NCBI GenBank assembly: GCA_949358305.1
Contig: OX442314.1
Coordinates: 17,546,001 to 17,610,000, forward strand
DNA from: Strigamia acuminata
Lineage: Eukaryota
Length of the DNA: 64,000 nucleotides
Direction of reading: 5' to 3'
How positions within the stretch are numbered: the stretch's first letter is position 1; each line of letters starts with the position of its first letter. The notes under the pieces were generated by a model. That model worked only from the letters and a program-made list of their open reading frames with translations, was not told the DNA's origin and made no database searches. This document shows positions 1-64,000 of the stretch, one piece after another. Both the position numbers and the translations under genes were made by a program.

Positions 1-3000
1 TCAAGCATTAACAGAGCAAGAGGTATTGTACCTGGTTTTGTAATCTAATTTTGTTGTTCTTTAATACCAAAAGAGGACGCCACTTATCAAACGTAGCATT
101 TAGAAACTCTGAAAAAAAAATGCAGTTGATATTTTGCACACTAGATGTCACGACACACTAATCATTCTAACCAAAATAATAAAATAAAATACTCTTGCAT
201 TTAGAGGAAAAAGTTTTACTAAAATAAAAAATAAAAGAATTGAATGAATATACTGTTTCCTGCTAAAAATTAGTTTCTATTTTGTTTACTTATTCATTTT
301 CAATCTTTTCCGGCAAAATAAAAAGGGCAAAGTTGATTTCAAGCTTAATTTGACTTCTCTTCACGGCGAATTACTCAGACAAACTTCTCTCTGCTGCGTT
401 GCTTTTCCGTCCATTGCTTCCAGCAGAGTGAAAAATTCAATAATGACACTTATTCAATGTCGCGTGCATACTCCTAACTGCTATCATATTTTAGAAGAAA
501 ATTAAATTAGTTTGGCTTCTTTCCTAAAGTTTTATTTGAGGATATCAAAATAACGGTTGCAATACGGTTTAAAAAGCTTTAAAGAATACAGTAGTCTGTG
601 CTTTCACAAAATTTCCCAAAGGACTTGACATCCCGCCACCACGATATCAAACAAACACAAACAGCATTTCAGCAGTTTTGGTTTAAAAAAATTAAAAAAA
701 ATTAAATTGTCGCTGAATAATTACTAAAAAATCCATCTAACACTTCAAAAATCTTCAACATTTGTGCTGTATTTATCAAATTTATCCAAGTAACACAATG
801 AATGATTAAATATCACATCTAGATAGATGTGATGTTTAATAGATGCGATATTAAATCGATCATCCGTGCTACTGGGGTTAGTTCACGATTTTTTTATACT
901 GTAATAACTCTGGAAAGTTTGTTGATCAACATTAGCATTTTTAGAAGCAATATTTACGTTCACAAATTATCATTTAAAGTTTTTTCCACATTAGCTTTAC
1001 TACCGTACTACGCATGCATGACTAGCGGCTAAGCTCACCGAACACAAAACATTTTGTTATTTTTTAGTTTCGTCTAGAATGTTTCTTATTAAATTAAAAT
1101 AATTTAGCATTTAGTTTTAGATTTTCTTAAAAGGATAAAGACGGAAAACTAGTAAAAACCGCTTTGCTCTTGGGCATTGATAGATGGCACCTTTTTGCAC
1201 ATGCAGTTCTCGTTTCATTCGCTCAATACCTGAGTGAAGAAGACAGATGGGCCAATGCTTGTGCCAGCCACGTGTCTTCCATTTTTTTAAAGACAAGTAG
1301 ACAAAAGCTTACACAGTAAATTCAACCACCTCCAGCGTCGATTTACTCAATGGAGTGTCTGCTGCTACCATCACCATCTTCCTTTCTCTTTTATTACAGC
1401 AAAAAGTATTAAATCTCTTTATTCTATTTTGCACTAACGTTTGTGGAGTGCCCGTTTTGAAGTTATCAAAAACTTATAATTTTAATTTCACGGTATGACA
1501 ATAAATTATTGAATTATTCCACTATATGCAATTAACTCAGTCAATTCTTGCATAAAATTCATGTTATAATTAAAGTCTTCTCCTTTGGATGACATTTTCT
1601 TGAAATAATCGGTTTTTGAAAAAAAATGATGACTAGATCAACGTTATTTTTAATGTCACCTTTTTTTTCTTCCCCTGTGAGCCGTTAAATGAGAAGACCG
1701 TTTCTCTTCTATTGCTGCCACTTTGAATAAACTCGCTTACAAGAAATGAACGTTGGAGACGCACGGAAAATTTACTCAAGACGGGACCGATAATTGAACT
1801 ATAGAACAGTGAAGCCGGTGAATTCCGTTCGTTTCGAAGGTAACGCTAACGTAACATGGATGGAGAAATTATCTTAAATTTTTCAATTGATTTATTGAGA
1901 AAACAACGAGACGAAAAAGGAAAGTAAATTTGCTGAAAGGTAGACGGTGCGACATTTTATTGGCATTATTTTTTAATTTATTTTCATTCAACGGTTATAC
2001 TGCATAGTTATACATTTTATTGGCAGATTTTGCTTTGATGTGCATTAATTTTTAGGCATTGAAAATATGCAGTCTAAATTTTTGAAATTTGATGTTATTT
2101 TATAAACCAATCAACGATTAATTTTGTATTGCTGTGTTATTGGATTGGATGTATTGAACGTACGACCTTCGTACGTACACGCAACGTGATTGGTCAAGGG
2201 ATTACTGACCATCTATTTATGTCACTGTTGAATTTGAATTCATTTAATCATTCCTGATAATACAATTGCTAATTTATTTCTTTGGTAATAAATTTGGCTT
2301 TAAAGCTGTATTTGAAAATCTCTCGCGTTTCTCGTATTTCCGAACGTGACTCGTGCGTGTCTGTGTCTCAGTGCAGAGTGCACGTCAATTGTTTCCATTT
2401 CCTTGTTTCAACATGGCACCCGATTAAAAGCAGAATTACTACGGTACTGTAATAGACTTTGATCATTACTTTCTGTATTAAACATAGCTATATAACAAGT
2501 GATACTGGGTTAAGACCTCGTAAAAGTGTAAAATTGGAAGAAAAAAAAGACATTAAGAGTCTTAATTGTCAGAAGTAAATTTCCGTTTATCGGGTTTATT
2601 TCGTTCTGGGTTTGTCCCAAAGTAAATAAGAAAATAATCAGCAATCATACATATGATTAATACATTTTTATTTTCACTTGTGAACACACTAAATTAGACA
2701 CGTGCATTATTTAGATAATGAGTGAAACGTGTTTAATTTGAGCCACTGTAATTGACATTTTATTTGACATAGGTGCTGTCCAGGCCATTTGATTAATGCG
2801 GTAGTATTGAATCTTATGTTGCCATGTTGCAGTCAAAAGTTTGCAGGCGTCCTCATTTTGTATGCGTGTGAGTAGCTTTTCAATTATCATATGTTTATGA
2901 CTAAATCTTCATAAAAATTCATACAATTCATCAAAAGAAGAACTATGCATAATTTTTAAATTATACTGTATTGTCATCAATCTTGCAAGCAAATTATAAA

Positions 3001-6000
3001 TTAACCTTGTTCAGCTTCATTAGACATTGAAAGGATTGTGGAAAAATATGTTTAGTCACAGCGAAGAGAAAACCTGCAAAGTCATTAAAGAAAGATTAAT
3101 CTGACATGATATTGTGGGATTGATGCAGCATCAACAACAGCGAAACCTTGAAGTACTGAGAGCGTTTCATGATTTTAAAAGTATGGCTGCAGCAAGGCTA
3201 AATAACACAAAACGAACTTGAAAATGTAATACCCTTCAATCATTCGGTTTCGAAAGCTCATAAATCAGCCAAGAAGCCAAGAAGAAAGTAACCAAACCCC
3301 AAACTCGCATCTCATGTGTCTCGTCTTCTTTTTCATATTGTTTTTCTAATGTGTTTTCTTTGATGGAGTTCGTTTCTTATTGCAAAAAAACAAGAAACAA
3401 TTATTCAATCATTCTTAGTGTTATAACGAAACCAAAAAAAGTATACTCCGGCAAAAAAAAATCTAATTTCTTCTAACTGCTCCTTTGGGTCTGTTTTCCA
3501 ATTGCTTAGGAACTGGTCGTTGACTAGCATCGAAAGATTGCAAGAAAGTGCATGTCACCAATTTCACAGCACGTCCTATGCCTAAGTCCATTTATAGTTC
3601 CCCGAGGAGTGTGGTCGTGTCCAGAGCACTCCCCATTCGTGTGTACTTGAAAAACATACACATTCTTTTTAAGGTTGTTATGTTTTAGTGCTGCTATAGT
3701 TTAATGCATACATCTAGATAGTCCCGGAGCAGCAGGACAGTACTTTGTAACCATAGCAACTATTCAGATAGCTGGTCAATGTTAAGGTAGATGGCTAAAT
3801 GCCAAAATGGACCAATTCGTGCTGAGCTTTCTAGCAAAATTCGCCAGCTGCAAGTAATCAGCTTTAAGCATCTGCTTTGCCATTCACAAGCCAGGAAATC
3901 TAGAACTGAAATCTCAAGGTTGTGTGCGAATACTAACTTAATTATCATTAATTTAATTCTTAATTAGTACATTTTCTAATCAAGATGTTAGTCTGGAAGA
4001 AATTATAATAAGCGAGAAGAAAAGAAGTTATTTTTTGAGTTGGCAATGTTGAAATGAAATCGATTGCGAAATTTAATGTTTTGTAATAGAAACTGCACAA
4101 TTGTACACAAAACATTAATAATAAATGGTGTTAGTTGAATGTAATCTCTGCATCAACAACACAGCAGTTATCAGTTTGTGTTCGAAATCAATAACATCCA
4201 CCTACAAGCCACTCAACCAAAACCACAAGTGTGGTGAGAAGCGTTTCTCCTCAGTCTGAATAGCTAAACACTAAACTTTCTTGAATAGCAGCAATGCAAG
4301 TTTCTATTGGTATTTTTCAATAAGCTCCAGGTCAGATCAAGTAGCAATACGTTGCAATATTCTGTTTATTCCATCTGTTGGATTATTGGAAAAATGACGG
4401 AATAGACAAAAATCTCAATTGTACTTTTATGGATCACATTCTGACAGATATCTGGATTCATGTCATATCTTGGACATAATTTTTTTAGTATACAATGCAA
4501 CACGACACGACTGATGACTCTTCATCTCCAAAGGCACAAAATGCCATATTGAAAAAGAAAAAAAATTGCTTTTTATATATCGATTGGCTTAAAGGAAAAG
4601 TCAGCCCATAGGCCAAAGAACATAGCAGAACAGTCAATCACACAGAAGACAAAGAGCTGAAGCACACGCCATGAGATGGATTAATAAAACAAAAAAGAGA
4701 AAAATGCCAATGCCAAAGTCATGTAATCACTAGTAATGTCACGAGTGTTATATGGATTATCGATAATTTAGAGTGGTCACAGAAGCTTTTTCCTTTCAGC
4801 CACGTGAGACACAAAATGGGCAGTTACAGTCAACTTTGTTAAAGCGTATCACTAAAACAGTGAACTACAAATTTTATTTTATTTTAGCCCTCTTTAGGCC
4901 CGTTACAGGACCTTAAGCACCACTTAATTGCGTGTCGTCGTCGTTCCACCACTGACTTGGAAACCAATATTGCGGATTTGGAAAATGTTCGTTATAATAT
5001 AAACTGGTTATCGCTTTAAGCGGATTTGACATAGCGGGGTTTTAAAATCACTTCAAACTTTTCAAACTTACTAAGTAGATGCAATATTAAAGCTTTAATT
5101 TCTGAAAATAGAAGGCGCTTTTTATTTATTTATAATTAGGGTTTGACAGATAACATAATTATTCGATATCAAGTGATACCGATATCATGCCGATATTTTT
5201 GTAAAATTAATTTTTATTTAATACAACAGTATATTTTTTGCTGAAATGTACTGTTTTATTCAAAAAATAATTTATTTAAGTTACCCAGGTAAATTATTAA
5301 TGTAATTTTAAAAATGGTGCAGAGTTTGCACGAGTTTTTAAATCGTCTAGTCAATAAAACATGCAGATCTGAACATTTTATTATGTCGAGCGCATATTTT
5401 GTGAAACTCATCAACAACGTGTCACAAACTTTGCATCACAACGGCTGTGCGTTTGGATAAATTAGAAATATCGTATTGGCACCTTTTTTCTTCAATATTT
5501 TTGTAGTAGATAACTTAGGGAAAATAGGGGTGTAATAATATATCCCCAATTTATATTCATACTAACCAGATGGCTCTTCATCGATCTAAGATTAGACGAA
5601 GCTATAGAATGTGTATTATTCTAAACTTACTGTACATGAAGCAAGTACTTCACAGAGTGCATTGAGTTCGATAAGACAAGGGCCAACTAAGTGCTGTTTC
5701 AAATTGGATCGGACACGGAGCAATTGAGTCAACGGAGAGCATTACTAAGCAGAAAAAAAGAAAGCAGAAAGTGGAAAAAACTATCCCACAGTTCTCTCTC
5801 CAATTCATCGATCGAGGTAAGCTTCAGGACATGAAGAGTTACGAACTCTTCAGATGCAATGTGCCTTTTGGCCCAAAGCCTAAAAGCCCCCTTTTCAATC
5901 TTGCTACGCCGGCTTTAGGTTATGACCTGTATCGAACGTCCACCGGCAAAACCCCTCGAAAAACAATCAACTGGCGAAGAATGACCAAGAATTGCCTATA

Positions 6001-7016
6001 TAGAGCAACTTGAGCTTGAAGTCATCGACTGGAATTGCTGTCTGTTGATGACTAGTCAGCGTTAATTTATTGACTTGATACTCCTCATCTGTTCGCATAA
6101 CTGTGAGGGTTAGGGTTATGACCCGAGAGAAATGGGACTTCATTTAGAATGATTGAAGTGAATTCTTTTTTTTTATTCTTTTTATGTCATTGATTTTTTT
6201 CAAAGTGCATTTTTGGATTTTTGGATTTTTCTATTTTTATTATTCTATTTATCTATCTTTCAATAACTATGTCTGCCAGGGAAAATCGTTGGTAGACTAC
6301 TTGTTGACTGTTTTTTTGATATACAAACAACTACGTAATTTGAAAAGTTTGGTTCAGTTGATGTAAGAGCTAAACAAACAATTGGGATTAAACTCCAAGT
6401 TTTCCAAAATGTTTACAAAAGCGTTCGATTGAAAAGTTTTATTTACCAATAATTTAGACTTTGAGACATTCAACATCCGTGAGAAAATAGATACGTATGT
6501 ATTATAGCTTAAAGCCTACAGTTGAAATGTAGAGGAGGAGTTAATAACAATTTTAACAGTTGGAAGGAAGATTGATGTATGTCCAAATTCAGACTTTTTT
6601 TCATGTTTCAGGTGAGATTTGCTTTTGTAATTTTTTGAGAACATCTTTGATGGGAACGAGGTGCTCCTCTGAAGTGTGTGATAAGATAATTACTTCGTCC
6701 AAATAAACGATATTGCAAGAGAATGAACACAAGACCAAACAAGATTGGGTGCAACAAAGATCTAACAAGATTAACACGATTTAAGTTAAACTTTTTTGAT
6801 GCACTGTGATTTACATTTTTTTGTGTTAGATAACATTTTGTTTTAATATTAATACTAATTTTAATACTAATTAAACTTAGCTACAAGAGGTTGCCACACT
6901 GGGTCTTATTTAGAAAATATTAATAAGAGACTAATGTCCTCTCAAAACAAACACTTAAATAATTTATTCTGGGGATAGAATTATTTTAACACTATTGTGT
7001 TCAGATTAATTTATAA

Positions 7017-8013
7017 TGTGGATTGGTCGCTCCATTGTGGAGCGACCGAAATGAGCAACACACACCCAAGAATCACACAATGAAGTAAAGTCTTTATTCC
7101 CCCGGTTGCAATGGCAACCGGACTTAACAATTATTCATTACACATTCATTCATGATAAGCTATTATATAAAATACTGTTGTGATGGCAACTATCTAAAAC
7201 ACAACAAACACACTTTACATGAAATATTTAGATACATTCTTTGATATTTAAATTACACATTGACTATTTAAATTAACTAATATTAATAAAATGAACTGTA
7301 AACGAATGGAAAATGATATATAAAATGACGACGGCGATGGCTTGTCGACGTCGGTGTGTGTCGCGATGGCTTCTCGTGACGATAATCGATCAATTTTGGC
7401 CCGAAATAATTCGGTTTTCTTCACTTAAAAAATTACGGAAGATATTCCGAAATCATATCTCTAATTCTATTCAAACAGCACAAAAACAAACAATTCAGGC
7501 AATTCTTCTGATTGCGGTGGAAAGAATTCCTTATGCTGAACTGACGACGTGGCGACTTCAGGCAATTCGGGACCTTTCTTGGCTTGGGTGGCACAGTGAG
7601 CTCTGTAGGCTGCGATGATGTCAACTTTTGGCTTCTACCTCACCGGCGTTTGACAAGCTCAAGGCAAGGCTGTCCTCTCTGTTCAGTTTGACTGAGCAAA
7701 GAATAATTCTCACAACAAAGGATATTTGTTGCAAGAAAGTTTTGCATGTTTCAAGGAGCAATTTCTGGATGACTTTTCGTGATAATGGTTTGGTTTAGAC
7801 TGTCTTCTCAATCTTAGACAGGATATGCATCCTGTTGAGACATAGGGGCTTATAGGCCTGTTGCCCTGGCAACGACCTAATTGTTCATGAGAACCAACTT
7901 TGTTGGACAAAATAAAAAATAATAAACAGAAATAATTCTAATAAAATAAAATATATATTTCTAATAAATATTCTTATTTTTAGTTTCACCCTGGTGACCA
8001 CCAGGTCACCACA
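7017..8013 (-). mobile_element. Possible solo LTR (~1 kb)
   Basis: Bounded by TGTGG...CCACA. On the minus strand a TATA-like TATATAA (~7165) precedes AATAAA (~7095) near one end, which fits U3-R-U5 order. Short hairpins lie near both ends. The TSD is imperfect (ATAA/ATTA). Confidence 0.4.
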
Positions 8014-9279
8014 ATTAATATAACATTTAAGCTGAAACTACAACAAATACATATTAAGTTATTCATCATTTATTCTCACTTAATAATGAGAAGTGTAAGA
8101 ACATTTTCACTAATTACATCATCAGCAGGAAAGTTTGTAAACTTGCCAGCATAATTTAATATTCTTGGACTTGAGAGAAGAAAAAACATGTTTATGCAAA
8201 TGCTCAAATCAAATTAAAATAATTCATTACGATTTTTTTTTCTCACCTTAAGGCTGATGTGCAGTTTGAATTTAAAATGCAAAACTGCAACGTTTAAAAT
8301 CCAGCGAAAAATCAGTTTTTCCAATCACGCAATTTCTTTTTTTTTTTGATTGGAATGGAAGAAGAACGTCGTAGTCAAATGCCTTTGCACTGCACTGATT
8401 TTTCAAAAATTCCAACTGCATACCAAATGACTATAGATAACCTTCCCCGCCCACCCCCTCATTTTTTTTACTCCGAAATACTTCCTCATGCTCATTGATT
8501 CGTCTCACGTCGCACAGAACGACCCATTGAAAAGTCTAAAACCATTACACGACCCCCAACTTCAGATGGCACAACATACAGCGTCCGTGATGATGAGGTC
8601 TGCAGCTGACATCGTTCATTCAATGCCCTGGGTCTTCTCTTCCATATAAGCTTCTCTATTTCTGAAATTGCTCGTTAGAAGTATGACGCGACTGCGGAAA
8701 GAAATTCTTGAAACTTCTCAACCGATCCATTTATGTCAAAAAACACCCATGAAACTTTAAATCGATCCGAATTTATATATTGAATTTCCTACTCGAGCCG
8801 CATTCACATCATATCATGAGCCAATCGCAGTTGGCAAGTAATAGAATTTAAACATTCTATATATGGCGTGTATATTCCTCCGAGAATTTGTAGAGATAAA
8901 GTTTAGTAAACACTTTTTATTTCTCCTCTCGAAAAGGATCTTCAATCTAACATTTTCCCCTCCATTTCGCCACCCGTGGGCGCTAGAAAAGAGAGAATTA
9001 AGCCTACTTCCTTTGTTGCGCTGTTTTGCAGAATCCATCTAAAGAGCTTACAACCTTGAGTAATCATGCAAGAATTACGAAGCTGTCAAGAAAGTTTGTG
9101 ACATAATAATTGAGATGAAGTGAATTTCTTGATGGAACGTGGATTCATCAGGAGGTGAACTTTAACATTCAATACGGTTTTTGCCACGCTTGAGATTACC
9201 TATTAGCGCTCTATTTATGATGTAATTATTTGCTGTCAACATATATTATGCGTAACTTGATATTTACAATGGATAACCC

Positions 9280-9555
9280 CAGTGGCGGATTGGTAACCTC
9301 TGGGGCCCTCATCGTAGTTGGTTAAGTTGCAAAAAGTGCACTTTTAGATGGTCAGATGTCAGATCTGCTTATTTTCTTTTTAAATATAATTTATTTTTTA
9401 AAGATAAACGCAAATTTCAGAAAGAAAGCTAGTGAAAAAATTAATTTTTGATAAATAATATTATCTTTCTTAAAAAAGGACAGTTGGTCGGGACTCCGAT
9501 ACCTTTGGGGCTCCTAGGAACGTACCAAGTGTGCCTTATGGGTAATCCACCACTG
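9280..9555. mobile_element. hAT-type MITE
   Basis: TIRs CAGTGGCGGATT / AATCCACCACTG (11/12 match). Flanks gataaccc / gatagccg form a degenerate 8-bp TSD, the length typical of hAT elements. Confidence 0.65.
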
Positions 9556-10803
9556 GATAGCCGAAAGCCCCTTGGCCCGCTTGATGGTAATTCGTAAAGA
9601 TTATTTGGAAGTGTTAATTGCAATGTTGACCAAAGCTAAGGTCAACAACAAACTCTATTTCTATTGTACCGGTAATTAACATTATAAGCACGGTTTAAAC
9701 ATGTTTTAGTTTCCTAGACTTCGTGTTGACAGTGCCCAAACTATGTAAACATTATATTTCGATATGTAAGACACGTGTTTCCAGTTTATTGGATTAATGA
9801 ACTGACGACATTCCATTTAATTTCACTCGATGCTCTCAAGAGTGTAATTGTGTCTGCTGAGGCTTTGCTCATCGCCTCGTGAATGTGGACGTTTCGAGAG
9901 GTTTATAGTTACGAATTCCCATAGAAATATTACGGATAGACATTTTTAAAACTGTGATATCTTGAAATTAATTTCTGCTTTATTATACTAACGACCAGGT
10001 ACAAACAAAATTGAAATGTGGAAATAAATTGTCCAATCAATGATTTTTTTTGAACAATTTTAAAAAATATAATATAATTTGAATTTTTACTTGACAATAT
10101 AAATTTTATGATTAAATTTTACTCGAGGAACTCCGATGGGGTGGTCGTGATTTTATCATTAACAAACTTCTTTTTTTTCAAACAATCAATAATGAAACCA
10201 TTAGGAAAATATGGCAACTAAGCTTGGCAATGAGCTCCTCGGTAATCTTAATCTCCCTTGGTAAAAATAGAACATAAAAGCAATTTGAAATTTACAAACT
10301 TCTGGAGCGCTTTCACCCAATACCCACAAGCTTTTGCTTTTAATTTCTGCCGTGACTATAAAATTCCACTTTTAATATTAACAGAATTATTCAATACACC
10401 TTAAAAGAATGAAACTGAAAACTAAAAAGTCGACAAGTTTGTATTCATTGAACAGTAGGCGCATTCATAAAGTAATTTAGAGACTAAACAGCATATTTAA
10501 AACTGCTTGTCTCGATTTAGTCTGTTTTCTGTTTTCAGTTTTGAGTGGGCAAGCGCACGACATTTAAACAACAAAACACGTTTAACTGCAAGTTAAACGT
10601 GACTTTATGAATGCGCCTATTAAAACTAGACGACGTGACAAACGAACACAACCAAACTGCAGCGAGCACGATGCGTTTACTTTGCTCATCCATCTCTCAT
10701 CCAAATTCCAAATGAAGCATAAACAAGTAAATAGCACGAAGATTCTAACTCCTCCAGTGGCGATATACTCGCATGAATGGTTCGCACACAAGTTGCTTCA
10801 TCT

Positions 10804-11802
10804 TTAGACCGCATCCGGAGGCGTTTCCCACGTCAACAGCTGAAGACTGGTCGAGCAAGATAAATCACCCGCTGTCCCGTAACAAGAGACTTGGGTATCC
10901 GCACGAGGACGCAACGTGGAACTATAGATTTTAAGCATCCGTCCGTTACACGTGTACGCCACCGCCACGAGCAAGCCTTGAATGCTAAATAACAACTGGA
11001 AAAGCATCCAAACGGTTTGAATTCCGCTCGTGCGGGCGCCCAGTCCGCACAACCACACTGTGGCCGATAACGCATAAATCTTCACGTAAAGCGATAGCTG
11101 CACATAACGCCGGTTTCGCCATTTTCGACTCCGTTTCCTGTCGATCAACATGTCCGATACGCATTTGATGGTTATGGCTGCACGAGTGGCGAAAACTGCC
11201 ATGACGACTGTGATGAATGCCAATGGTAAGGCGAAGGCATACGTAAGAACTTCGGTCCTGGATATCCAGCAGTTGTCGGGCGGCACCGAGAACTCCTGCA
11301 ACGCTACGGCGAGACACGTGCAAACGCAGGGAAAACCCCAAGCGATTAGCGAGTAACGGCAAAAAGTACACACGCGCGCAGATGTCTTGTCGCGCACACA
11401 CAGATTATTGTCCTTTGACATGACGTAGACGTCGTGTGTCATGGCTGTCAGCCAGGTGAAGACGGATAAACCAAGGCCATGCAACGAGAAAACCAGTCCC
11501 CAGCATAAGTGATTGTCACGTAGTTTTTGAACGCCCACGACAAAGAGCAACTGAAGCAAAAAAAGGGCTGCCAATAGATTCATCAATGTGGTGCCGGCGA
11601 GAGAACGCACGTCCGAGAAAAGGCTGTAAGTGATAAAAGCGAATATGAGTCCTACTAACGATAAACTGTTGGCGACCACAGTGACGAGGGAGAAAACTTC
11701 TTCCTCCACCACATTGCTATTAGCCACAGTTAATCCGGCGTTTGTGGTGGCGTTGACAAAAGGAAATGTGATTGTGGAAGGCTCCCTGTCGTCTGAAGCC
11801 AT
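10804..11802 (-). CDS. 7TM G-protein-coupled receptor, secretin/adhesion/Methuselah-like (7tm_2); whole 7TM region in one exon
   Basis: 332-aa ORF with seven hydrophobic helices and family-B-like motifs (SLSLVGLIFAFITY, MNLLAALF, C..L....H..L..F.W, YSLIAWGFP, NCWI, LFSIQGL). A splice acceptor (pyrimidine tract + CAG) lies 4 nt before the ATG, so upstream exon(s) probably exist. Confidence 0.85.
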   Translation of the reverse strand: MASDDREPSTITFPFVNATTNAGLTVANSNVVEEEVFSLVTVVANSLSLVGLIFAFITYSLFSDVRSLAGTTLMNLLAALFLLQLLFVVGVQKLRDNHLCWGLVFSLHGLGLSVFTWLTAMTHDVYVMSKDNNLCVRDKTSARVCTFCRYSLIAWGFPCVCTCLAVALQEFSVPPDNCWISRTEVLTYAFALPLAFITVVMAVFATRAAITIKCVSDMLIDRKRSRKWRNRRYVQLSLYVKIYALSATVWLCGLGARTSGIQTVWMLFQLLFSIQGLLVAVAYTCNGRMLKIYSSTLRPRADTQVSCYGTAGDLSCSTSLQLLTWETPPDAV

Positions 11803-14800
11803 GGAACTGGAAATAAAGAAAGAAAGAAAGCAAAGTTTTAATGAGATAAAACACGCATTAGAGATACTCTTTCTTCTTAAAGATCGAGAAATCTCATCAT
11901 TTGCATGAGTGGCTCTTGAGGGGCCTGGAAGAAACGACTAGACATCTGCTTTTATTTTACGCCACATTTACTTTTTCTGGTTTACACCGAATGATTTAGA
12001 CAAAATATAACTGAACAGGGCATTTGATGACCTTCAAAACACATCTGAATGATAATAATAGTTCATCATATTGAATCGGGGATGAAATTACGCGTGTAAA
12101 ATTCACTAGGAGTAATTAGCATGCAACTGTAGAATCAAGAGTTATTGGTCTATAAATTGTCAGTGGAAACATTGGAAGTTTAACACATGCACGGTTACAT
12201 CAAAATAAATTTCACCAGCCACACACACGTACATACATTTAAAATTCAAGCGCTTTGCGGCAAATTTTCCATTTGCACAATTTCACCCCGGAGATGTAAT
12301 AAATGAAGTGAAAGAAAAGCGTGAAAGTAAATCCAACTTTTTATTTGCTGTACAAATAAATAGTCTTATATTCAAGCAGAAATTTGAAATACGTAATAAC
12401 CAAGTATCCAAACTAAAAGTGCAGTGCAGTGCAGTTATTTTAGCTTCGCTGCAGCACTTGACGCAAAAATGTAGATTTAAATGAAATGACTGTAAATTGA
12501 GATTTGAATTGAGTTCCAGCCGTCCGTGTGCCATTGATTCACAGCTTTATGCGTGAAAGTTATAAAGGGGGGGAGTGTTGGGGGATTGGGGGCTAAAATG
12601 ATTGACGGATTATAGTAAATTGAAACAGCTAAAGGAAATTTTTTCTTGCGAAATTTAATTAATTCACGCTCCATTAATCTAGTGTAATTTGATTAGAATA
12701 AATTCCAGCGAAAAGTTTGTTAATGAGCTTTTCATAAATGTTCTCTGGAGATTTTTGAAACATCAACAAACATCCATTATCGTGTTACAATTTTGAAATT
12801 CATTCATTGATGAATAATTTTTTTATAATGAGTAAACAGATGATGGGATGATAATTTTATTAAAATTTTATTTAAATTCTTACTAAATAAACACCAGCAG
12901 TTTGCAGGCTGTAATCGCGATGACTGATGCTTAATTCAAGCCTCAAACTACCCGTTCCTTCTTGAGCAAACATAAACAATAAATAATTAACAGCACAACG
13001 CGCTAATTGGCCTAGCAGGGTTGATAAGAGGGCTTACTCCTGTCTCTTCTGGCGCTAGGGATTAAACATTGTGTGTATTTGTGGAGTTTTTGTACTTCCT
13101 TTTCACTAAAAATGGGAATGGAAGTTTCATTACAATTTTTTTTCCCGTTGAAGAATGAAGATGATAATCTAGTGCAACTATTATAATACTATAAAAAAAT
13201 ATTACCACTGTTTGAGGTAAAATGTTTGTGTTTATTTTATCACCATTTATTTGCGTTGTATTTGAGTTGTTGTGAAAGTTTGTCAGATAACACTAGATTT
13301 GGAGAAAAGGACTCTGGAAACTGAGGTTGAGCAATTTGGCGCAGTTAGTTAGCAAAAGTTTGTCCTATAACTTCAAATCTGTACAAACATGTGCAATAGC
13401 CTGCACAGTTTCAAGCTAGTACCCAACCTTTGCCTAACGAGCCAATTTTGGTTTTTTGTATGCAGAAAAGAATGTTCAGTTTGAATTTGGCATCAAAATT
13501 CCGGACGCGGACTGTTGTCTGGAGTTTGGGGGCTCGTAACAACTTACAAATTAAACTTCTACGTGACTAAGAGGTAGGTTTAAAATTCAATTTTTGTTTT
13601 TTAAAATCACTAAAAGTTGCAGCAAAACAGTAGGCTGCTTTAATGCGGCTTTTGCTTTAGTTAACATTTTACTATTTTAGTCCGTACAAAAATTCGGTGA
13701 TTTTGTAAAATTTCGTATTGTAAGAAGCAATTCTTTTTTGTTTTAGCGAGGATTCTTTGAGGAAAACTTCGGATTTATTCGAATTTATGCTGAATTTTTA
13801 TTACTTTTTTATCAAAGGTTCATTTTCAAGAACTCCGAACGAACATTAACCGATCGTATCTGTCTCTGATGCCTTCTGCAACCAAGCAAACCACTCAGCA
13901 TACTTCATCCGGCGCTATCAGCGAACTAACCCCAACGGCCGAACCGAAAGAGTGCGGAAAAGAAGGATGTGAAATCAAACCGCCATTTTTTTTAAAGGTT
14001 TATTGGAAAACCATTTATTTTTGACATTAAATTGTAGTTTAGACCCTAATTAGTAATTAATCTATAAAAACATTTCAACCGTAAAGTTTTAGCAACTAAA
14101 AAACGATTATTTTTAATTCTAATTAGTTCATTTCCTGACATTTATTGACTAAAATGCTTTCCCGGAAATTAGGAACGAGTCTGTTTCGTATTCCAACTGA
14201 AACTAGTTGGTTTTCCATCCTGACTGAACCACTCGGCAATAACGTTTGCTTTTCTACCTTTACTAAAATAATGTGGTGATGGTGACGGTTGATTTGAACT
14301 AAACTAATTCATAATTCATATCAAATTCATTATATTTATCAGGCTGCACAGCTGGAATATTTTCCCAAAGATAAGCAATCGAAACGGACGGCTTTTTTAG
14401 TTCAGGGATCAATATTTTGGAATTACTCAACATTTCCTGCAAAAAGAAAAGAAAAAGAAAGAAAACCTGGAAGAAAAAAAATAGTGCTCACCAAGCAAAA
14501 GTCTGTCCTATCAGTGTAAAACACGACTTTGAATATTGTGAACACGCATGATCGCAACTCCAGTATTAACTGCCTGTATTGGTTGACTGCAGTTGCCACT
14601 TGATTTCATCAATTTATAGGCAACACGGAATCAAAATAGAATTCGAATTTGGACGAAGAAAAAAAAATGATGAGCAAAAATAAAAAAGAACTAAAACTTA
14701 AAAATGAGATATAAAAAAAAAAGTTTAGGCAATAAATCCTCATCCCATTACAGATTTACAACGCACCGCTGCGTCGTTGACTGGGCAAACTTTTCTGCTC

Positions 14801-17800
14801 CTCAAAGCTCACTTGTGGCCAAGTGACCGCTCGCATTTCATTCACAGATGCATGACTGCACAAACAAATCTACAATGCTGCAATCAATAGTTGCAAACCA
14901 TTTATTTGCATGTCGCTACGAATTGGCAATTTCATTTTCTGAAATTGCCTGTGCAAATCCTGCGCAGGTGCAGAAAAAGAGCTTTTACGGTACTTGAATA
15001 GTGACCCGTACGAACACGAACAGAGCAGTGAGTCTCAACCTTAATACGAATAAAGCTCGCAGCAATTCATCGATGTGACGTGCTGGCTTTTCTACCCAGT
15101 TTAGTAATTTAATTTAAGATATCACCCAAGAAGAGTAATATTGAACGTTAAGTTAATTCGGGGTCTTCGAATTAATCTTGGTGTTTCACCATACTCCCCC
15201 CCGGGCAATTACCATGGGAAAATCTCGAGGATTTACTCGCAACAGTTTGACTGGCTGGAATTTTGCTCAAATTTCTCGAATAACATTTCCCAACTTTAAG
15301 CCAATGCGAGGGAGTGAGATTAGACGTGAATAATGCAGCGACGTTTTGCTGAAGAGAAAGTAATAAAGTCACTTGGCTGTCAATAGAAGCGAGAGAAAAA
15401 ATAAACTGGAAATGTTTTGGCTGCACGAGGAATGTTCATTCCGAGGTCCGCCTCCACGAACACAAAAGGAGACCCCTGGTAGCAAGTGTGCTCATTAATC
15501 ACGTCTTTCTCTTTCCTTCAAGACAAGTTGCAGTTTGCACGCCCACAGTTAAACCGCGTACGTAGAAAGGTTTTCCACTCCCTTCACTCTCGCCAACCGT
15601 CCTTAATTCTATACTGAATCAACAGGGGATGAGACCGGATAAGCTGCAGAAAGTAGAGTTCTCTTGTTGCTTCACCACAAGACGCAAATGGCCGCACACA
15701 TCAATTCTTTATGAGGTGACGCCATTACTCTTTCATGAGGGTAAATTAAGGTTGAACCGTCAATAGAATTTACATCATTTATTTCAATTGATGGATTCCG
15801 AGGGTCCCTTGACCAATGCGATAGGCAATGAGGAGCACCGAGAGAAAAACAAACAGAAACGTGCTGGTAATAAAAAGTGCGCGAGTTTGCCTCCGAATGT
15901 ATAATTAATTTAACTCGCAAGAAAATATTTATATTTTCTGTGCATTTCCTAGCAAGGTTTTTCGAAGTTTATGGAGAAAGGAGAAATTTATTTTCTGAGG
16001 AAGAGAGAAAATTGGTAACTTTATACGTTCGCACGATCACACGTCGGTCTTATATCGAATAGAATTCGTTTTATCAAAAAATTTACTGCTGGGTTTATTG
16101 CGCTGCTTTCCGAGCTTTGATACTTTGCTGTTGATACAGTTTCTTCTTCTGCTTTAACTAAAAGCAATAGACTTGTAACATTTGTTGGAACCACAACGGC
16201 GCACCTGTTTTAGTGTAACCCTCTTTTAGTATGACCCCTGACTTTTGATACCTACCCCTTATTAGGAGATAGAAAGTAGAAACCCCGCTTTCCATCCTTT
16301 TTAAAAATAAATAAAAATAAAAAGAGGTTTATTTTGTAAATTTTTTGCCTAAATGGTCCATTTTCCACACTTTTTTTTCTAAAATTTGTTATTTTATATA
16401 TTTTATTTTTTTAGAAAGTTTATTTTTCAAATGAGTGGATTCAACACCTAAAAAGTGAATTTTTAATTATATAGGGGCTCCAGACAATATTAATACACCA
16501 CTACGATAACACATAATTAAAGTAAGTATGTTGTAGCATTTTACTAATTACTAAAAGTAAAACAAATTTTGTTCTCATCACCGCTTTACACTATCAAGCG
16601 GCAATTATTCGATTTTTTTTATAAAGGTCAACAGTAAAGGTTGGAATAAACCAAGCAAACCGTTGTCGTAAATTCTTGCTAAATGTTTTGGAATAGCAAA
16701 GATAATGAGATTCCATTATTATAATGCAAAGTTGACCTTCTAGTGACAAAAAGTAATTACAAACCGATTAAATAGCGCAAAATTGCATCCTTCACGTCAC
16801 CAACATACAATAACATTAAAGTTTCTTCTTATTCTCCATATTTTTAATATTTCTCTAATCTTGTTTACCGCTTACGCTCATATCGCGACTTCATTGCACA
16901 GTCTTTTTTATCGGCTTGCATTTTCTTTAAATTCGCGGCCCTGCTAATTGCACTCAGCATTCGCGGCAAATAATAAAAGGATTGCGCATGCTTTTCATTC
17001 GCAGAGGGAGAGATTTCAATTTTTAAACACGCACACACACTGCTTTCCAATTTAACACGCACACACACACAAATGAAAATATTTTTTCATGTTGGCAATT
17101 TCATTATTCTTTTCTTGTTTTCATACTCGAGGTGATCAAGAAAGTTTACGCGTGAAAGTACAAGCGGGATGACATTCCATGATAGCATAGTTTCATCTCA
17201 AATCATGTCAATTCTCTTCACTTGTGTTATAAGCTACGACATCAATTAGTAACTGTATATTCTCATTAGACGAAATAAAAGGAAAGGTACTAATGAAACG
17301 CAGGTGACTCGCATTCCGATCGTTCTATGCGTAGATAAGTCTAATTAAGCGAGTCAATTGATTTTTCCAGAGGTACACCGTTTGCTTCATGCCATTCTAT
17401 TCATAAAATGTAAATTCAATTGGGAGTCGGTCATGTGTAAGGTCGAAAGAACAAAGCCCAAGTTTCTTTTATCCAGTCATCATTTTTTTGTTGCTGCAAT
17501 TCCCAATTAGGGAATTCCCATGCCAATATTATTTCAAGGTGAAAACAATGTGTTCACGACTATTTTGTAGTCATGACTGCCAATACCGTATTTGGGATAA
17601 TTTGATTTTTTTTATAAATGAATGCAGATTTTATGCCACGTGGTAACCGCTTCATCGAGAATGTTTTCAATATTTATAATACAAGAAGGCGCTTTGATTT
17701 TTTTTTGCATTTCCTCAAGGAATATTCCCACCACTAACGGATTTTCATCTTATTTTTTTTTTAATTTTGAAGGAAATTGGCGTTAAATGGTCGAATAATG

Positions 17801-17830
17801 TCAGTAAAACTGATATATAGTCTCTATATA

Positions 17831-19049
17831 CAGGGTGGAACAAAAGTCTGTTCCCCTCAAATATTTCCTGAGCAATTGCATCTAGGCCAACTTTGATGAA
17901 GCGATCGTATAGGAAGTTGGGTGAGAGCAATCCAATGATGTCATCAAATTTGACCTTGAAGGCCATTTTCAAGGTTATTCACTTGCTAACTTCTAAACCA
18001 ATCAGGTTAGAGCAAAAAAGTCAATTACAAAGTTGTAGAGCACCATCAAATTAGTACTATCCAACTTATCTTAGTCATCTTAAGTTAAATGTTTTCTTTT
18101 TAAAAAGGAGACAAATCAGAAAAAAAATCAGCAAAGTGAAATTTTTTAACCCTCGGAGGCATAAGGATAAAATGTGCCGTTCTGGTTTAAGCCATTATGG
18201 ATTTATGGACAATTTTTAAGTCAATTGGTTAAAGCGCCATTTAGTTTGTTTTTAGTTCGGAACTATTTTTATTGAGGACGTAATGCCTAAACAATAAAAA
18301 TAAATAGATTTGAGCCATCTGGAGGTGGTTTTAATCACTACTGGTAAATGCGAAAAGCTGTTCACTGAAGCGCTGTTTACAAATACAGCAAAGCCAGCTT
18401 AAAAGTTATGCTGGAGTTTTAAGAAGCAGAAAATTTTCAAGTTGAATATTTAATTAAATAAATGATGAATTATTACAAATTTCACCTGAGATTTACTTTG
18501 TTATCAGATGAACAAAGTCACAAATTTCAGCAAAAAAATTCATAGGAAAAAAAATTTTTCTATTCAAGAAAAAGCTTGTCCATAAATCCATATAGCCAAG
18601 GGTTAATCATGTGATAAAGTAATTATTGAGGCATTAAAAAAAGGCAGTGGTTTTTCTTGTTTACTTGCATAATGATGCACATTTGAATACGTTTATTTAA
18701 GTAATTCAGTATTTTTGTGATAGAAATTTAAGTTTTGTCACAATGGCTGGCTTTATTTCAGCTGATTTGTCTCCTTTTTAAAAGGAAAACATTTAACTTA
18801 AGATCACTAAAATAAGGAGGATAGTACTAATTTGATGGTGCTCTACAACTTTGTAATTGACTTTTTTGCTCTAACCTGATTGGTTTAGAAGTTAGCAAGT
18901 GAATAACCTTGAAAATGGCTGTCAAGGTCAAATTTGATGACATCATTGGATTGCTCTCACCCAACTTCCTATACAATCGCTTCATCAAAGTTGCCTAGAT
19001 GCAATTGCTCAGGAAATATTTGAGAGGAACAGACTTTTGTTCCACCCTG
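17831..19049. mobile_element. Non-autonomous Tc1/mariner-type element with ~290-bp terminal inverted repeats
   Basis: Ends are TA|CAGGGTGGAACAAAAGTCTG... and ...CAGACTTTTGTTCCACCCTG|TA. Near-identical TIRs at 17831-18119 and 18762-19049, TA target duplication, no transposase ORF. Confidence 0.9.
18150..18602. mobile_element. piggyBac-type MITE nested in the mariner-type element
   Basis: TTAA|CCCT...AGGG|TTAA ends and a subterminal inverted repeat TATGGATTTATGGACAA / TTGTCCATAAATCCATA. Confidence 0.65.
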
Positions 19050-22000
19050 TATATACTACTTTATAAATAAATACATAATTTAACGAAAAAAAGAAATACT
19101 TTCATTATAAATCTGCGTTTTGAAATGAAAATATAAAAATCATTTTTGGCAGGGCTTTCTGTACAATACTGGAAGTTATGTGTAAAAAAAATACAATAAA
19201 GCTTTCAAAGTGAAAATTTATACTTATAATCTGATGATACCACGTTTTGAAGTAAAAAATAAATAAATTCTAAACAAAAATTTATCCAGAAATATATTTT
19301 AACTCACAAACAGGCCATCAAGTGCTTAGAAATTTTACTAAAGTGTAATCCACACGTAATCCACAAGTTATTATCATAAATCATTTTTTAATGCAAATTG
19401 ATGTGCGAAAAAAATGTTTCTACGCACATAGCAACAGCCTATCAAATATCAATAATACTGAGTTTGTGTGCCGTAACTTGAAAACTGACCTCAATGTTTT
19501 TGTTTACACTTTCATCAAATGTTTTTCCTGATGATAATTAAAAAAATATATTAGTTGGCTGTGCAGAGTATCAGGCAGGATGGTTGGTTGTATTGTTGCC
19601 ATAGGAATGATTCATTCATTACTACAAATGGAAAATCAGGAAAAGGGCAACCCATTCAAATCTGAAATTTCATACGAATCGATGGTTTTTTCATCGCGCT
19701 ATTTCTTTTTTAATTAAATGTACTTGAAAAAAAATCCCAACTCAAAATCCTCTTATTTCCCAATTTCTTTTTTTTTTCTCAAAATCTCCGCACAATGTCG
19801 AGCTTCGCTGTTGAACAAAAGCAGCATTACAAGAGCTAAAACCCGAACTAAGTTTTATACGAAATAAAATGAAGATTTTGTCTTCACATAGAAAAATGGA
19901 ATAAAAAACTAAAGTGCAGTTCCAAAACTTGTTGAGGTTAATTTTTTCGTTCGTGATGTGACACACTCTTTCGACAAAGACGTTTTTGCAACGCCGTTAT
20001 TTCCGTTCCAATGATCAAAGACCACGTGATCTTATTTCCTGCGGCCAAAGGAAAGGGAATGGAAGGCAAGAGGAGACCTAAAAAAGTCCATTTCATTTAT
20101 TGGGACCTATTTTTCTGCAGTTGTAAACGTTGAAATGCACTAAAGTTCAAAATAAAAGAAATGGTGGCTTCAAATGATACTTGTTATAAACGAATAAAAA
20201 AAAAATAAAGAAAAACTTTTTGGAGTCAAATTATACATGATTTGACTTATTTTTGATTAATTAGTTGGAAAATCCTCATTGGAATAACAATAAACTCGAA
20301 TATTAACGAAGCATTTATTATTCCTATTTACTTTTAGGAAAATAAACAGTTCTTATTCTTATTCTTATTATTCGCTGTGTGTGTTTTCGGAATAAGTCAC
20401 GTTCGGTCGATGAACGAATATGATGTATATTATAAATCCGTCAACGAGAAAATGAGTTTTTTTTTTAAATCATTCTAATCTCACAATAGGCCAATAAATG
20501 GCGCCCGTTTAACGAAAGAAAAATTGCATTCGGGTAGATAAAAAACGAGCAGTAAATTTAGTTATGGCGCATCGTTAAATTTCAGTCAAAATAATTGAAC
20601 GTCAGCGTTAGAAACATTTTACGATTTTTATTGCAGCATTCTTTTAAGGAGTGCATTCTCCATGGCAAATGTCATTTATTCCATGTGGCAGGTCAACTTC
20701 ACATCTGTTACAACAAATGCTGTGCAAAAACTTCTCAAATTAGAATTTTAAATTTTCGTGTCTGCATGATTCACTAAACTTTTCTAACCAATATGTAAAT
20801 TAATAATAAAAAATAATAATTTAAAATAATATTTTTTTTTTACTTTTTCAATAAACGATGGAAACGTGTCTGTCGCAAGTTTAAACCTAATTTTAAAATG
20901 AAAAAATGTCCTTATCCGAGTTTTATATTAAATAAACTTTTATTTTTATGCATGAGTTGGTAGCTAAAACTCTTCATACCATCAGGGGTTAAAACATGGC
21001 ACTTGGAAACAAAATTAATGAATAAGTATATGCGCCTGTCCAACTTTCTAACCTTTTCAGCATTTATTAAGTTAACCCTTTAATCTCCTTGCTAAGTTTA
21101 AAACGAAGAAACTACACTTAGTTTACTAGAGTCATTTCGCCCACCCGCGTATAAAACGGACCTGTAATACGGTTGGAAAGAGAATTTTATGAGCCACAAC
21201 TTGTTATCGCTACCCTTTCTTTCAATGGACAGGGAATTCTTTTCTCAAAGTGACAGGAAAGGTGGAGTGTGGAATTTCGGTCCTGGTGCTAAATGTTATT
21301 ACAGCGTAATAACATGCAACCGCTACAACCAAGTAGAACTAAAAAAGTAAAACGCCTAAGAATGTTTCTTCAAGTACAATGTGATTAATTTGCTAAAATG
21401 AATGCGGTCAGAACTAATTATGGCTTCACACTTCGCTTTCTTTCAATTTGTAAAAAAAAAAAAAAAAAAAAAAAGCTGCGCAACAAAATTAATGAGAAAA
21501 GTAATGAAAAGAAAACACTTTTTCCTAGCAATTTTTTATTATTATTGAAGACTAAAGTAACATGTTTTAATGGTTTTTTCAGATTAAGTCATACATAACG
21601 TCAGATGAATATTTGGCTGTTGACTTATTTCAAGAATTTGTAATAAAAAAATTGTTTGAATAACTCAAATAACTTACGTAACACTTGACAATCGATTGGG
21701 CAATCGAAATTGCAAGGATTTTCAACTAGATTTAGCTAAATTTTAAAATCTTTGTCAAAATGTTTGTAGATATTTTTTAAATTGATTTATGTAAAAACAA
21801 TTATGTTCATTTGCATTCGATCGAAGGAATGTGGGTGTTAGAGATTGTTTCTAACACAAAAATATTGAATTATTGGGTACTTTATTTTGTTTTTCCTCTA
21901 AAATAATTCTTTACTTCTCTCCGTCTTTGCATTTATCGGAAAGTTGGCAGATATTGAACGCACTGTATCAGAATGCATTGATCGGATGCGTACCGAAGCA

Positions 22001-22389
22001 AATTTACATTTGCACAGTTTAAATAAGATAAAGTATACTTACACGGCAATTAAAGTGGTGATTAGGAATACTGGTGGTCCTACTGCACAACTGCTGGTGA
22101 TGGGTAGAAGAAAGCATCAACTCTCCAGACGAACCAAACTCCCACGTGAAGTAGAGGTACGTGCCAGGCCTTATAGTGTTGACGTCAAGCTTCACGGGCG
22201 CCATCTGTGGAAAGGATTACAAACTGCTTTCAAGCTAATTTTTTTTTCGAACGTATTTTATTTTTTATTTTTTATTTCTTTAGCAATTGGAAAAAATTCG
22301 TTTTCAATTGTTTTTCTTTTTTTGTGTTGCAGTCATGCTTCCGACATCATGACAGGTCAATTTGGCGAAGACATTCTGTGAGTAGGAAA

Positions 22390-22785
22390 CTATCTGCCAT
22401 CGAAAACTAAAATAAGTTTTCATTTAAAGTTTTAAAAAATATATTTTTTTCTATTAAATATTAGAATTAGAATTTTAAAATGTTTTTGTTTATGTGTTTG
22501 AAAATGTGCATACAACTTATATTTACATTTAGCGAGCACCTCTTGGGGTTTGATTTTTTATTTTATCTTTCTCTAAAGCAATATCTGCCATTAAAAGTTG
22601 ATTTAGCTTTATAGACAGATAAGACAAAACCCCCAATCTGCACTCTAAATGTAAATATTTACTTTGTCTATAATTTTAAGTTGTTTGCACATTTGCAAAC
22701 AAGAACATTTTAAAATTTTAATTCTAATACCAATATCTAGTAAATAAATAAATAAAATAATAAAACTTTAACTGACAGCAGATGA
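22390..22785. repeat. Degenerate foldback (inverted-repeat) element / old MITE
   Basis: TATTAGAATTAGAATTTTAAAATGTT...AATGTGCATACAACTTA...TATTTACATTTAG..TTGGGGTTT is mirrored, with mismatches and indels, by its reverse complement at ~22620-22730. Confidence 0.55.
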
Positions 22786-23904
22786 TACTGTCAATAGTAA
22801 CTTGCTACTAGCACATAACAGTTTCAACTGACTGCTGGATTGAAATTGGCTAGTAATAGTTGCTGTGGAATATCCACTCCGACTTTGGCAACATCTAGCG
22901 GTATTTTCTATATTCAAAGCGATTATGTCGTAAAATGGTTTCTAAGAGTTACGAGTGATTGAGGCTAACGCATTAACTCTAATGACATTTGAAGAAGTGA
23001 TAGTGATGAGTGTGGAAGTACAAGAATAATTGCAGATTATTACGTATGTTCAATTCCACCTTCAATAAAAAAAATAATTATAATAAAATCATCTTTTACT
23101 TCTACTCGAATAATCGTCTTTTTATTATTATTTCTTCCGAAAAAAGTAATTAAAATACAGGGCAAGTTTTGAAAATTAATTCAAATCCTTTTAATGTAAT
23201 GAGAATTTGACTAACAGAAAGAAAACAATTTGATGCATTAAACTAATCACTTTTACAAGTATGGTGATAGCATAAAAATTTCATAACTTGTGACAACTTT
23301 ATTTCCATTCTGATAAATTTAAGTGTTTTAAGGACCAGAGTCACTTCAAAAACTTGTTAATATACAGTTTATATTGCTAAAGCCCTTGGTAATAAAATTA
23401 CCAATTTAAAAATGTTTTTATCTTAGATACTCCGTAATTTATTTACGTTTTTTTAGGTCTTCACAACTGGTTTGCAACACGTGTAACGAATCGTGTTTAC
23501 TAAAAAGCTCAGCCTGGTGCTTTTCTGCATTACGGGACAACGGTAGATAAATTTTTGTTACTGCAAACAGCAGTTATTTTTCGGTGTGGAGAAAAATAAA
23601 AGTTTCACGTGTGTAATTTATAATTACCATAAACTTGATTAGTAATTTTTTTTTTTTTTTAATAATTGTTGCATTTCTCTTGTCTTGTTTCAATATATAT
23701 GTTCTCAAGCGAGTATTAAAATTAATGACCACTTTTATTTTGTAAAGAATCACCTAACATCAACGTTAATTGAAATAAATGATTTCAGAATACTGATGTA
23801 GCTGTGCAACACATACATAATTGGTTTGCAGCAATAAACAAAACATGTTACAATTTATTTGAAATTTTAAAATTTAATTTTTTTTATTTTAAGAAATTCT
23901 TATT

Positions 23905-24432
23905 AGTTTATAACGCTGTCGTTACAAACAATGCATGTGTTGAACACGCACTCGCAGGTTCGCGGATATTTCTTCAAAACGAATGACCTTCAACGTGGGT
24001 GTCGGTCATTTAGAAATCTCCAATTCCGTTGAAATTTATTGCGACTCGATTCGTGTTATCGAAATGTGTTTAGGACGAAATAAATCGACTAAATCCAGAT
24101 AATTCGGTAGCTCAAATGGGGGCTTCGAATGTCACCGGGTGGATAAAAAGGTGGGAGTTAGAACGAGCACGGTTAGAAAATTAGATGCGAAAATAAAGTT
24201 GACTTGTGGTCCAAATTGTAGTTGGTCGCGAAGTGTCGGAATATCGACACGTCGCGATATTTATAACAATCGGTCAGCTGATCGATTGATCAGCTGATCG
24301 ATTGTCACATGACCCAAATTAACAAATGAGGTTAAAATGAAAACCGCGACAAGGTCGCGCGCATAAATTAAGAATGAGAACAGGTGAGGAATAAAATTGA
24401 AATTTAGGAATTGGGAAAGCTCACCCGTGACA
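23905..24432 (-). repeat. 3' LTR (528 bp)
   Basis: Identical by eye to 35887-36414. Element sense reads TGTCACGGG...GTTATAAACT, with TATAAAT at ~24259-24265 and AATAAA at 24035-24040. Confidence 0.97.
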
Positions 24433-24445
24433 TCCTCCGCCACCC
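24433..24445 (-). promoter_or_regulatory. Polypurine tract (plus-strand primer)
   Basis: Purine-rich GGGTGGCGGAGGA immediately 5' of the 3' LTR. Confidence 0.85.
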
Positions 24446-25310
24446 AGACTTTTATTGCATCGTGAACAAAAGAGTGGGTGATCCAAAGGATCGCAAAAAA
24501 TATAACATCAACATAAAAACAACATTTGATAAAATTAACAAAGGTACCATGGTACTTAAGAAAAAATGATTAACAATCAATGAGATCAGATACAGTAGCG
24601 ATGATTTTCGCGGATGGAATTCAAAATAAAATAAAAGTGATGTAACGTTGCGAAACCCTTCGCGAAAATTAAACAATTATCAAATGAAGGGGTCATATCA
24701 CGGATTAGAATCATCAACACTTCCCGTGTCGGTATCAAAAGGTAATAAAATAATAATATCACATGGAATAAAAGTCTGGAAATAAAATATTAATTAGACT
24801 AGATTAATGATTCAAAATTTTCAATAAAATAACAACACTGGACATTAAAATATGAAGAGAAATAAAAAACACTTTGATTAAACTTATAAAATGATGATTT
24901 GGCACTTCGAAAATGTGAGTTCACATTGGAGGATCGCGAATATTTCGCGAATTTCACACAATACCACATTGGTATCATAAATGTCCACATGTAAAATAAA
25001 ATAGTTCCAATTTCACACGAAGTTCGTCACCATGGTGATGTTAAATGTTCACAATAGTCTTTCTATCGCGATGTTATGCGAGTGTAAAAACAAAAGTAAA
25101 TGAAGACAGAAGACAGGACAGATTACATAATTCAAATAACGGAATATGAAAGAAGAAAATAAATGAAACACTTCGCGAAAATAAACACATTTAAACACGG
25201 CACTACACTAAACAAAAATCACTTTTGGGGAGTATTCCCATTCTGCCGGAAGGTCGCACTTTGGCCTGACCGAGGGTTTCCCTTCTCGACACCATCCGGC
25301 AGATGAAAAC

Positions 25311-28115
25311 TTATGCCACCATTTCTTGATGAAGTTCTCGAGCATACAGGCGTTGTTCCGGATCTGAGTAATGTTTTACCAAATCGAACGCCACGTCAAT
25401 GATGATTAATCGGGCCCGGGCCACATTTGCGGCCCCTCGACGATTGATTTCCTGTAGACATAAATCAATAAATGCATCGCGAAAGTACGTGTCCATCAGG
25501 TCGATAATTTCCTCAGTTTCAGGAAGGGTCAGGTTTAAATCTGACAGTGCCAGGGACCGGAAAAGAGCACTCTGCGTGTGATAAGGGATCATCAACTTCG
25601 TGCATCTGGTGGGCTGGAAGGTAAAATCACATATAATGTTCATTGATGGGATGATAGTATTTGACATGAGGATCGTTATCTCTGGTTTCTCCTTAGAGCC
25701 TGGAACAGAAATGAGGTCCTTCAACGACTTATCAGTAGGTGTGGGTGCCATGTATCGCGAAGAAACCGCTAATTTCGACATCTCCTGCACCTGAATTTCT
25801 CGAACTCTTTTCTCTTCATCGATCCTCTTTTGAAGTTCTTTTCTCTCCTTTTCTTCCCTTTCCTTCCTGACTTTCTCCTTCTTTTCAAATTCGATATTCT
25901 CTGCAGCTACTTTGGCCGCCTCTTTCTTCTGGCTCTCCTGGACGGCATATCGTTTTTTCTCCCGTTCGACCGCAAATTTCTTGACATATTTACCCATTAT
26001 TAAATGCGTCTCCCATACCAGCACAGCGAAAAATCGATCTTCATCCATGTGGATCTCTTGGTCCATTCGACTTTCGACATTGGCAGCGATGTTCTTTAGT
26101 TCTTTAAAAGTCGCATTTTTGACGGGGTAAACGTCATATTGATTTATGTCGAAATCTCGGGTGGCCATCACGTTGAATAATTCCCTCCAGCCCCTCGGCT
26201 CCAACTCCATACGAGAATTACTGATGGTAGTATTCCTCCTAAGTACCTGCAGTTCGAATGGTTCGAGGATGTCTCGAATGTAATGAAGCGTAAAAACGGG
26301 GCAATTTGAAACTCCGTAATGGTCCGTTTGTGTATAATGGGGCGGACGAGAGACAACCTTGGTGGTTTTGGTGGTCGAGAGAACGCCATCTTGTGATGAT
26401 CCGCGAGTTGAATCGGTTTGAGACGTGGATATGGAGGTAGTCCCAGTACTAAGACTTGCAATGGTGTTGGTGACGGAAATCGTCGTCTTCGTCGGTAAAT
26501 CAGTCGTCCTTATTGGAATTTGACTTTTAAAAGGTGTCGGCACTCTCTTGACAGAATGCTCGGTAGAACGCGCATCAGCTTTGGATTCTTCCTTCAGTTC
26601 TTCCTTCTCTTGATCTAATCGCGAATTGTCAATGTTTGGTACAATTTTTACCTTTAATTCCTGATCGGTTGCCTGAGGTGACACATTTAGGAATCTTATG
26701 TCCCGGTTCCGGTCCATGTAGTCGTCCAATCGGCGTTGTGACGGGTCTGGGACCGATTTTAACGTTGGGACGGGTTTGATCGGTTGTGGAAAGTTCTTCA
26801 TTAGCGTTAGAATTCCCGGCTGTGCTGGTTGCATTCTATCAGGGCTAATTTCAGGCGAGTTATCAATTGGTTTGGGTGGAATTTTCTCCAAAGTCGCGAT
26901 TTCATCCTTCTTGACCGGTGTAGTTGGTTGCACTGACTGTACAGGCTTCGGAGCGTAGCGGACTCCTGGAGCGGATTGGGCATCTCGCGAACGGTCTCTT
27001 GGCAACGTTGTGCCACCCATCATTATGGCTTGGGCGACGTGGCCACCGCTCTCCTTGTAGCGCACGGCGAAGTCTTCGTTTCCTTTTGGAACGTATAATA
27101 GTGGTTCAGGCATCGGTTGCAAACGTGCTTCGGCCGTCAGTAGATCGATTTCACGATTTAAATCCTCGATCCAAAGTCTCGCCTGTTCAGTCGTGGCGTT
27201 TGTACCCAGGAATGCAGGCAAAGTTTTGATCATCCCGGAGAACTGCAGGTCTGTGAGATACTGCTCCCTCGCATAATCAGTCAAATTTGCGATTTCCTCG
27301 TTCGTCATCCTGGGGACCGCCTCATGTTGGCACCTGATCGCGTTTCCCATCGCGTAGATCCATCGGCGGGGTGCTATACCGCGTTCCTCGGCCAGTTGCT
27401 GGACTCTGGCCCAGTACCAATAATGGGTAAAACGAAACCTCAAAATCGCGGCGATGCTTCCTTGTACAATTCGCGTCGGCGGCAGGACCCACTCATAAAT
27501 GCGCACTCCGTCTGCGTACTTGAAACGGAGGACCCAATTGAAATAGATCCGCATCCATTCCCTGAACTTGCACCGGCGCAATTCGCCTGCGCCCCCGCAT
27601 GCTCGGCACACAATTTCTTTGACTGGCGGCGTTGTCTCAACTCCCCATCCTGAACAAATACAGCAGACTTCAAAATTTGGGAAAGATTGTTCGAGCGGTT
27701 CGTCTGGGTGAAAGTGCGGATATATCCACTCTCCCTTAGCATGAATGGGTGGAATGGGCAGGTTTTTTGGATATTTGAGTTTCTTTTGTGGGTCGCCATT
27801 TTGGTGTTTACTATTTGACATGATGGTGGTAATTCGCGAATAAATAAAACGAAATGCTATAATTGATAGCACAAAATACGGCACGCGATAAACTACATAA
27901 TAGACAACACGGAATGTTCGCGAGATCAATCGCGTGTTGTAAACTAAGTACCGGCATGTACGGAATAAAAGATGCATGGCCTTAGAGGCTAGCTCTCTAG
28001 GATTGGTCAGTTTAAAGAATGCTGAGTAATCATATCTGTTTCCAGGCGCAAACCAATAAGTTATTCCCCCAAAAGGTTTAATTCTTGACCAAATTTCTTT
28101 AAAAATAATACGCAT
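25311..28115 (-). CDS. Retrotransposon ORF3, 934 aa, unknown function (not recognisably Env); DnaJ-type zinc-finger motifs, S/T/P-rich linker, coiled coil
   Basis: Uninterrupted 2.8-kb ORF in the env position. Contains CCICSGWG...CRACGGAG at aa151-177 and a KE-rich helix at ~aa715-785. An alternative start is possible at Met99 (27821). Confidence 0.85.
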   Translation of the reverse strand: MRIIFKEIWSRIKPFGGITYWFAPGNRYDYSAFFKLTNPRELASKAMHLLFRTCRYLVYNTRLISRTFRVVYYVVYRVPYFVLSIIAFRFIYSRITTIMSNSKHQNGDPQKKLKYPKNLPIPPIHAKGEWIYPHFHPDEPLEQSFPNFEVCCICSGWGVETTPPVKEIVCRACGGAGELRRCKFREWMRIYFNWVLRFKYADGVRIYEWVLPPTRIVQGSIAAILRFRFTHYWYWARVQQLAEERGIAPRRWIYAMGNAIRCQHEAVPRMTNEEIANLTDYAREQYLTDLQFSGMIKTLPAFLGTNATTEQARLWIEDLNREIDLLTAEARLQPMPEPLLYVPKGNEDFAVRYKESGGHVAQAIMMGGTTLPRDRSRDAQSAPGVRYAPKPVQSVQPTTPVKKDEIATLEKIPPKPIDNSPEISPDRMQPAQPGILTLMKNFPQPIKPVPTLKSVPDPSQRRLDDYMDRNRDIRFLNVSPQATDQELKVKIVPNIDNSRLDQEKEELKEESKADARSTEHSVKRVPTPFKSQIPIRTTDLPTKTTISVTNTIASLSTGTTSISTSQTDSTRGSSQDGVLSTTKTTKVVSRPPHYTQTDHYGVSNCPVFTLHYIRDILEPFELQVLRRNTTISNSRMELEPRGWRELFNVMATRDFDINQYDVYPVKNATFKELKNIAANVESRMDQEIHMDEDRFFAVLVWETHLIMGKYVKKFAVEREKKRYAVQESQKKEAAKVAAENIEFEKKEKVRKEREEKERKELQKRIDEEKRVREIQVQEMSKLAVSSRYMAPTPTDKSLKDLISVPGSKEKPEITILMSNTIIPSMNIICDFTFQPTRCTKLMIPYHTQSALFRSLALSDLNLTLPETEEIIDLMDTYFRDAFIDLCLQEINRRGAANVARARLIIIDVAFDLVKHYSDPEQRLYARELHQEMVA

Positions 28116-28485
28116 AGTTTAAATTATAAAATAAAAAATAATAATAAATTCATTTGATTATTAAAATTAAGCTTCGCGACATTTCATTCGTCTATTAATT
28201 GCATGTGCCCCGTGCGAGGCTAAACCAATAACGTCACCTAGTGACAAAAATGATAACCATAAACCTCAGAGTAGATAGTTTAACTTTTATCAATACCACA
28301 ATGCAACACAAAAAACGACAAACATTGTACGAAACATTAAGTTAGTTAATGAACGGAAACGAACACAAATAAACGAAGACAAATGAACGAAACAAAACGG
28401 AATCAACGAAACTTTAGACACATAAATAAAAATTTCAATTAACAGAAATTACAAAACCCAAATTAAAATCCGCATGGCTACATTC

Positions 28486-28486
<1 letters not shown>

Positions 28487-28522
<36 letters not shown>
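28487..28522 (-). repeat. Internal A36 tract overlapping the pol stop codon
   Basis: 36 T on the + strand; the AA of the pol TAA stop begins the run. Confidence 0.9.
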
Positions 28523-28527
<5 letters not shown>

Positions 28528-31500
28528 TTAGATGCAATCACATGAGCGGAAAAAATGTCAAAAGTTGTTAAAATGAATTTTTCGACATGTAAGTCGATTA
28601 AATTAATTTCTTCGATATTTGGTGCTTCCGCATCATCAAAATGCCAATGTCTTAATTCGATTACATTATATGGGGGTGATTTTCTCCCCTCATTGTCCAT
28701 TAATATTACAGTGTTCGGACCAACTAATCTGTGGATAATATGAATTCCCTCAGTTCGTTGTCGCAATCCAGCGGCAAATTGGCGATCGGCAGATGATTGC
28801 TGGCGATTTTTTAAAGTTACCCAATCACCTGGTTTGAAATCATGAGGCCTTCTGCCACGATCAAACCATCGTTTGTGCCTGATTTTTGCAGCTTGCAAAT
28901 TCGCCGCTGCTTGTGAACGTAAGGTTCGCATGTATTCGTGTAAATTCTCCGCCTCTGACGGCGGCAAAGGTTCACCATCGTCCGAATCGCTGTCCAAGTC
29001 CCCCGGAAATCTGGCCTCTTGGCCAGTAACCATTTTAAAGGGCGAGAATTTTAACGACACTTGATATGCGGAATTTATCGCGAGTACAAAATATCCGATG
29101 TGTATGTCCCATCTTGAATGATCATCAATGTAGGCCAGGATGCAGTTTTTTAGCGACTGATTTAATCTTTCTGCCAAATTGCTCTGCGGATGATACACCG
29201 CTGTGTACCTGTTCACTGCTCCTAATTGTTGGCATTGATTTTGGAATTCGGGGGATCGAAATGTTGGTGCGTTGTCACTTATTATGACCTTCGGGAACCC
29301 CCATCTTTTACAGAATTTGACAATTTGTCTAACAGTAGTGGGAATATTCGCGTTTTCAGTGAGTCTTACGTCCAGCCACCTGCTTGCAGCATCCACCATC
29401 ACGAATGCATAGCAGTTTCCACCTGTCGAGCGGGGCTTTTTGCCATAATAATCGATATAAATGGCCGAAAATAAATGTCTTGGTTTAGACATCAGCAATT
29501 TGCCATATGGCAATCGGTTTAAAGGTTTTGCTCGCTGACATGCGTCACAAACCAATACCCATGTTTGCACATCTTCGCGCATTTTCGGCCAAAAAACTCT
29601 TGATTTGAGTCTTTGCAGGGTTTTTTCTATTCCCATGTGCCCTCCGATCGGTGGATAATGCAGCGCTCGAAAATAACGTTCGCGAAGTTCAACGGTCGGC
29701 AAATAAATTTGACGCCGTTTGCGAAACTTATTTATGTCAACAGGGGGAAAACGACACAACAAACCTTTTGACATGCCAAAATCATTGCAATTGTGCAAAA
29801 TAAAATTGGCACGTTCCGGTTCATCTGGGAGCGTGTGCAAAGTCAAGTATTCTATCAATTCCCGTGAGTCTTGGTCAATTTGTTGCGCTGCGATGATTTC
29901 TGCTGCGCTGGGTAGGACTACGAATGCTGGATGGTCCACTGGTGGGTCGTGGTCCAACTCCGCCTGTCTCTCCAATTCGTTTGGTGGTTCGTCACCCTCA
30001 TCCTCATCATAATTCCTTCGCGGTCTACGTCGTGGTCTCGGAGTTCTTCTCTGAGTTAATGACGGACGAAAATAAATTGTTTCGGGCGTTTGCGTGCCCA
30101 AATTCGGCCCGTAACTCTCGTCTGATGATGATTCGGAGCTGTCCGACGTCGCGAAGGAAGGTTCGGGTCTGTAACCCGATGGTCCGGCTTGTGGCTCTTC
30201 TGGTTCTACAAAAGGCTTGGAAAATGGATGAGGACTTATGGGTGAAGGAATAGGAGAGATTGGTGGTGAAGGTGTATAAATTGGGGTAGGAGTTGGTTTC
30301 AAAATTGGTTTAGGTTTTCCAATTGGTATTGGAATACCAGACTGTTTTTTACGTGGTCTGCCAACTCGACGTTTTGATGGCACCTCTTCAGGTGGCAGCA
30401 CAGGTGCCGTAGGTTTTCGTAACCTTGGTGACGGCACAATTGGTTCCGGAATTCCTGTCTTACGCTTTTTTAGACGTCCTGGCACTCGTTTCGGAACTAT
30501 TTCCTCTGGTACCGTTGGTAGAACTGGAAGTTCATCATCAGGAAGCGGAGGTGTTGGCGGCGTAACAATTATTTGTGGTGGTTGTGGCACCCCAATTGGT
30601 GGAATTTGAGGCGGCACAATTAATTGTTTTTTAGGCCTACCAACTTGCCTTTTCACCATTGTTGGTGGAATTAAACGCCGTGTTTTTGGTGACGTATCCA
30701 CACCGACTGGATCCGCAGCTTTCCTTTTTCTAGGCCGACCCACAGGACGCTTTCCAATTGGTGGCGTCGGTGGAGGTGGTGTTGGAGGAACCAGTGTTGG
30801 ATCCTGAATTCGTGCTCTTGTTCTGGTTGAAATTGCACGACGGGATCGCGGTGAAAATGTTGGGACTGTTGGGTCCTTTTTGGGTCGTCCCACTGGTCGT
30901 TTTAATGGTACCACATGTTTTGGCGACATCTTCTTTTTCTTTTTTGATTTAGTTGGCGTCAAAGCTAAAATAGAATAATTTCTATTATTACGAAAATTAT
31001 TTTTTGACTTACAGTACGCGAATTGGGGTTCATCAATTAGGTCTTCGATTACTCTTAACTCTGGCCAATCTGAAATGTCGTCAAAAAATGCAAGATAGCA
31101 TGCTTCATCTACAAGAGGACTATCATCTTCCTCCTCTTCTTCTGCAGGATCGACAGGTGCGCGGCTTAGTGCATCTGCGACACGATTTTTACATCCAGAA
31201 ATGTAGATGAATGTAAAACGATATTCACTTAGGGATAAAACCCATCTTGCCAGTCTACCTCGTGGTTCGCGCTGTTGAAAAAGCCATTTCAATGACATGT
31301 GGTCACTTTCCAAATAGAAGTCCATCATTTCAAGGTAGGGTCTAAATCTTTTAACCGCCCAGACAGCCGCAAGACACTCAATTTCAGTCACTGGATAATT
31401 TTTTTCGGCGCTATTTAATGCTCGCGATGCAAATGCGACTGGATAACGATTTCCTTCATTATCAATTTGCATTAAAGCAGCCCCAAGACCTGAATAACTT

Positions 31501-33803
31501 GCGTCAGTCTGCAGGATGAATGGTTTTTTCCAATTTGGGAAATTACGTTTTAAAGTTGGTTCTGCAACAAATTGTTTTAAATGTTCAAACGCATGTTGGT
31601 GAGCGTCAGTCCAAACCCAAGTGCAATCCTTTTTAAGAAGAGGGCGGAAAACTTCACAAATTTTTGCAAAATTTGGAATAAAAGTTTGGTAGTAGCCCAC
31701 CATTCCCTTAAATCTCTGCAGTTCGCGTAAGTTGATTGGTGCAGGATAACTTTGGATTGCAGTCACCTTTTTTGGATTTGGAGTAATTTGGCCCGCCTCG
31801 ACGATATGGCCCAGAACCTCCAAGCGCCGACGACACAGTTCTGTTTTGTCTGCATTCATTGTAAATCCTGCATCGTATAATTCACCAAGCACAATTTTTA
31901 AATGTTCAACATGTTCTTCATATGTCTTGCTGAAAACGATCACATCATCCAAATATACAAACACAAACTTATACAGGTGTTTCGCGAGAGTCTTGTTCAT
32001 CGCGCGTTGTAACGTTGCCGGTCCATTAATGGGCCCAAAGGGCATTCTCACGTACTCAAAGAGTCCACGGTGAGTTATAAATGCCAAATATCTTTCATCG
32101 CCTTTTCTGACTCCGAGTTGATGAAAAGCTTCGCGACCATCAATTATTGAAAACCAATGGGCTCCACCAAGGTACGCGAAAATGTTGTCAATGTCAGGTA
32201 ATGGATATACGTCAGGGACCGTTTGAGTGTTAATTGGGCGAAAATCCATTGCAGTTCGCCAATCGCCCGTTTTTTTGGGCACTACGACCGGCGCAACTGC
32301 ACAATCACTCATTGAACGCCTAATTATCCCCTGTTTTAATTTTTGATCAATGTACTTATCAATTATTAGTTTCTTGGCTGGATTCACTGGCCGCACTGGA
32401 ACATGGACGGGTCGAAATCCTGGCTTCAAGTTGACCTCGAACTCGGTATTGTTGCAGAGTCCGACTTCCTCTCGAAAAACATTCGCAACTGGTTGTAAAG
32501 TTTTGATGAGAAGTTGGATTTGTGGAACCGTCAGTTGATTCCAGAGCTGATGATAGATCCAATCCAGACATGTTGGGTCTTCATTTGGCTGATAAGATAA
32601 AAAATTACATTGATTAATATGTTCGATACTGTCACCTTCATCCTTAATCTTCTGCTTTTCAGCTTCTTTGAGAATATCTTCTTTCAAAAGTCGCGATGCT
32701 TGTTGATTCAATTGTTGAACAATTGGTTTAACTTTAGCAATACGTTTGGATTGTCGTTTCCAACGTTGAACTTGGCTGAATGATGGTTTTATCTGAAAAC
32801 TAGAAACTCTACGCGAAAAAGAAGTTGATCTTTCTTGCCGTTTAGGCGACCAAATATTTGACCACTCATTAGAATCGCGATGTTTGATCTTTTTAACACG
32901 AAATTGTGCATCATCGTTTGGATATTCAAACACTTCTCGTGCGAGTGGGCGATGGTCAAGCAGAACACAATTGATTTTAGATGTAGGGGCAGGTAATATC
33001 GCTAATTTGGGTTCATTGCTATATTTTCTATCAATTGGTAACAACAAAACTGGTTCTGATCGTGATGCTTCGTCAATTGTCAAAAACTTACGTCGTTCTT
33101 CAGATCCCTCTAAATACCATTCTTGTCGACCATGCAACGTGCAGAGGCCTACTGCACGGCAAAAGTCGCGTCCCAAAAGCAGATCTTGAGATGTTTCGGG
33201 AACAACAAGACAGACAAATTTAATAATTGCGCGGGGTCCTCTAACTGCAAGTTGTACAGAGCCTGTCACTTTGACAGTGTCGTTCGTGGCAGTTCTGACA
33301 AATTCATTTAACGGCATCATTTGCAGTTCCATCTTGTCTTTTAATTGATTAAAAAGTTTGTCCGACATTATGCAGGTTTGTGCTCCAGAATCGAAAATCG
33401 CGATGAAAGAGACGTCTGACCACGCAATTCTTACACATGGTGCATCTGCCTTAAATCTATCGCGTTTAGTAATTTCAATTATGGGTTCCTGCGTTTTAAA
33501 TAACTCCGCGGGTGATAACATCACAAATTTCGCGTCCACTTGGTTGATCGAGCCATGCGGAGGCAAAGTCGCGGTGCTAACTCTGGAAATAGTATTAATA
33601 AATTCATTAGTGATGATCTTACTTACCACTTTGTCCTTATTTTCAGGTTGAAGAATTGTCAACTTGGGTTTTTCCGGTTGCAGTGTGATGATAGGTGATT
33701 TTGGAATAACAGAAGTTGATTTCTCTTGAAGTTTAAGCTCCTGGGGAGCGATTGATGAATTGTTTTGAATTAAAGTTTTATGAGTAGCGCTTGCACTCGT
33801 CAA
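28521..33803 (-). CDS. pol: Pol polyprotein (protease, RT, RNase H, AT-hook-like insert, integrase); translated by -1 frameshift from gag, with the frame open up to ~33930
   Basis: Protease IFDSGAQ; RT MPFG and YLDD; RNase H QTDASYSGLGA...ADALSR; integrase H-x6-H...CDAC with D (IYID), D (SDNA) and E (AERLN). Confidence 0.96.
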
Positions 33804-33862
33804 TGTTGGCGCTGGTGATTGTGTTGTACTTTCTCGTGTTTCTGCACAGTTTTCGGGTAAGT

Positions 33863-33932
33863 CGGGGCAATTGGTGTTTACTTTTGGCCTGGCTTTGTTG
33901 CCCCGCTTCCTGGCAGGCCTTGGAAGTTTTCC
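33863..33932 (-). promoter_or_regulatory. -1 ribosomal frameshift signal (G_GAA_AAC + H-type pseudoknot)
   Basis: Heptamer at 33932-33926, 6-nt spacer, stem 1 GGCCUG/CAGGCC, stem 2 CGGGGCAA/UUGCCCCG. The -1 frame runs without a stop into pol. Confidence 0.85.
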
Positions 33933-35782
33933 GACCGCTCGAAGAGTTTATGACAGATTAGGCAAAATGGACGCCATGTGTCATTTTCGACCATATACCA
34001 GCGGTTCTTCTTGGTTCGGCGCCAAGTTGTGTGATCTGGGCGCTTGACCGATTCCGGTGGCGATGGCGTTGGATCGAAAGTGGTAACGCGAGTCGAGCAA
34101 ACATGATCCTTTGGAACGTTTGACGGAACTTCAAGTTTTGTCGTCGCGATTTTAACTTCATTTTTCGCGGCCGCCGTCTTCGTTTCCGTTTTGACAGCTG
34201 CTGCTGCCACATCCTGTTTGATTTCCTCTGGGTCATATCCACTACTTTCCGACTCCTCATCTGCTCCATACGGGCGAGGAACTTCCGGCTGGCCTTCCAT
34301 TGCTAGCAGAACCGCCGCAATTTGTTTGGAAAGCTGCTGTCGCGAAAACTGTCCAGATCTAGAAAAAGTAGAAAATTTGGGCTTCTCCACCTTAGCTTCT
34401 TCCACGGGCTTCAGCATCGTAGGAATAGTATACTCCTTAGGAAGGGGCATAAAGGCCTGATCTACTATTCCACTTTGCTTAAATTCGAGCGATCGCAGTG
34501 AATCAAGTTGCAACCTATTGTCCACATCATTTCCGACTCGAATCGCCTTTTCAAGACTATTTACTCCCCAATTTCGCATCAATAATACTACCTGCGTTTG
34601 CAGCATATTTTGGGCCTTTTCCCACCTTAGTGTTCTTTCTTTATAGCCTGCAATTTGCAAATAATGAGCAATTTCACTCAAAAATGCAGTTGTAGACTCG
34701 CCCGGTCTTTGCTTGCGTTGGCTCAATTTAGCATTCGCTGCGGCCGTATTCATTGAATATGTTTGTCGGAAAAGTACTTCAAACTCTTTCCAAGTCTTGG
34801 GTTTAAGTTTCATAGTCGTCCACCAAGTCAACGCGCGACCCTTTAAAGCAGTGGCTGCATAAGCCTTTAAATAATCGCGCTCCGGAGCTCCCACCTGCCA
34901 CATGTGTGAAAAAAGCTCTGCCAAAAATGAATTCACTGTATCAAAGTCTGTCTTGTCCGGATTAAAATGCGGAATTTTTTCCACTTTCCATTTTCGACGA
35001 CCAGCCACGTCATCCGAATCAGGTAAAGATGGGAGCGACAACTGTTCTTTAGTTGCTGGCTCTGGCTTCGGATACTTCATTTTTGAATACAAAATTGATG
35101 ACATTACCTCTTCATTAACTTTAGACGCGTCATCGCGCGCACTTTGAAGCGATGGTGGGCTTTTAGCATGTTCACGTGGAAGTCCTTGATTTCTGTCTAT
35201 GCCCGCTCGTGGATGGCTTGTCGACGCGGATCGATGTCGTGGCTCTGTGTTCGCTTGATGACGCGATGCTGTTGCCGCTCGAGTCCTGCCCGTGGAGGGC
35301 TCTGCAAATAATGAAGACGTCTTCCTCCCACTCGTCTGTTGGCCACGGGTTGCCGAATATCCCTCTGAATGTACGGACCCAGGAGAACGCGAAGCGGGCT
35401 GAGTTAGAATGCTTTCCCTGCAGTCCCTTAAAAACTGTTGGAATTCGGTACGCAGACCGGCAAAAAATGATGCTTGAGGATTTGTTTGACCCCCTTGACC
35501 AATTGGTGGTGTCGACGAAACGCTAACTGTTTCAGTCGGCGACACTCGCGACGTTGTTGTGTATACAACCATTGGTTGCACCCTTGCGCTTGCTGTACTT
35601 GCGACAGTTGTCAAAATGTCGGTTGAAAATGTCACCAACGGTGAAGTTGTAACATTTACAACCGTCGTCGCTCGCGCTTGCCTTCTGTTGTCGCGCATTT
35701 CCTCCAATAATTCCAACTCGTTTATGTCAAAAGGGTTCAGAGCTGGATATTGAATACCATTACCTTCTAACGGCGACGCCAT
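33878..35782 (-). CDS. gag: Gag (capsid-like retrotransposon gag domain)
   Basis: 634 aa, first ORF after the PBS. LKGRALTWW...W.EF...F...Y...RKQRPGES...F motif. No complete CCHC knuckle. Confidence 0.92.
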   Translation of the reverse strand: MASPLEGNGIQYPALNPFDINELELLEEMRDNRRQARATTVVNVTTSPLVTFSTDILTTVASTASARVQPMVVYTTTSRVSPTETVSVSSTPPIGQGGQTNPQASFFAGLRTEFQQFLRDCRESILTQPASRSPGSVHSEGYSATRGQQTSGRKTSSLFAEPSTGRTRAATASRHQANTEPRHRSASTSHPRAGIDRNQGLPREHAKSPPSLQSARDDASKVNEEVMSSILYSKMKYPKPEPATKEQLSLPSLPDSDDVAGRRKWKVEKIPHFNPDKTDFDTVNSFLAELFSHMWQVGAPERDYLKAYAATALKGRALTWWTTMKLKPKTWKEFEVLFRQTYSMNTAAANAKLSQRKQRPGESTTAFLSEIAHYLQIAGYKERTLRWEKAQNMLQTQVVLLMRNWGVNSLEKAIRVGNDVDNRLQLDSLRSLEFKQSGIVDQAFMPLPKEYTIPTMLKPVEEAKVEKPKFSTFSRSGQFSRQQLSKQIAAVLLAMEGQPEVPRPYGADEESESSGYDPEEIKQDVAAAAVKTETKTAAAKNEVKIATTKLEVPSNVPKDHVCSTRVTTFDPTPSPPESVKRPDHTTWRRTKKNRWYMVENDTWRPFCLICHKLFERSENFQGLPGSGATKPGQK

Positions 35783-35868
35783 GATGAAAATAACGTGAAA
35801 AGAAAATTATAATAATTAATGCAAAATGAGAATACTAACTATCTCGCTGGTTCCCTCGATAAAGCAGA

Positions 35869-35886
35869 ATCCTGTCTAGCTCGCCA
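35869..35886 (-). promoter_or_regulatory. Primer-binding site, probably for tRNA-Arg(ACG)
   Basis: TGGCGAGCTAGACAGGA directly abuts the 5' LTR. It resembles the complement of an animal tRNA-Arg(ACG) 3' end (TGGCGAGCCAGCCAGGA) with 2 differences. Confidence 0.75.
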
Positions 35887-36414
35887 AGTTTATAACGCTG
35901 TCGTTACAAACAATGCATGTGTTGAACACGCACTCGCAGGTTCGCGGATATTTCTTCAAAACGAATGACCTTCAACGTGGGTGTCGGTCATTTAGAAATC
36001 TCCAATTCCGTTGAAATTTATTGCGACTCGATTCGTGTTATCGAAATGTGTTTAGGACGAAATAAATCGACTAAATCCAGATAATTCGGTAGCTCAAATG
36101 GGGGCTTCGAATGTCACCGGGTGGATAAAAAGGTGGGAGTTAGAACGAGCACGGTTAGAAAATTAGATGCGAAAATAAAGTTGACTTGTGGTCCAAATTG
36201 TAGTTGGTCGCGAAGTGTCGGAATATCGACACGTCGCGATATTTATAACAATCGGTCAGCTGATCGATTGATCAGCTGATCGATTGTCACATGACCCAAA
36301 TTAACAAATGAGGTTAAAATGAAAACCGCGACAAGGTCGCGCGCATAAATTAAGAATGAGAACAGGTGAGGAATAAAATTGAAATTTAGGAATTGGGAAA
36401 GCTCACCCGTGACA
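35887..36414 (-). repeat. 5' LTR (528 bp)
   Basis: Direct repeat of 23905-24432. Confidence 0.97.
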
Positions 36415-37186
36415 AATTCTACATTTTTAATTCTTATTAATATTTTACTGCAGGGTATTTGTGTCTGATGTAATTCTACCACCGTTACAAGTTGTTTCAA
36501 GTAGATGATCCGATATTTGTTTATTTTAATTAATGAATAAAATAAATATCATAGCCAGTGGTCGAATTAGGTCTATTTCTTTATTAAGATATTTTTCTCT
36601 CATTTTTTTGACACTGATTACATATTTTTTATTTTTGCTGTGAAAAAGGTTTTCTAATTTGTGACGGTTGTGCTGTTTATCCCAAATAAATGACTAATTT
36701 TGCCAATAGTTGGCGCGTTTGATCATTTAATGATAAATGTTATTACAACTTGAAAGAAAAACTACATAAAATCATGAACCATGATTCATGATAAAAGATA
36801 AAATCGTGTTTTATGTTAGTTTAATGTCAGATTGCATTTTTATAATATATTTATTTAAGTAATATTTATTTTAGCTGTAATATGATAAAATGAATTTATC
36901 ATAAAACTGGATTAAAAGATTACGACGCTAATAAGCGCACCTGCACAGAGTTCAAACCCCATTCGGATTAAGTTAAAAGGCTTAATCTCGAATGTATCCT
37001 CGGTATCCAGTTCCTGTTCTCCCCTAAAAGAGAGCTATATAGATTCTGTTTATCTGGTTCATGTCTTCAAGGATTGGAAGGATTCTGGAAACCAATGTCC
37101 CTATTGGGGCAATGGTTAATCCAGTAATCCTGTCAGCATATATATTTCCCTACAAACCGGAAATCATCGTCACAAATTTGCAAGTA

Positions 37187-40100
37187 TTTTTTTTTTATTA
37201 TTATTGTTTATTTTCCAAAAGAAGGGTGCCCCCCAACAGCCGAAGCCTACAGGGGGGGGACACCCATCAAACCACCTAAACAACCATCGTCAATTACAAA
37301 AACAAAAAGAGATCAAAAAAAAAAAAAATCATAATTCAAAATAGAACATCAAAAGAAACACAACAGCAAAAACAAAAAAACAAAATTAAAATTACATTAA
37401 ATTAGCATCAAGACCCAACAACAAAAGCATGCTCAATACCAGAGAGAGTACAATTAAAAATGTCAATATCACCCAAAAAGACATTAACGCTCCGTAATAA
37501 ACGCCCAACAGGGGAGTAAGAGTTAGAAACAGAGAAAGTAACACGTGGGGTGCGCAACTCCCTCCCCACCCAAGGAACATTAAAGTGCAAGCAAGATAAC
37601 AGACAGGGAGCCACGACCTTGCCACTGATCAAACGAAAAACGAAAATGCAGTCAAGAAGAATCATATGGGAACCAACAGAACGCAAACCCAAAGCCACGA
37701 GCACCTCCGAATAAGAATAATTAAATAGGTGATAAAAAAATCTCCTATAAATCATCCAAGCAAAATTACGTTGCAGCCCCTCGAGACGGTTAAGCAGATA
37801 GACAGCACAGCCCCTCCAAACCAAAGACGAAAACAAAATACGAGAACGAACCAAAGAAATAAACAACAAGCGAAGCGGACCCGGAGACGTAAAAACAAAA
37901 GAGAGACGGAAGAGAATGCCCAAAACCCTCGTACACTCACCGACCAATCGATTAACATGATTTCTAAAGATAAAACAATCATCGAAAGTCACACCCAGAT
38001 CCCTTATCACCGAACGTCGTGGAATCAAAACACCACCCAACGTGTAGGGATGCAAAAGCTTCACAGCACGACGGGAGAAAGAAAGCACTACTGACTTGTT
38101 GACATTTAGGCTCATGCAGTTTGCATCAGTCCAACATTGTACTCTATTCAAATAACGCTGCAGATCCTCGCAATCCCCAACAGTATCAATGCTGCGGCCC
38201 AACTTGGTATCATCCGCAAAGAACGAGTGGGACAGACCACGAAGAAAGTAGGATAAATCGTTGATAAACAGCTTGAACAACACAGGACCCAGAATAGAAC
38301 CCTGTGGGACACCAGAATTAGTCACGTAACAACTTGACGTAGTAACCCCATTACACTTAAGAAAGTTATTCCTCCGACCTAAATAACTAGCAAACCACTT
38401 AATAAAACGCGGGGACAAACCGTAAAACTCCAGCTTGATCAACAGTAGATCGTGGCAAATTCGATCAAAAGCCTTCGCGAAATCCAAGTAGATGACATCA
38501 AATTGGCCCCTGGTATGAAAAGAGTCGAATACCTCATTATAAAAATTCAGGAGATTCAGCTCCACAGACTTCCCACATGTAAAACCAAACTGGGCATCCG
38601 TAGTAAATCCATCTACCCACGAGCTCATCCTGGCAAGCACAGATAGTTCAAATAACTTAGCCAAACTACTCAATAAAGAGATAGGTCTAAAATTGGATAC
38701 GCTGGTGCGCTTACCGCTCTTGAAAACAGGGACCACCAACGCATCCTTCCAAGCAACCGGAAAAACCCCGCAAGAAAGCGACAGATTGAACAAATAAACC
38801 AGAGGAACCAATAACACCTCAATACATCCCTTAAGGATGAACGGCGGAAACCCGTCCAAACCACAGGCACCATGCGATCGGAGCTTCACCGATGCCGCTC
38901 GAACATCAATTCCAGACAAAGCCGGAATGTCCAGACGATCGGCAACAAAAGAATCACTGGAGCTTTTAATCCCCATCTCAGAGTCCAGATACTCATTTAC
39001 CGCAGCAGTATTGTGATAGCCCGATACAATCGACCCAAAATGATGACAAAAGAGTCTTCCCAAATCCGCGGACTCAGCGGTCAAAACCCCTCCATCGTCC
39101 AGGACAATGTCCGAATGGGCAGCACGATACCTGGGCTTTACAAATCGCCAAAAGTTCCTAGGATTATAGCGGACAGAATCCGCAATCACCCCAAAGTACG
39201 CCTCACGATCCCTCCTCATCTGAACCTTAGCACCCCTGCGACACTCCGCAAATCTAAGATAGTCACATCCACGACCATAACGCTTGAATTTCCGATGAAA
39301 AACACGCTTGTCCCTCAATAAAACCCTTAAGTCAAAGGAGAACCACGGGGGAAACTTAGAATCCATTCGAACCCTACGCGGAATATAACGACGAACCGCC
39401 TCCGCAAGAACGTCAGACAACATCCCAACCCCAACATTAACATCAGAGCAGCTGAGAACACAAGACCAATCATAGCCCGCCAAAAAAGTATATAGAGAAT
39501 GATAATCCCCAGCTCTAAAGCAAAGATAGTCACCTCTCGCAGCAGGGACACCAACAATAGACAGGCGAAACGCCAAAGGCGGATGATAATTGTCGGGAGA
39601 AACCAAGCAAGCATCAGCAAGAGAAACACACAGGTCGGAACAGTTCGAAAAAATCAAATCCAACAAATCGCCATGACAATTCAAAACTCGGTTAAATTGA
39701 GAGACCCCCACAAAACAAGAAAATTCATTTAAGGAAAGGGCCGAGGCTCGAACCACCGACAAGGCACGCCCAAGATCAAATGGAATCCAAGAAATCCCCG
39801 GAAGATTAAAATCTCCAAGCAGAATAACATCCCCAGAAAAGGACGCCACGGACTCACGACACCGGTCCAAGCAGGCCTGCAGAACCAGAGTCGGAGTACG
39901 AGGAGGAATGTAACAACACCCAACCAAAATCCGTCTAGATCCACAACCCAACTCGACCCATAAGCTAAGATCACCATACTCCAAATCAAAACGACGATAG
40001 GAGTTAATCGTGGAATTAACAGCACATAACAACCCACCACCACGGGTGAGGCCGGAATTAATGTCGCGATCATTACGGAAAACCTTAAATTGACTAGTGA

Positions 40101-40203
40101 AATAATCGCCCTCATAAATCTCGTCATTAAACCAAGTTTCAGATAAACAGTAAACGTCAGCGCCAACCTCAGTAAGACCCATTCCTATGCGTTTTGAGTG
40201 TAG
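37187..40203 (-). mobile_element. 5'-truncated CR1-like (T1/Q-type) non-LTR retrotransposon
   Basis: APE endonuclease + RT ORF, T-rich 3' UTR, terminal stem-loop, and AATAAA-C-(AAT)3-poly(A) tail. No ORF1. The 5' boundary is approximate and no TSD was found. Confidence 0.9.
37408..40182 (-). CDS. LINE ORF2: AP endonuclease + reverse transcriptase (endonuclease N-terminus truncated)
   Basis: Endonuclease motifs CLSETW, RGGG, YIPP, GDFNLP, LDLIF, DNYHPP. RT motifs NFRPISLL, YLDFAKAFD, GVPQGSILGP, FADD, RDLGV. Confidence 0.93.
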   Translation of the reverse strand: MGLTEVGADVYCLSETWFNDEIYEGDYFTSQFKVFRNDRDINSGLTRGGGLLCAVNSTINSYRRFDLEYGDLSLWVELGCGSRRILVGCCYIPPRTPTLVLQACLDRCRESVASFSGDVILLGDFNLPGISWIPFDLGRALSVVRASALSLNEFSCFVGVSQFNRVLNCHGDLLDLIFSNCSDLCVSLADACLVSPDNYHPPLAFRLSIVGVPAARGDYLCFRAGDYHSLYTFLAGYDWSCVLSCSDVNVGVGMLSDVLAEAVRRYIPRRVRMDSKFPPWFSFDLRVLLRDKRVFHRKFKRYGRGCDYLRFAECRRGAKVQMRRDREAYFGVIADSVRYNPRNFWRFVKPRYRAAHSDIVLDDGGVLTAESADLGRLFCHHFGSIVSGYHNTAAVNEYLDSEMGIKSSSDSFVADRLDIPALSGIDVRAASVKLRSHGACGLDGFPPFILKGCIEVLLVPLVYLFNLSLSCGVFPVAWKDALVVPVFKSGKRTSVSNFRPISLLSSLAKLFELSVLARMSSWVDGFTTDAQFGFTCGKSVELNLLNFYNEVFDSFHTRGQFDVIYLDFAKAFDRICHDLLLIKLEFYGLSPRFIKWFASYLGRRNNFLKCNGVTTSSCYVTNSGVPQGSILGPVLFKLFINDLSYFLRGLSHSFFADDTKLGRSIDTVGDCEDLQRYLNRVQCWTDANCMSLNVNKSVVLSFSRRAVKLLHPYTLGGVLIPRRSVIRDLGVTFDDCFIFRNHVNRLVGECTRVLGILFRLSFVFTSPGPLRLLFISLVRSRILFSSLVWRGCAVYLLNRLEGLQRNFAWMIYRRFFYHLFNYSYSEVLVALGLRSVGSHMILLDCIFVFRLISGKVVAPCLLSCLHFNVPWVGRELRTPRVTFSVSNSYSPVGRLLRSVNVFLGDIDIFNCTLSGIEHAFVVGS

Positions 40204-41114
40204 CTACAAAATCTCGACTCGACTCAAGCGGGCTTACTGTAATCCCTCGGCGACATGCAATTCAAGCCACAAGGATGTAAATACTTGTAGATAGAAATAC
40301 TTTCATGTTAAAACAGACTAAAACCAAGAATCTATGTTTACATCTCACGTTTGAATTCACACAAAAATGAAATATTTATACATATTTATACACATTTTTT
40401 GGCTGTTATTAAATTTTCTATTTATTATTTTTAAATCGGGCAAATTTCTTGGAAAATTGTTGTTGTTGTAATGGCTTGTCCGAATTAATTATCATCAGAA
40501 ATTGTATTGATTTTTGTATTAATTTATGTAGAGAACTTTGTTGGTGCAATAAATGTTTGATGAATCTTTAAAAATTCTCTGCAAACAAAGTCGTATTCAT
40601 CACAAAAAGGTTCTTTCAATTGCATTCGCACATCTGCTTTAAAACTAAATGATTTAAACACATTTTCTTTTGTGAACTAGAAGGAAACGAAATGGGAAAT
40701 TGTCCAATGTGCACACTTGTGTTAACCCAGATGTCATTGTAATTTTTATCTGTGGGTTTCAATTCACCCAACATCTTTCAAGCAAATTCTTTCTTGGTTT
40801 TTGTGGCAGTGGGGCGCACAATAAATAAATCAATTATCACGTCTACGTATTTTCAAAGGCAAAACATAGGACCAAAAATAAAATAACTAACACAAACAGG
40901 CTTTATATTTTCAGCATGTTACCTTCTGCTATCGCCATTTTTAATTTTTTCACGAGAAAATGACAAAATTACTCAAAAGTCCACATCGTCTGCATTTGTT
41001 TTTAAATAATTCCACTATTTTGCCGCTAGGGTATCGATGAGCATGCGCAAAATGGTAGCAAGTTGCGCTTCTGTTTCTTCTGTGGCCCGTACTCGTTAGG
41101 AAAAATAGATTAAG

Positions 41115-44100
41115 ATGTGAGTATATATTTCGTCTCAATTAAGATTCCATTTGTTCAATCAGAGTATACATTCCACTATGATGATTACTAAAATAAAAAG
41201 AACATATCTTAGTCTTTTAATTTCAAATTGGAGCAAAGACGACGAGTGAAAGAGAATCGATAAGCGATTTAGAATATAAATAAAACCTTTGTAAAATGTC
41301 AATGGTCGTGGCTCGGGCGATCGTTCGTATCAAAGAAGAATGGTGCTCGTTTTGAAATTTAATAGAAAAAAGGGAGCGGCGCCCAACCTTACGAAAGTTA
41401 CTTGACATTAAAGGAATTTCTTAAGCCTAAACAGCGTAGCTGCCCAACATAACCACACCCTGGTGGTAATCGCTTCGACTATGCGCACAAAATTCATTTC
41501 TATTTTTTACAATTTTACATTTTGTAACATGAAGAAATGTCTTTTGTTTGTGCCTTTTTGCTTGACTAAATGGAATCAATTTGGGATAAATTATAATTTT
41601 TATTGTGGAATTATTTTAACCGTTTGAATTTATAATTTTAGGTCTGCCGAAGCAGGTCCAGATGCAGCTGGCGATGGAGGTCCACCAAGAAACCCTCAAC
41701 AAGTCGCTGCACAGAAACGGATACAACACTCACAGGCGCAAGTGAATGAGGTAAAAGCAATTGAAATTTTAACAGCAAAATGCTGCACGATGACGATTAT
41801 TTAATGACAAATACAGGTCGTAAGTATTATGAGTGAAAATGTGGCAAAAGTCTTGGAAAGAGATGCGAAAATATCAGAATTGGATGATCGTGCAGGTATT
41901 TAGTAGTGTTGTTATGTTTTCTGGCTAATTATTACTAAAATTTCTTAATTTTTTTGTAGATGCTCTGCAACAAGGTGCTTCACAGTTTGAGCAGCAGGCT
42001 GGGAAACTCAAAAATAAATTTTGGTGGAAAAATTGTAAAGTATGTATATTTTCATGGCTTCAGCTTCTTGTTTTTTTTAAATAAATAAATTACATTAATT
42101 TTTGTTTAGATGATTATCATTATGGTTGTCATCGGAGTTGTCATTGTAGGAATTATAGGATGTGAGTATCTTTTAATCAATTCATCTTTTAATTCAAAAT
42201 TTTATTTTTATTTTAGAATAAGACACTTTGCGATGTCTTGGACGACTGCGAATAGTCAAATACAGTGTACTCTGTACTGACCGACATAGAAATTTGTCCA
42301 GATGGGTTTAGGTTGGGTTTCAACAAACCTGTCTGAACCGCAGAGTACACAGAGTACACTGTATGTTCATCGTCTGAAACATTGCAAAGTGACTACTAAG
42401 TTTTTTCTACATTATACGTCACACGTTGTATGTATATTTTATTATTTCTAATTATTATTTTTGTAAATCCAGCAATTTATAGTTTTGAAGAAATTAAAAG
42501 CACTTTTGATCATAATTATTATCTTTTGTGTTCAGTTATTATTTATTTGCTCAATGTTTAATTTGATAATGTCTTAATTTATTGCAAAGTATCCTTTATC
42601 TAAGGAAGGGCAGGACGTGTTTCAGGTAAGTAGAAATGCAGCGATTTTTAATTACGAGTTTGGGTTGGAATTATATTTCTAGCTACCGTATGTATTTTTG
42701 TTTTCAAAAAAATTAAAAGTGAGTATAAATGTAGCAGAAGTTAAAAATACTTTATAATTTCCAACCTAAACAAGTTTTTAGAAATTCACTCATTACTTCC
42801 TTTAAATTAATATGATTTCATGCTTGTTTCCTGGTTTGTGTCAACTGCTACAAAACGCACATTCTCAAGAAACTAGAGTCTCTAATTAAAACGCTTTTCA
42901 AGGTTCGCAATAGTGAAATAAACGCCTACCGGTAGTGCGTGCATGCATGGCCAGCAAGTTGACACAATCTATGGATTTAATGTTGTTGTACCTAAGTAAA
43001 TTAGCATAGCGGAAGTAAATTTAGCAAACTCCACACACTATTGCACGTTATGAAACACGTTTTGATTTATTTAAAATATGTTTTAAAAATATTTCGTTAT
43101 TTTTATTGCACGGAATTATTAAAATAATATCATGACTTATTTTTTCGTGCCTACAGTTTGGTTGGGGAAAAATAATTATCAGCCCTATACTCGCTGTGTA
43201 TCTACCGTGTTGCTTCATCTACCTATACTACCCAACTTTCACATATTTGAGTTTAACAAAGAAAATCCGTTTTATCATCATTTGATAGAAAAGAGACGTT
43301 CACAGTTTGTTAGTTATTATGCAAATACAATGTAAAGAAGACTAATATATGCATAGAACTTGTGTATCATGCTGCTGCACTATTTTATGTAATGTTTTAA
43401 TGGCTCTGTGTAACTGCCGATAACTTAATTCTCCCAATCCTTTTCATCGCCATGATAATTCAAATGTTAGTTTCAAGTTCAGCAATTAACGATATTTTGA
43501 AAAATAATATGCATCTGATATTTGAAATTATTTTTTGCGAAATTTAGAATGAAAACACATACCGGTAATAATAATAATTATAATTATAATAAATATTTAA
43601 ATGTGACATTACTTCAAATACTAATACACATTGCATTTATTCAGTTTGACAGAGGGCTGTTGAAGTTTATTGAGAATTTATTTTTCCTCTAATGGAGCGC
43701 CGCCTTCCCTCGAACTAGTCTCCAACTCTCCATTGCAGCGCAGGTGTTGAAATGCACAGTGTTGCACACTGAAGTGTTTATTGGGTTTTGCCAATTTTGT
43801 GGCCTTTATTTAGAGTGTAAGGGAGAGCGAGCAGTTCCCATCAATTACACCAGGCAAGGTCCGTCCAAACGACTGCTCGTGACACCCAAATGGTTTCCAC
43901 GAGATTCCTGGATCAGGCTACCGGTGTGTAATGGGAACGCAATGTACAATGATAATGCATCAGCGCTCTATTAGAGGATTTTAGGATATAAATTCTTAAG
44001 TAATATGGAATTGTTGTTCATTTCATTTAATTTTATTCACACAAATTAAGCGATAGCAAATGATTACATTAAATGTTATGTGGATTTAATTTGCATTGTG

Positions 44101-45740
44101 TGTTGATATTTGCGTCAAGTTGTGGGATAAATGCATCCTAGAAGAGTGAATCTCGATGTGAAAATTTCAAACTATATTTAGCCTATAATATAAGTCTCAA
44201 TCTATAATTGCCATTTGAAAAGCTATTCTATCCTGTACAATGTTTTCTCCCCTCCTTATATCTTTTAATATTAGTAATTAATTGAAACCAGAAGTAATAA
44301 ATAAGTAATAAGGGATGTTCAGTTTGTTACTGATTTTCTCCATTCTTTGAGCGCTATATTGAATTTCCGTTAGATCGATGGTTAAATGTTGCTTGAATTT
44401 ACAAATTAAAATCAAATTACAGGATCAATCAATTTTGCACAACCATTCGTAACGACTTATCAAGAATATGGAAAATGGCTTCTCATTTGTCTGCGTAGGA
44501 TGAGCATTTACATTTACTAGTCCAACTTTTCCGTACACATAATTTCGCAACTTGTAAGTCGTTGATTCTGTTGTGCAAAAGAGGTGTCAGCAGTGGATGA
44601 TGCACTTTTGGGGTCCGGAACAATGGTTTTCGTGGGGGTCCCTTCTTAACCTTAGAGGATAGGATAAGCGTGTTTTCTTTTCTTTTAGGTTTGAGCAATC
44701 AAACAAATGTGCATTTATAGGTTATATTAGACGTCACACGTCGGTAGTGCCACCACAAGATTACAATATTTTCAGTTTTGGTGCTAAAGTTGAAATCAAT
44801 TTTCTAGAAACAAACTAAATGCTTTTATTAGTTATTTATTTCCTTCTGGTGAAACGTAATCTGTGCTAGGCGCCTGCATGTGTACGCACGATCGATTGTT
44901 TGCCCAGTTTGACAACAAATTAAGGAAAGAAAGATTTTGATCGATTCAATTACCACTATTTATTTTAACTCCATGGTGCGTGTAAATTATTTATTTTATT
45001 GATTCATTGACCTATGATTGATTTGATTATTACATTCCAACTTGTGAGTGGGCGAGCGAAGACATACGAATAACGTGACGTGATTTGATTATATAACCTT
45101 AAGCTTTGTAAATAAAGATTAGTTTTACTTTAACGATCAATCCTGACTGTTAACTCAATTTTTTCATGGCGTAGTCAACACTGGACTATAGAGCTATAGC
45201 TGTAGAATAACCAATTCGAATTGTGGAAATTGCAAAGGCATCGTCACTGTAAAAATCAATTGTGCAATAACGGTTTGGCAAATACCCAGGCCACACCGTC
45301 TTGGGTACGATTTGACCTCAAGATTGTACGCGCGCGTGGGACTTCAGCCAAGGCTTATTGGAGGGGATAAGCAAGGGCAGCACCGCATCAGGGCCTCGTG
45401 ATTTTAGGGCACCCATGTTCGATCCAATCTAAACTTGTAATAAAACAACAAACATACAAAACAGAAAACAATATAAGCTTACACAATATATTTGAATCTG
45501 TAAATATAAGTACAATATCATGTTATGTAATGTAATAGACTGTGGACATGTGGTGGAGCCTGCTTGGTCTGTCACACGCACGAGTGAAGACGTGACGCGA
45601 TTTGATAATATTTCCCGTAAATCCTTTGGAAATAAAGATTCGTTGTACTTTGCCAATCGATGCTGAGTGTTAACTTAATTTTCACAGTTGTGATTTTTTT
45701 TTCCTTTAGTGGTCAGTCAGTCACTAACAATCAAGATTGA
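41115..45740 (+). CDS. Syb: Synaptobrevin/VAMP paralog 1 (diverged tandem copy)
   Basis: Exons 41115-41116 (AT|G split start), 41642-41750, 41817-41895, 41960-42039, 42110-42161, plus candidate alternative last exons at 42590, 43157 and ~45710-45740. Encodes [59 protein letters not shown] followed by a TM segment. Confidence 0.88.
42224..42391. mobile_element. Small MITE in a Syb copy-1 intron
   Basis: Outer imperfect inverted repeat CACTTTGCGATGT / ACATTGCAAAGTG and inner exact 16-bp inverted repeat ATACAGTGTACTCTGT / ACAGAGTACACTGTAT. Not seen in the paralogous copy-2 intron. Confidence 0.65.
43685..43978. repeat. Short inverted-repeat-bounded insertion (MITE-like)
   Basis: TCCTCTAATGGAGCGCCG ... 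CAGCGCTCTATTAGAGGA (16/18 match); no counterpart seen in copy 2. Confidence 0.5.
44433..44580. repeat. Short foldback element (MITE-like)
   Basis: TTTTGCACAAC..AACGACTTA is mirrored by TAAGTCGTT..GTTGTGCAAAA. Confidence 0.5.
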
Positions 45741-47749
45741 AAAAACTGATGTCTTTTTTTTCTCCACCAATATTTATTCCAATGAAAACTACAGACTTCA
45801 ACAACATTTCTCCCGTAACAATTCCAACTATGTAGCATAAATTCTTGACTGTTGTCATAGCTTACATTTTTCATTGTTTAATTATTAAGTAAGTTATGCA
45901 AAAAAAAAAAAATGATTTTGTTTCAGTCATGAAAAATGAAAATTTATTTACTAATTTCTAAGGTTGGTAAATTTTTAAGGATGTTTGTATAAATCACTGT
46001 TGAATACTGGCACGTATTTGCAATTTCTGATCTCATGCCAGAAATTTAATTCCTTCACTCACTTTACCTCATTTCTGTCATGTCTGAAAATCAAGTGTGA
46101 AAGGTTCACTTTTTGCTTGTGGTATTTTAAGATACCTGTGTACATTTTGTTTGAAGTGGTTGATATATTTATTAAATCAATGTAGAAGTGATTTTTTTAG
46201 ACTTTTGATTTATTACTTTTTACTCAACTTTTATTCTCTGATTGTGAATAAAATAAAAAGAAGTATTATGTTGTAAAAAATGTTGATCAAAACGATAGTT
46301 ACTAACTACTAGTAAATAAATAATTAGAAAGCGCAGGTTTGTGATTAATTCTGCTTGAATTTTTAATTTAAGAAATTGTAGTTTTCGGGGTAGTTTTATT
46401 TTAGAATATAATTAAAAAGTTGATTAATTTGACTGACTACAACTGACGTGTGAAGAAATCGGTTTAAACTTTTTATTTTAATTTTTAAAATTTTATTTCT
46501 CGTAAATGCCGTGATGTGTCGAATTAATAAATTAGTGAAAATTAGATGATACAGATTATCGAACTCGTTACTTTGGAATTGTAATTCTGTAAAATTGCTG
46601 ATGTAAATTAATTTAAGTCTTGTAAACGGTTTCTAGACTTGAACTTATTAGTTGTAACATGCAAAATTAAAATCAAATTAGAAAATGGACAATAAGTGAA
46701 TTGCTAGTGCCTTTTCTTTTCTCTCATCATTTTAAATAAGTGCGGGTGTCACCGAATGAAGATGCACTTCGATTCAAATGGTTATTCACTCCACCAGGGA
46801 TTCATCAATCTCTCTTACCTTCGTGTTCACTCATCCATTATAATTTATGTATATGCAGAGTGTTTACTTTAAAGTGAACGGGTTGTTTACCTCAAAAACC
46901 GTTATTAATGCCATCAAAAATTCAATAGAATAAGCAAATAGAAGTGTGGGTGCTGGGGTTGAGATAAAAAAAGGTTTAAATTAGAAAATTGTAGAGCAGT
47001 ATTTGTTACTTGTATTGACGCAATCAAAGCAAGATTTTAAAGGAATTTTAGGAAAGAGCAAAAACAAAAAACTACGTTTGAAAAGAGCGCTATAATTTTT
47101 TGGTTGAATTAACGCCGACTATTGGCGTGGTTGATAGTTCTTGCTTGAACTTGAACGACGGTTCTTGTTAACAGGGATAAATATTCTCGGTATTAAAAGT
47201 GTAAAAACAAATTCTCTTGATATTTTTAAAAATTATTTTAAAATTTCTTTTTACCCAGAAATTGTTTCTAAAATGTCATTTGAAATGAAATTGAATTTTG
47301 TCTTTATTTAAATATAGTTTTTACGAAGTTTTTAGTTATTATTTTTTTGTTTGTTTAAATAAATATGTAGAAAGAAAGATTTACAAGAGAGAAAAAGTTA
47401 GAATTAATCAAATTTGCCGATCAAAAATTTCTTTGCCTGTGATAGACCATCATCTCTTTGGATACACCCATCTCATAGCCTTCAATCAGGGTTTCGTTCA
47501 TATTGCTTATTTTTTACGATCGTAAAAAAAAATATGAAACATAGAAATTGCTTGAACAATAAATTTTTATAAATAATGATTTATTTTAATATGTGTGTTT
47601 AAAAAAAATTATAAATGACAACCATGTGGATAAAATGGCCCCTCTGGAGCGAGGCAACCCGGATACGTGACATCACTGACAAGCCGCCGCCATTGTTGTT
47701 GGTAGTTAAGAGTTCCGTGGCCTGTACTCGTTGGGAAAAATAGATTAAG

Positions 47750-50416
47750 ATGTAAGTATCTTTTTCGCCTCAATTACTATTACCGTTCAGTCAAACTAGA
47801 CTTTCAAATATTTTGTGATACCACAATTAAAAATTCAATCCCTCACTCTTTTAATTCCAAATTTGGAGCAAACAGAGAAGCGAAGAAAAGGTTAAGTGTC
47901 GATAAGTGGTTGAGAAGATAAATAAATTAAGAAATACCAGTGATTGTGACTAGGATCATCTTCCGAACCAGAGAGGCATTTGTGTCGTTGCAAAATATTC
48001 TCGTAGGAAAAAAGGAGATGAAAATGAGCCGGTACAAAGTCGATTTTTAAAGTGATTCCTTAATTCCAAACACGAATTGATTTAATTTGTATTTCTCTCA
48101 CCATTTTGTAACCCAAGTAACGTGGTAAAATAAAAAATCTGTTTGTGTGTAATTTGCTCGGTGGTCTTAATTTAAGAACAAAACTTTTGGCAACAAGTTG
48201 TTTTAATACGTGATTAATGAAACAAATTATTATTCTTAATTAATAGGTCAGCAGAAGCAGGTTCAGACGCCGGGGCTGGCGAGGGAATGCCAGGTCCCCA
48301 AAGAAATCCTCAGCAAGCTTCTGCACAGAAACGGTTACAACACACACAGGCGCAAGTAAATGAGGTAAATACGATTTGAATTTTATTTGCAATATGTGCA
48401 GAGATTAATATTTGGTTATATGAAACGTGCAGGTCGTCGATATCATGAGGGTAAATGTGGAGAAAGTCTTGGAAAGAGATCAGAAATTATCAGAATTGGA
48501 TGATCGTGCAGGTAATAACGCTTTGTTTTTCTAGGTTATGTTTATTAAATAAATAAATAAATATAAATATATATATATATTAATTTCTTTTCTAGATGCT
48601 CTTCAACAAGGTGCCTCACAGTTTGAGCAACAAGCTGGAAAACTCAAAAGAAAGTTTTGGTGGAAAAACTGTAAAGTATGTATATTTTTCGTGATTTTAG
48701 CCGCAAGTTTTTAATGAAAAATGATTTTGTCCGTTTAGATGATCGCCATTATGGTCGGGATTGGGGTTGTCATTGTAATAATTATAGTTGGTGAGTATAT
48801 CTTATTTATTTCAACAAGGAACATAAAAATTCACATCATATTTGTTTATAAGCTTATATAACTAAATAATAAGCATGTGATGTGTATGTATATAAGCAAA
48901 TTATTTTTAAACTTAGTGTTTAAGATTTATCTAGTTGTACTTGTTGATTGTTTTTTTTTTAAATTAATTATTTGTTTGCGTGGTGTGTAATTTGGTATTG
49001 TCTTGATTCATTGCAAAGTGTCCTTCATGTAAGGAATGGCGGGATGTGGTTCAGGTGAGTACAAATGTTTGCTTTTTTAATGTGAGTTTGGGTTGGAATT
49101 ATCTTGATACATTTGTGGATGGAGTTTTCTTTTTTGTTTGATAATAACCAGGAAAAATAAACTCATTTGAAATACCTATGAGTCATAAACAGATGAGTAA
49201 TATAAGCTCATGATAAAGATAAGGCAATGGACAAATTTTTTACATTTCCAACCCAAATGAATTTTGGAAATCACTCAATTATTTTTTATACATTTTTTTT
49301 CTAAAATAAATAACTAAAAAAAAATTAAAAATATTAGTAGTATTTTTCCTTTAAATTAATGCATTTAGCAATGATTTGGGCGTATTTAATAAATAGAAAA
49401 ATTGTTTCCTAATCAACGGATTTATTACAATCCGTCTGTATGCATGCTGTCATTGCTTTTAAAGTTTGGATTTCCTCTTTTAAAAGTATATCTGCGATAA
49501 AAATAGAAAAAATGATTAAGTATGATTTATAACCACTTGATATGCACGTCATTTAAAATCTTAAAACAATTTTTTTTGGGGATTTTTAGTTAAAGTTTAG
49601 AGAATAATTTATTACATACAATTTTGAGAATGTTATGTGTTTTCTGTAAAGTTTTACTTGCTTGTTTACCTTTGCGAATAACTAACTTGCTTTTCTTTTT
49701 CTCTTCACTCTTAGCATGGGTTACGAGCCGCTAAAAACAATAATTCTCGCATCGCTTTTCAACGCTTTGATAATTCAAATGTTGGTTACAAATTTAACAT
49801 TGCCGATATTTGAAAACTAACCTGCATGATCCGCCCGCTATAATTATTTTTAATCTTTAAATTATTTTTTTTCCTTATGTTTTCTATTATTATTTATTTG
49901 TTTCACTCTCAATAGCTACCAGAAATTTTTTACTTTTAATATAACTGTTTATTATTATTTGCCTGTATTTATTTTATTTCTCGTTTGTATATTTCGCATT
50001 AATATAACTTGACCTCTTTTTTGTGTGCTAATTTTACTTGCCATCTGTTTTGTATCTTTGTGAAACTAACAATGAATTGTTAAATAATGTCGTTTAAGGA
50101 TTTAAATTAATGTGTATTTATTTTATTTTGTGTTGATATTTGCGTAAAATTAAGAAATAAGTGGCAACCTAGGAATTACTAGCTATATTTAGCTTAATCT
50201 CATTCTTACGTTTTGAGTGCAGTCTTTGACAAGAACATAATTGCCATTTTAGAATTTGTAATATCCTGTCGTTTGACACGCATCAAATTGAAAGAAAAAA
50301 AATTTCGATCGATACGTTTTTTTTTAAAACTCGAGATGAGCGACTTATTTATTTCATTGATTACTATTTTCATCCTTTTTATCTTAGTTTGGGCAGTCAC
50401 TGGCAATCAAGATTGA
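47750..50416 (+). CDS. Syb: Synaptobrevin/VAMP paralog 2 (canonical R-SNARE)
   Basis: Exons 47750-47751, 48247-48364, 48433-48511, 48596-48675, 48739-48790, plus candidate alternative last exons 49019-49054, 49715-49734 and 50388-50416. Encodes [53 protein letters not shown]. Confidence 0.93.
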
Positions 50417-51712
50417 AAAACCGATGTCTTTTTTTTTTCTCACCAATATTTATTCAAATTTGAAATAACAGACTTTTCATTTCTTCTGCATTAATTCAAG
50501 CATTGTTAGCATATATTCTTGACTGTCATAGCGTTTATTTTCTTTTCTTTTATGTCAAAATTATGAACAAAGACAATTTTGCTTGTGTTTGAGTCATAAA
50601 ACAAAAAAAATTTATTTACTAATTTCAAAGGTTAAAAAAATATGGTTGATCAATCTTAAATCTTTAATTTTTGACGATGTTTGCAAATCACTGTTGAATA
50701 CTGGCACGTGTTTCAGATCTCCTCATAACAAAGATGATTCATGACCTTAATTCTTCCAACATGTATTTTTGGAGGAATAATAAGAGACTCATTTTTGCGC
50801 TATTAACTTGCATTGTAAGCATTAAGGTGATGGAAATTTGTTTTTTGAGGAGAGGTTGATGTTTATAGAAATATATATTAAAATTTAAAAAAAAATAAAG
50901 TAAACGAGTGGGTTTGATTTTAATTTCTTAATTTTTCTTGATTTGTACCACTGTGTTGTAAAAATCTCACATTAAACCAATAGTTACTAATTGCTAGGAA
51001 TAAATCACTTATTAGCGAATGCCGTATTCACACTGAGCTCAGGTTTGCGATTGATTTCGTTAAAACGCTTAATTTTTTAAGCTTTTTACGTTAAATTTAA
51101 AAAAAAGCAACCGTAATTACGTGTTAGGGTAATTTAAAAAAGTTGTAAAACAGTTACAGGCACAGTCAAACAAACAAATGCAAGTAGATAAATTTATATA
51201 TAGTTCTTGGTAGTTTTTTTAAACTTTACAAAATAGTTGATTAATTTGACTGTGACTAGAACTGCTGGATGTCGTGTGGAGTTCCGTTCTTCACATTAAG
51301 TGTTAGAATATTTTCAACAAATCAGTTCTGCATTTTGGATTTTAATTTCTGCTCGTAAATGTGATTCATGTCGGTTCAGAATGCGTGGGGCTTTTGGTAG
51401 GGCACTTAAATTGATGTATCAAATTAGTCAAAATTTATCAAATTGAAACAAAAATATCAAAACAAAGAATATCGAAATCGAACTCGTTACCTTGGAATTT
51501 GTAATTTTGTAAAATTGCTTTTGTAAATGAATTTGATGTCTTGTAACTGGTTCGTAGACTAAGAACATATTATATACAAAATTAAAATTTATTAGAAAAT
51601 GGACAATGACTCAATGGCACCTCATTTCTTTTCACTCGTCATTTTAATTGCGATAAACATATTACCAAATCTACAAAGCACACTACAAATTTGCATTCTA
51701 CACACAAAAATT

Positions 51713-54350
51713 TTAGCTCGATTCTTTAGACGCGGCAGTCATTTGAATAACATTGCCAGTGCCAGGCATTACACCTATTGAAGGTTTACTCGCTTCGGAT
51801 GTTGCATCGCCGCCCAATTCGGCGATTTCGGGAAGACGTCCATCTTTCTTTGCCTCGAGCTCACTCATCCATTCTACTTTCTGTTTATTTTGTTTCACGG
51901 CGTCTGTCACACGATCCATCGCCATTTGATGAGACAGAATTCCATCTTCAGAGGCGTAAGCGGCAGCCTGAAAATAATATTCACTCAAATTTAGAATTTA
52001 TTAATCATTAAGAGGAATACTCGTAATACCTGCCACGCTACTCCTAATTTTGCAATTTCTCTTCCTGATAATCCTTTCGTAAGCCCCGCAATCTCCGTGC
52101 ATAATTTGCCGTAGTCAAATTGAGCTACTTTCAATCTTCTATTACATAAACGAAAAAAAAATGTGACGATTACAAATTTTCTGCAGTTCTCTTATTGAAT
52201 TTGCGCACCTTTTTCCCTCAGCTGCTGGTTGAAGCACGTATCTCTCAAAATATAAACGGACTAATCTTTCACGTTCCTCTAAACCCGGCAATGTAAATTC
52301 TACCATTTCATCTATACGATCATTAACCGCCCAATCAAATTCTTCTGGAGTGTTACTGGCTAGTACAAGCATAAATCTAAAATAAAATTGTAAAAAGTAC
52401 AAATAAAATACCAACGTGTTAATTTTAATTAATATTTCTTACTTATTCGATTGTTCACCAGTTTTGTATAGGAATGCATTTAACGTTGCCCGTAAATCTT
52501 CGCTCGTTAATCCCTATCGTGTATAATGTTTAATTAAACGTTACAACATCTAAAAAAATTAAAAATTTTACCAAGCTACGTTTCCGCAAAAATGCATCAG
52601 CTTCATCTATAAAAAGCAAGAGCCCTCTTCGGCTAGTCGAAGCCCAGTCAAACAATTTGTGCATAGCTGTGACCCCTTCGCGCGCCATTGGAGCAACGTC
52701 ACCACCCGTCATGATGGCATAGTCCATCCCAGAATGTAACGCCAACCTCTGCAAATATGCGGAAATATTTATAAAAACTTCCTGTTTTTATAATGCAATA
52801 TTACCTTCGCAAAAAGTGTTTTGCCCGTTCCAGGTGGGCCATACATTATAATATTACGGAACATGCCCTTATTTCGTTTGGTGTTTCCAGTTGCTATGGC
52901 AATATCTCGAAGACGTGTTTCAAGTTTTGGATCTAGCACAACCCCTGCTAAGGCATCTTGTGGTCTGTTCATTAACCGCACTGCCGTCTATAGAAGAAAT
53001 TTTATTAATTTGTATTTTATTTTAATTAATTATTAAATTCATTTGTTTATTACTGTGATCGGATGTTTTAAGATTTCGAATGGAGTTAATCTTGAAGTTT
53101 CACGAACCAAAACTGGTTTTTTAAGCCGCGCTTCTATGTACCTCGCTAACACACCTGTGCCTCTTTTCGCAGTATACACTCCAACCGCTAACATGGACAA
53201 GCCGGCAGCCTTAAATATGTAAGAGATTTAAAAACGATTTTTACCTTTTTTTTACCTATTTGTTTTACATACCGTGGCAAATACTTTATCCCAATCGCTG
53301 ATAAATTTGTTAAAGCCAGTGCCTAAAACGTCGCTCACCGTTCTGTTAAAAACAATAAAATAAAAATAAATTAAATAAATAAACTCAGAAAGAAGAATCA
53401 TTGTTTACTTGATGGATTCGAGTAATGCCGCTTTGTTTTCAATGGCTTTTTGATGAAGGCGCTCGAGATAAAGATCGTGGTTTTCACGGTCAACCTTCCC
53501 TTTTGCAAGAACTTCGGCCTCAACTCGTCTAATTTCGCCTTTGGTTCGAAGTTCCATTTCGTGTTCAATCGCAGCTAAAAGGGATTAAACAAAAATTAAA
53601 TAACTTCCTTAAATATGGAGGTAAAATAGAAATACCTTTTCGCATTGCTTCTTGCTTAGCGGTGGATTCCTCTTGCTTTCGCAGATTCTCGTCATTCATT
53701 CTTTGCTACTTACCAACAAACAAAATTTATTGCAAATAATCAAATCACAACTAACGAGTGAGTAATGTGTATTTATTTATATTTACATGTTGTAAAAGTT
53801 CATCTTCGTAACGTTTTCTGGCTAACTGATCCTGATACAAAGCCCTCTACAAATATAAAACGACAAAACGTTAATTAACAAATAAACCATCGACGACCAC
53901 AAACCTGTTGGTGCTGCTTCGTCTCTTCGGCTAACGTTTTTCTCCGCTCTTCAGCTTGTAATCGAATTTGGTCCAATTTTGTTTGCTCAACGTGGGCTTC
54001 GTATTCTTTGATCTTTTTTTGATGATCTAATTGCATCGTCATCTCTTGCATTTTGGATAAATCCAATGCATCTTTCGCGTTTCCTGTTAAAAAGACAAAA
54101 TTTTCAATTTGAATAAATATTCAAAAGTTGGTTCATTCTCTTTCGACTTACGTGAGAGTTCCAATTCTTTCGCGGCTTTAGCGGCTCTTTCCAAAGCTGA
54201 GGAATCGAAGCGGTAAGCTTCCATTTTCCCCGATTTGTCGAGTGGAACTCCGCCGCCTCCGCCGCTGCTTCCACCTGCATCTCCAGTAGGTGGGATCGGA
54301 AACTGAGGTACATTTTGATTAGGATTTTTAATTCCAAAAAGCCAGGACAT
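51713..54350 (-). CDS. ATAD3A: ATPase family AAA domain-containing protein 3 (mitochondrial; belphegor ortholog), multi-exon
   Basis: MSWLFG start, [15 protein letters not shown], coiled coils, Walker A GPPGTGKT, Walker [23 protein letters not shown]. Exons are separated by short GT-AG introns. Confidence 0.96.
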
Positions 54351-54741
54351 TATTTTGTAACGTTACTTAGGCCTAAAATAATCGTAGTCTCCTACACGTG
54401 CTCTCAAACATACAGCAAATTGTCTGACGCAATATCCGTGTAGGGTTTCTAAAAAGGTGGTGTCAACCATAAAGCGATGAGATTCTATCAACTTATTGAA
54501 ATTTTCATAAAATTTTCTTAATTACGGTGATTATTTGGAGAAAATTATTTGCGTTTTAATTATTAAGTCAATTAAAAAACAAAATCATATCATTTATTAA
54601 ACCAACATCATTGTGACCTTGATTAAACGCCGCAAAGTATTGCAGATATCTGGTTTTATTACCACCACAGCGGGACGAAAAGGAGGGACCCTGACAAGGC
54701 GATTGTACTTTGCCGACGCAATTACGTGAATTCGAAATAAT
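54351..54741. promoter_or_regulatory. Probable bidirectional promoter shared by ATAD3 and ILKAP
   Basis: The divergent start codons are only 391 bp apart. Confidence 0.6.
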
Positions 54742-56474
54742 ATGGATCTGTTTGGAGATTTGCCGGCACCGAGTATGTAAAATGTCAATGTTTTAATAGC
54801 GAACTAACTGAAATTGAAACAATTAGGTGAATATCAAGCATCGTTGAACGAAGCAAGCGCGGGAAGCGTAGATTATCGGGCTGGAACGAGCTACAAACGG
54901 AAAGCAGAAGTTGATTATGAACAAGCGGCTAAAAAATCGGCACAAGGTTTACTTAGAATAAGCAACGTAAAGACCGCTCTAATTACTTTTACTAATCAAA
55001 AACTGATGAAAAAAATTAAATTTAGCTATGGCATTTGAGCTCAAAAGTTTCGTGAAAGACCGTAAGGGGGAACGAGAGGATATGCAAGACGCTCATACGA
55101 TTTGTGAGAATCTGCACGAAGAAATTAAAGGTTTAGATCCTTCAGTGTAAGTATTATGTTTTAAAATTGATTTTAATTTTTTGTTTTTAAATTGTTTGAT
55201 TTTTTTTTCAGAACGCGAATTCATTTTTATGGAGTTTTTGATGGGCATGGTGGTGCGAGAGCTTCGAAGTTCGTTGCTGATCATTTGCATCATAATATTG
55301 CAATAAAATTTCCGAAAGGTTTAGTATTAATTAGTAACAAGAGTGGGATTTGAGTCTAATTATTTGTTTTGTTTAATAGGCGATGTCAAAGCAATTGAAA
55401 AGGAAATTAAGAAATGCTTTATTGATGCTTTTAAGAAAACCGATGATGATTTCCTTAGAGAGGCAACAAAATTGTAAAAACAAAAACATTTTATGTAATT
55501 TAAGCTGCAAAAAATTAATTCTTCATTACGAAATAGTAAACCGACGTGGAAGGATGGAACAACTGTTGTTGGAATGTTCGTTATTAACGATATCATGTAC
55601 ATTACAAATTTGGGAGACAGCAAAGTACTAGAAATGAGGAAATTTACAATTTTTTAGGAATGTATTTCCAAAAAAGTTGAGGGGGATCTGAAAATTTGAT
55701 AATTGATGACTAAAAATTGTTTTTTGGAAAATATATTTCTCAAAAATAGCAGACCGCTTATTGAAATCTTGAAATCTTATCGAATCTTGTTAATTCATGT
55801 TTAGGCTGTTTTAGCACGAATTAATGACAAAACCCAGTCCGCCGTTGCCATGCCTTTAACCAATGATCACACACCAACGCAGTACGAGGAACGGATGCGA
55901 ATTCAAAAGTCGGGTGGACAAGTGAGGTGTGTTACTAATACTTCTATTAAATTGTATTATTTCTTAATTTAAAAAAAATAAAAATTTAAAATTAGAGAGG
56001 GCCGTGTCCACGGTGTGCTCGAAGTGTCTCGCTCGATCGGTGACGGCCAGTTCAAATCCCACGGTGTTAGTTGCTTGCCGGACATCAGACGTTGCCAACT
56101 CACATTGAAAGACAAGTATTTGAGCTAGTGACGTGGCAAGTTTAATTTTACAACTGATTATTATTTTTTTCGCTGGAAATAGATTCGTTATTTTAGCTTG
56201 TGACGGTTTGTGGAAAGTGTTCACTCCGCACGAAGTTGTTTCTTTCGTGTTGGATGTTTTAATTGTAAGCCATTCGTAATCGTTTTATTTTTAAAGTCCT
56301 ATTAATAAACTAAAACGTTATTTTCAGCGCTCAAAAGTCCCTGCTACAGACACGAAAACAGAAGAAGAGGCGCGCTTTGAAGCTGCATGCACTAGATTGA
56401 CCAATGAAGCTATACGACGTGGTTCCGATGATAACATTACCGTGCTCATTGTGTCCATTAATCGTGTACTTTAA
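54742..56474 (+). CDS. ILKAP: Integrin-linked kinase-associated PP2C phosphatase, multi-exon
   Basis: N-terminus MDLFGDLPAP; RKGEREDMQDAH; FYGVFDGHGG; WKDGTT; NLGDSK; LEVSRSIGDG; LACDGLW; RRGSDDNITV. Confidence 0.92.
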
Positions 56475-57053
56475 TTTTTAAATCAATCCGTTGTACCAAA
56501 TTGTAATTATTGGTTTAAATATTGCATCGTATTTTACTTATTAAAGGTTATTTGAGTTGGATTAGCTATGCTTGAATTCATTCTACTGTTTTTCTTTCAC
56601 GAATCAACGACCAAAACTCCAAAAATAATAAATGAACAATTCTTATTTAACGATCACGAGTCACGACATTGGTGCATTTTAAAAATGGCGCTTGGCAGTT
56701 TACATGAAAAAAGAGTTCCAAACACGAACAAACAATGCGCAAAAATGAATTATTAATGCAGTATACCGGCACAATGTATCAAATAAAGCTGACAGAATTT
56801 ACTTTTCACAGAAACAACATTTTTATTTGTTCGAATATTACGAGTTTCCTTTCGGCGCAGTAAATGCGCCAGCCAATAGGAACGAAGAGGCGCTGTGTTG
56901 TGTTGCGCCGTGAATGAATCAGCGTGGGAAACACGCGGGTCTCAGTTGGTGATCACATTCCGTGAACGGCATAGTGGAGCTTGGTTTCTTCAGAGTATCT
57001 AGGTTGGCACAAATTCCACGACCTCGTATCAACTTGTTTTTACGACCTTAAGC

Positions 57054-59536
57054 ATGGCGAGTGAAGAATTGTCATCGGTTCTTAGCAGACGTCAAGCCAT
57101 TAATGAAGGACTCGAAAAGGGAGAAAATATCAAACCAAGATTAATAATTTTTAATCCATTCACCGAATTTCCCGAATTTTCGCGTAAAGAAATCAAAAGC
57201 TACGAACAAACATTCAAGAGGTAAGTGGTCTTTGAACTTTAGTCCTTAGTCCTTGGGGAGTGGGGACAGTTCCACAACTTCAAAGTTCACTTTGAACCTA
57301 TTTTTTATTTGAAAAAAAAAAACTCCATTTAAACTATAAAACTGCACTACAACAACAACAAACAACACGAGTGTAACGGTCCCTATAATCACTTTAAAAA
57401 AATCATTAAAAAAAATAATAACGGTTAACCATAAATTCAGGTTATGAGAAATTGATACTCGATGTGTCCGGGTGGGCGAATATTATACATTGAAATTGTT
57501 TATTTAATTTTCCCGAGTTTTCTACGGATGACACTAAGTTTATTTTCTAATAGGATACAGGAAGGGGGATAGGTTTTCCTGTGGTTAAAAAATGTGAATA
57601 ATTAAATTAAAGGCACGGTCTAGGTCTCTATTAAATACAAAAAGGAAGTTTGTGTGAAGATTTATTCAATTTTCGAAGGTACTGTACGTGGTATGTGTAT
57701 GTATACAATGGTGTTTGGGTGAGGCTTAGCACCTGTAGTCCCGGTGCCGCAAGACAGGTTGGTGCAGTATGAAAAGGAAAGGAAGGCAGCTGAATTTGTT
57801 TGCACCTGGCTTCCTGTTCCTCAAACGATTGTGGGTGGGGTAAGTGTAAGGCAGGAACCAGGCTTCTCTACACACCTTGAAAAGTCGTCTTTTGTGAATG
57901 AAATGATATTACTATATCCCCACCTGTAGTAAATTAAATGCCGAGTCAAAAACCTAAAATCTAAAGGGAGATTGTATACATTTTTTAGATTTAGGCCTAT
58001 GGTGTGATGAAAGTTGAGAAATATATCTAATTGTTTGTGAAAGCTGTTTCCAGCTTTTCAAGCGATTATCTTCAATTATTAATCGAGTATCAGGCAGATT
58101 AAAAAGGAAATAAGAGGGGGGAAATAGGTTAAGTGTCAAAAGCTGTTTTTATCAGATGTGATTCCATATCTGTTGGGCTGGGCTTATTTTTCACTAAACC
58201 TCCCAGGGTTTCATTCTATGGTACATATAATAAAAGAGGAAAAAAATCGGTTCATGGGAACAACTCCACCCAAAATGAATTCCTTTACCTAAGTTTTCTT
58301 ATTCATGTTACCCCTTGTGTGGGAATAAAGTTGAAATTTAATCACGGGTGTTATAAATAGTTTAGTTTTTTTTTTTTCTTGGGGAAATTTATATTTGATT
58401 AAGCTATCTCGAGACAGCCACTTAAAATTATAAATTTAAATATTTTTTTTCATAAAAATGTGAACTTGGTTAACCTCCATTTGTTAACTTAAGTGTTGGT
58501 GCGCTGAATACAAGAAACTTTGTTGTTGTTTGGTTGTTAGGACTATTTCGGTTGGAGTTGTGTGGCGATGGTTTATTTTGAGTGCAGTTGTTGTATATTT
58601 TAAGTGTTTAAAATGTAAACGATTTGTTTATTTGTTTTATTTCAGGTTTGATGAAGGCAAAGACAACTTTATTGATTTTGAGGAATTGAAAAGAATGATG
58701 GAGAAGTTGGGTGCACCGCAAACACATTTGGCCTTAAAAGAAATGATTACTGAGGTTGATGAAGATAAGGATTCTAAGATTAGTTTCAGAGAAGTAACTG
58801 ATTTTAACTTGTTTTGAAATTTCCGGTGACTAATTTTTTTTTTTTTTTTTAGTTTTTGCTGATTTACCGCAAAACTAGAAATGGGGAGCTATCAGCTGAT
58901 AGTGGGTTAGGTCAGTTGGCCAGTTTAACCGAAATCGATGTGGACAAGGCTGGGGTTGAAGGTGCGAAACACTTTTTTGAGGCCAAGGTAACTAAAATAA
59001 TATTTTAAAGGAAAAAATTTTTTTTTTTTAAATTTTAATTTTTTTTAAAAATTTAATTAAAAATTTAATTATTATGAAAAATTTTTTAAAAAAATGTTCC
59101 GGGTTGCGGTTGTGTGTGAAAATACAGAGGGAAATTAAAACATGGATACGTATGTGAATACTTTGTACCACAGGATGCTGACACAATGACATTTTCCTGT
59201 CTCCTAATAGAAGAATGAAACCTGATATTCGAACCGAAACCAAACACAATAAAATAGAGAAAAACCTGTGTTGTATTATATAAATGTCATAGGGAAATCA
59301 AATTATACACTTTGAATCGGAAACACTGATTAGAATGCAACTAATTTTAATGGTGCGTAATGTGTTTATCACTTGTTTAATTTTAATAGATTGATCAAAT
59401 CGGACGGAGCAAGAAGTTTGAAGAGGAAATCCGTGCGGAACAAGAACAACGAAAACAAGACCTGGAAACGCGGAAAGAACGAAAAAAGGCTTTCCAAGAA
59501 AAGGCATCGCTCTTTGAAAACGTCACCGCGTCTTAA
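57054..59536 (+). CDS. EFHD2: EF-hand domain protein D (swiprosin-1)
   Basis: Exons 57054-57220, 58646-58793, 58853-58987, 59390-59536. Motifs FNPFTEFPEFSRKEIK, ELKRMMEKLGAPQTHL, EVDEDKDSKISFREFLLI, GAKHFFEAK, FEEEIRAEQE. Confidence 0.94.
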
Positions 59537-60411
59537 AATAATTCGAAATTTACATTTTTGATTTATTTTGGGGGAATTTTTTTAAATATTTTTTTTCCTT
59601 CTCTTTTTTTTTTTTAACTATACTTTTTTACGCTTTGTTTTTTCGAATGCTAAATGCTAAATTACTCGTGTTTTAATTTTTTTATGTACTTTTTTCTACT
59701 TAAAATTGTGAAGGTTATGTCTGTGCCATAAATTAAGATCTGGATTTAATTATATTTTGATCTTTAATCTAGTATAGAATCTATTAACAGTGTTTTTCTT
59801 TAACGTTTTTTGACTGGGATGAGCTGTCTAGTCAGCAAGTAATTTCACCACTGTCAATATTTCTTCCCACTATGAATGTGCACCGTTTTGGGGATTTGTT
59901 TTGTATATACACCAATTGGGAATCAAGAACTATTGTGACAAATGTATTTTTACAATAAACTGTATATAAGTGTCATCACTTTTTCACACGTAGAGTATTT
60001 AATTATTCTTATAAAAATTACATTTTTCCGACTGCTGTTGAGATACAAATAGGAAACTGCTTTTAAAAATTGATTATTCACTTCTATTTACAACATATTT
60101 ACATCTATATACAAGCGCAGTATATCACTCACTACTTGTTGGTTCTTGTTGGCATAAAAATAGTGAAATTTCCTTAACATTTTGTTGTTTTTTTTTTATA
60201 TATTTTCAGTTGAATTTTCACCTTGACACCCCTCTGACTAGAGACTATACATAGACAAAGATTATAGGTGATTGAAAGTTGAAACCAGTCAAATAAAATT
60301 CACATCTTGTGAATTTATCCTGCATAATATTGTTCAAGTTTCTTTCGCAGTGTTGGAAACACCTCGATTGGAAAAGTAGAAATTCATACAAATTCTTGCG
60401 ACCAGTTTCTT

Positions 60412-63400
60412 CTAGACAGATTGCTCCGAATCACCAGTATGCGAAGATAGAAGAATAACAACCGCTTCGTAAGTGGACATCATGATTGCAGTGTTTGGAA
60501 TTTGCCGCACCAACTGCGTCGCCAAACCTCGATACAAACCGCGACACCCTTCCTCCCGCACTACCGTAACTAATGTTTGAAAGAAGCCTTTGTATTTATC
60601 GCCTTCTTGACGTAACCTCGTCCTCGCCACTTCTACAATAATCACAAAAAAAATCGTTAAAGTAACCTCGAATTAAGTTATCTATAATTGCTCAAAGTTC
60701 TACATAAAAACAACACAGATGTATGTTTCGCTCTCAACACAAAAACATAATCATTCGCAGCTGGTTTAGCTGCCATATTGACCGATTGTTGGCATGACAA
60801 CCCATACAATTTATTGATGCGGCTATTTTTTGCAAACTGACCTTAGTTGCAATAAAAAATTAAACTTTAAACGGTGCAGCGGCTAAATCCAAACCGCAAA
60901 TTCCTTTTTCCGCAATCAATTTTAGATTACTTTCGCTTTTGGTGACGTAAATAACTAATGATTCACGATTCTAACATCTGCGTTGTGATAATAGGTATAT
61001 TAACCGTGTGGGTAGGTGATGACTGAAGCACAAGTTTTGGAAAAGGCACCAGCCATCATGTAATCGAGAAAATCTCTAGACGTCTTCTCGCTATTGCAAT
61101 TGCCATTGCGATTCTGCAGCAGCTTAGCTTTGACTGCTTCGTATATCACAAAATGAATAACTGTCTCTGAGACACCGAAGTACGAGGCCGTGATGCCTTT
61201 ATAGAATCCCAATAAACCTTTGGTTTTATAAATGCCACAAATGCAATCGCGTGTTGTTAAGCCTGCAGTTTTGCTGAAAAGGAAACAATAAAAGAAAGAA
61301 GAAAAAATTAACTATTAATAATCGTTTTTTTTTAAAAATTGTTTATTCAATTAATTTTAACTTAATAGTAAATTATTTCCCTTCAAATTTTAAAAGTTTT
61401 TTTATTTTTTTTTTATTACTTATTTTGAATAACTCAAGACGTTTGATATCTTACATGTGAGTGACCTCACGTATGCTCTCTCATCATTTTCTCTCAAATC
61501 TCTTAATTTGTGCCACTGTCAGCCCTACAACCGACCTGGGAGGGAGGGGGAAATGCATAGTTAATGGGGGTACATATATTCATACAATTCACACACCAGA
61601 TATACCACAACTGCGTGTGTGTAAAACGACTGAGTACTCATCAAGGCTCACCATTCTCGACAACATTCCGACTCCACGGCAAGTTGAAGCGAAGAAGAAC
61701 GAATGATCAACTAAAAAGCAGTGTCTATTGCTCGTACATGCACAAATTAAATTATAAAAACTAAAATCTAAAGTACAACACAAGGGTAATCAACGTCATT
61801 ATCATTAATAATCGTCTGATGATGCCATTTTTGGTTTGTCTATTTTTAAAAGCGGAATTACCCTTGAGTTGTCTTGTTTTTCACTGTTGATATTATTATT
61901 ATTATCTCGAGTGAGATTAGACGAAAAAAATGAAAATATGGAAAAACAAAATGTAAAAACATACTTGCCAAAACTGAAGGAAGGGAAGTCAGCAACAAAA
62001 ATAATAAAGAAATGTTTTCTAACCTCTGATCCAACTGCAACCTTGTTTTGACAAACCAAATTGGATTTGTAGCTGTGGAGGCAGCAAAGCCTTGTAATAA
62101 ACAAACAAATTTAAATTAAAAAAAAATATATTATAAACAAAGATAAATATCATTTCGACACAACATTTTGATAAATCGGCACAAACGAACAAGTTGGAAC
62201 TGGTTTGAGTGCTATTTTTAATGTCAAAAAACAAGACAGGATGTAAAGAGTTACACTGTTAACGATTTATGCCAATGGCACTAGACAAATAATAGATTTG
62301 TTGGTATTACACGTGTTAATTATTGCAAAAATACGAAACCCATTTTGAGAAAAGTAATTTCGTTACGTAATCTTTGCTATTAACAGGAAAAATGTGCACG
62401 AATATATTTTTAGAACTGGTTTACCTTACCTGCACATAATGCTGAACACATATGAACTAAAGGTGTGTCGGGTGAAAAACTCTCATTAAAAATCTTTTTT
62501 GCTCTAGAGTACGTGCAAAAATAAATAGCCCTAAAAAGAAATGGGTATGAATTAATTTCGAGGAATAACAATACTTTTTACGAAATATTGATACCTGGAT
62601 GGTGCAACTCCGACCAAATTGGGGCCGAGTCCTTTAAATAAGGCCCTGGGTCCTTCATTTTCAACGATATATCTAAATAAAGAATAAAAACAAATAAACA
62701 AAATTTAGAAACCGTTTTCAAAGTTGCACTTGACTTATCAGTTATTTGTATCAGTAAAATGAGACAAATCTCATTAGATAGCACAACCGAAAGTAAATCA
62801 ATGTGCAAAGTCGAAAACTCGTCATAACTTGTTTATCATTTCATGAACTTGTGTGGAATTTTAAAAAAATTAATTTTTTTAGTCAATTTCATGAGATAAT
62901 ATCGCCAGAATAATTTTGACTAGGTATTTACTTGAGACAACCCCAGATGCTCATCCGAGGAGGAGGTTTCGAGGGTGTTGGCGATGACTGACTTAATTCG
63001 GCATCATAGATCAGCACTTCAGATGACCTCGGCGCAAAAGTACTAAATTCAACCAAAGACTGAGACGCGTGATTCGGATGAACATATACATTATGGAATG
63101 TGGCGACTGTGGACTGAAGACGAGTTTTCACCACCTCAAGTGGACATGTTGCTATTGCACCAGCAGTACCACCAGCACTGAAAAAATAAATAAATAATCG
63201 GTGAAATTAATAAAAATTAAAATTAAAAAAATTAACGAAAAAAATATCAAAATAATATTTTTTTTTATACAAATATTTTTAAACCGACTGCGCACAAACA
63301 TTATGTGCACGCATTTATTCTTCAACTAGCAATTTTCAGGGCTATAATTCACACGCCCTTGGGAGAGCCTATCGACCGATCGCAAATAGATAGTGTGTGT

Positions 63401-63470
63401 TTTGATAAAATACTTTTAAGAGTATTTACCCTCCTGCAATTAGATGAATAATTGTATCTCGTTGAGACAT
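60412..63470 (-). CDS. SLC25A36: Mitochondrial pyrimidine nucleotide carrier SLC25A33/36 (Rim2 ortholog), 7 exons
   Basis: [90 protein letters not shown]. Confidence 0.94.
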
Positions 63471-64000
63471 GCGAAGATCACTCGTTAGTTGCACCTCCAA
63501 CAATAATCGGGTTTAAGAATTGGTTGTATTAAGTTCACGATAACACGTAGAGCTAACAAAGTATGGAGGTTCTGTTGAGGATTGAAGAGGAACTCATTCA
63601 ACACTACCATTGCACGTGATACACGATGGGATTGGTTGCGAAGTAGTACCGTGACTCACGAGAGCGCCAACGATTGGTTGAAATTCAATGGAGTGAATGT
63701 GCACACGTGAAACTTGTTTACGACGTGCTGCCAGCAACTTAGGGACTGTGCTGCCAAACACGTTTGTTTTTAGCTGTTGGATCTATGACAAATCGAACGG
63801 TCAAAGGTTATTTAATACATCGCGTTCGCGATAAGAAATTTGATTATTTTAGAATCGAGACAAATTTCAAAAACAATATTTATGTGTATATAAATATCTG
63901 TGTTTTTAAAAAACAATTTTTTTATTGGCTGATCTAAATTTAGATTTGACCTGCAAATTTACTCTTGACTCCAATTTATATATATTTTTTTTACTTTAAA

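Follow-up and report, generated by a model that had tools for sequence, protein, structure and literature searches.

A conserved non-Env third gene, probably spliced, in a divergent Ty3/gypsy retrotransposon of Strigamia acuminata

The element and its lineage

We describe here a Ty3/gypsy retrotransposon of about 12.5 kb, located at 23905..36414 on the minus strand of a 64,000-nucleotide stretch of the Strigamia acuminata genome (NCBI GenBank assembly GCA_949358305.1, contig OX442314.1, positions 17,546,001 to 17,610,000), hereafter the window. Its features are as follows.

35887..36414, minus strand: 5' LTR, 528 nt, same sequence as the 3' LTR
35875..35886, minus strand: primer binding site (PBS), 10/12 match to the 3' end of tRNA-Arg(ACG)
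33878..35782, minus strand: gag (Pfam Retrotrans_gag, E 3.5e-6)
28521..33947, minus strand: pol, PR-RT-RNase H-INT, in -1 frame overlap with gag (Pfam and ORF list)
29958..30992, minus strand: Pro/Arg/Lys-rich Pol insert that separates RNase H from integrase and holds AT-hook-like motifs
28487..28522, minus strand: run of 36 A, beginning within the pol stop codon
28238..28256, minus strand: putative splice acceptor, from a pattern match only, that would give a subgenomic ORF3 mRNA
25311..28115, minus strand: ORF3, a stop-free ORF of 934 aa, intronless in this copy
24433..24445, minus strand: polypurine tract (PPT), read from the sequence
23905..24432, minus strand: 3' LTR, 528 nt

Assignment to Ty3/gypsy follows from gag, then pol in PR-RT-RH-INT order, bounded by LTRs with a PBS and a PPT, and the best solved relative of the RT is that of Ty3 (E 2e-83). 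The LTRs (35887-36414 and 23905-24432) are 100% identical, and the identity of the 3' LTR extends as far as the PBS-adjacent base. As first described, an element with identical LTRs holds a stop-free third ORF where env would lie (28115-25311, minus strand); this was verified. The target site carries no perfect 4-6 nt duplication, the best candidate, judged by eye, matching at 3/4 positions. The PBS was scored against a tRNA-Arg(ACG) 12-mer taken from supplement 1 of PMC13524379; no tRNA genes were found in the 64-kb window. After the pol stop, ten ATGs precede Met1 of ORF3. AT-hook-like motifs occur in the Pol insert, four with GRP and one degenerate, and the insert matches the AT-hook profile PF02178 at E 0.011, short of the curated cut-off; such an insert in Pol is unusual.

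The RT-RH region shares at best 44% identity with its nearest relative among the 120 matches listed, and sits on a long branch in a tree of unlabelled homologues. Both observations support placement in a divergent Gypsy lineage, as the preliminary description had proposed. The integrase tail presumably resembles that of Osvaldo-type elements. An Osvaldo affiliation is unsupported, since that lineage has a tRNA-Lys PBS and LTRs of ~1-2 kb (PMC3286476), as against the Arg(ACG)-type PBS and 528-nt LTRs found here. Viral contigs searched with the element's RT gave no match. The metagenome loci (80 kept of 576) were generic, at 32-40% identity, with no ORF3 match better than E 0.48, and the paired CxxCxGxG motif is absent from their 481,692 nt.

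Layout and relationships of ORF3

The ORF3 protein was divided into the following parts, all encoded on the minus strand.

27844..28115, minus strand: exon 1, aa 1-91, basic, with an amphipathic helix and then a hydrophobic segment (aa 70-92)
27843..27844, minus strand: exon-exon junction, codon 91, phase 2; GT-AG insert of ~76 nt here in sister copies
27693..27716, minus strand: His/Asp/Glu-rich block, aa 134-141, with eight successive codons silently changed in a sister copy
27585..27665, minus strand: paired CxxCxGxG, a predicted single C4 zinc site (motif)
27111..27575, minus strand: Trp/Tyr/Arg-rich predicted helical region, aa 181-335 (low-confidence model and composition)
26346..27110, minus strand: P/S/T-rich linker, aa 336-590 (composition; sister contigs unaligned at aa 412-517 and 539-572)
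25956..26345, minus strand: second globular-looking region, aa 591-720 (low-confidence model and composition)
25761..25955, minus strand: KE-rich long helix or coiled coil, aa 721-785 (pLDDT >70 here alone)
25314..25760, minus strand: predicted C-terminal helical region, aa 786-934 (low-confidence model)

Two CxxCxGxG repeats lie where the preliminary description placed them, at C151-G158 (27665-27642) and C170-G177 (27608-27585); when ORF3 was shuffled 200,000 times, two such motifs arose in no shuffle and one in 40. Five of the 12 cysteines fall inside the finger and none in aa 336-590. Behind the finger, aa 181-265 carry a net charge of +9, with 13 Arg and 17 aromatic residues. In exon 1, a strongly amphipathic basic helix (aa 59-72) precedes the most hydrophobic segment; the top 19-mer of this segment has its first residue at aa 70 and a Kyte-Doolittle value of 1.75, and aa 70-88 have a favourable membrane score.

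ORF3 has been read as something other than an envelope protein, and the evidence agrees. A furin site (R-x-K/R-R) is absent from all 934 aa; the F-type layout, with a C-terminal TM anchor after a Cys-bridged ectodomain, is likewise absent, the best C-terminal hydrophobicity window reaching 1.37; and Pfam returned no Env family. HSV/gB-type Env also has no Pfam match, and the ORF3 structure models are too poor for comparison with the five-domain class III fusogen fold.

The cysteine-rich domain of DnaJ/Hsp40 carries the CxxCxGxG consensus, which ORF3 shares. The earlier label of a DnaJ-type finger holds for this motif and not for the family: ORF3 has two repeats, making one zinc site, whereas DnaJ/Hsp40 has four, and Pfam gave neither a DnaJ match nor a J domain at E up to 10; an HPD at aa 136-138 sits in a Pro-rich context. 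The sole profile match to the finger is phrog_9961, a phage family of unknown function (E 8e-4).

Searches for relatives were blank at every level. Word-indexed searches returned no homologue among 7,496 candidates for full-length ORF3 or among 395 for aa 105-340 against shorter proteins, and a HMMER scan of 1.84 billion representatives gave none; nor was ORF3 found in 23 viral or 101 metagenome stretches. Among PDB sequences only a coiled-coil match appeared (E 0.006), the ESM Atlas gave no usable match for aa 99-360 or aa 590-934, and no Pfam family reached its curated cut-off. Single-sequence AlphaFold2 models had mean pLDDT values of 37.6 and 43.5. With these low-confidence models, Foldseek gave no match at E 0.001, and VIA-align reached a best Z of 3.9 (Z >=5 in 0 of 48,161 chains); the blank fold searches are uninformative and offer no argument for a new fold. 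Matches of a model to the MIT domain were set aside (E >1), and a gag-capsid-like look of aa 297-325 gained no support from comparison with the element's own gag. No homologue, family or fold was matched, in line with the earlier account, and ORF3 appears to be an orphan.

A probable intron in sister copies and selection on the protein

Nine of nine contigs aligned on 27582-27958, from two DNA runs of one study, show an insertion at the 27843/27844 boundary. These inserts have donor-type GT and acceptor-type AG ends on the sense strand and shift the frame; the copy described here lacks the insert to the exact base, and its join is in frame. The contiguous ORF3 is a property of this copy. The insert is 76 letters long in one record, whose bridge has just 19 letters on one side (short of the 31 letters that the tool requires), and 82 extra letters are present in a second sister (~83% identical); both lengths are 3n+1. 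Contigs of the main family show 9-14 letters at each intron end. Near the junction, where aa 102-121 hold 3 of the 32 differences, sister A has a mosaic look and so may not be an independent witness. Among the 12,434 possible 76-nt segments of the element, 26 have GT..AG ends and none has GTRAG..YAG ends. Four nearby host introns in the window are of similar kind (55-70 nt, GT-AG).

From the ends of the insert we infer a spliceosomal intron, so that intron-bearing copies would obtain the 934-aa protein only from spliced RNA. As the GT-AG insert is found in 9/9 contigs and is missing exactly here, a two-exon structure with translation from Met1 is most likely for ORF3, and this copy was most likely reverse-transcribed from RNA minus the intron. 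The first description left the start between Met1 and Met99; the evidence leans to Met1, since a sister aligns gap-free for 272 nt beginning exactly there and the splice joins this exon in frame. A sister frameshift between aa 91 and 130, our first reading, was dropped given the splice-type ends.

Of the 32 differences listed between ORF3 and a sister copy, 28 are at third positions (p 3e-10), with 25 codons altered silently and 4 with replacement (pN 0.028, pS 0.67) and dN/dS of ~0.02 (~0.017) over aa 102-168. At C154 and G156 the sister differs silently; the first CxxCxGxG is intact in sister A, where the alignment is callable, and the second repeat falls outside the callable stretch. Sister contigs align across the globular parts and fail across the linker. 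In exon 1, 4 of 7 differences shown (of 21) are at third positions, which is not significant (p 0.17), and the replacements V70L, V71I and V75A keep hydrophobicity. Sequence comparison thus indicates strong purifying selection on ORF3. The proposal of a maintained accessory gene is borne out, dN/dS being far from 1.

Possible roles and known systems

ORF3 is an accessory gene under selection in a divergent Ty3/gypsy element, and it is probably spliced; as a tentative leading reading, its predicted zinc-finger protein would act as a regulator of unspliced genomic RNA (gRNA) in the manner of CERV or Rev. Among the roles first proposed, RNA export is the one that has both a published analogue and support from the intron. 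Default splicing would yield the protein, which would bind the element's RNA by way of its C4 finger and of the basic and aromatic helices that follow, oligomerise through the coiled coil and steer unspliced RNA into export and packaging; intron-containing gRNA would thereby escape splicing and leave the nucleus. Such a loop could account for a sense-strand intron that persists over repeated rounds of reverse transcription; this copy would be a leak. Against it, the hydrophobic aa 70-88 suit a membrane anchor more than a soluble nuclear protein, no recognisable RNA-binding domain was found in ORF3, and its NLS- and NES-like patterns, such as K-K-x-K at aa 111, are of loose, common kinds.

The same hydrophobic segment suggests a possible, less probable role for the spliced protein as a membrane-anchored scaffold that tethers or moves capsids, at assembly sites or in Env-independent spread, with the intron switching between a short exon-1 membrane peptide and the long anchored form. 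Its parts would be the N-terminal anchor, a zinc and helical head, the long flexible linker and the coiled coil. The amphipathic helix before the segment, the hydrophobicity kept by the three valine replacements and the gap-free exon 1 fit this proposal, and the small membrane protein sORF2 of MDG1-group elements offers a precedent for Env-independent spread (PMC11952523). However, the TM helix is marginal, with Arg77 and Arg89 within the segment; there is no Gly2 myristoylation site; the basic residues precede rather than trail the segment; and a scaffold alone leaves intron retention in gRNA unexplained. A retrovirus-like splicing circuit combining both roles is doubtful: in it, a sense-strand intron in ORF3 of an undescribed Gypsy lineage, preserved over many cycles of reverse transcription, would decide whether a small membrane peptide is made or a large zinc-finger protein that is anchored in the membrane and belongs to a new family; this protein would couple export of unspliced gRNA to a membrane site, and the multi-AT-hook Pol would tether integration to AT-rich DNA.

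It is unlikely that ORF3 is an anti-silencing or transactivating factor acting on element DNA or chromatin, or a counter-factor to piRNA or siRNA. VANC proteins of plant DNA transposons are sequence-specific anti-silencing proteins and count in its favour, as do a finger and basic helices suited to nucleic-acid binding in general and a young, intact, apparently multi-copy family; but the very low dN/dS of the finger region is unlike a host-arms-race interface, there is no domain match, and the N-terminus is hydrophobic. Still less probable is an ancient capture in which a gene of host or viral origin came in with its intron and has since taken on another enzymatic or structural role in replication. 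The GT-AG intron of host size, a GC3 above that of pol (0.49 vs 0.35) and the enzymes taken up as ORF3 by bdelloid elements (PMC5408684) would suit it, against which stand the blank homologue and Pfam searches and the want of any recognised catalytic motif. Least probable is that the missing 76 nt reflect chance deletion or assembly and are silent on splicing, or that ORF3 is a decayed env: the joined form occurs in no contig of either run, but contigs drop rare variants and this copy's private substitutions are likewise missing from all of them, host genes in the window retain their introns, the ends fit the splice consensus with an in-frame join (0/12,434 by the stricter pattern), and ORF3 has no Env hallmark.

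Non-Env third ORFs are already known (CERV, PMC10309623; bdelloid ORF3s, PMC5408684), and ORF3 is not new as a kind. The literature covered, with few subscription journals, held no gypsy ORF3 with CxxCxGxG, no AT-hook array in gypsy Pol and no sense ORF3 with both intron-bearing and intronless copies. Errantivirus Env, F-type or HSV/gB-type, also follows pol with probable subgenomic expression (PMC13524379); ORF3 differs in lacking the signal-peptide/ectodomain/C-terminal TM layout, the furin site and a family match. In plant and fungal gypsy elements, additional ORFs likewise lie after pol and before the 3' LTR, are often antisense and sometimes spliced, and are mostly of unknown function (PMC7264820). 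An antisense intron stays in genomic RNA, whereas that of ORF3 is on the sense strand, so that reverse transcription can purge it, apparently the case for this copy. As a caution, an ORF3 that looks intact in a single copy may represent the processed form of a spliced gene, which ORF finders would split elsewhere.

The Mdg1 lineage is Arg-primed (table in PMC3286476), and its elements resemble this one in priming and in lacking Env. Exon 1 of ORF3 alone would give a basic, hydrophobic peptide of ~90 aa, recalling Drosophila MDG1-group sORF2, a stand-alone short protein that is made from an unspliced transcript and has a basic patch behind its TM helix and often Gly2 myristoylation (PMC11952523). 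In ORF3, by contrast, the hydrophobic segment lies downstream of pol and is probably spliced to an 840-aa body, residue 2 is Arg, and the basic helix comes before the segment, unlike sORF2/FAST fusogens. The bdelloid Juno and Vesta ORF3s are family-specific, non-fusogen third ORFs in the env slot too; some encode enzymes that can be recognised (DEDDy, GDSL) and others are short TM/coiled-coil ORFs (PMC5408684), whereas ORF3 has no recognisable domain.

Closest by features, not homology, is CERV of Cer1, a Ty3/gypsy element of C. elegans: a nuclear protein of 517 aa in the env position, made from spliced mRNA with N-terminal exons common with gag, whose candidate C4 finger has cysteines required for gRNA export (PMC10309623). 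Both are orphan non-Env ORFs placed after pol and before the 3' LTR, with linker-joined domains and a candidate C4 finger. Splicing of ORF3 is deduced from sister copies against the intronless one, and its cysteine loop is conserved through the first repeat in sister A, with spacing unlike that of CERV. ORF3 also differs in its 934 aa, in a first exon of its own that encodes a hydrophobic segment, in its CxxCxGxG-type finger and in its small internal intron. For export of intron-containing gRNA by Rev-less LTR retrotransposons, CERV is the one well-studied animal answer in the literature examined. ORF3 would be a second, apparently unrelated and very strongly selected protein in the same slot, and a new 934-aa family for characterisation. 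The genome records both RNA fates, in intron-bearing copies and a young intronless one, a natural pair for asking what retains a sense-strand intron in a retroelement.

Architecture of the element

The element is a Ty3/gypsy LTR retrotransposon carried on the minus strand of the window, with ORF3 as the third ORF, in the env slot.

Features of the element (window coordinates)
35887-36414 and 23905-24432, minus strand: LTRs of 528 nt, identical to each other
33878-35782, minus strand: gag, overlapped by pol
28521-33947, minus strand: pol, in the -1 frame relative to gag, with protease, RT, RNase H and integrase in gypsy order
29958-30992, minus strand: Pro/AT-hook insert in Pol (pol aa ~986-1330)
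28115-25311, minus strand: ORF3, 934 aa, stop-free by ORF reading

The primer binding site (PBS) directly follows the 5′ LTR and matches a tRNA-Arg(ACG) 12-mer from the PMC13524379 supplement at 10 of 12 positions; a purine tract lies just before the 3′ LTR. An Osvaldo element was rejected on PBS and LTR size. No clean target-site duplication is readable at the element ends (23905 and 36414) despite the identical LTRs. Their identity continues as far as the PBS, as would be seen with an unprocessed right end or with non-canonical termini. A run of 36 A on the sense strand (28487-28522) starts within the pol stop codon; it may simply be genomic, or it may record template switching between a polyadenylated gag-pol RNA and ORF3 RNA.

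In Pol, ~500 aa separate the end motif of RNase H from the H2C2 motif of integrase. The median is 121 among the 72 of 121 proteins (120 homologues and this Pol) in which both motifs were found, and of these only one, an apparent multi-copy polyprotein, had a longer spacing. The insert is 23% Pro, contains four GRP AT-hook-like motifs and one degenerate motif, and is partly aligned by sister contigs. It is possibly an integration tether for AT-rich DNA. A literature search for AT-hooks in gypsy Pol gave only a retroviral review.

ORF3 agrees with the preliminary description in being stop-free in the env position between identical LTRs and in its two CxxCxGxG repeats (C151-G158 and C170-G177, a predicted single C4 zinc site); shuffling the protein 200,000 times never produced two motifs. 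A scan for R-x-K/R-R found no furin site, and hydrophobicity windows showed no strong hydrophobic segment near the C terminus, in line with that description. The most hydrophobic window begins at aa 70. A basic aromatic region behind the finger (net +9 over aa 181-265) is predicted to be helical, and a single-sequence structure model contains a coiled coil. Next to the finger, aa 134-141 (27693-27716, minus strand) hold an HPD tripeptide and His-x-His, a possible second metal site or interaction motif.

The window also contains an intact 930-aa endonuclease and RT ORF of a non-LTR retrotransposon (37408-40203, minus strand), ~1 kb from the 5′ LTR; a 1.2-kb stretch (17825-19055) bounded by ~295-nt terminal inverted repeats (97-98% complementary), likely a non-autonomous DNA transposon; a 377-aa single-exon stretch (10804-11937, minus strand), seven-helix-receptor-like by eye; and a small, intron-rich gene duplicated in tandem (41000-43500 and 47700-49800), presumably synaptobrevin/VAMP-like.

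Relatives, sister copies and selection

Pfam gave no match to whole ORF3 and, by parts, nothing beyond weak rows under the cut-offs. No ORF3 homologue was found by word-index protein searches (0 among 7,496 and 395 candidates), a HMMER search of all 1.84 billion representatives, or searches of viral contigs, metagenome contigs and the ESM Atlas. The sole profile match was the finger itself to phrog_9961 (E 8e-4), a phage family without known function. Single-sequence structure models were poor (pLDDT 37.6 and 43.5), and fold searches with them gave nothing usable. The DnaJ-type label of the preliminary description holds for the motif alone; ORF3 is not a DnaJ protein. RT-RNase H is isolated (best identity 44% among 120 matches listed). 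In a tree of 120 sequences, none of them a named lineage reference, it forms a long branch within a 13-member group (support 0.975), in keeping with a divergent Gypsy lineage. Eighty metagenome loci fetched by alignment of the 13-member group were generic, with no ORF3 relative.

Sister copies, from the same organism, came from two DNA contig sets of one study (X1 and X2), covering ~0.89 of the element's sampled words. Summed X1 contig depth was ~1,900-2,400 over ORF3 versus 188 for a unique flank contig, a roughly tenfold excess that hints at several copies; contig depth itself is no copy number. The copy in the window has private substitutions found in none of the contigs. Alignment of diverged sisters to ORF3 comes in blocks (aa 1-91, 130-218, 518-538 and from 573 onward) and is lost over the P/S/T linker. 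One sister aligns from exactly the A of Met1 (272 nt gap-free, 85% identity); the preceding 412 nt of its contig show no alignment.

ORF3 is under purifying selection. Between diverged sister A and this copy over 27582-27843, 32 of 40 differences were listed, the remaining 8 presumably lying near the ends; the second CxxCxGxG falls beyond the callable stretch. The 32 fall 2, 2 and 28 at codon positions 1, 2 and 3, with 25 codons silent and 4 changed (pN 0.028, pS 0.67, dN/dS ~0.017 with dS near saturation; Fisher p 3e-20), in keeping with the maintained gene proposed earlier and far from a dN/dS near 1. The C154 and G156 codons changed silently, as did eight codons in a row at aa 134-141. In exon 1 (aa 1-91, 27844-28115), 7 of the 21 differences to diverged sister B were listed; 4 of these are third-position changes (p 0.17), and the other three are replacements that keep the residue hydrophobic. 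Sister A looks mosaic near the junction (27753-27843), nearly identical just downstream and ~20% divergent beyond, through either recombination between subfamilies or RNA-level constraint near a 3′ splice site.

An insert missing from this copy

Between 27728 and 27844, sister B has 197 letters versus 115 in the window. The 82 additional letters, a number not divisible by three, are explained by an insert that sister records carry at 27843/27844. All nine records over 27582-27958 (5 X1, 4 X2) stop matching exactly at 27843 or 27844, and records otherwise identical to the window also carry different letters past this point. On the element's sense strand the insert opens with a GTRAG-class GT donor and closes with a pyrimidine tract followed by YAG; in main-family contigs no more than 9-14 letters of either end are visible. 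One record re-enters exon 1 after 76 letters, but its 19 letters within exon 1 fall short of the bridging rule. Of the 12,434 segments of 76 nt in the element, GT..AG ends occur in 26 and the stricter GTRAG..YAG ends in none. Four nearby host introns are GT-AG and 55-70 nt long.

The simplest reading is that the insert would be a spliceosomal intron ancestral to sisters ~17% apart, presumably spliced out of the template RNA of this copy or lost by conversion from cDNA of such RNA. The joined form is in none of the contigs, which drop rare variants. The site is in phase 2 of codon 91, and splicing there would join the Met1 exon in frame. Both lengths (76 and 82) are of the form 3n+1, so the 934-aa product cannot come from unspliced RNA. 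On this reading, the copy is an indirect sign that the element is transcribed in the germline, is spliced and uses Met1. Of the starts considered earlier, Met1 and Met99, the in-frame join and the sister alignment from Met1 favor Met1.

Proposed role and comparison with known systems

Each packaging of spliced RNA should purge a sense-strand intron from a retroelement, and some route favoring unspliced genomic RNA is therefore needed to account for an intron that persists. According to the available text of PMC10309623, Caenorhabditis elegans Cer1 has such a route: its env position encodes CERV through a spliced mRNA, export of unspliced genomic RNA depends on CERV, and the cysteines of the candidate C4 finger in CERV are essential. 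From the CERV-like placement, splice-dependent product, C4-type site, basic aromatic region and coiled coil, we tentatively propose a CERV/Rev-like regulator of genomic RNA, which is plausible at somewhat under even chances; each functional step is conjectural, and the protein would favor export of unspliced genomic RNA. The stretch from the pol stop to Met1 contains ten upstream ATGs, which argues that ORF3 has a subgenomic mRNA; pattern matching gave one acceptor-like site at 28238.

The main objection to the CERV/Rev-like role is exon 1, with its predicted basic amphipathic helix and marginal transmembrane segment. These fit a membrane-anchored scaffold, loosely analogous to sORF2 as presented in part of PMC11952523, but ORF3 lacks FAST-type hallmarks and we consider this reading rather unlikely. 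An anti-silencing or transactivation factor is less probable still, and some other captured function would be a long shot. That the missing insert is an artefact, or ORF3 a decayed env, is very improbable.

By the features in the accessible part of PMC13524379, the element does not carry an F-type errantivirus Env; for the HSV/gB type, ORF3 gave no Pfam match. The novelty here lies in the ORF3 protein, in a probable sense-strand intron alongside a young copy in processed form, and in the several AT-hook-like motifs of the Pol insert; no precedent for these was found in literature searches that covered few subscription journals. Non-Env third ORFs are already known, within the portions available, from bdelloids (PMC5408684), plants (PMC7264820) and Cer1 (PMC10309623). 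ORF3 resembles CERV in its env-slot placement, its probably splice-dependent product and its conserved C4-type site.

What the first reader, a model, noticed from the sequence alone, without database searches (positions are those of the whole stretch)
29900..31000. Pol carries a ~400-aa insert with five AT-hook-like motifs between RNase H and integrase
Seen: about 500 aa separate ADALSR (aa~876) from the first integrase Zn-finger His (aa1382). The segment contains KRPVGRPKK, KRPVGRPRKRK, KRQVGRPKK, KRVPGRLKKRK and KRRVGRPRKK spaced by Pro-rich linkers, followed by EEPQAGPSG, a Ser/Asp run and RRTPRPRRRPRR. Established: this spacer is usually about 100 aa in Ty3/Gypsy Pol; a GRP core flanked by K/R defines AT-hooks (HMGA family) that bind AT-rich minor grooves; known Gypsy targeting modules (chromodomain, GPY/F) lie C-terminal to integrase; host HMGA1 has been found in retroviral preintegration complexes. 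Inference: the element may encode its own HMGA-like tether or nuclear-localisation module N-terminal to integrase, steering integration to AT-rich DNA. The insertion site here is very AT-rich.
Basis: partly seen in the sequence, partly recalled or inferred. Interest (0 to 1): 0.8.

Follow-up and report, generated by a model that had tools for sequence, protein, structure and literature searches.

The report
AT-hook-like array ahead of retrotransposon integrase
An intact, recently inserted gypsy-type jumping gene carries about 400 extra amino acids, with five repeated basic motifs resembling AT-hook DNA grips, just ahead of its integrase; the tested part is conserved in a sister copy and likely helps the integrase hold DNA, but steering to AT-rich sites is untested.

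Summary
Confirmed. The window holds an intact 12.5-kb Ty3/Gypsy LTR element (identical 528-bp LTRs). Its Pol has 500 aa between RNase H and the integrase zinc finger; 324 spacers in 274 other Pols have median 91, maximum 483, and none has a basic GRP motif. The five motifs are far beyond chance but non-canonical: V or P replaces the Arg of the RGR core. The only such variant in a review's AT-hook table is in Drosophila D1. Against one diverged sister copy, 68 insert codons give dN/dS 0.15 and motif 2 keeps VGRP through silent changes. By homology with Ty3 the insert would sit at the integrase N-terminus. Canonical AT-hooks end the integrase in 12 of 191 other Pols (under 1 expected). Best reading (0.5): a built-in LEDGF/HMGA-like DNA grip for the integrase. 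AT-directed targeting rests on one site and is untested. The closest foreign relative, a Strigamia maritima gene model, lacks the motifs. This scan earlier noted AT-hooks in the same linker of dead fungal chromoviruses. New variant of a known kind; interest 0.55.

The parts
35887..36414 (-). 5' LTR, 528 bp, identical to the 3' LTR; on the element strand begins TG, ends CT rather than CA
35867..35886 (-). primer-binding site (starts TGG directly after the 5' LTR); tRNA identity not tested
   Evidence: inference from position
33878..35806 (-). gag ORF, 642 aa stop to stop; Retrotrans_gag domain, no zinc-knuckle hit
33926..33932 (-). likely -1 frameshift heptamer in the 70-nt gag/pol overlap
   Evidence: sequence; inferred
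28521..33947 (-). pol ORF, 1808 aa stop to stop: protease, RT (aa 556-716), RNase H (to aa 929), insert, integrase; no premature stop
29919..31151 (-). insert, about 410 aa (aa 933-1343): acidic start, basic Pro-rich middle (aa 991-1245: 54 K/R, 67 P, 12 D/E), Ser/acidic and Arg-rich end; predicted mostly disordered
30930..30950 (-). Lys run KSKKKKK (aa 1000-1006), NLS-like
30876..30902 (-). motif 1 KRPVGRPKK (aa 1016-1024); also meets the extended AT-hook rule
30807..30851 (-). Arg-rich predicted helix (aa 1033-1047); 6 silent and 0 replacement differences over aa 1028-1048 in the sister copy
30720..30752 (-). motif 2 KRPVGRPRKRK (aa 1066-1076); 7 silent, 1 replacement difference, VGRP kept
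30627..30653 (-). motif 3 KRQVGRPKK (aa 1099-1107)
30459..30491 (-). motif 4 KRVPGRLKKRK (aa 1153-1163), degenerate
30345..30374 (-). motif 5 KRRVGRPRKK (aa 1192-1201)
30015..30050 (-). Arg-rich RRTPRPRRRPRR (aa 1300-1311)
28701..29918 (-). folded integrase (aa 1344-1749): N-terminal extension domain, zinc finger, catalytic core, SH3-like end; no chromodomain or C-terminal hook found
28487..28522 (-). A36 run directly at the pol stop
25311..28118 (-). third ORF, 935 aa stop to stop, no family found
24433..24445 (-). polypurine tract
23905..24432 (-). 3' LTR; flanking 4-mers match 3 of 4, so no perfect target-site duplication

Best explanation
The insert is a basic, proline-rich, predicted-disordered segment of Pol, under purifying selection where tested, that likely stays on the N-terminus of the mature integrase and likely acts as a built-in DNA grip. 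Its five AT-hook-like motifs and basic patches would bind target DNA or the cDNA ends with high avidity and weak, possibly AT-leaning, specificity. It would do in cis what host LEDGF/p75 and HMGA1 do for HIV integrase. Shown: sequence, repetition, position, selection in 68 codons. Inferred: cleavage position, DNA binding, role in integration.
For: Position: mature Ty3 RT (4ol8, 478 aa) matches to chain residue 476 at the position of aa 930, so it ends just after the ADAxSR motif. The model's aa 1344-1749 aligns with Ty3 integrase residues 17-413 (Z 22.1, rmsd 23.3, 347 aligned). So the insert lies between the homologous RT end and the integrase N-terminal extension domain, which in Ty3 binds the LTR and TFIIIC. 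Selection: dN/dS 0.15 over aa 1028-1095 against one diverged copy in run X3 (23.5 silent differences on 59.7 sites, 11.5 replacements on 144.3; Fisher p 3e-7; at most 0.25 if all 7 unlisted differences were replacements). Indels seen in diverged contigs over the insert total 3 and 15 nt. Precedent for the variant: Drosophila D1 hook 6 is listed as RPVGRPSA. Convergence: 12 of 191 other Pols carry basic GRP hooks in the integrase tail, against 0.7-0.9 expected, 0 of 1000 shuffles reaching 12; this integrase has none there. Functional analogy: LEDGF NLS plus AT-hooks tether HIV integrase and bind the LTR; an AT-hook peptide fused to the HIV integrase N-terminus improves solubility and concerted integration.
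Against: No motif has the Arg before Gly, whereas 23 of 24 basic GRP motifs in the other Pols do and the RGR core is what enters the minor groove. VGRP occurs once against 35 RGRP in one review's table and never in another's lists. Constraint is as strong in the Arg-rich helix as in motif 2, so selection may be on charge or a protein contact. The closest foreign relative (Strigamia maritima T1IZH5: 74% and 57% identical on either side) has a spacer of about 175 aa with no GRP motif, though it is a gene model that may have dropped the segment. 0 of 324 other spacers have such motifs. The selection test is one pair, 68 of about 410 codons, limited to copies at least 80% alike, with no RT control. 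A hydrophobic stretch at aa 1341-1347 could be a second protease site that frees the insert (unproven).
Confidence: 0.5

Rival explanations
1. The segment is mainly a multi-part nuclear localisation signal that brings the integrase or the pre-integration complex into the nucleus; the GRP cores are incidental.
For: Lys run and KKRK match K[KR]x[KR] three times. Every motif is flanked by K/R. The groove-binding first Arg is missing. Ty1 integrase depends on its own nuclear targeting sequence (abstract start of PMC2490736).
Against: An NLS does not need G-R-P five times in register. VGRP is kept through silent changes in motif 2. 400 aa is far more than import needs.
Confidence: 0.17
2. The segment binds the element's RNA (packaging, primer annealing or keeping integrase on the genome in the particle), making up for a Gag without a zinc knuckle.
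For: Gag gives no zinc-knuckle hit. Motif 1 meets the extended AT-hook rule (7 and 4 basic residues at 6-20 aa), a class that binds RNA about tenfold better than DNA. An Arg-rich helix and an Arg-rich run are present.
Against: Only 1 of 5 motifs meets that rule. Pol is likely made by frameshift, so at low copy per particle (inference). Hooks on other Gypsy integrases are the canonical DNA-type RGRP.
Confidence: 0.13
3. The protease cuts on both sides and frees the segment as a small HMGA/D1-like protein that acts on host chromatin or on the element's LTR, not on integration.
For: Hydrophobic stretches that could be protease sites flank it (aa 950-956, 993-997, 1341-1347; by eye). The block before the folded integrase is conserved in the Strigamia protein. 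The same caveat was raised for CopiaMBD.
Against: No cleavage site was tested. In Ty3 the single cut lies just after RNase H.
Confidence: 0.13
4. A neutral low-complexity expansion in a tolerant linker.
For: This linker tolerates long inserts (16 of 324 over 200 aa; one of 321 aa among 16 measurable metagenome loci). The closest foreign protein lacks it.
Against: dN/dS 0.15, with 22 of 36 differences at third codon positions. Motifs repeat at protein level with no DNA tandem repeat.
Confidence: 0.07

Closest known systems
Ty3/Gypsy (Metaviridae) elements with a reader module on integrase: chromoviruses (C-terminal chromodomain) and PHD-bearing elements
   Same: Domain order PR-RT-RH-IN; an accessory module next to integrase that could bias integration (PMC5053271 and PMC6673714, passages). 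PHD fingers sit in the same RH-IN spacer in P0037 and P0046.
   Different: No folded reader domain; instead five short linear basic motifs in about 400 predicted-disordered residues on the N-terminal side; no chromodomain found.
CopiaMBD of the centipede Strigamia maritima (de Mendoza et al. 2019, PMC6673714, passages)
   Same: Arthropod LTR element with its own DNA-binding module next to integrase; the closest named relative of this Pol is also from S. maritima.
   Different: Copia, not Gypsy; captured folded host domain with binding shown; here no host homologue was found and binding is untested.
Host AT-hook proteins: HMGA1, LEDGF/p75, Drosophila D1
   Same: Several GRP motifs flanked by K/R in a disordered chain; D1 hook 6 has the same PVGRP core; LEDGF and HMGA1 assist HIV integration.
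   Different: Element-encoded and in cis; no RGR core in any motif; no sequence homology beyond the motifs.
Engineered P5-IN and Sso7d-IN fusions of HIV-1 integrase (PMC11054761, one passage)
   Same: A DNA-binding or AT-hook peptide on the integrase N-terminus.
   Different: Artificial and short; improves solubility and activity, not shown there to target.

Membership tests
Ty3/Gypsy LTR retrotransposon | LTRs, PBS, PPT, gag, and pol in the order PR-RT-RH-IN | tested here: met
   best solved-structure match for RT-RH is Ty3 (E 4e-80)
Ty3/Gypsy LTR retrotransposon | TG...CA ends and 4-6 bp target-site duplication | tested here: not met
   ends TG...CT; flanking 4-mers match 3 of 4. Some Gypsy clades have non-CA ends (recalled), so this does not exclude membership.
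Canonical AT-hook (HMGA type) | GRP core flanked by K/R within 10-15 aa | tested here: met
   4 of 5 motifs (definition)
Canonical AT-hook (HMGA type) | central R-G-R that enters the minor groove | tested here: not met
   0 of 5 have Arg before Gly (requirement)
Canonical AT-hook (HMGA type) | Pfam AT_hook profile hit | tested here: inconclusive
   no hit at E 10, but canonical RGRP tails of P0058, P0230, P0239 also gave none at E 0.1
Canonical AT-hook (HMGA type) | binding to AT-rich minor groove | not testable with these tools
   needs a binding assay
Extended AT-hook (Filarsky 2015) | more than 3 K/R at 6-20 aa on both sides of GRP | tested here: inconclusive
   met by motif 1 only, 1 of 5
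Chromovirus | chromodomain at the integrase C-terminus | tested here: inconclusive
   no Pfam chromo hit; the last 59 aa were not modelled, and Ty3's vestigial chromodomain was seen only by structure
Errantivirus (env-bearing) | third ORF is an envelope fusion protein | tested here: inconclusive
   ORF3 has no Pfam or Atlas match and no C-terminal hydrophobic anchor by eye; not folded

The most novel reading that the evidence does not exclude
AT-hooks are an overlooked class of element-encoded integration tethers that Gypsy lineages have gained repeatedly at either end of integrase. This arthropod lineage has built a D1-like five-hook array on the integrase N-terminus that steers new copies into AT-rich, gene-poor DNA without a host cofactor.
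Probability: 0.25. Interest if true: 0.75.

Novelty: new variant of a known kind. Interest (0 to 1): 0.55.

Why it matters
How animal Gypsy elements without a chromodomain choose their sites is largely open. If this array binds DNA and biases insertion, it is a natural, in-cis version of the LEDGF/HMGA tether and of the engineered AT-hook-integrase fusion. It would also give a function to the hooks seen at the tail of about 6% of the other Pols examined. Unlike the dead fungal cases this scan noted earlier, this copy is intact, has identical LTRs and has near-identical and diverged sister copies, so site bias and selection can be measured from one genome assembly.

Tried and rejected
No genome is held for the window, so insertion sites of other copies could not be collected. 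Contigs from the runs did not give usable flanks. No RNA holder was listed, which says nothing on expression. Homologue searches for the insert found nothing at E 0.001 among 994-3164-aa proteins (7965 candidates scored). The search of shorter proteins with aa 1240-1490 gave only P0141 (1 of 1287 candidates). The HMMER search of 1.84 billion representatives listed 150 hits, two above 60% identity, both S. maritima. The Atlas gave no usable hit for the insert or for ORF3; PDB sequences gave none for motifs 1-2. Viral contigs gave no relative. Metagenome contigs gave none with the whole Pol and only distant integrases with the pair alignment (54 loci), none with a hook in an ORF that also had RNase H or the zinc finger. 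The Pfam AT_hook blank was rejected as evidence because positive controls also failed. Origin by DNA tandem duplication is not visible: no tandem array in the insert, only short weak repeats. The low pLDDT of the insert is partly due to having no alignment depth there. A resemblance between aa 141-147 and aa 1342-1348 as paired protease sites was judged too weak to use.

Full report
The element. The finding lies in a 12,510-bp LTR retrotransposon on the minus strand, 23905-36414. Its two 528-bp LTRs are identical. A primer-binding site and polypurine tract are in place. Gag (642 aa), Pol (1808 aa stop to stop) and a third ORF (935 aa) are all open. Pfam gives protease, RT, RNase H, zinc finger and integrase core in Ty3/Gypsy order. 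The flanking 4-mers match 3 of 4 and the LTR ends in CT, not CA. Three runs of one organism hold the element. Near-identical contigs have several times the depth of a flank contig (1532-1679 against 188; 578-600 against 107; 94-123 against 27), which suggests several young copies, though the tool warns that depth is not copy number. Contigs about 82-87% alike also cross the insert. The closest named relatives are two Strigamia maritima proteins, so the host is likely a myriapod or other arthropod (inference).

The observation. ADALSR ends at aa 929 and the zinc-finger His is aa 1430. With profiles built from the hits I measured 324 spacers in 274 of 292 other proteins (18 lacked one of the two domains; the set includes 26 cluster mates and chimeric gene models): median 91 aa, quartiles 79-109, 16 over 200, 6 over 300, maximum 483. 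So 500 is the longest seen, but long spacers exist. None of the 324 holds a GRP with basic flanks. Here four GRP and one GRL recur in register after KR. Four or more GRP arose in 8 of 20,000 shuffles, and KRxxGR[PL] never more than once (pattern chosen after seeing the motifs). No DNA tandem repeat explains them. AlphaFold gives pLDDT mostly under 50 for aa 929-1319, apart from a helix at aa 1033-1047, and a confident fold from about aa 1344; alignment depth in the insert is nil, so disorder rests also on composition (67 Pro and 54 K/R in 255 aa).

Are they AT-hooks? They meet the loose definition, GRP flanked by K/R (PMC11354804 and PMC4615771, passages). They fail the strict one: the RGR core enters the minor groove and all five have V or P before the Gly. 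In the other Pols 23 of 24 basic GRP motifs have Arg there. [quoted passage not shown] The second paper's lists have no VGRP but its text reports that core changes are tolerated in Drosophila TAF1. Pfam is uninformative because canonical controls also miss. I therefore call them AT-hook-like, not AT-hooks.

Selection. I laid three runs on 30620-30910. One contig of run X3 differs at 43 places over 283 bases; 36 were listed. Of these 22 are third positions. Over aa 1028-1095 there are 23.5 silent differences on 59.7 sites and 11.5 replacements on 144.3 sites: dN/dS 0.15, Fisher p 3e-7, at most 0.25 if all 7 unlisted ones were replacements inside the span. Motif 2 has 7 silent changes and 1 replacement outside VGRP. 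The Arg-rich stretch aa 1028-1048 has 6 and 0; the linker between motifs 2 and 3 has 3 and 5. Differences in motifs 1 and 3 lay near the ends of the laid stretch and were mostly not listed; the contig aligns through motif 1 and breaks off at its first codon. Motifs 4 and 5 were not tested. So the segment is constrained, but not only at the cores, and this is one pair. Against wide conservation: the S. maritima protein T1IZH5 is 74% and 57% identical on either side yet has about 175 aa of spacer, with a GPSG and the pre-integrase block but no GRP motif. It is a gene model and may have skipped the segment; I could not check.

Where it ends up. Mature Ty3 RT (4ol8, 478 aa) aligns to residue 476 at aa 930, so in Ty3 the cut falls just after RNase H. 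The model's aa 1344-1749 aligns with Ty3 integrase 17-413 (Z 22.1, 347 aligned, rmsd 23.3 because domains are placed differently). The insert thus sits in front of the N-terminal extension domain, which in Ty3 contacts the LTR and TFIIIC (bioRxiv 10.1101/2021.07.27.453949, passages). A second cut that frees it cannot be excluded.

Convergence. Of 191 Pols with at least 300 aa after the zinc finger (from 266 hits), 12 carry a basic GRP hook in the integrase tail; shuffles give 0.7-0.9 and never 12 in 1000. They are not all independent: P0052 and P0054 are sisters, and they group with this element in a quick tree (SH-aLRT 98, long branch). Two of 120 relatives have a PHD finger in the RH-IN spacer. 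This scan's earlier, unchecked notes describe AT-hooks in the same linker (e1-7640960, e1-7640953) and in the tail (e1-7587238, e1-7503489) of dead fungal chromoviruses; they are leads, not support.

Mechanism. LEDGF's NLS and AT-hooks tether HIV integrase and bind the LTR end (PMC11354804 section 15). HMGA1 restores salt-stripped pre-integration complexes (PMC3420096, passages). An AT-hook peptide fused to the HIV integrase N-terminus improves solubility and concerted integration (PMC11054761, one passage). The most likely reading (0.5) is a built-in DNA grip on integrase. Rivals are nuclear import (0.17), RNA binding (0.13), a cleaved-off chromatin protein (0.13) and neutrality (0.07). The narrower claim of AT-directed targeting has one data point: 86% AT within 50 bp and 74% within 500 bp, against 66% for the host part of the window (0.4% and 0.3% of windows reach these). 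One site, a background that includes exons and other elements, and selection after insertion (discussed in PMC6673714, passages) leave it untested.

Novelty. Searches of the held library for AT-hook with retrotransposon, gypsy, integrase, polyprotein, transposase or VGRP (also 33 for PHD in the spacer, 0 papers) listed no paper describing AT-hooks encoded in an LTR element's Pol. I saw most of these only as listings; PMC5053271, PMC4738411 and PMC2706977 were read as passages and do not describe it. Most subscription journals and repeat-database reports are not in the library, and bioRxiv supplements are closed. Element-encoded reader modules are a known kind (chromodomain, PHD, MBD). Verdict: new variant of a known kind, interest 0.55.

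Noticed in passing
window 25311-28118 (-): Third ORF of 935 aa inside the element: CxxC pairs near the start, Pro- and Thr-rich middle, charged coiled-coil-like end; no Pfam or Atlas match; 12 silent against 3 replacement differences among the listed rows, so likely a real lineage-specific gene.
   Followed up: partly
window 23905 and 36414: LTR ends TG...CT with an imperfect 4-bp target-site duplication despite identical LTRs; could reflect non-CA end chemistry, a point change or recombination between copies.
   Followed up: partly
window 28487-28522: A36 run on the element strand right at the pol stop, 370 bp before ORF3.
   Followed up: no
P0050, P0052, P0054, P0058, P0085, P0178, P0201, P0230, P0232, P0234, P0239, P0263: Basic GRP hooks, 11 of 12 proteins with canonical RGRP, in the integrase C-terminal tail of 12 of 191 Gypsy Pols; worth a systematic survey.
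   Followed up: partly
P0037, P0046, P0040: Gypsy Pols with other passengers: PHD in the RH-IN spacer (P0037 with SCAN, P0046 with Dam), SET after integrase (P0040).
   Followed up: no
window 37408-40203 (-): Open 931-aa endonuclease-RT ORF of a non-LTR element 1 kb from the 5' LTR.
   Followed up: no
window 10804-11937 (-): Single-ORF 377-aa secretin-family (7tm_2) receptor.
   Followed up: no
window 41078-43484 and 47713-49799: Duplicated host segments about 6.6 kb apart, 78-89% alike; the exons look like synaptobrevin (recalled, not tested).
   Followed up: no
window 17825-19055: Element of about 1.2 kb with 97-98% complementary terminal inverted arms of about 295 bp, likely a non-autonomous DNA transposon.
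   Followed up: no
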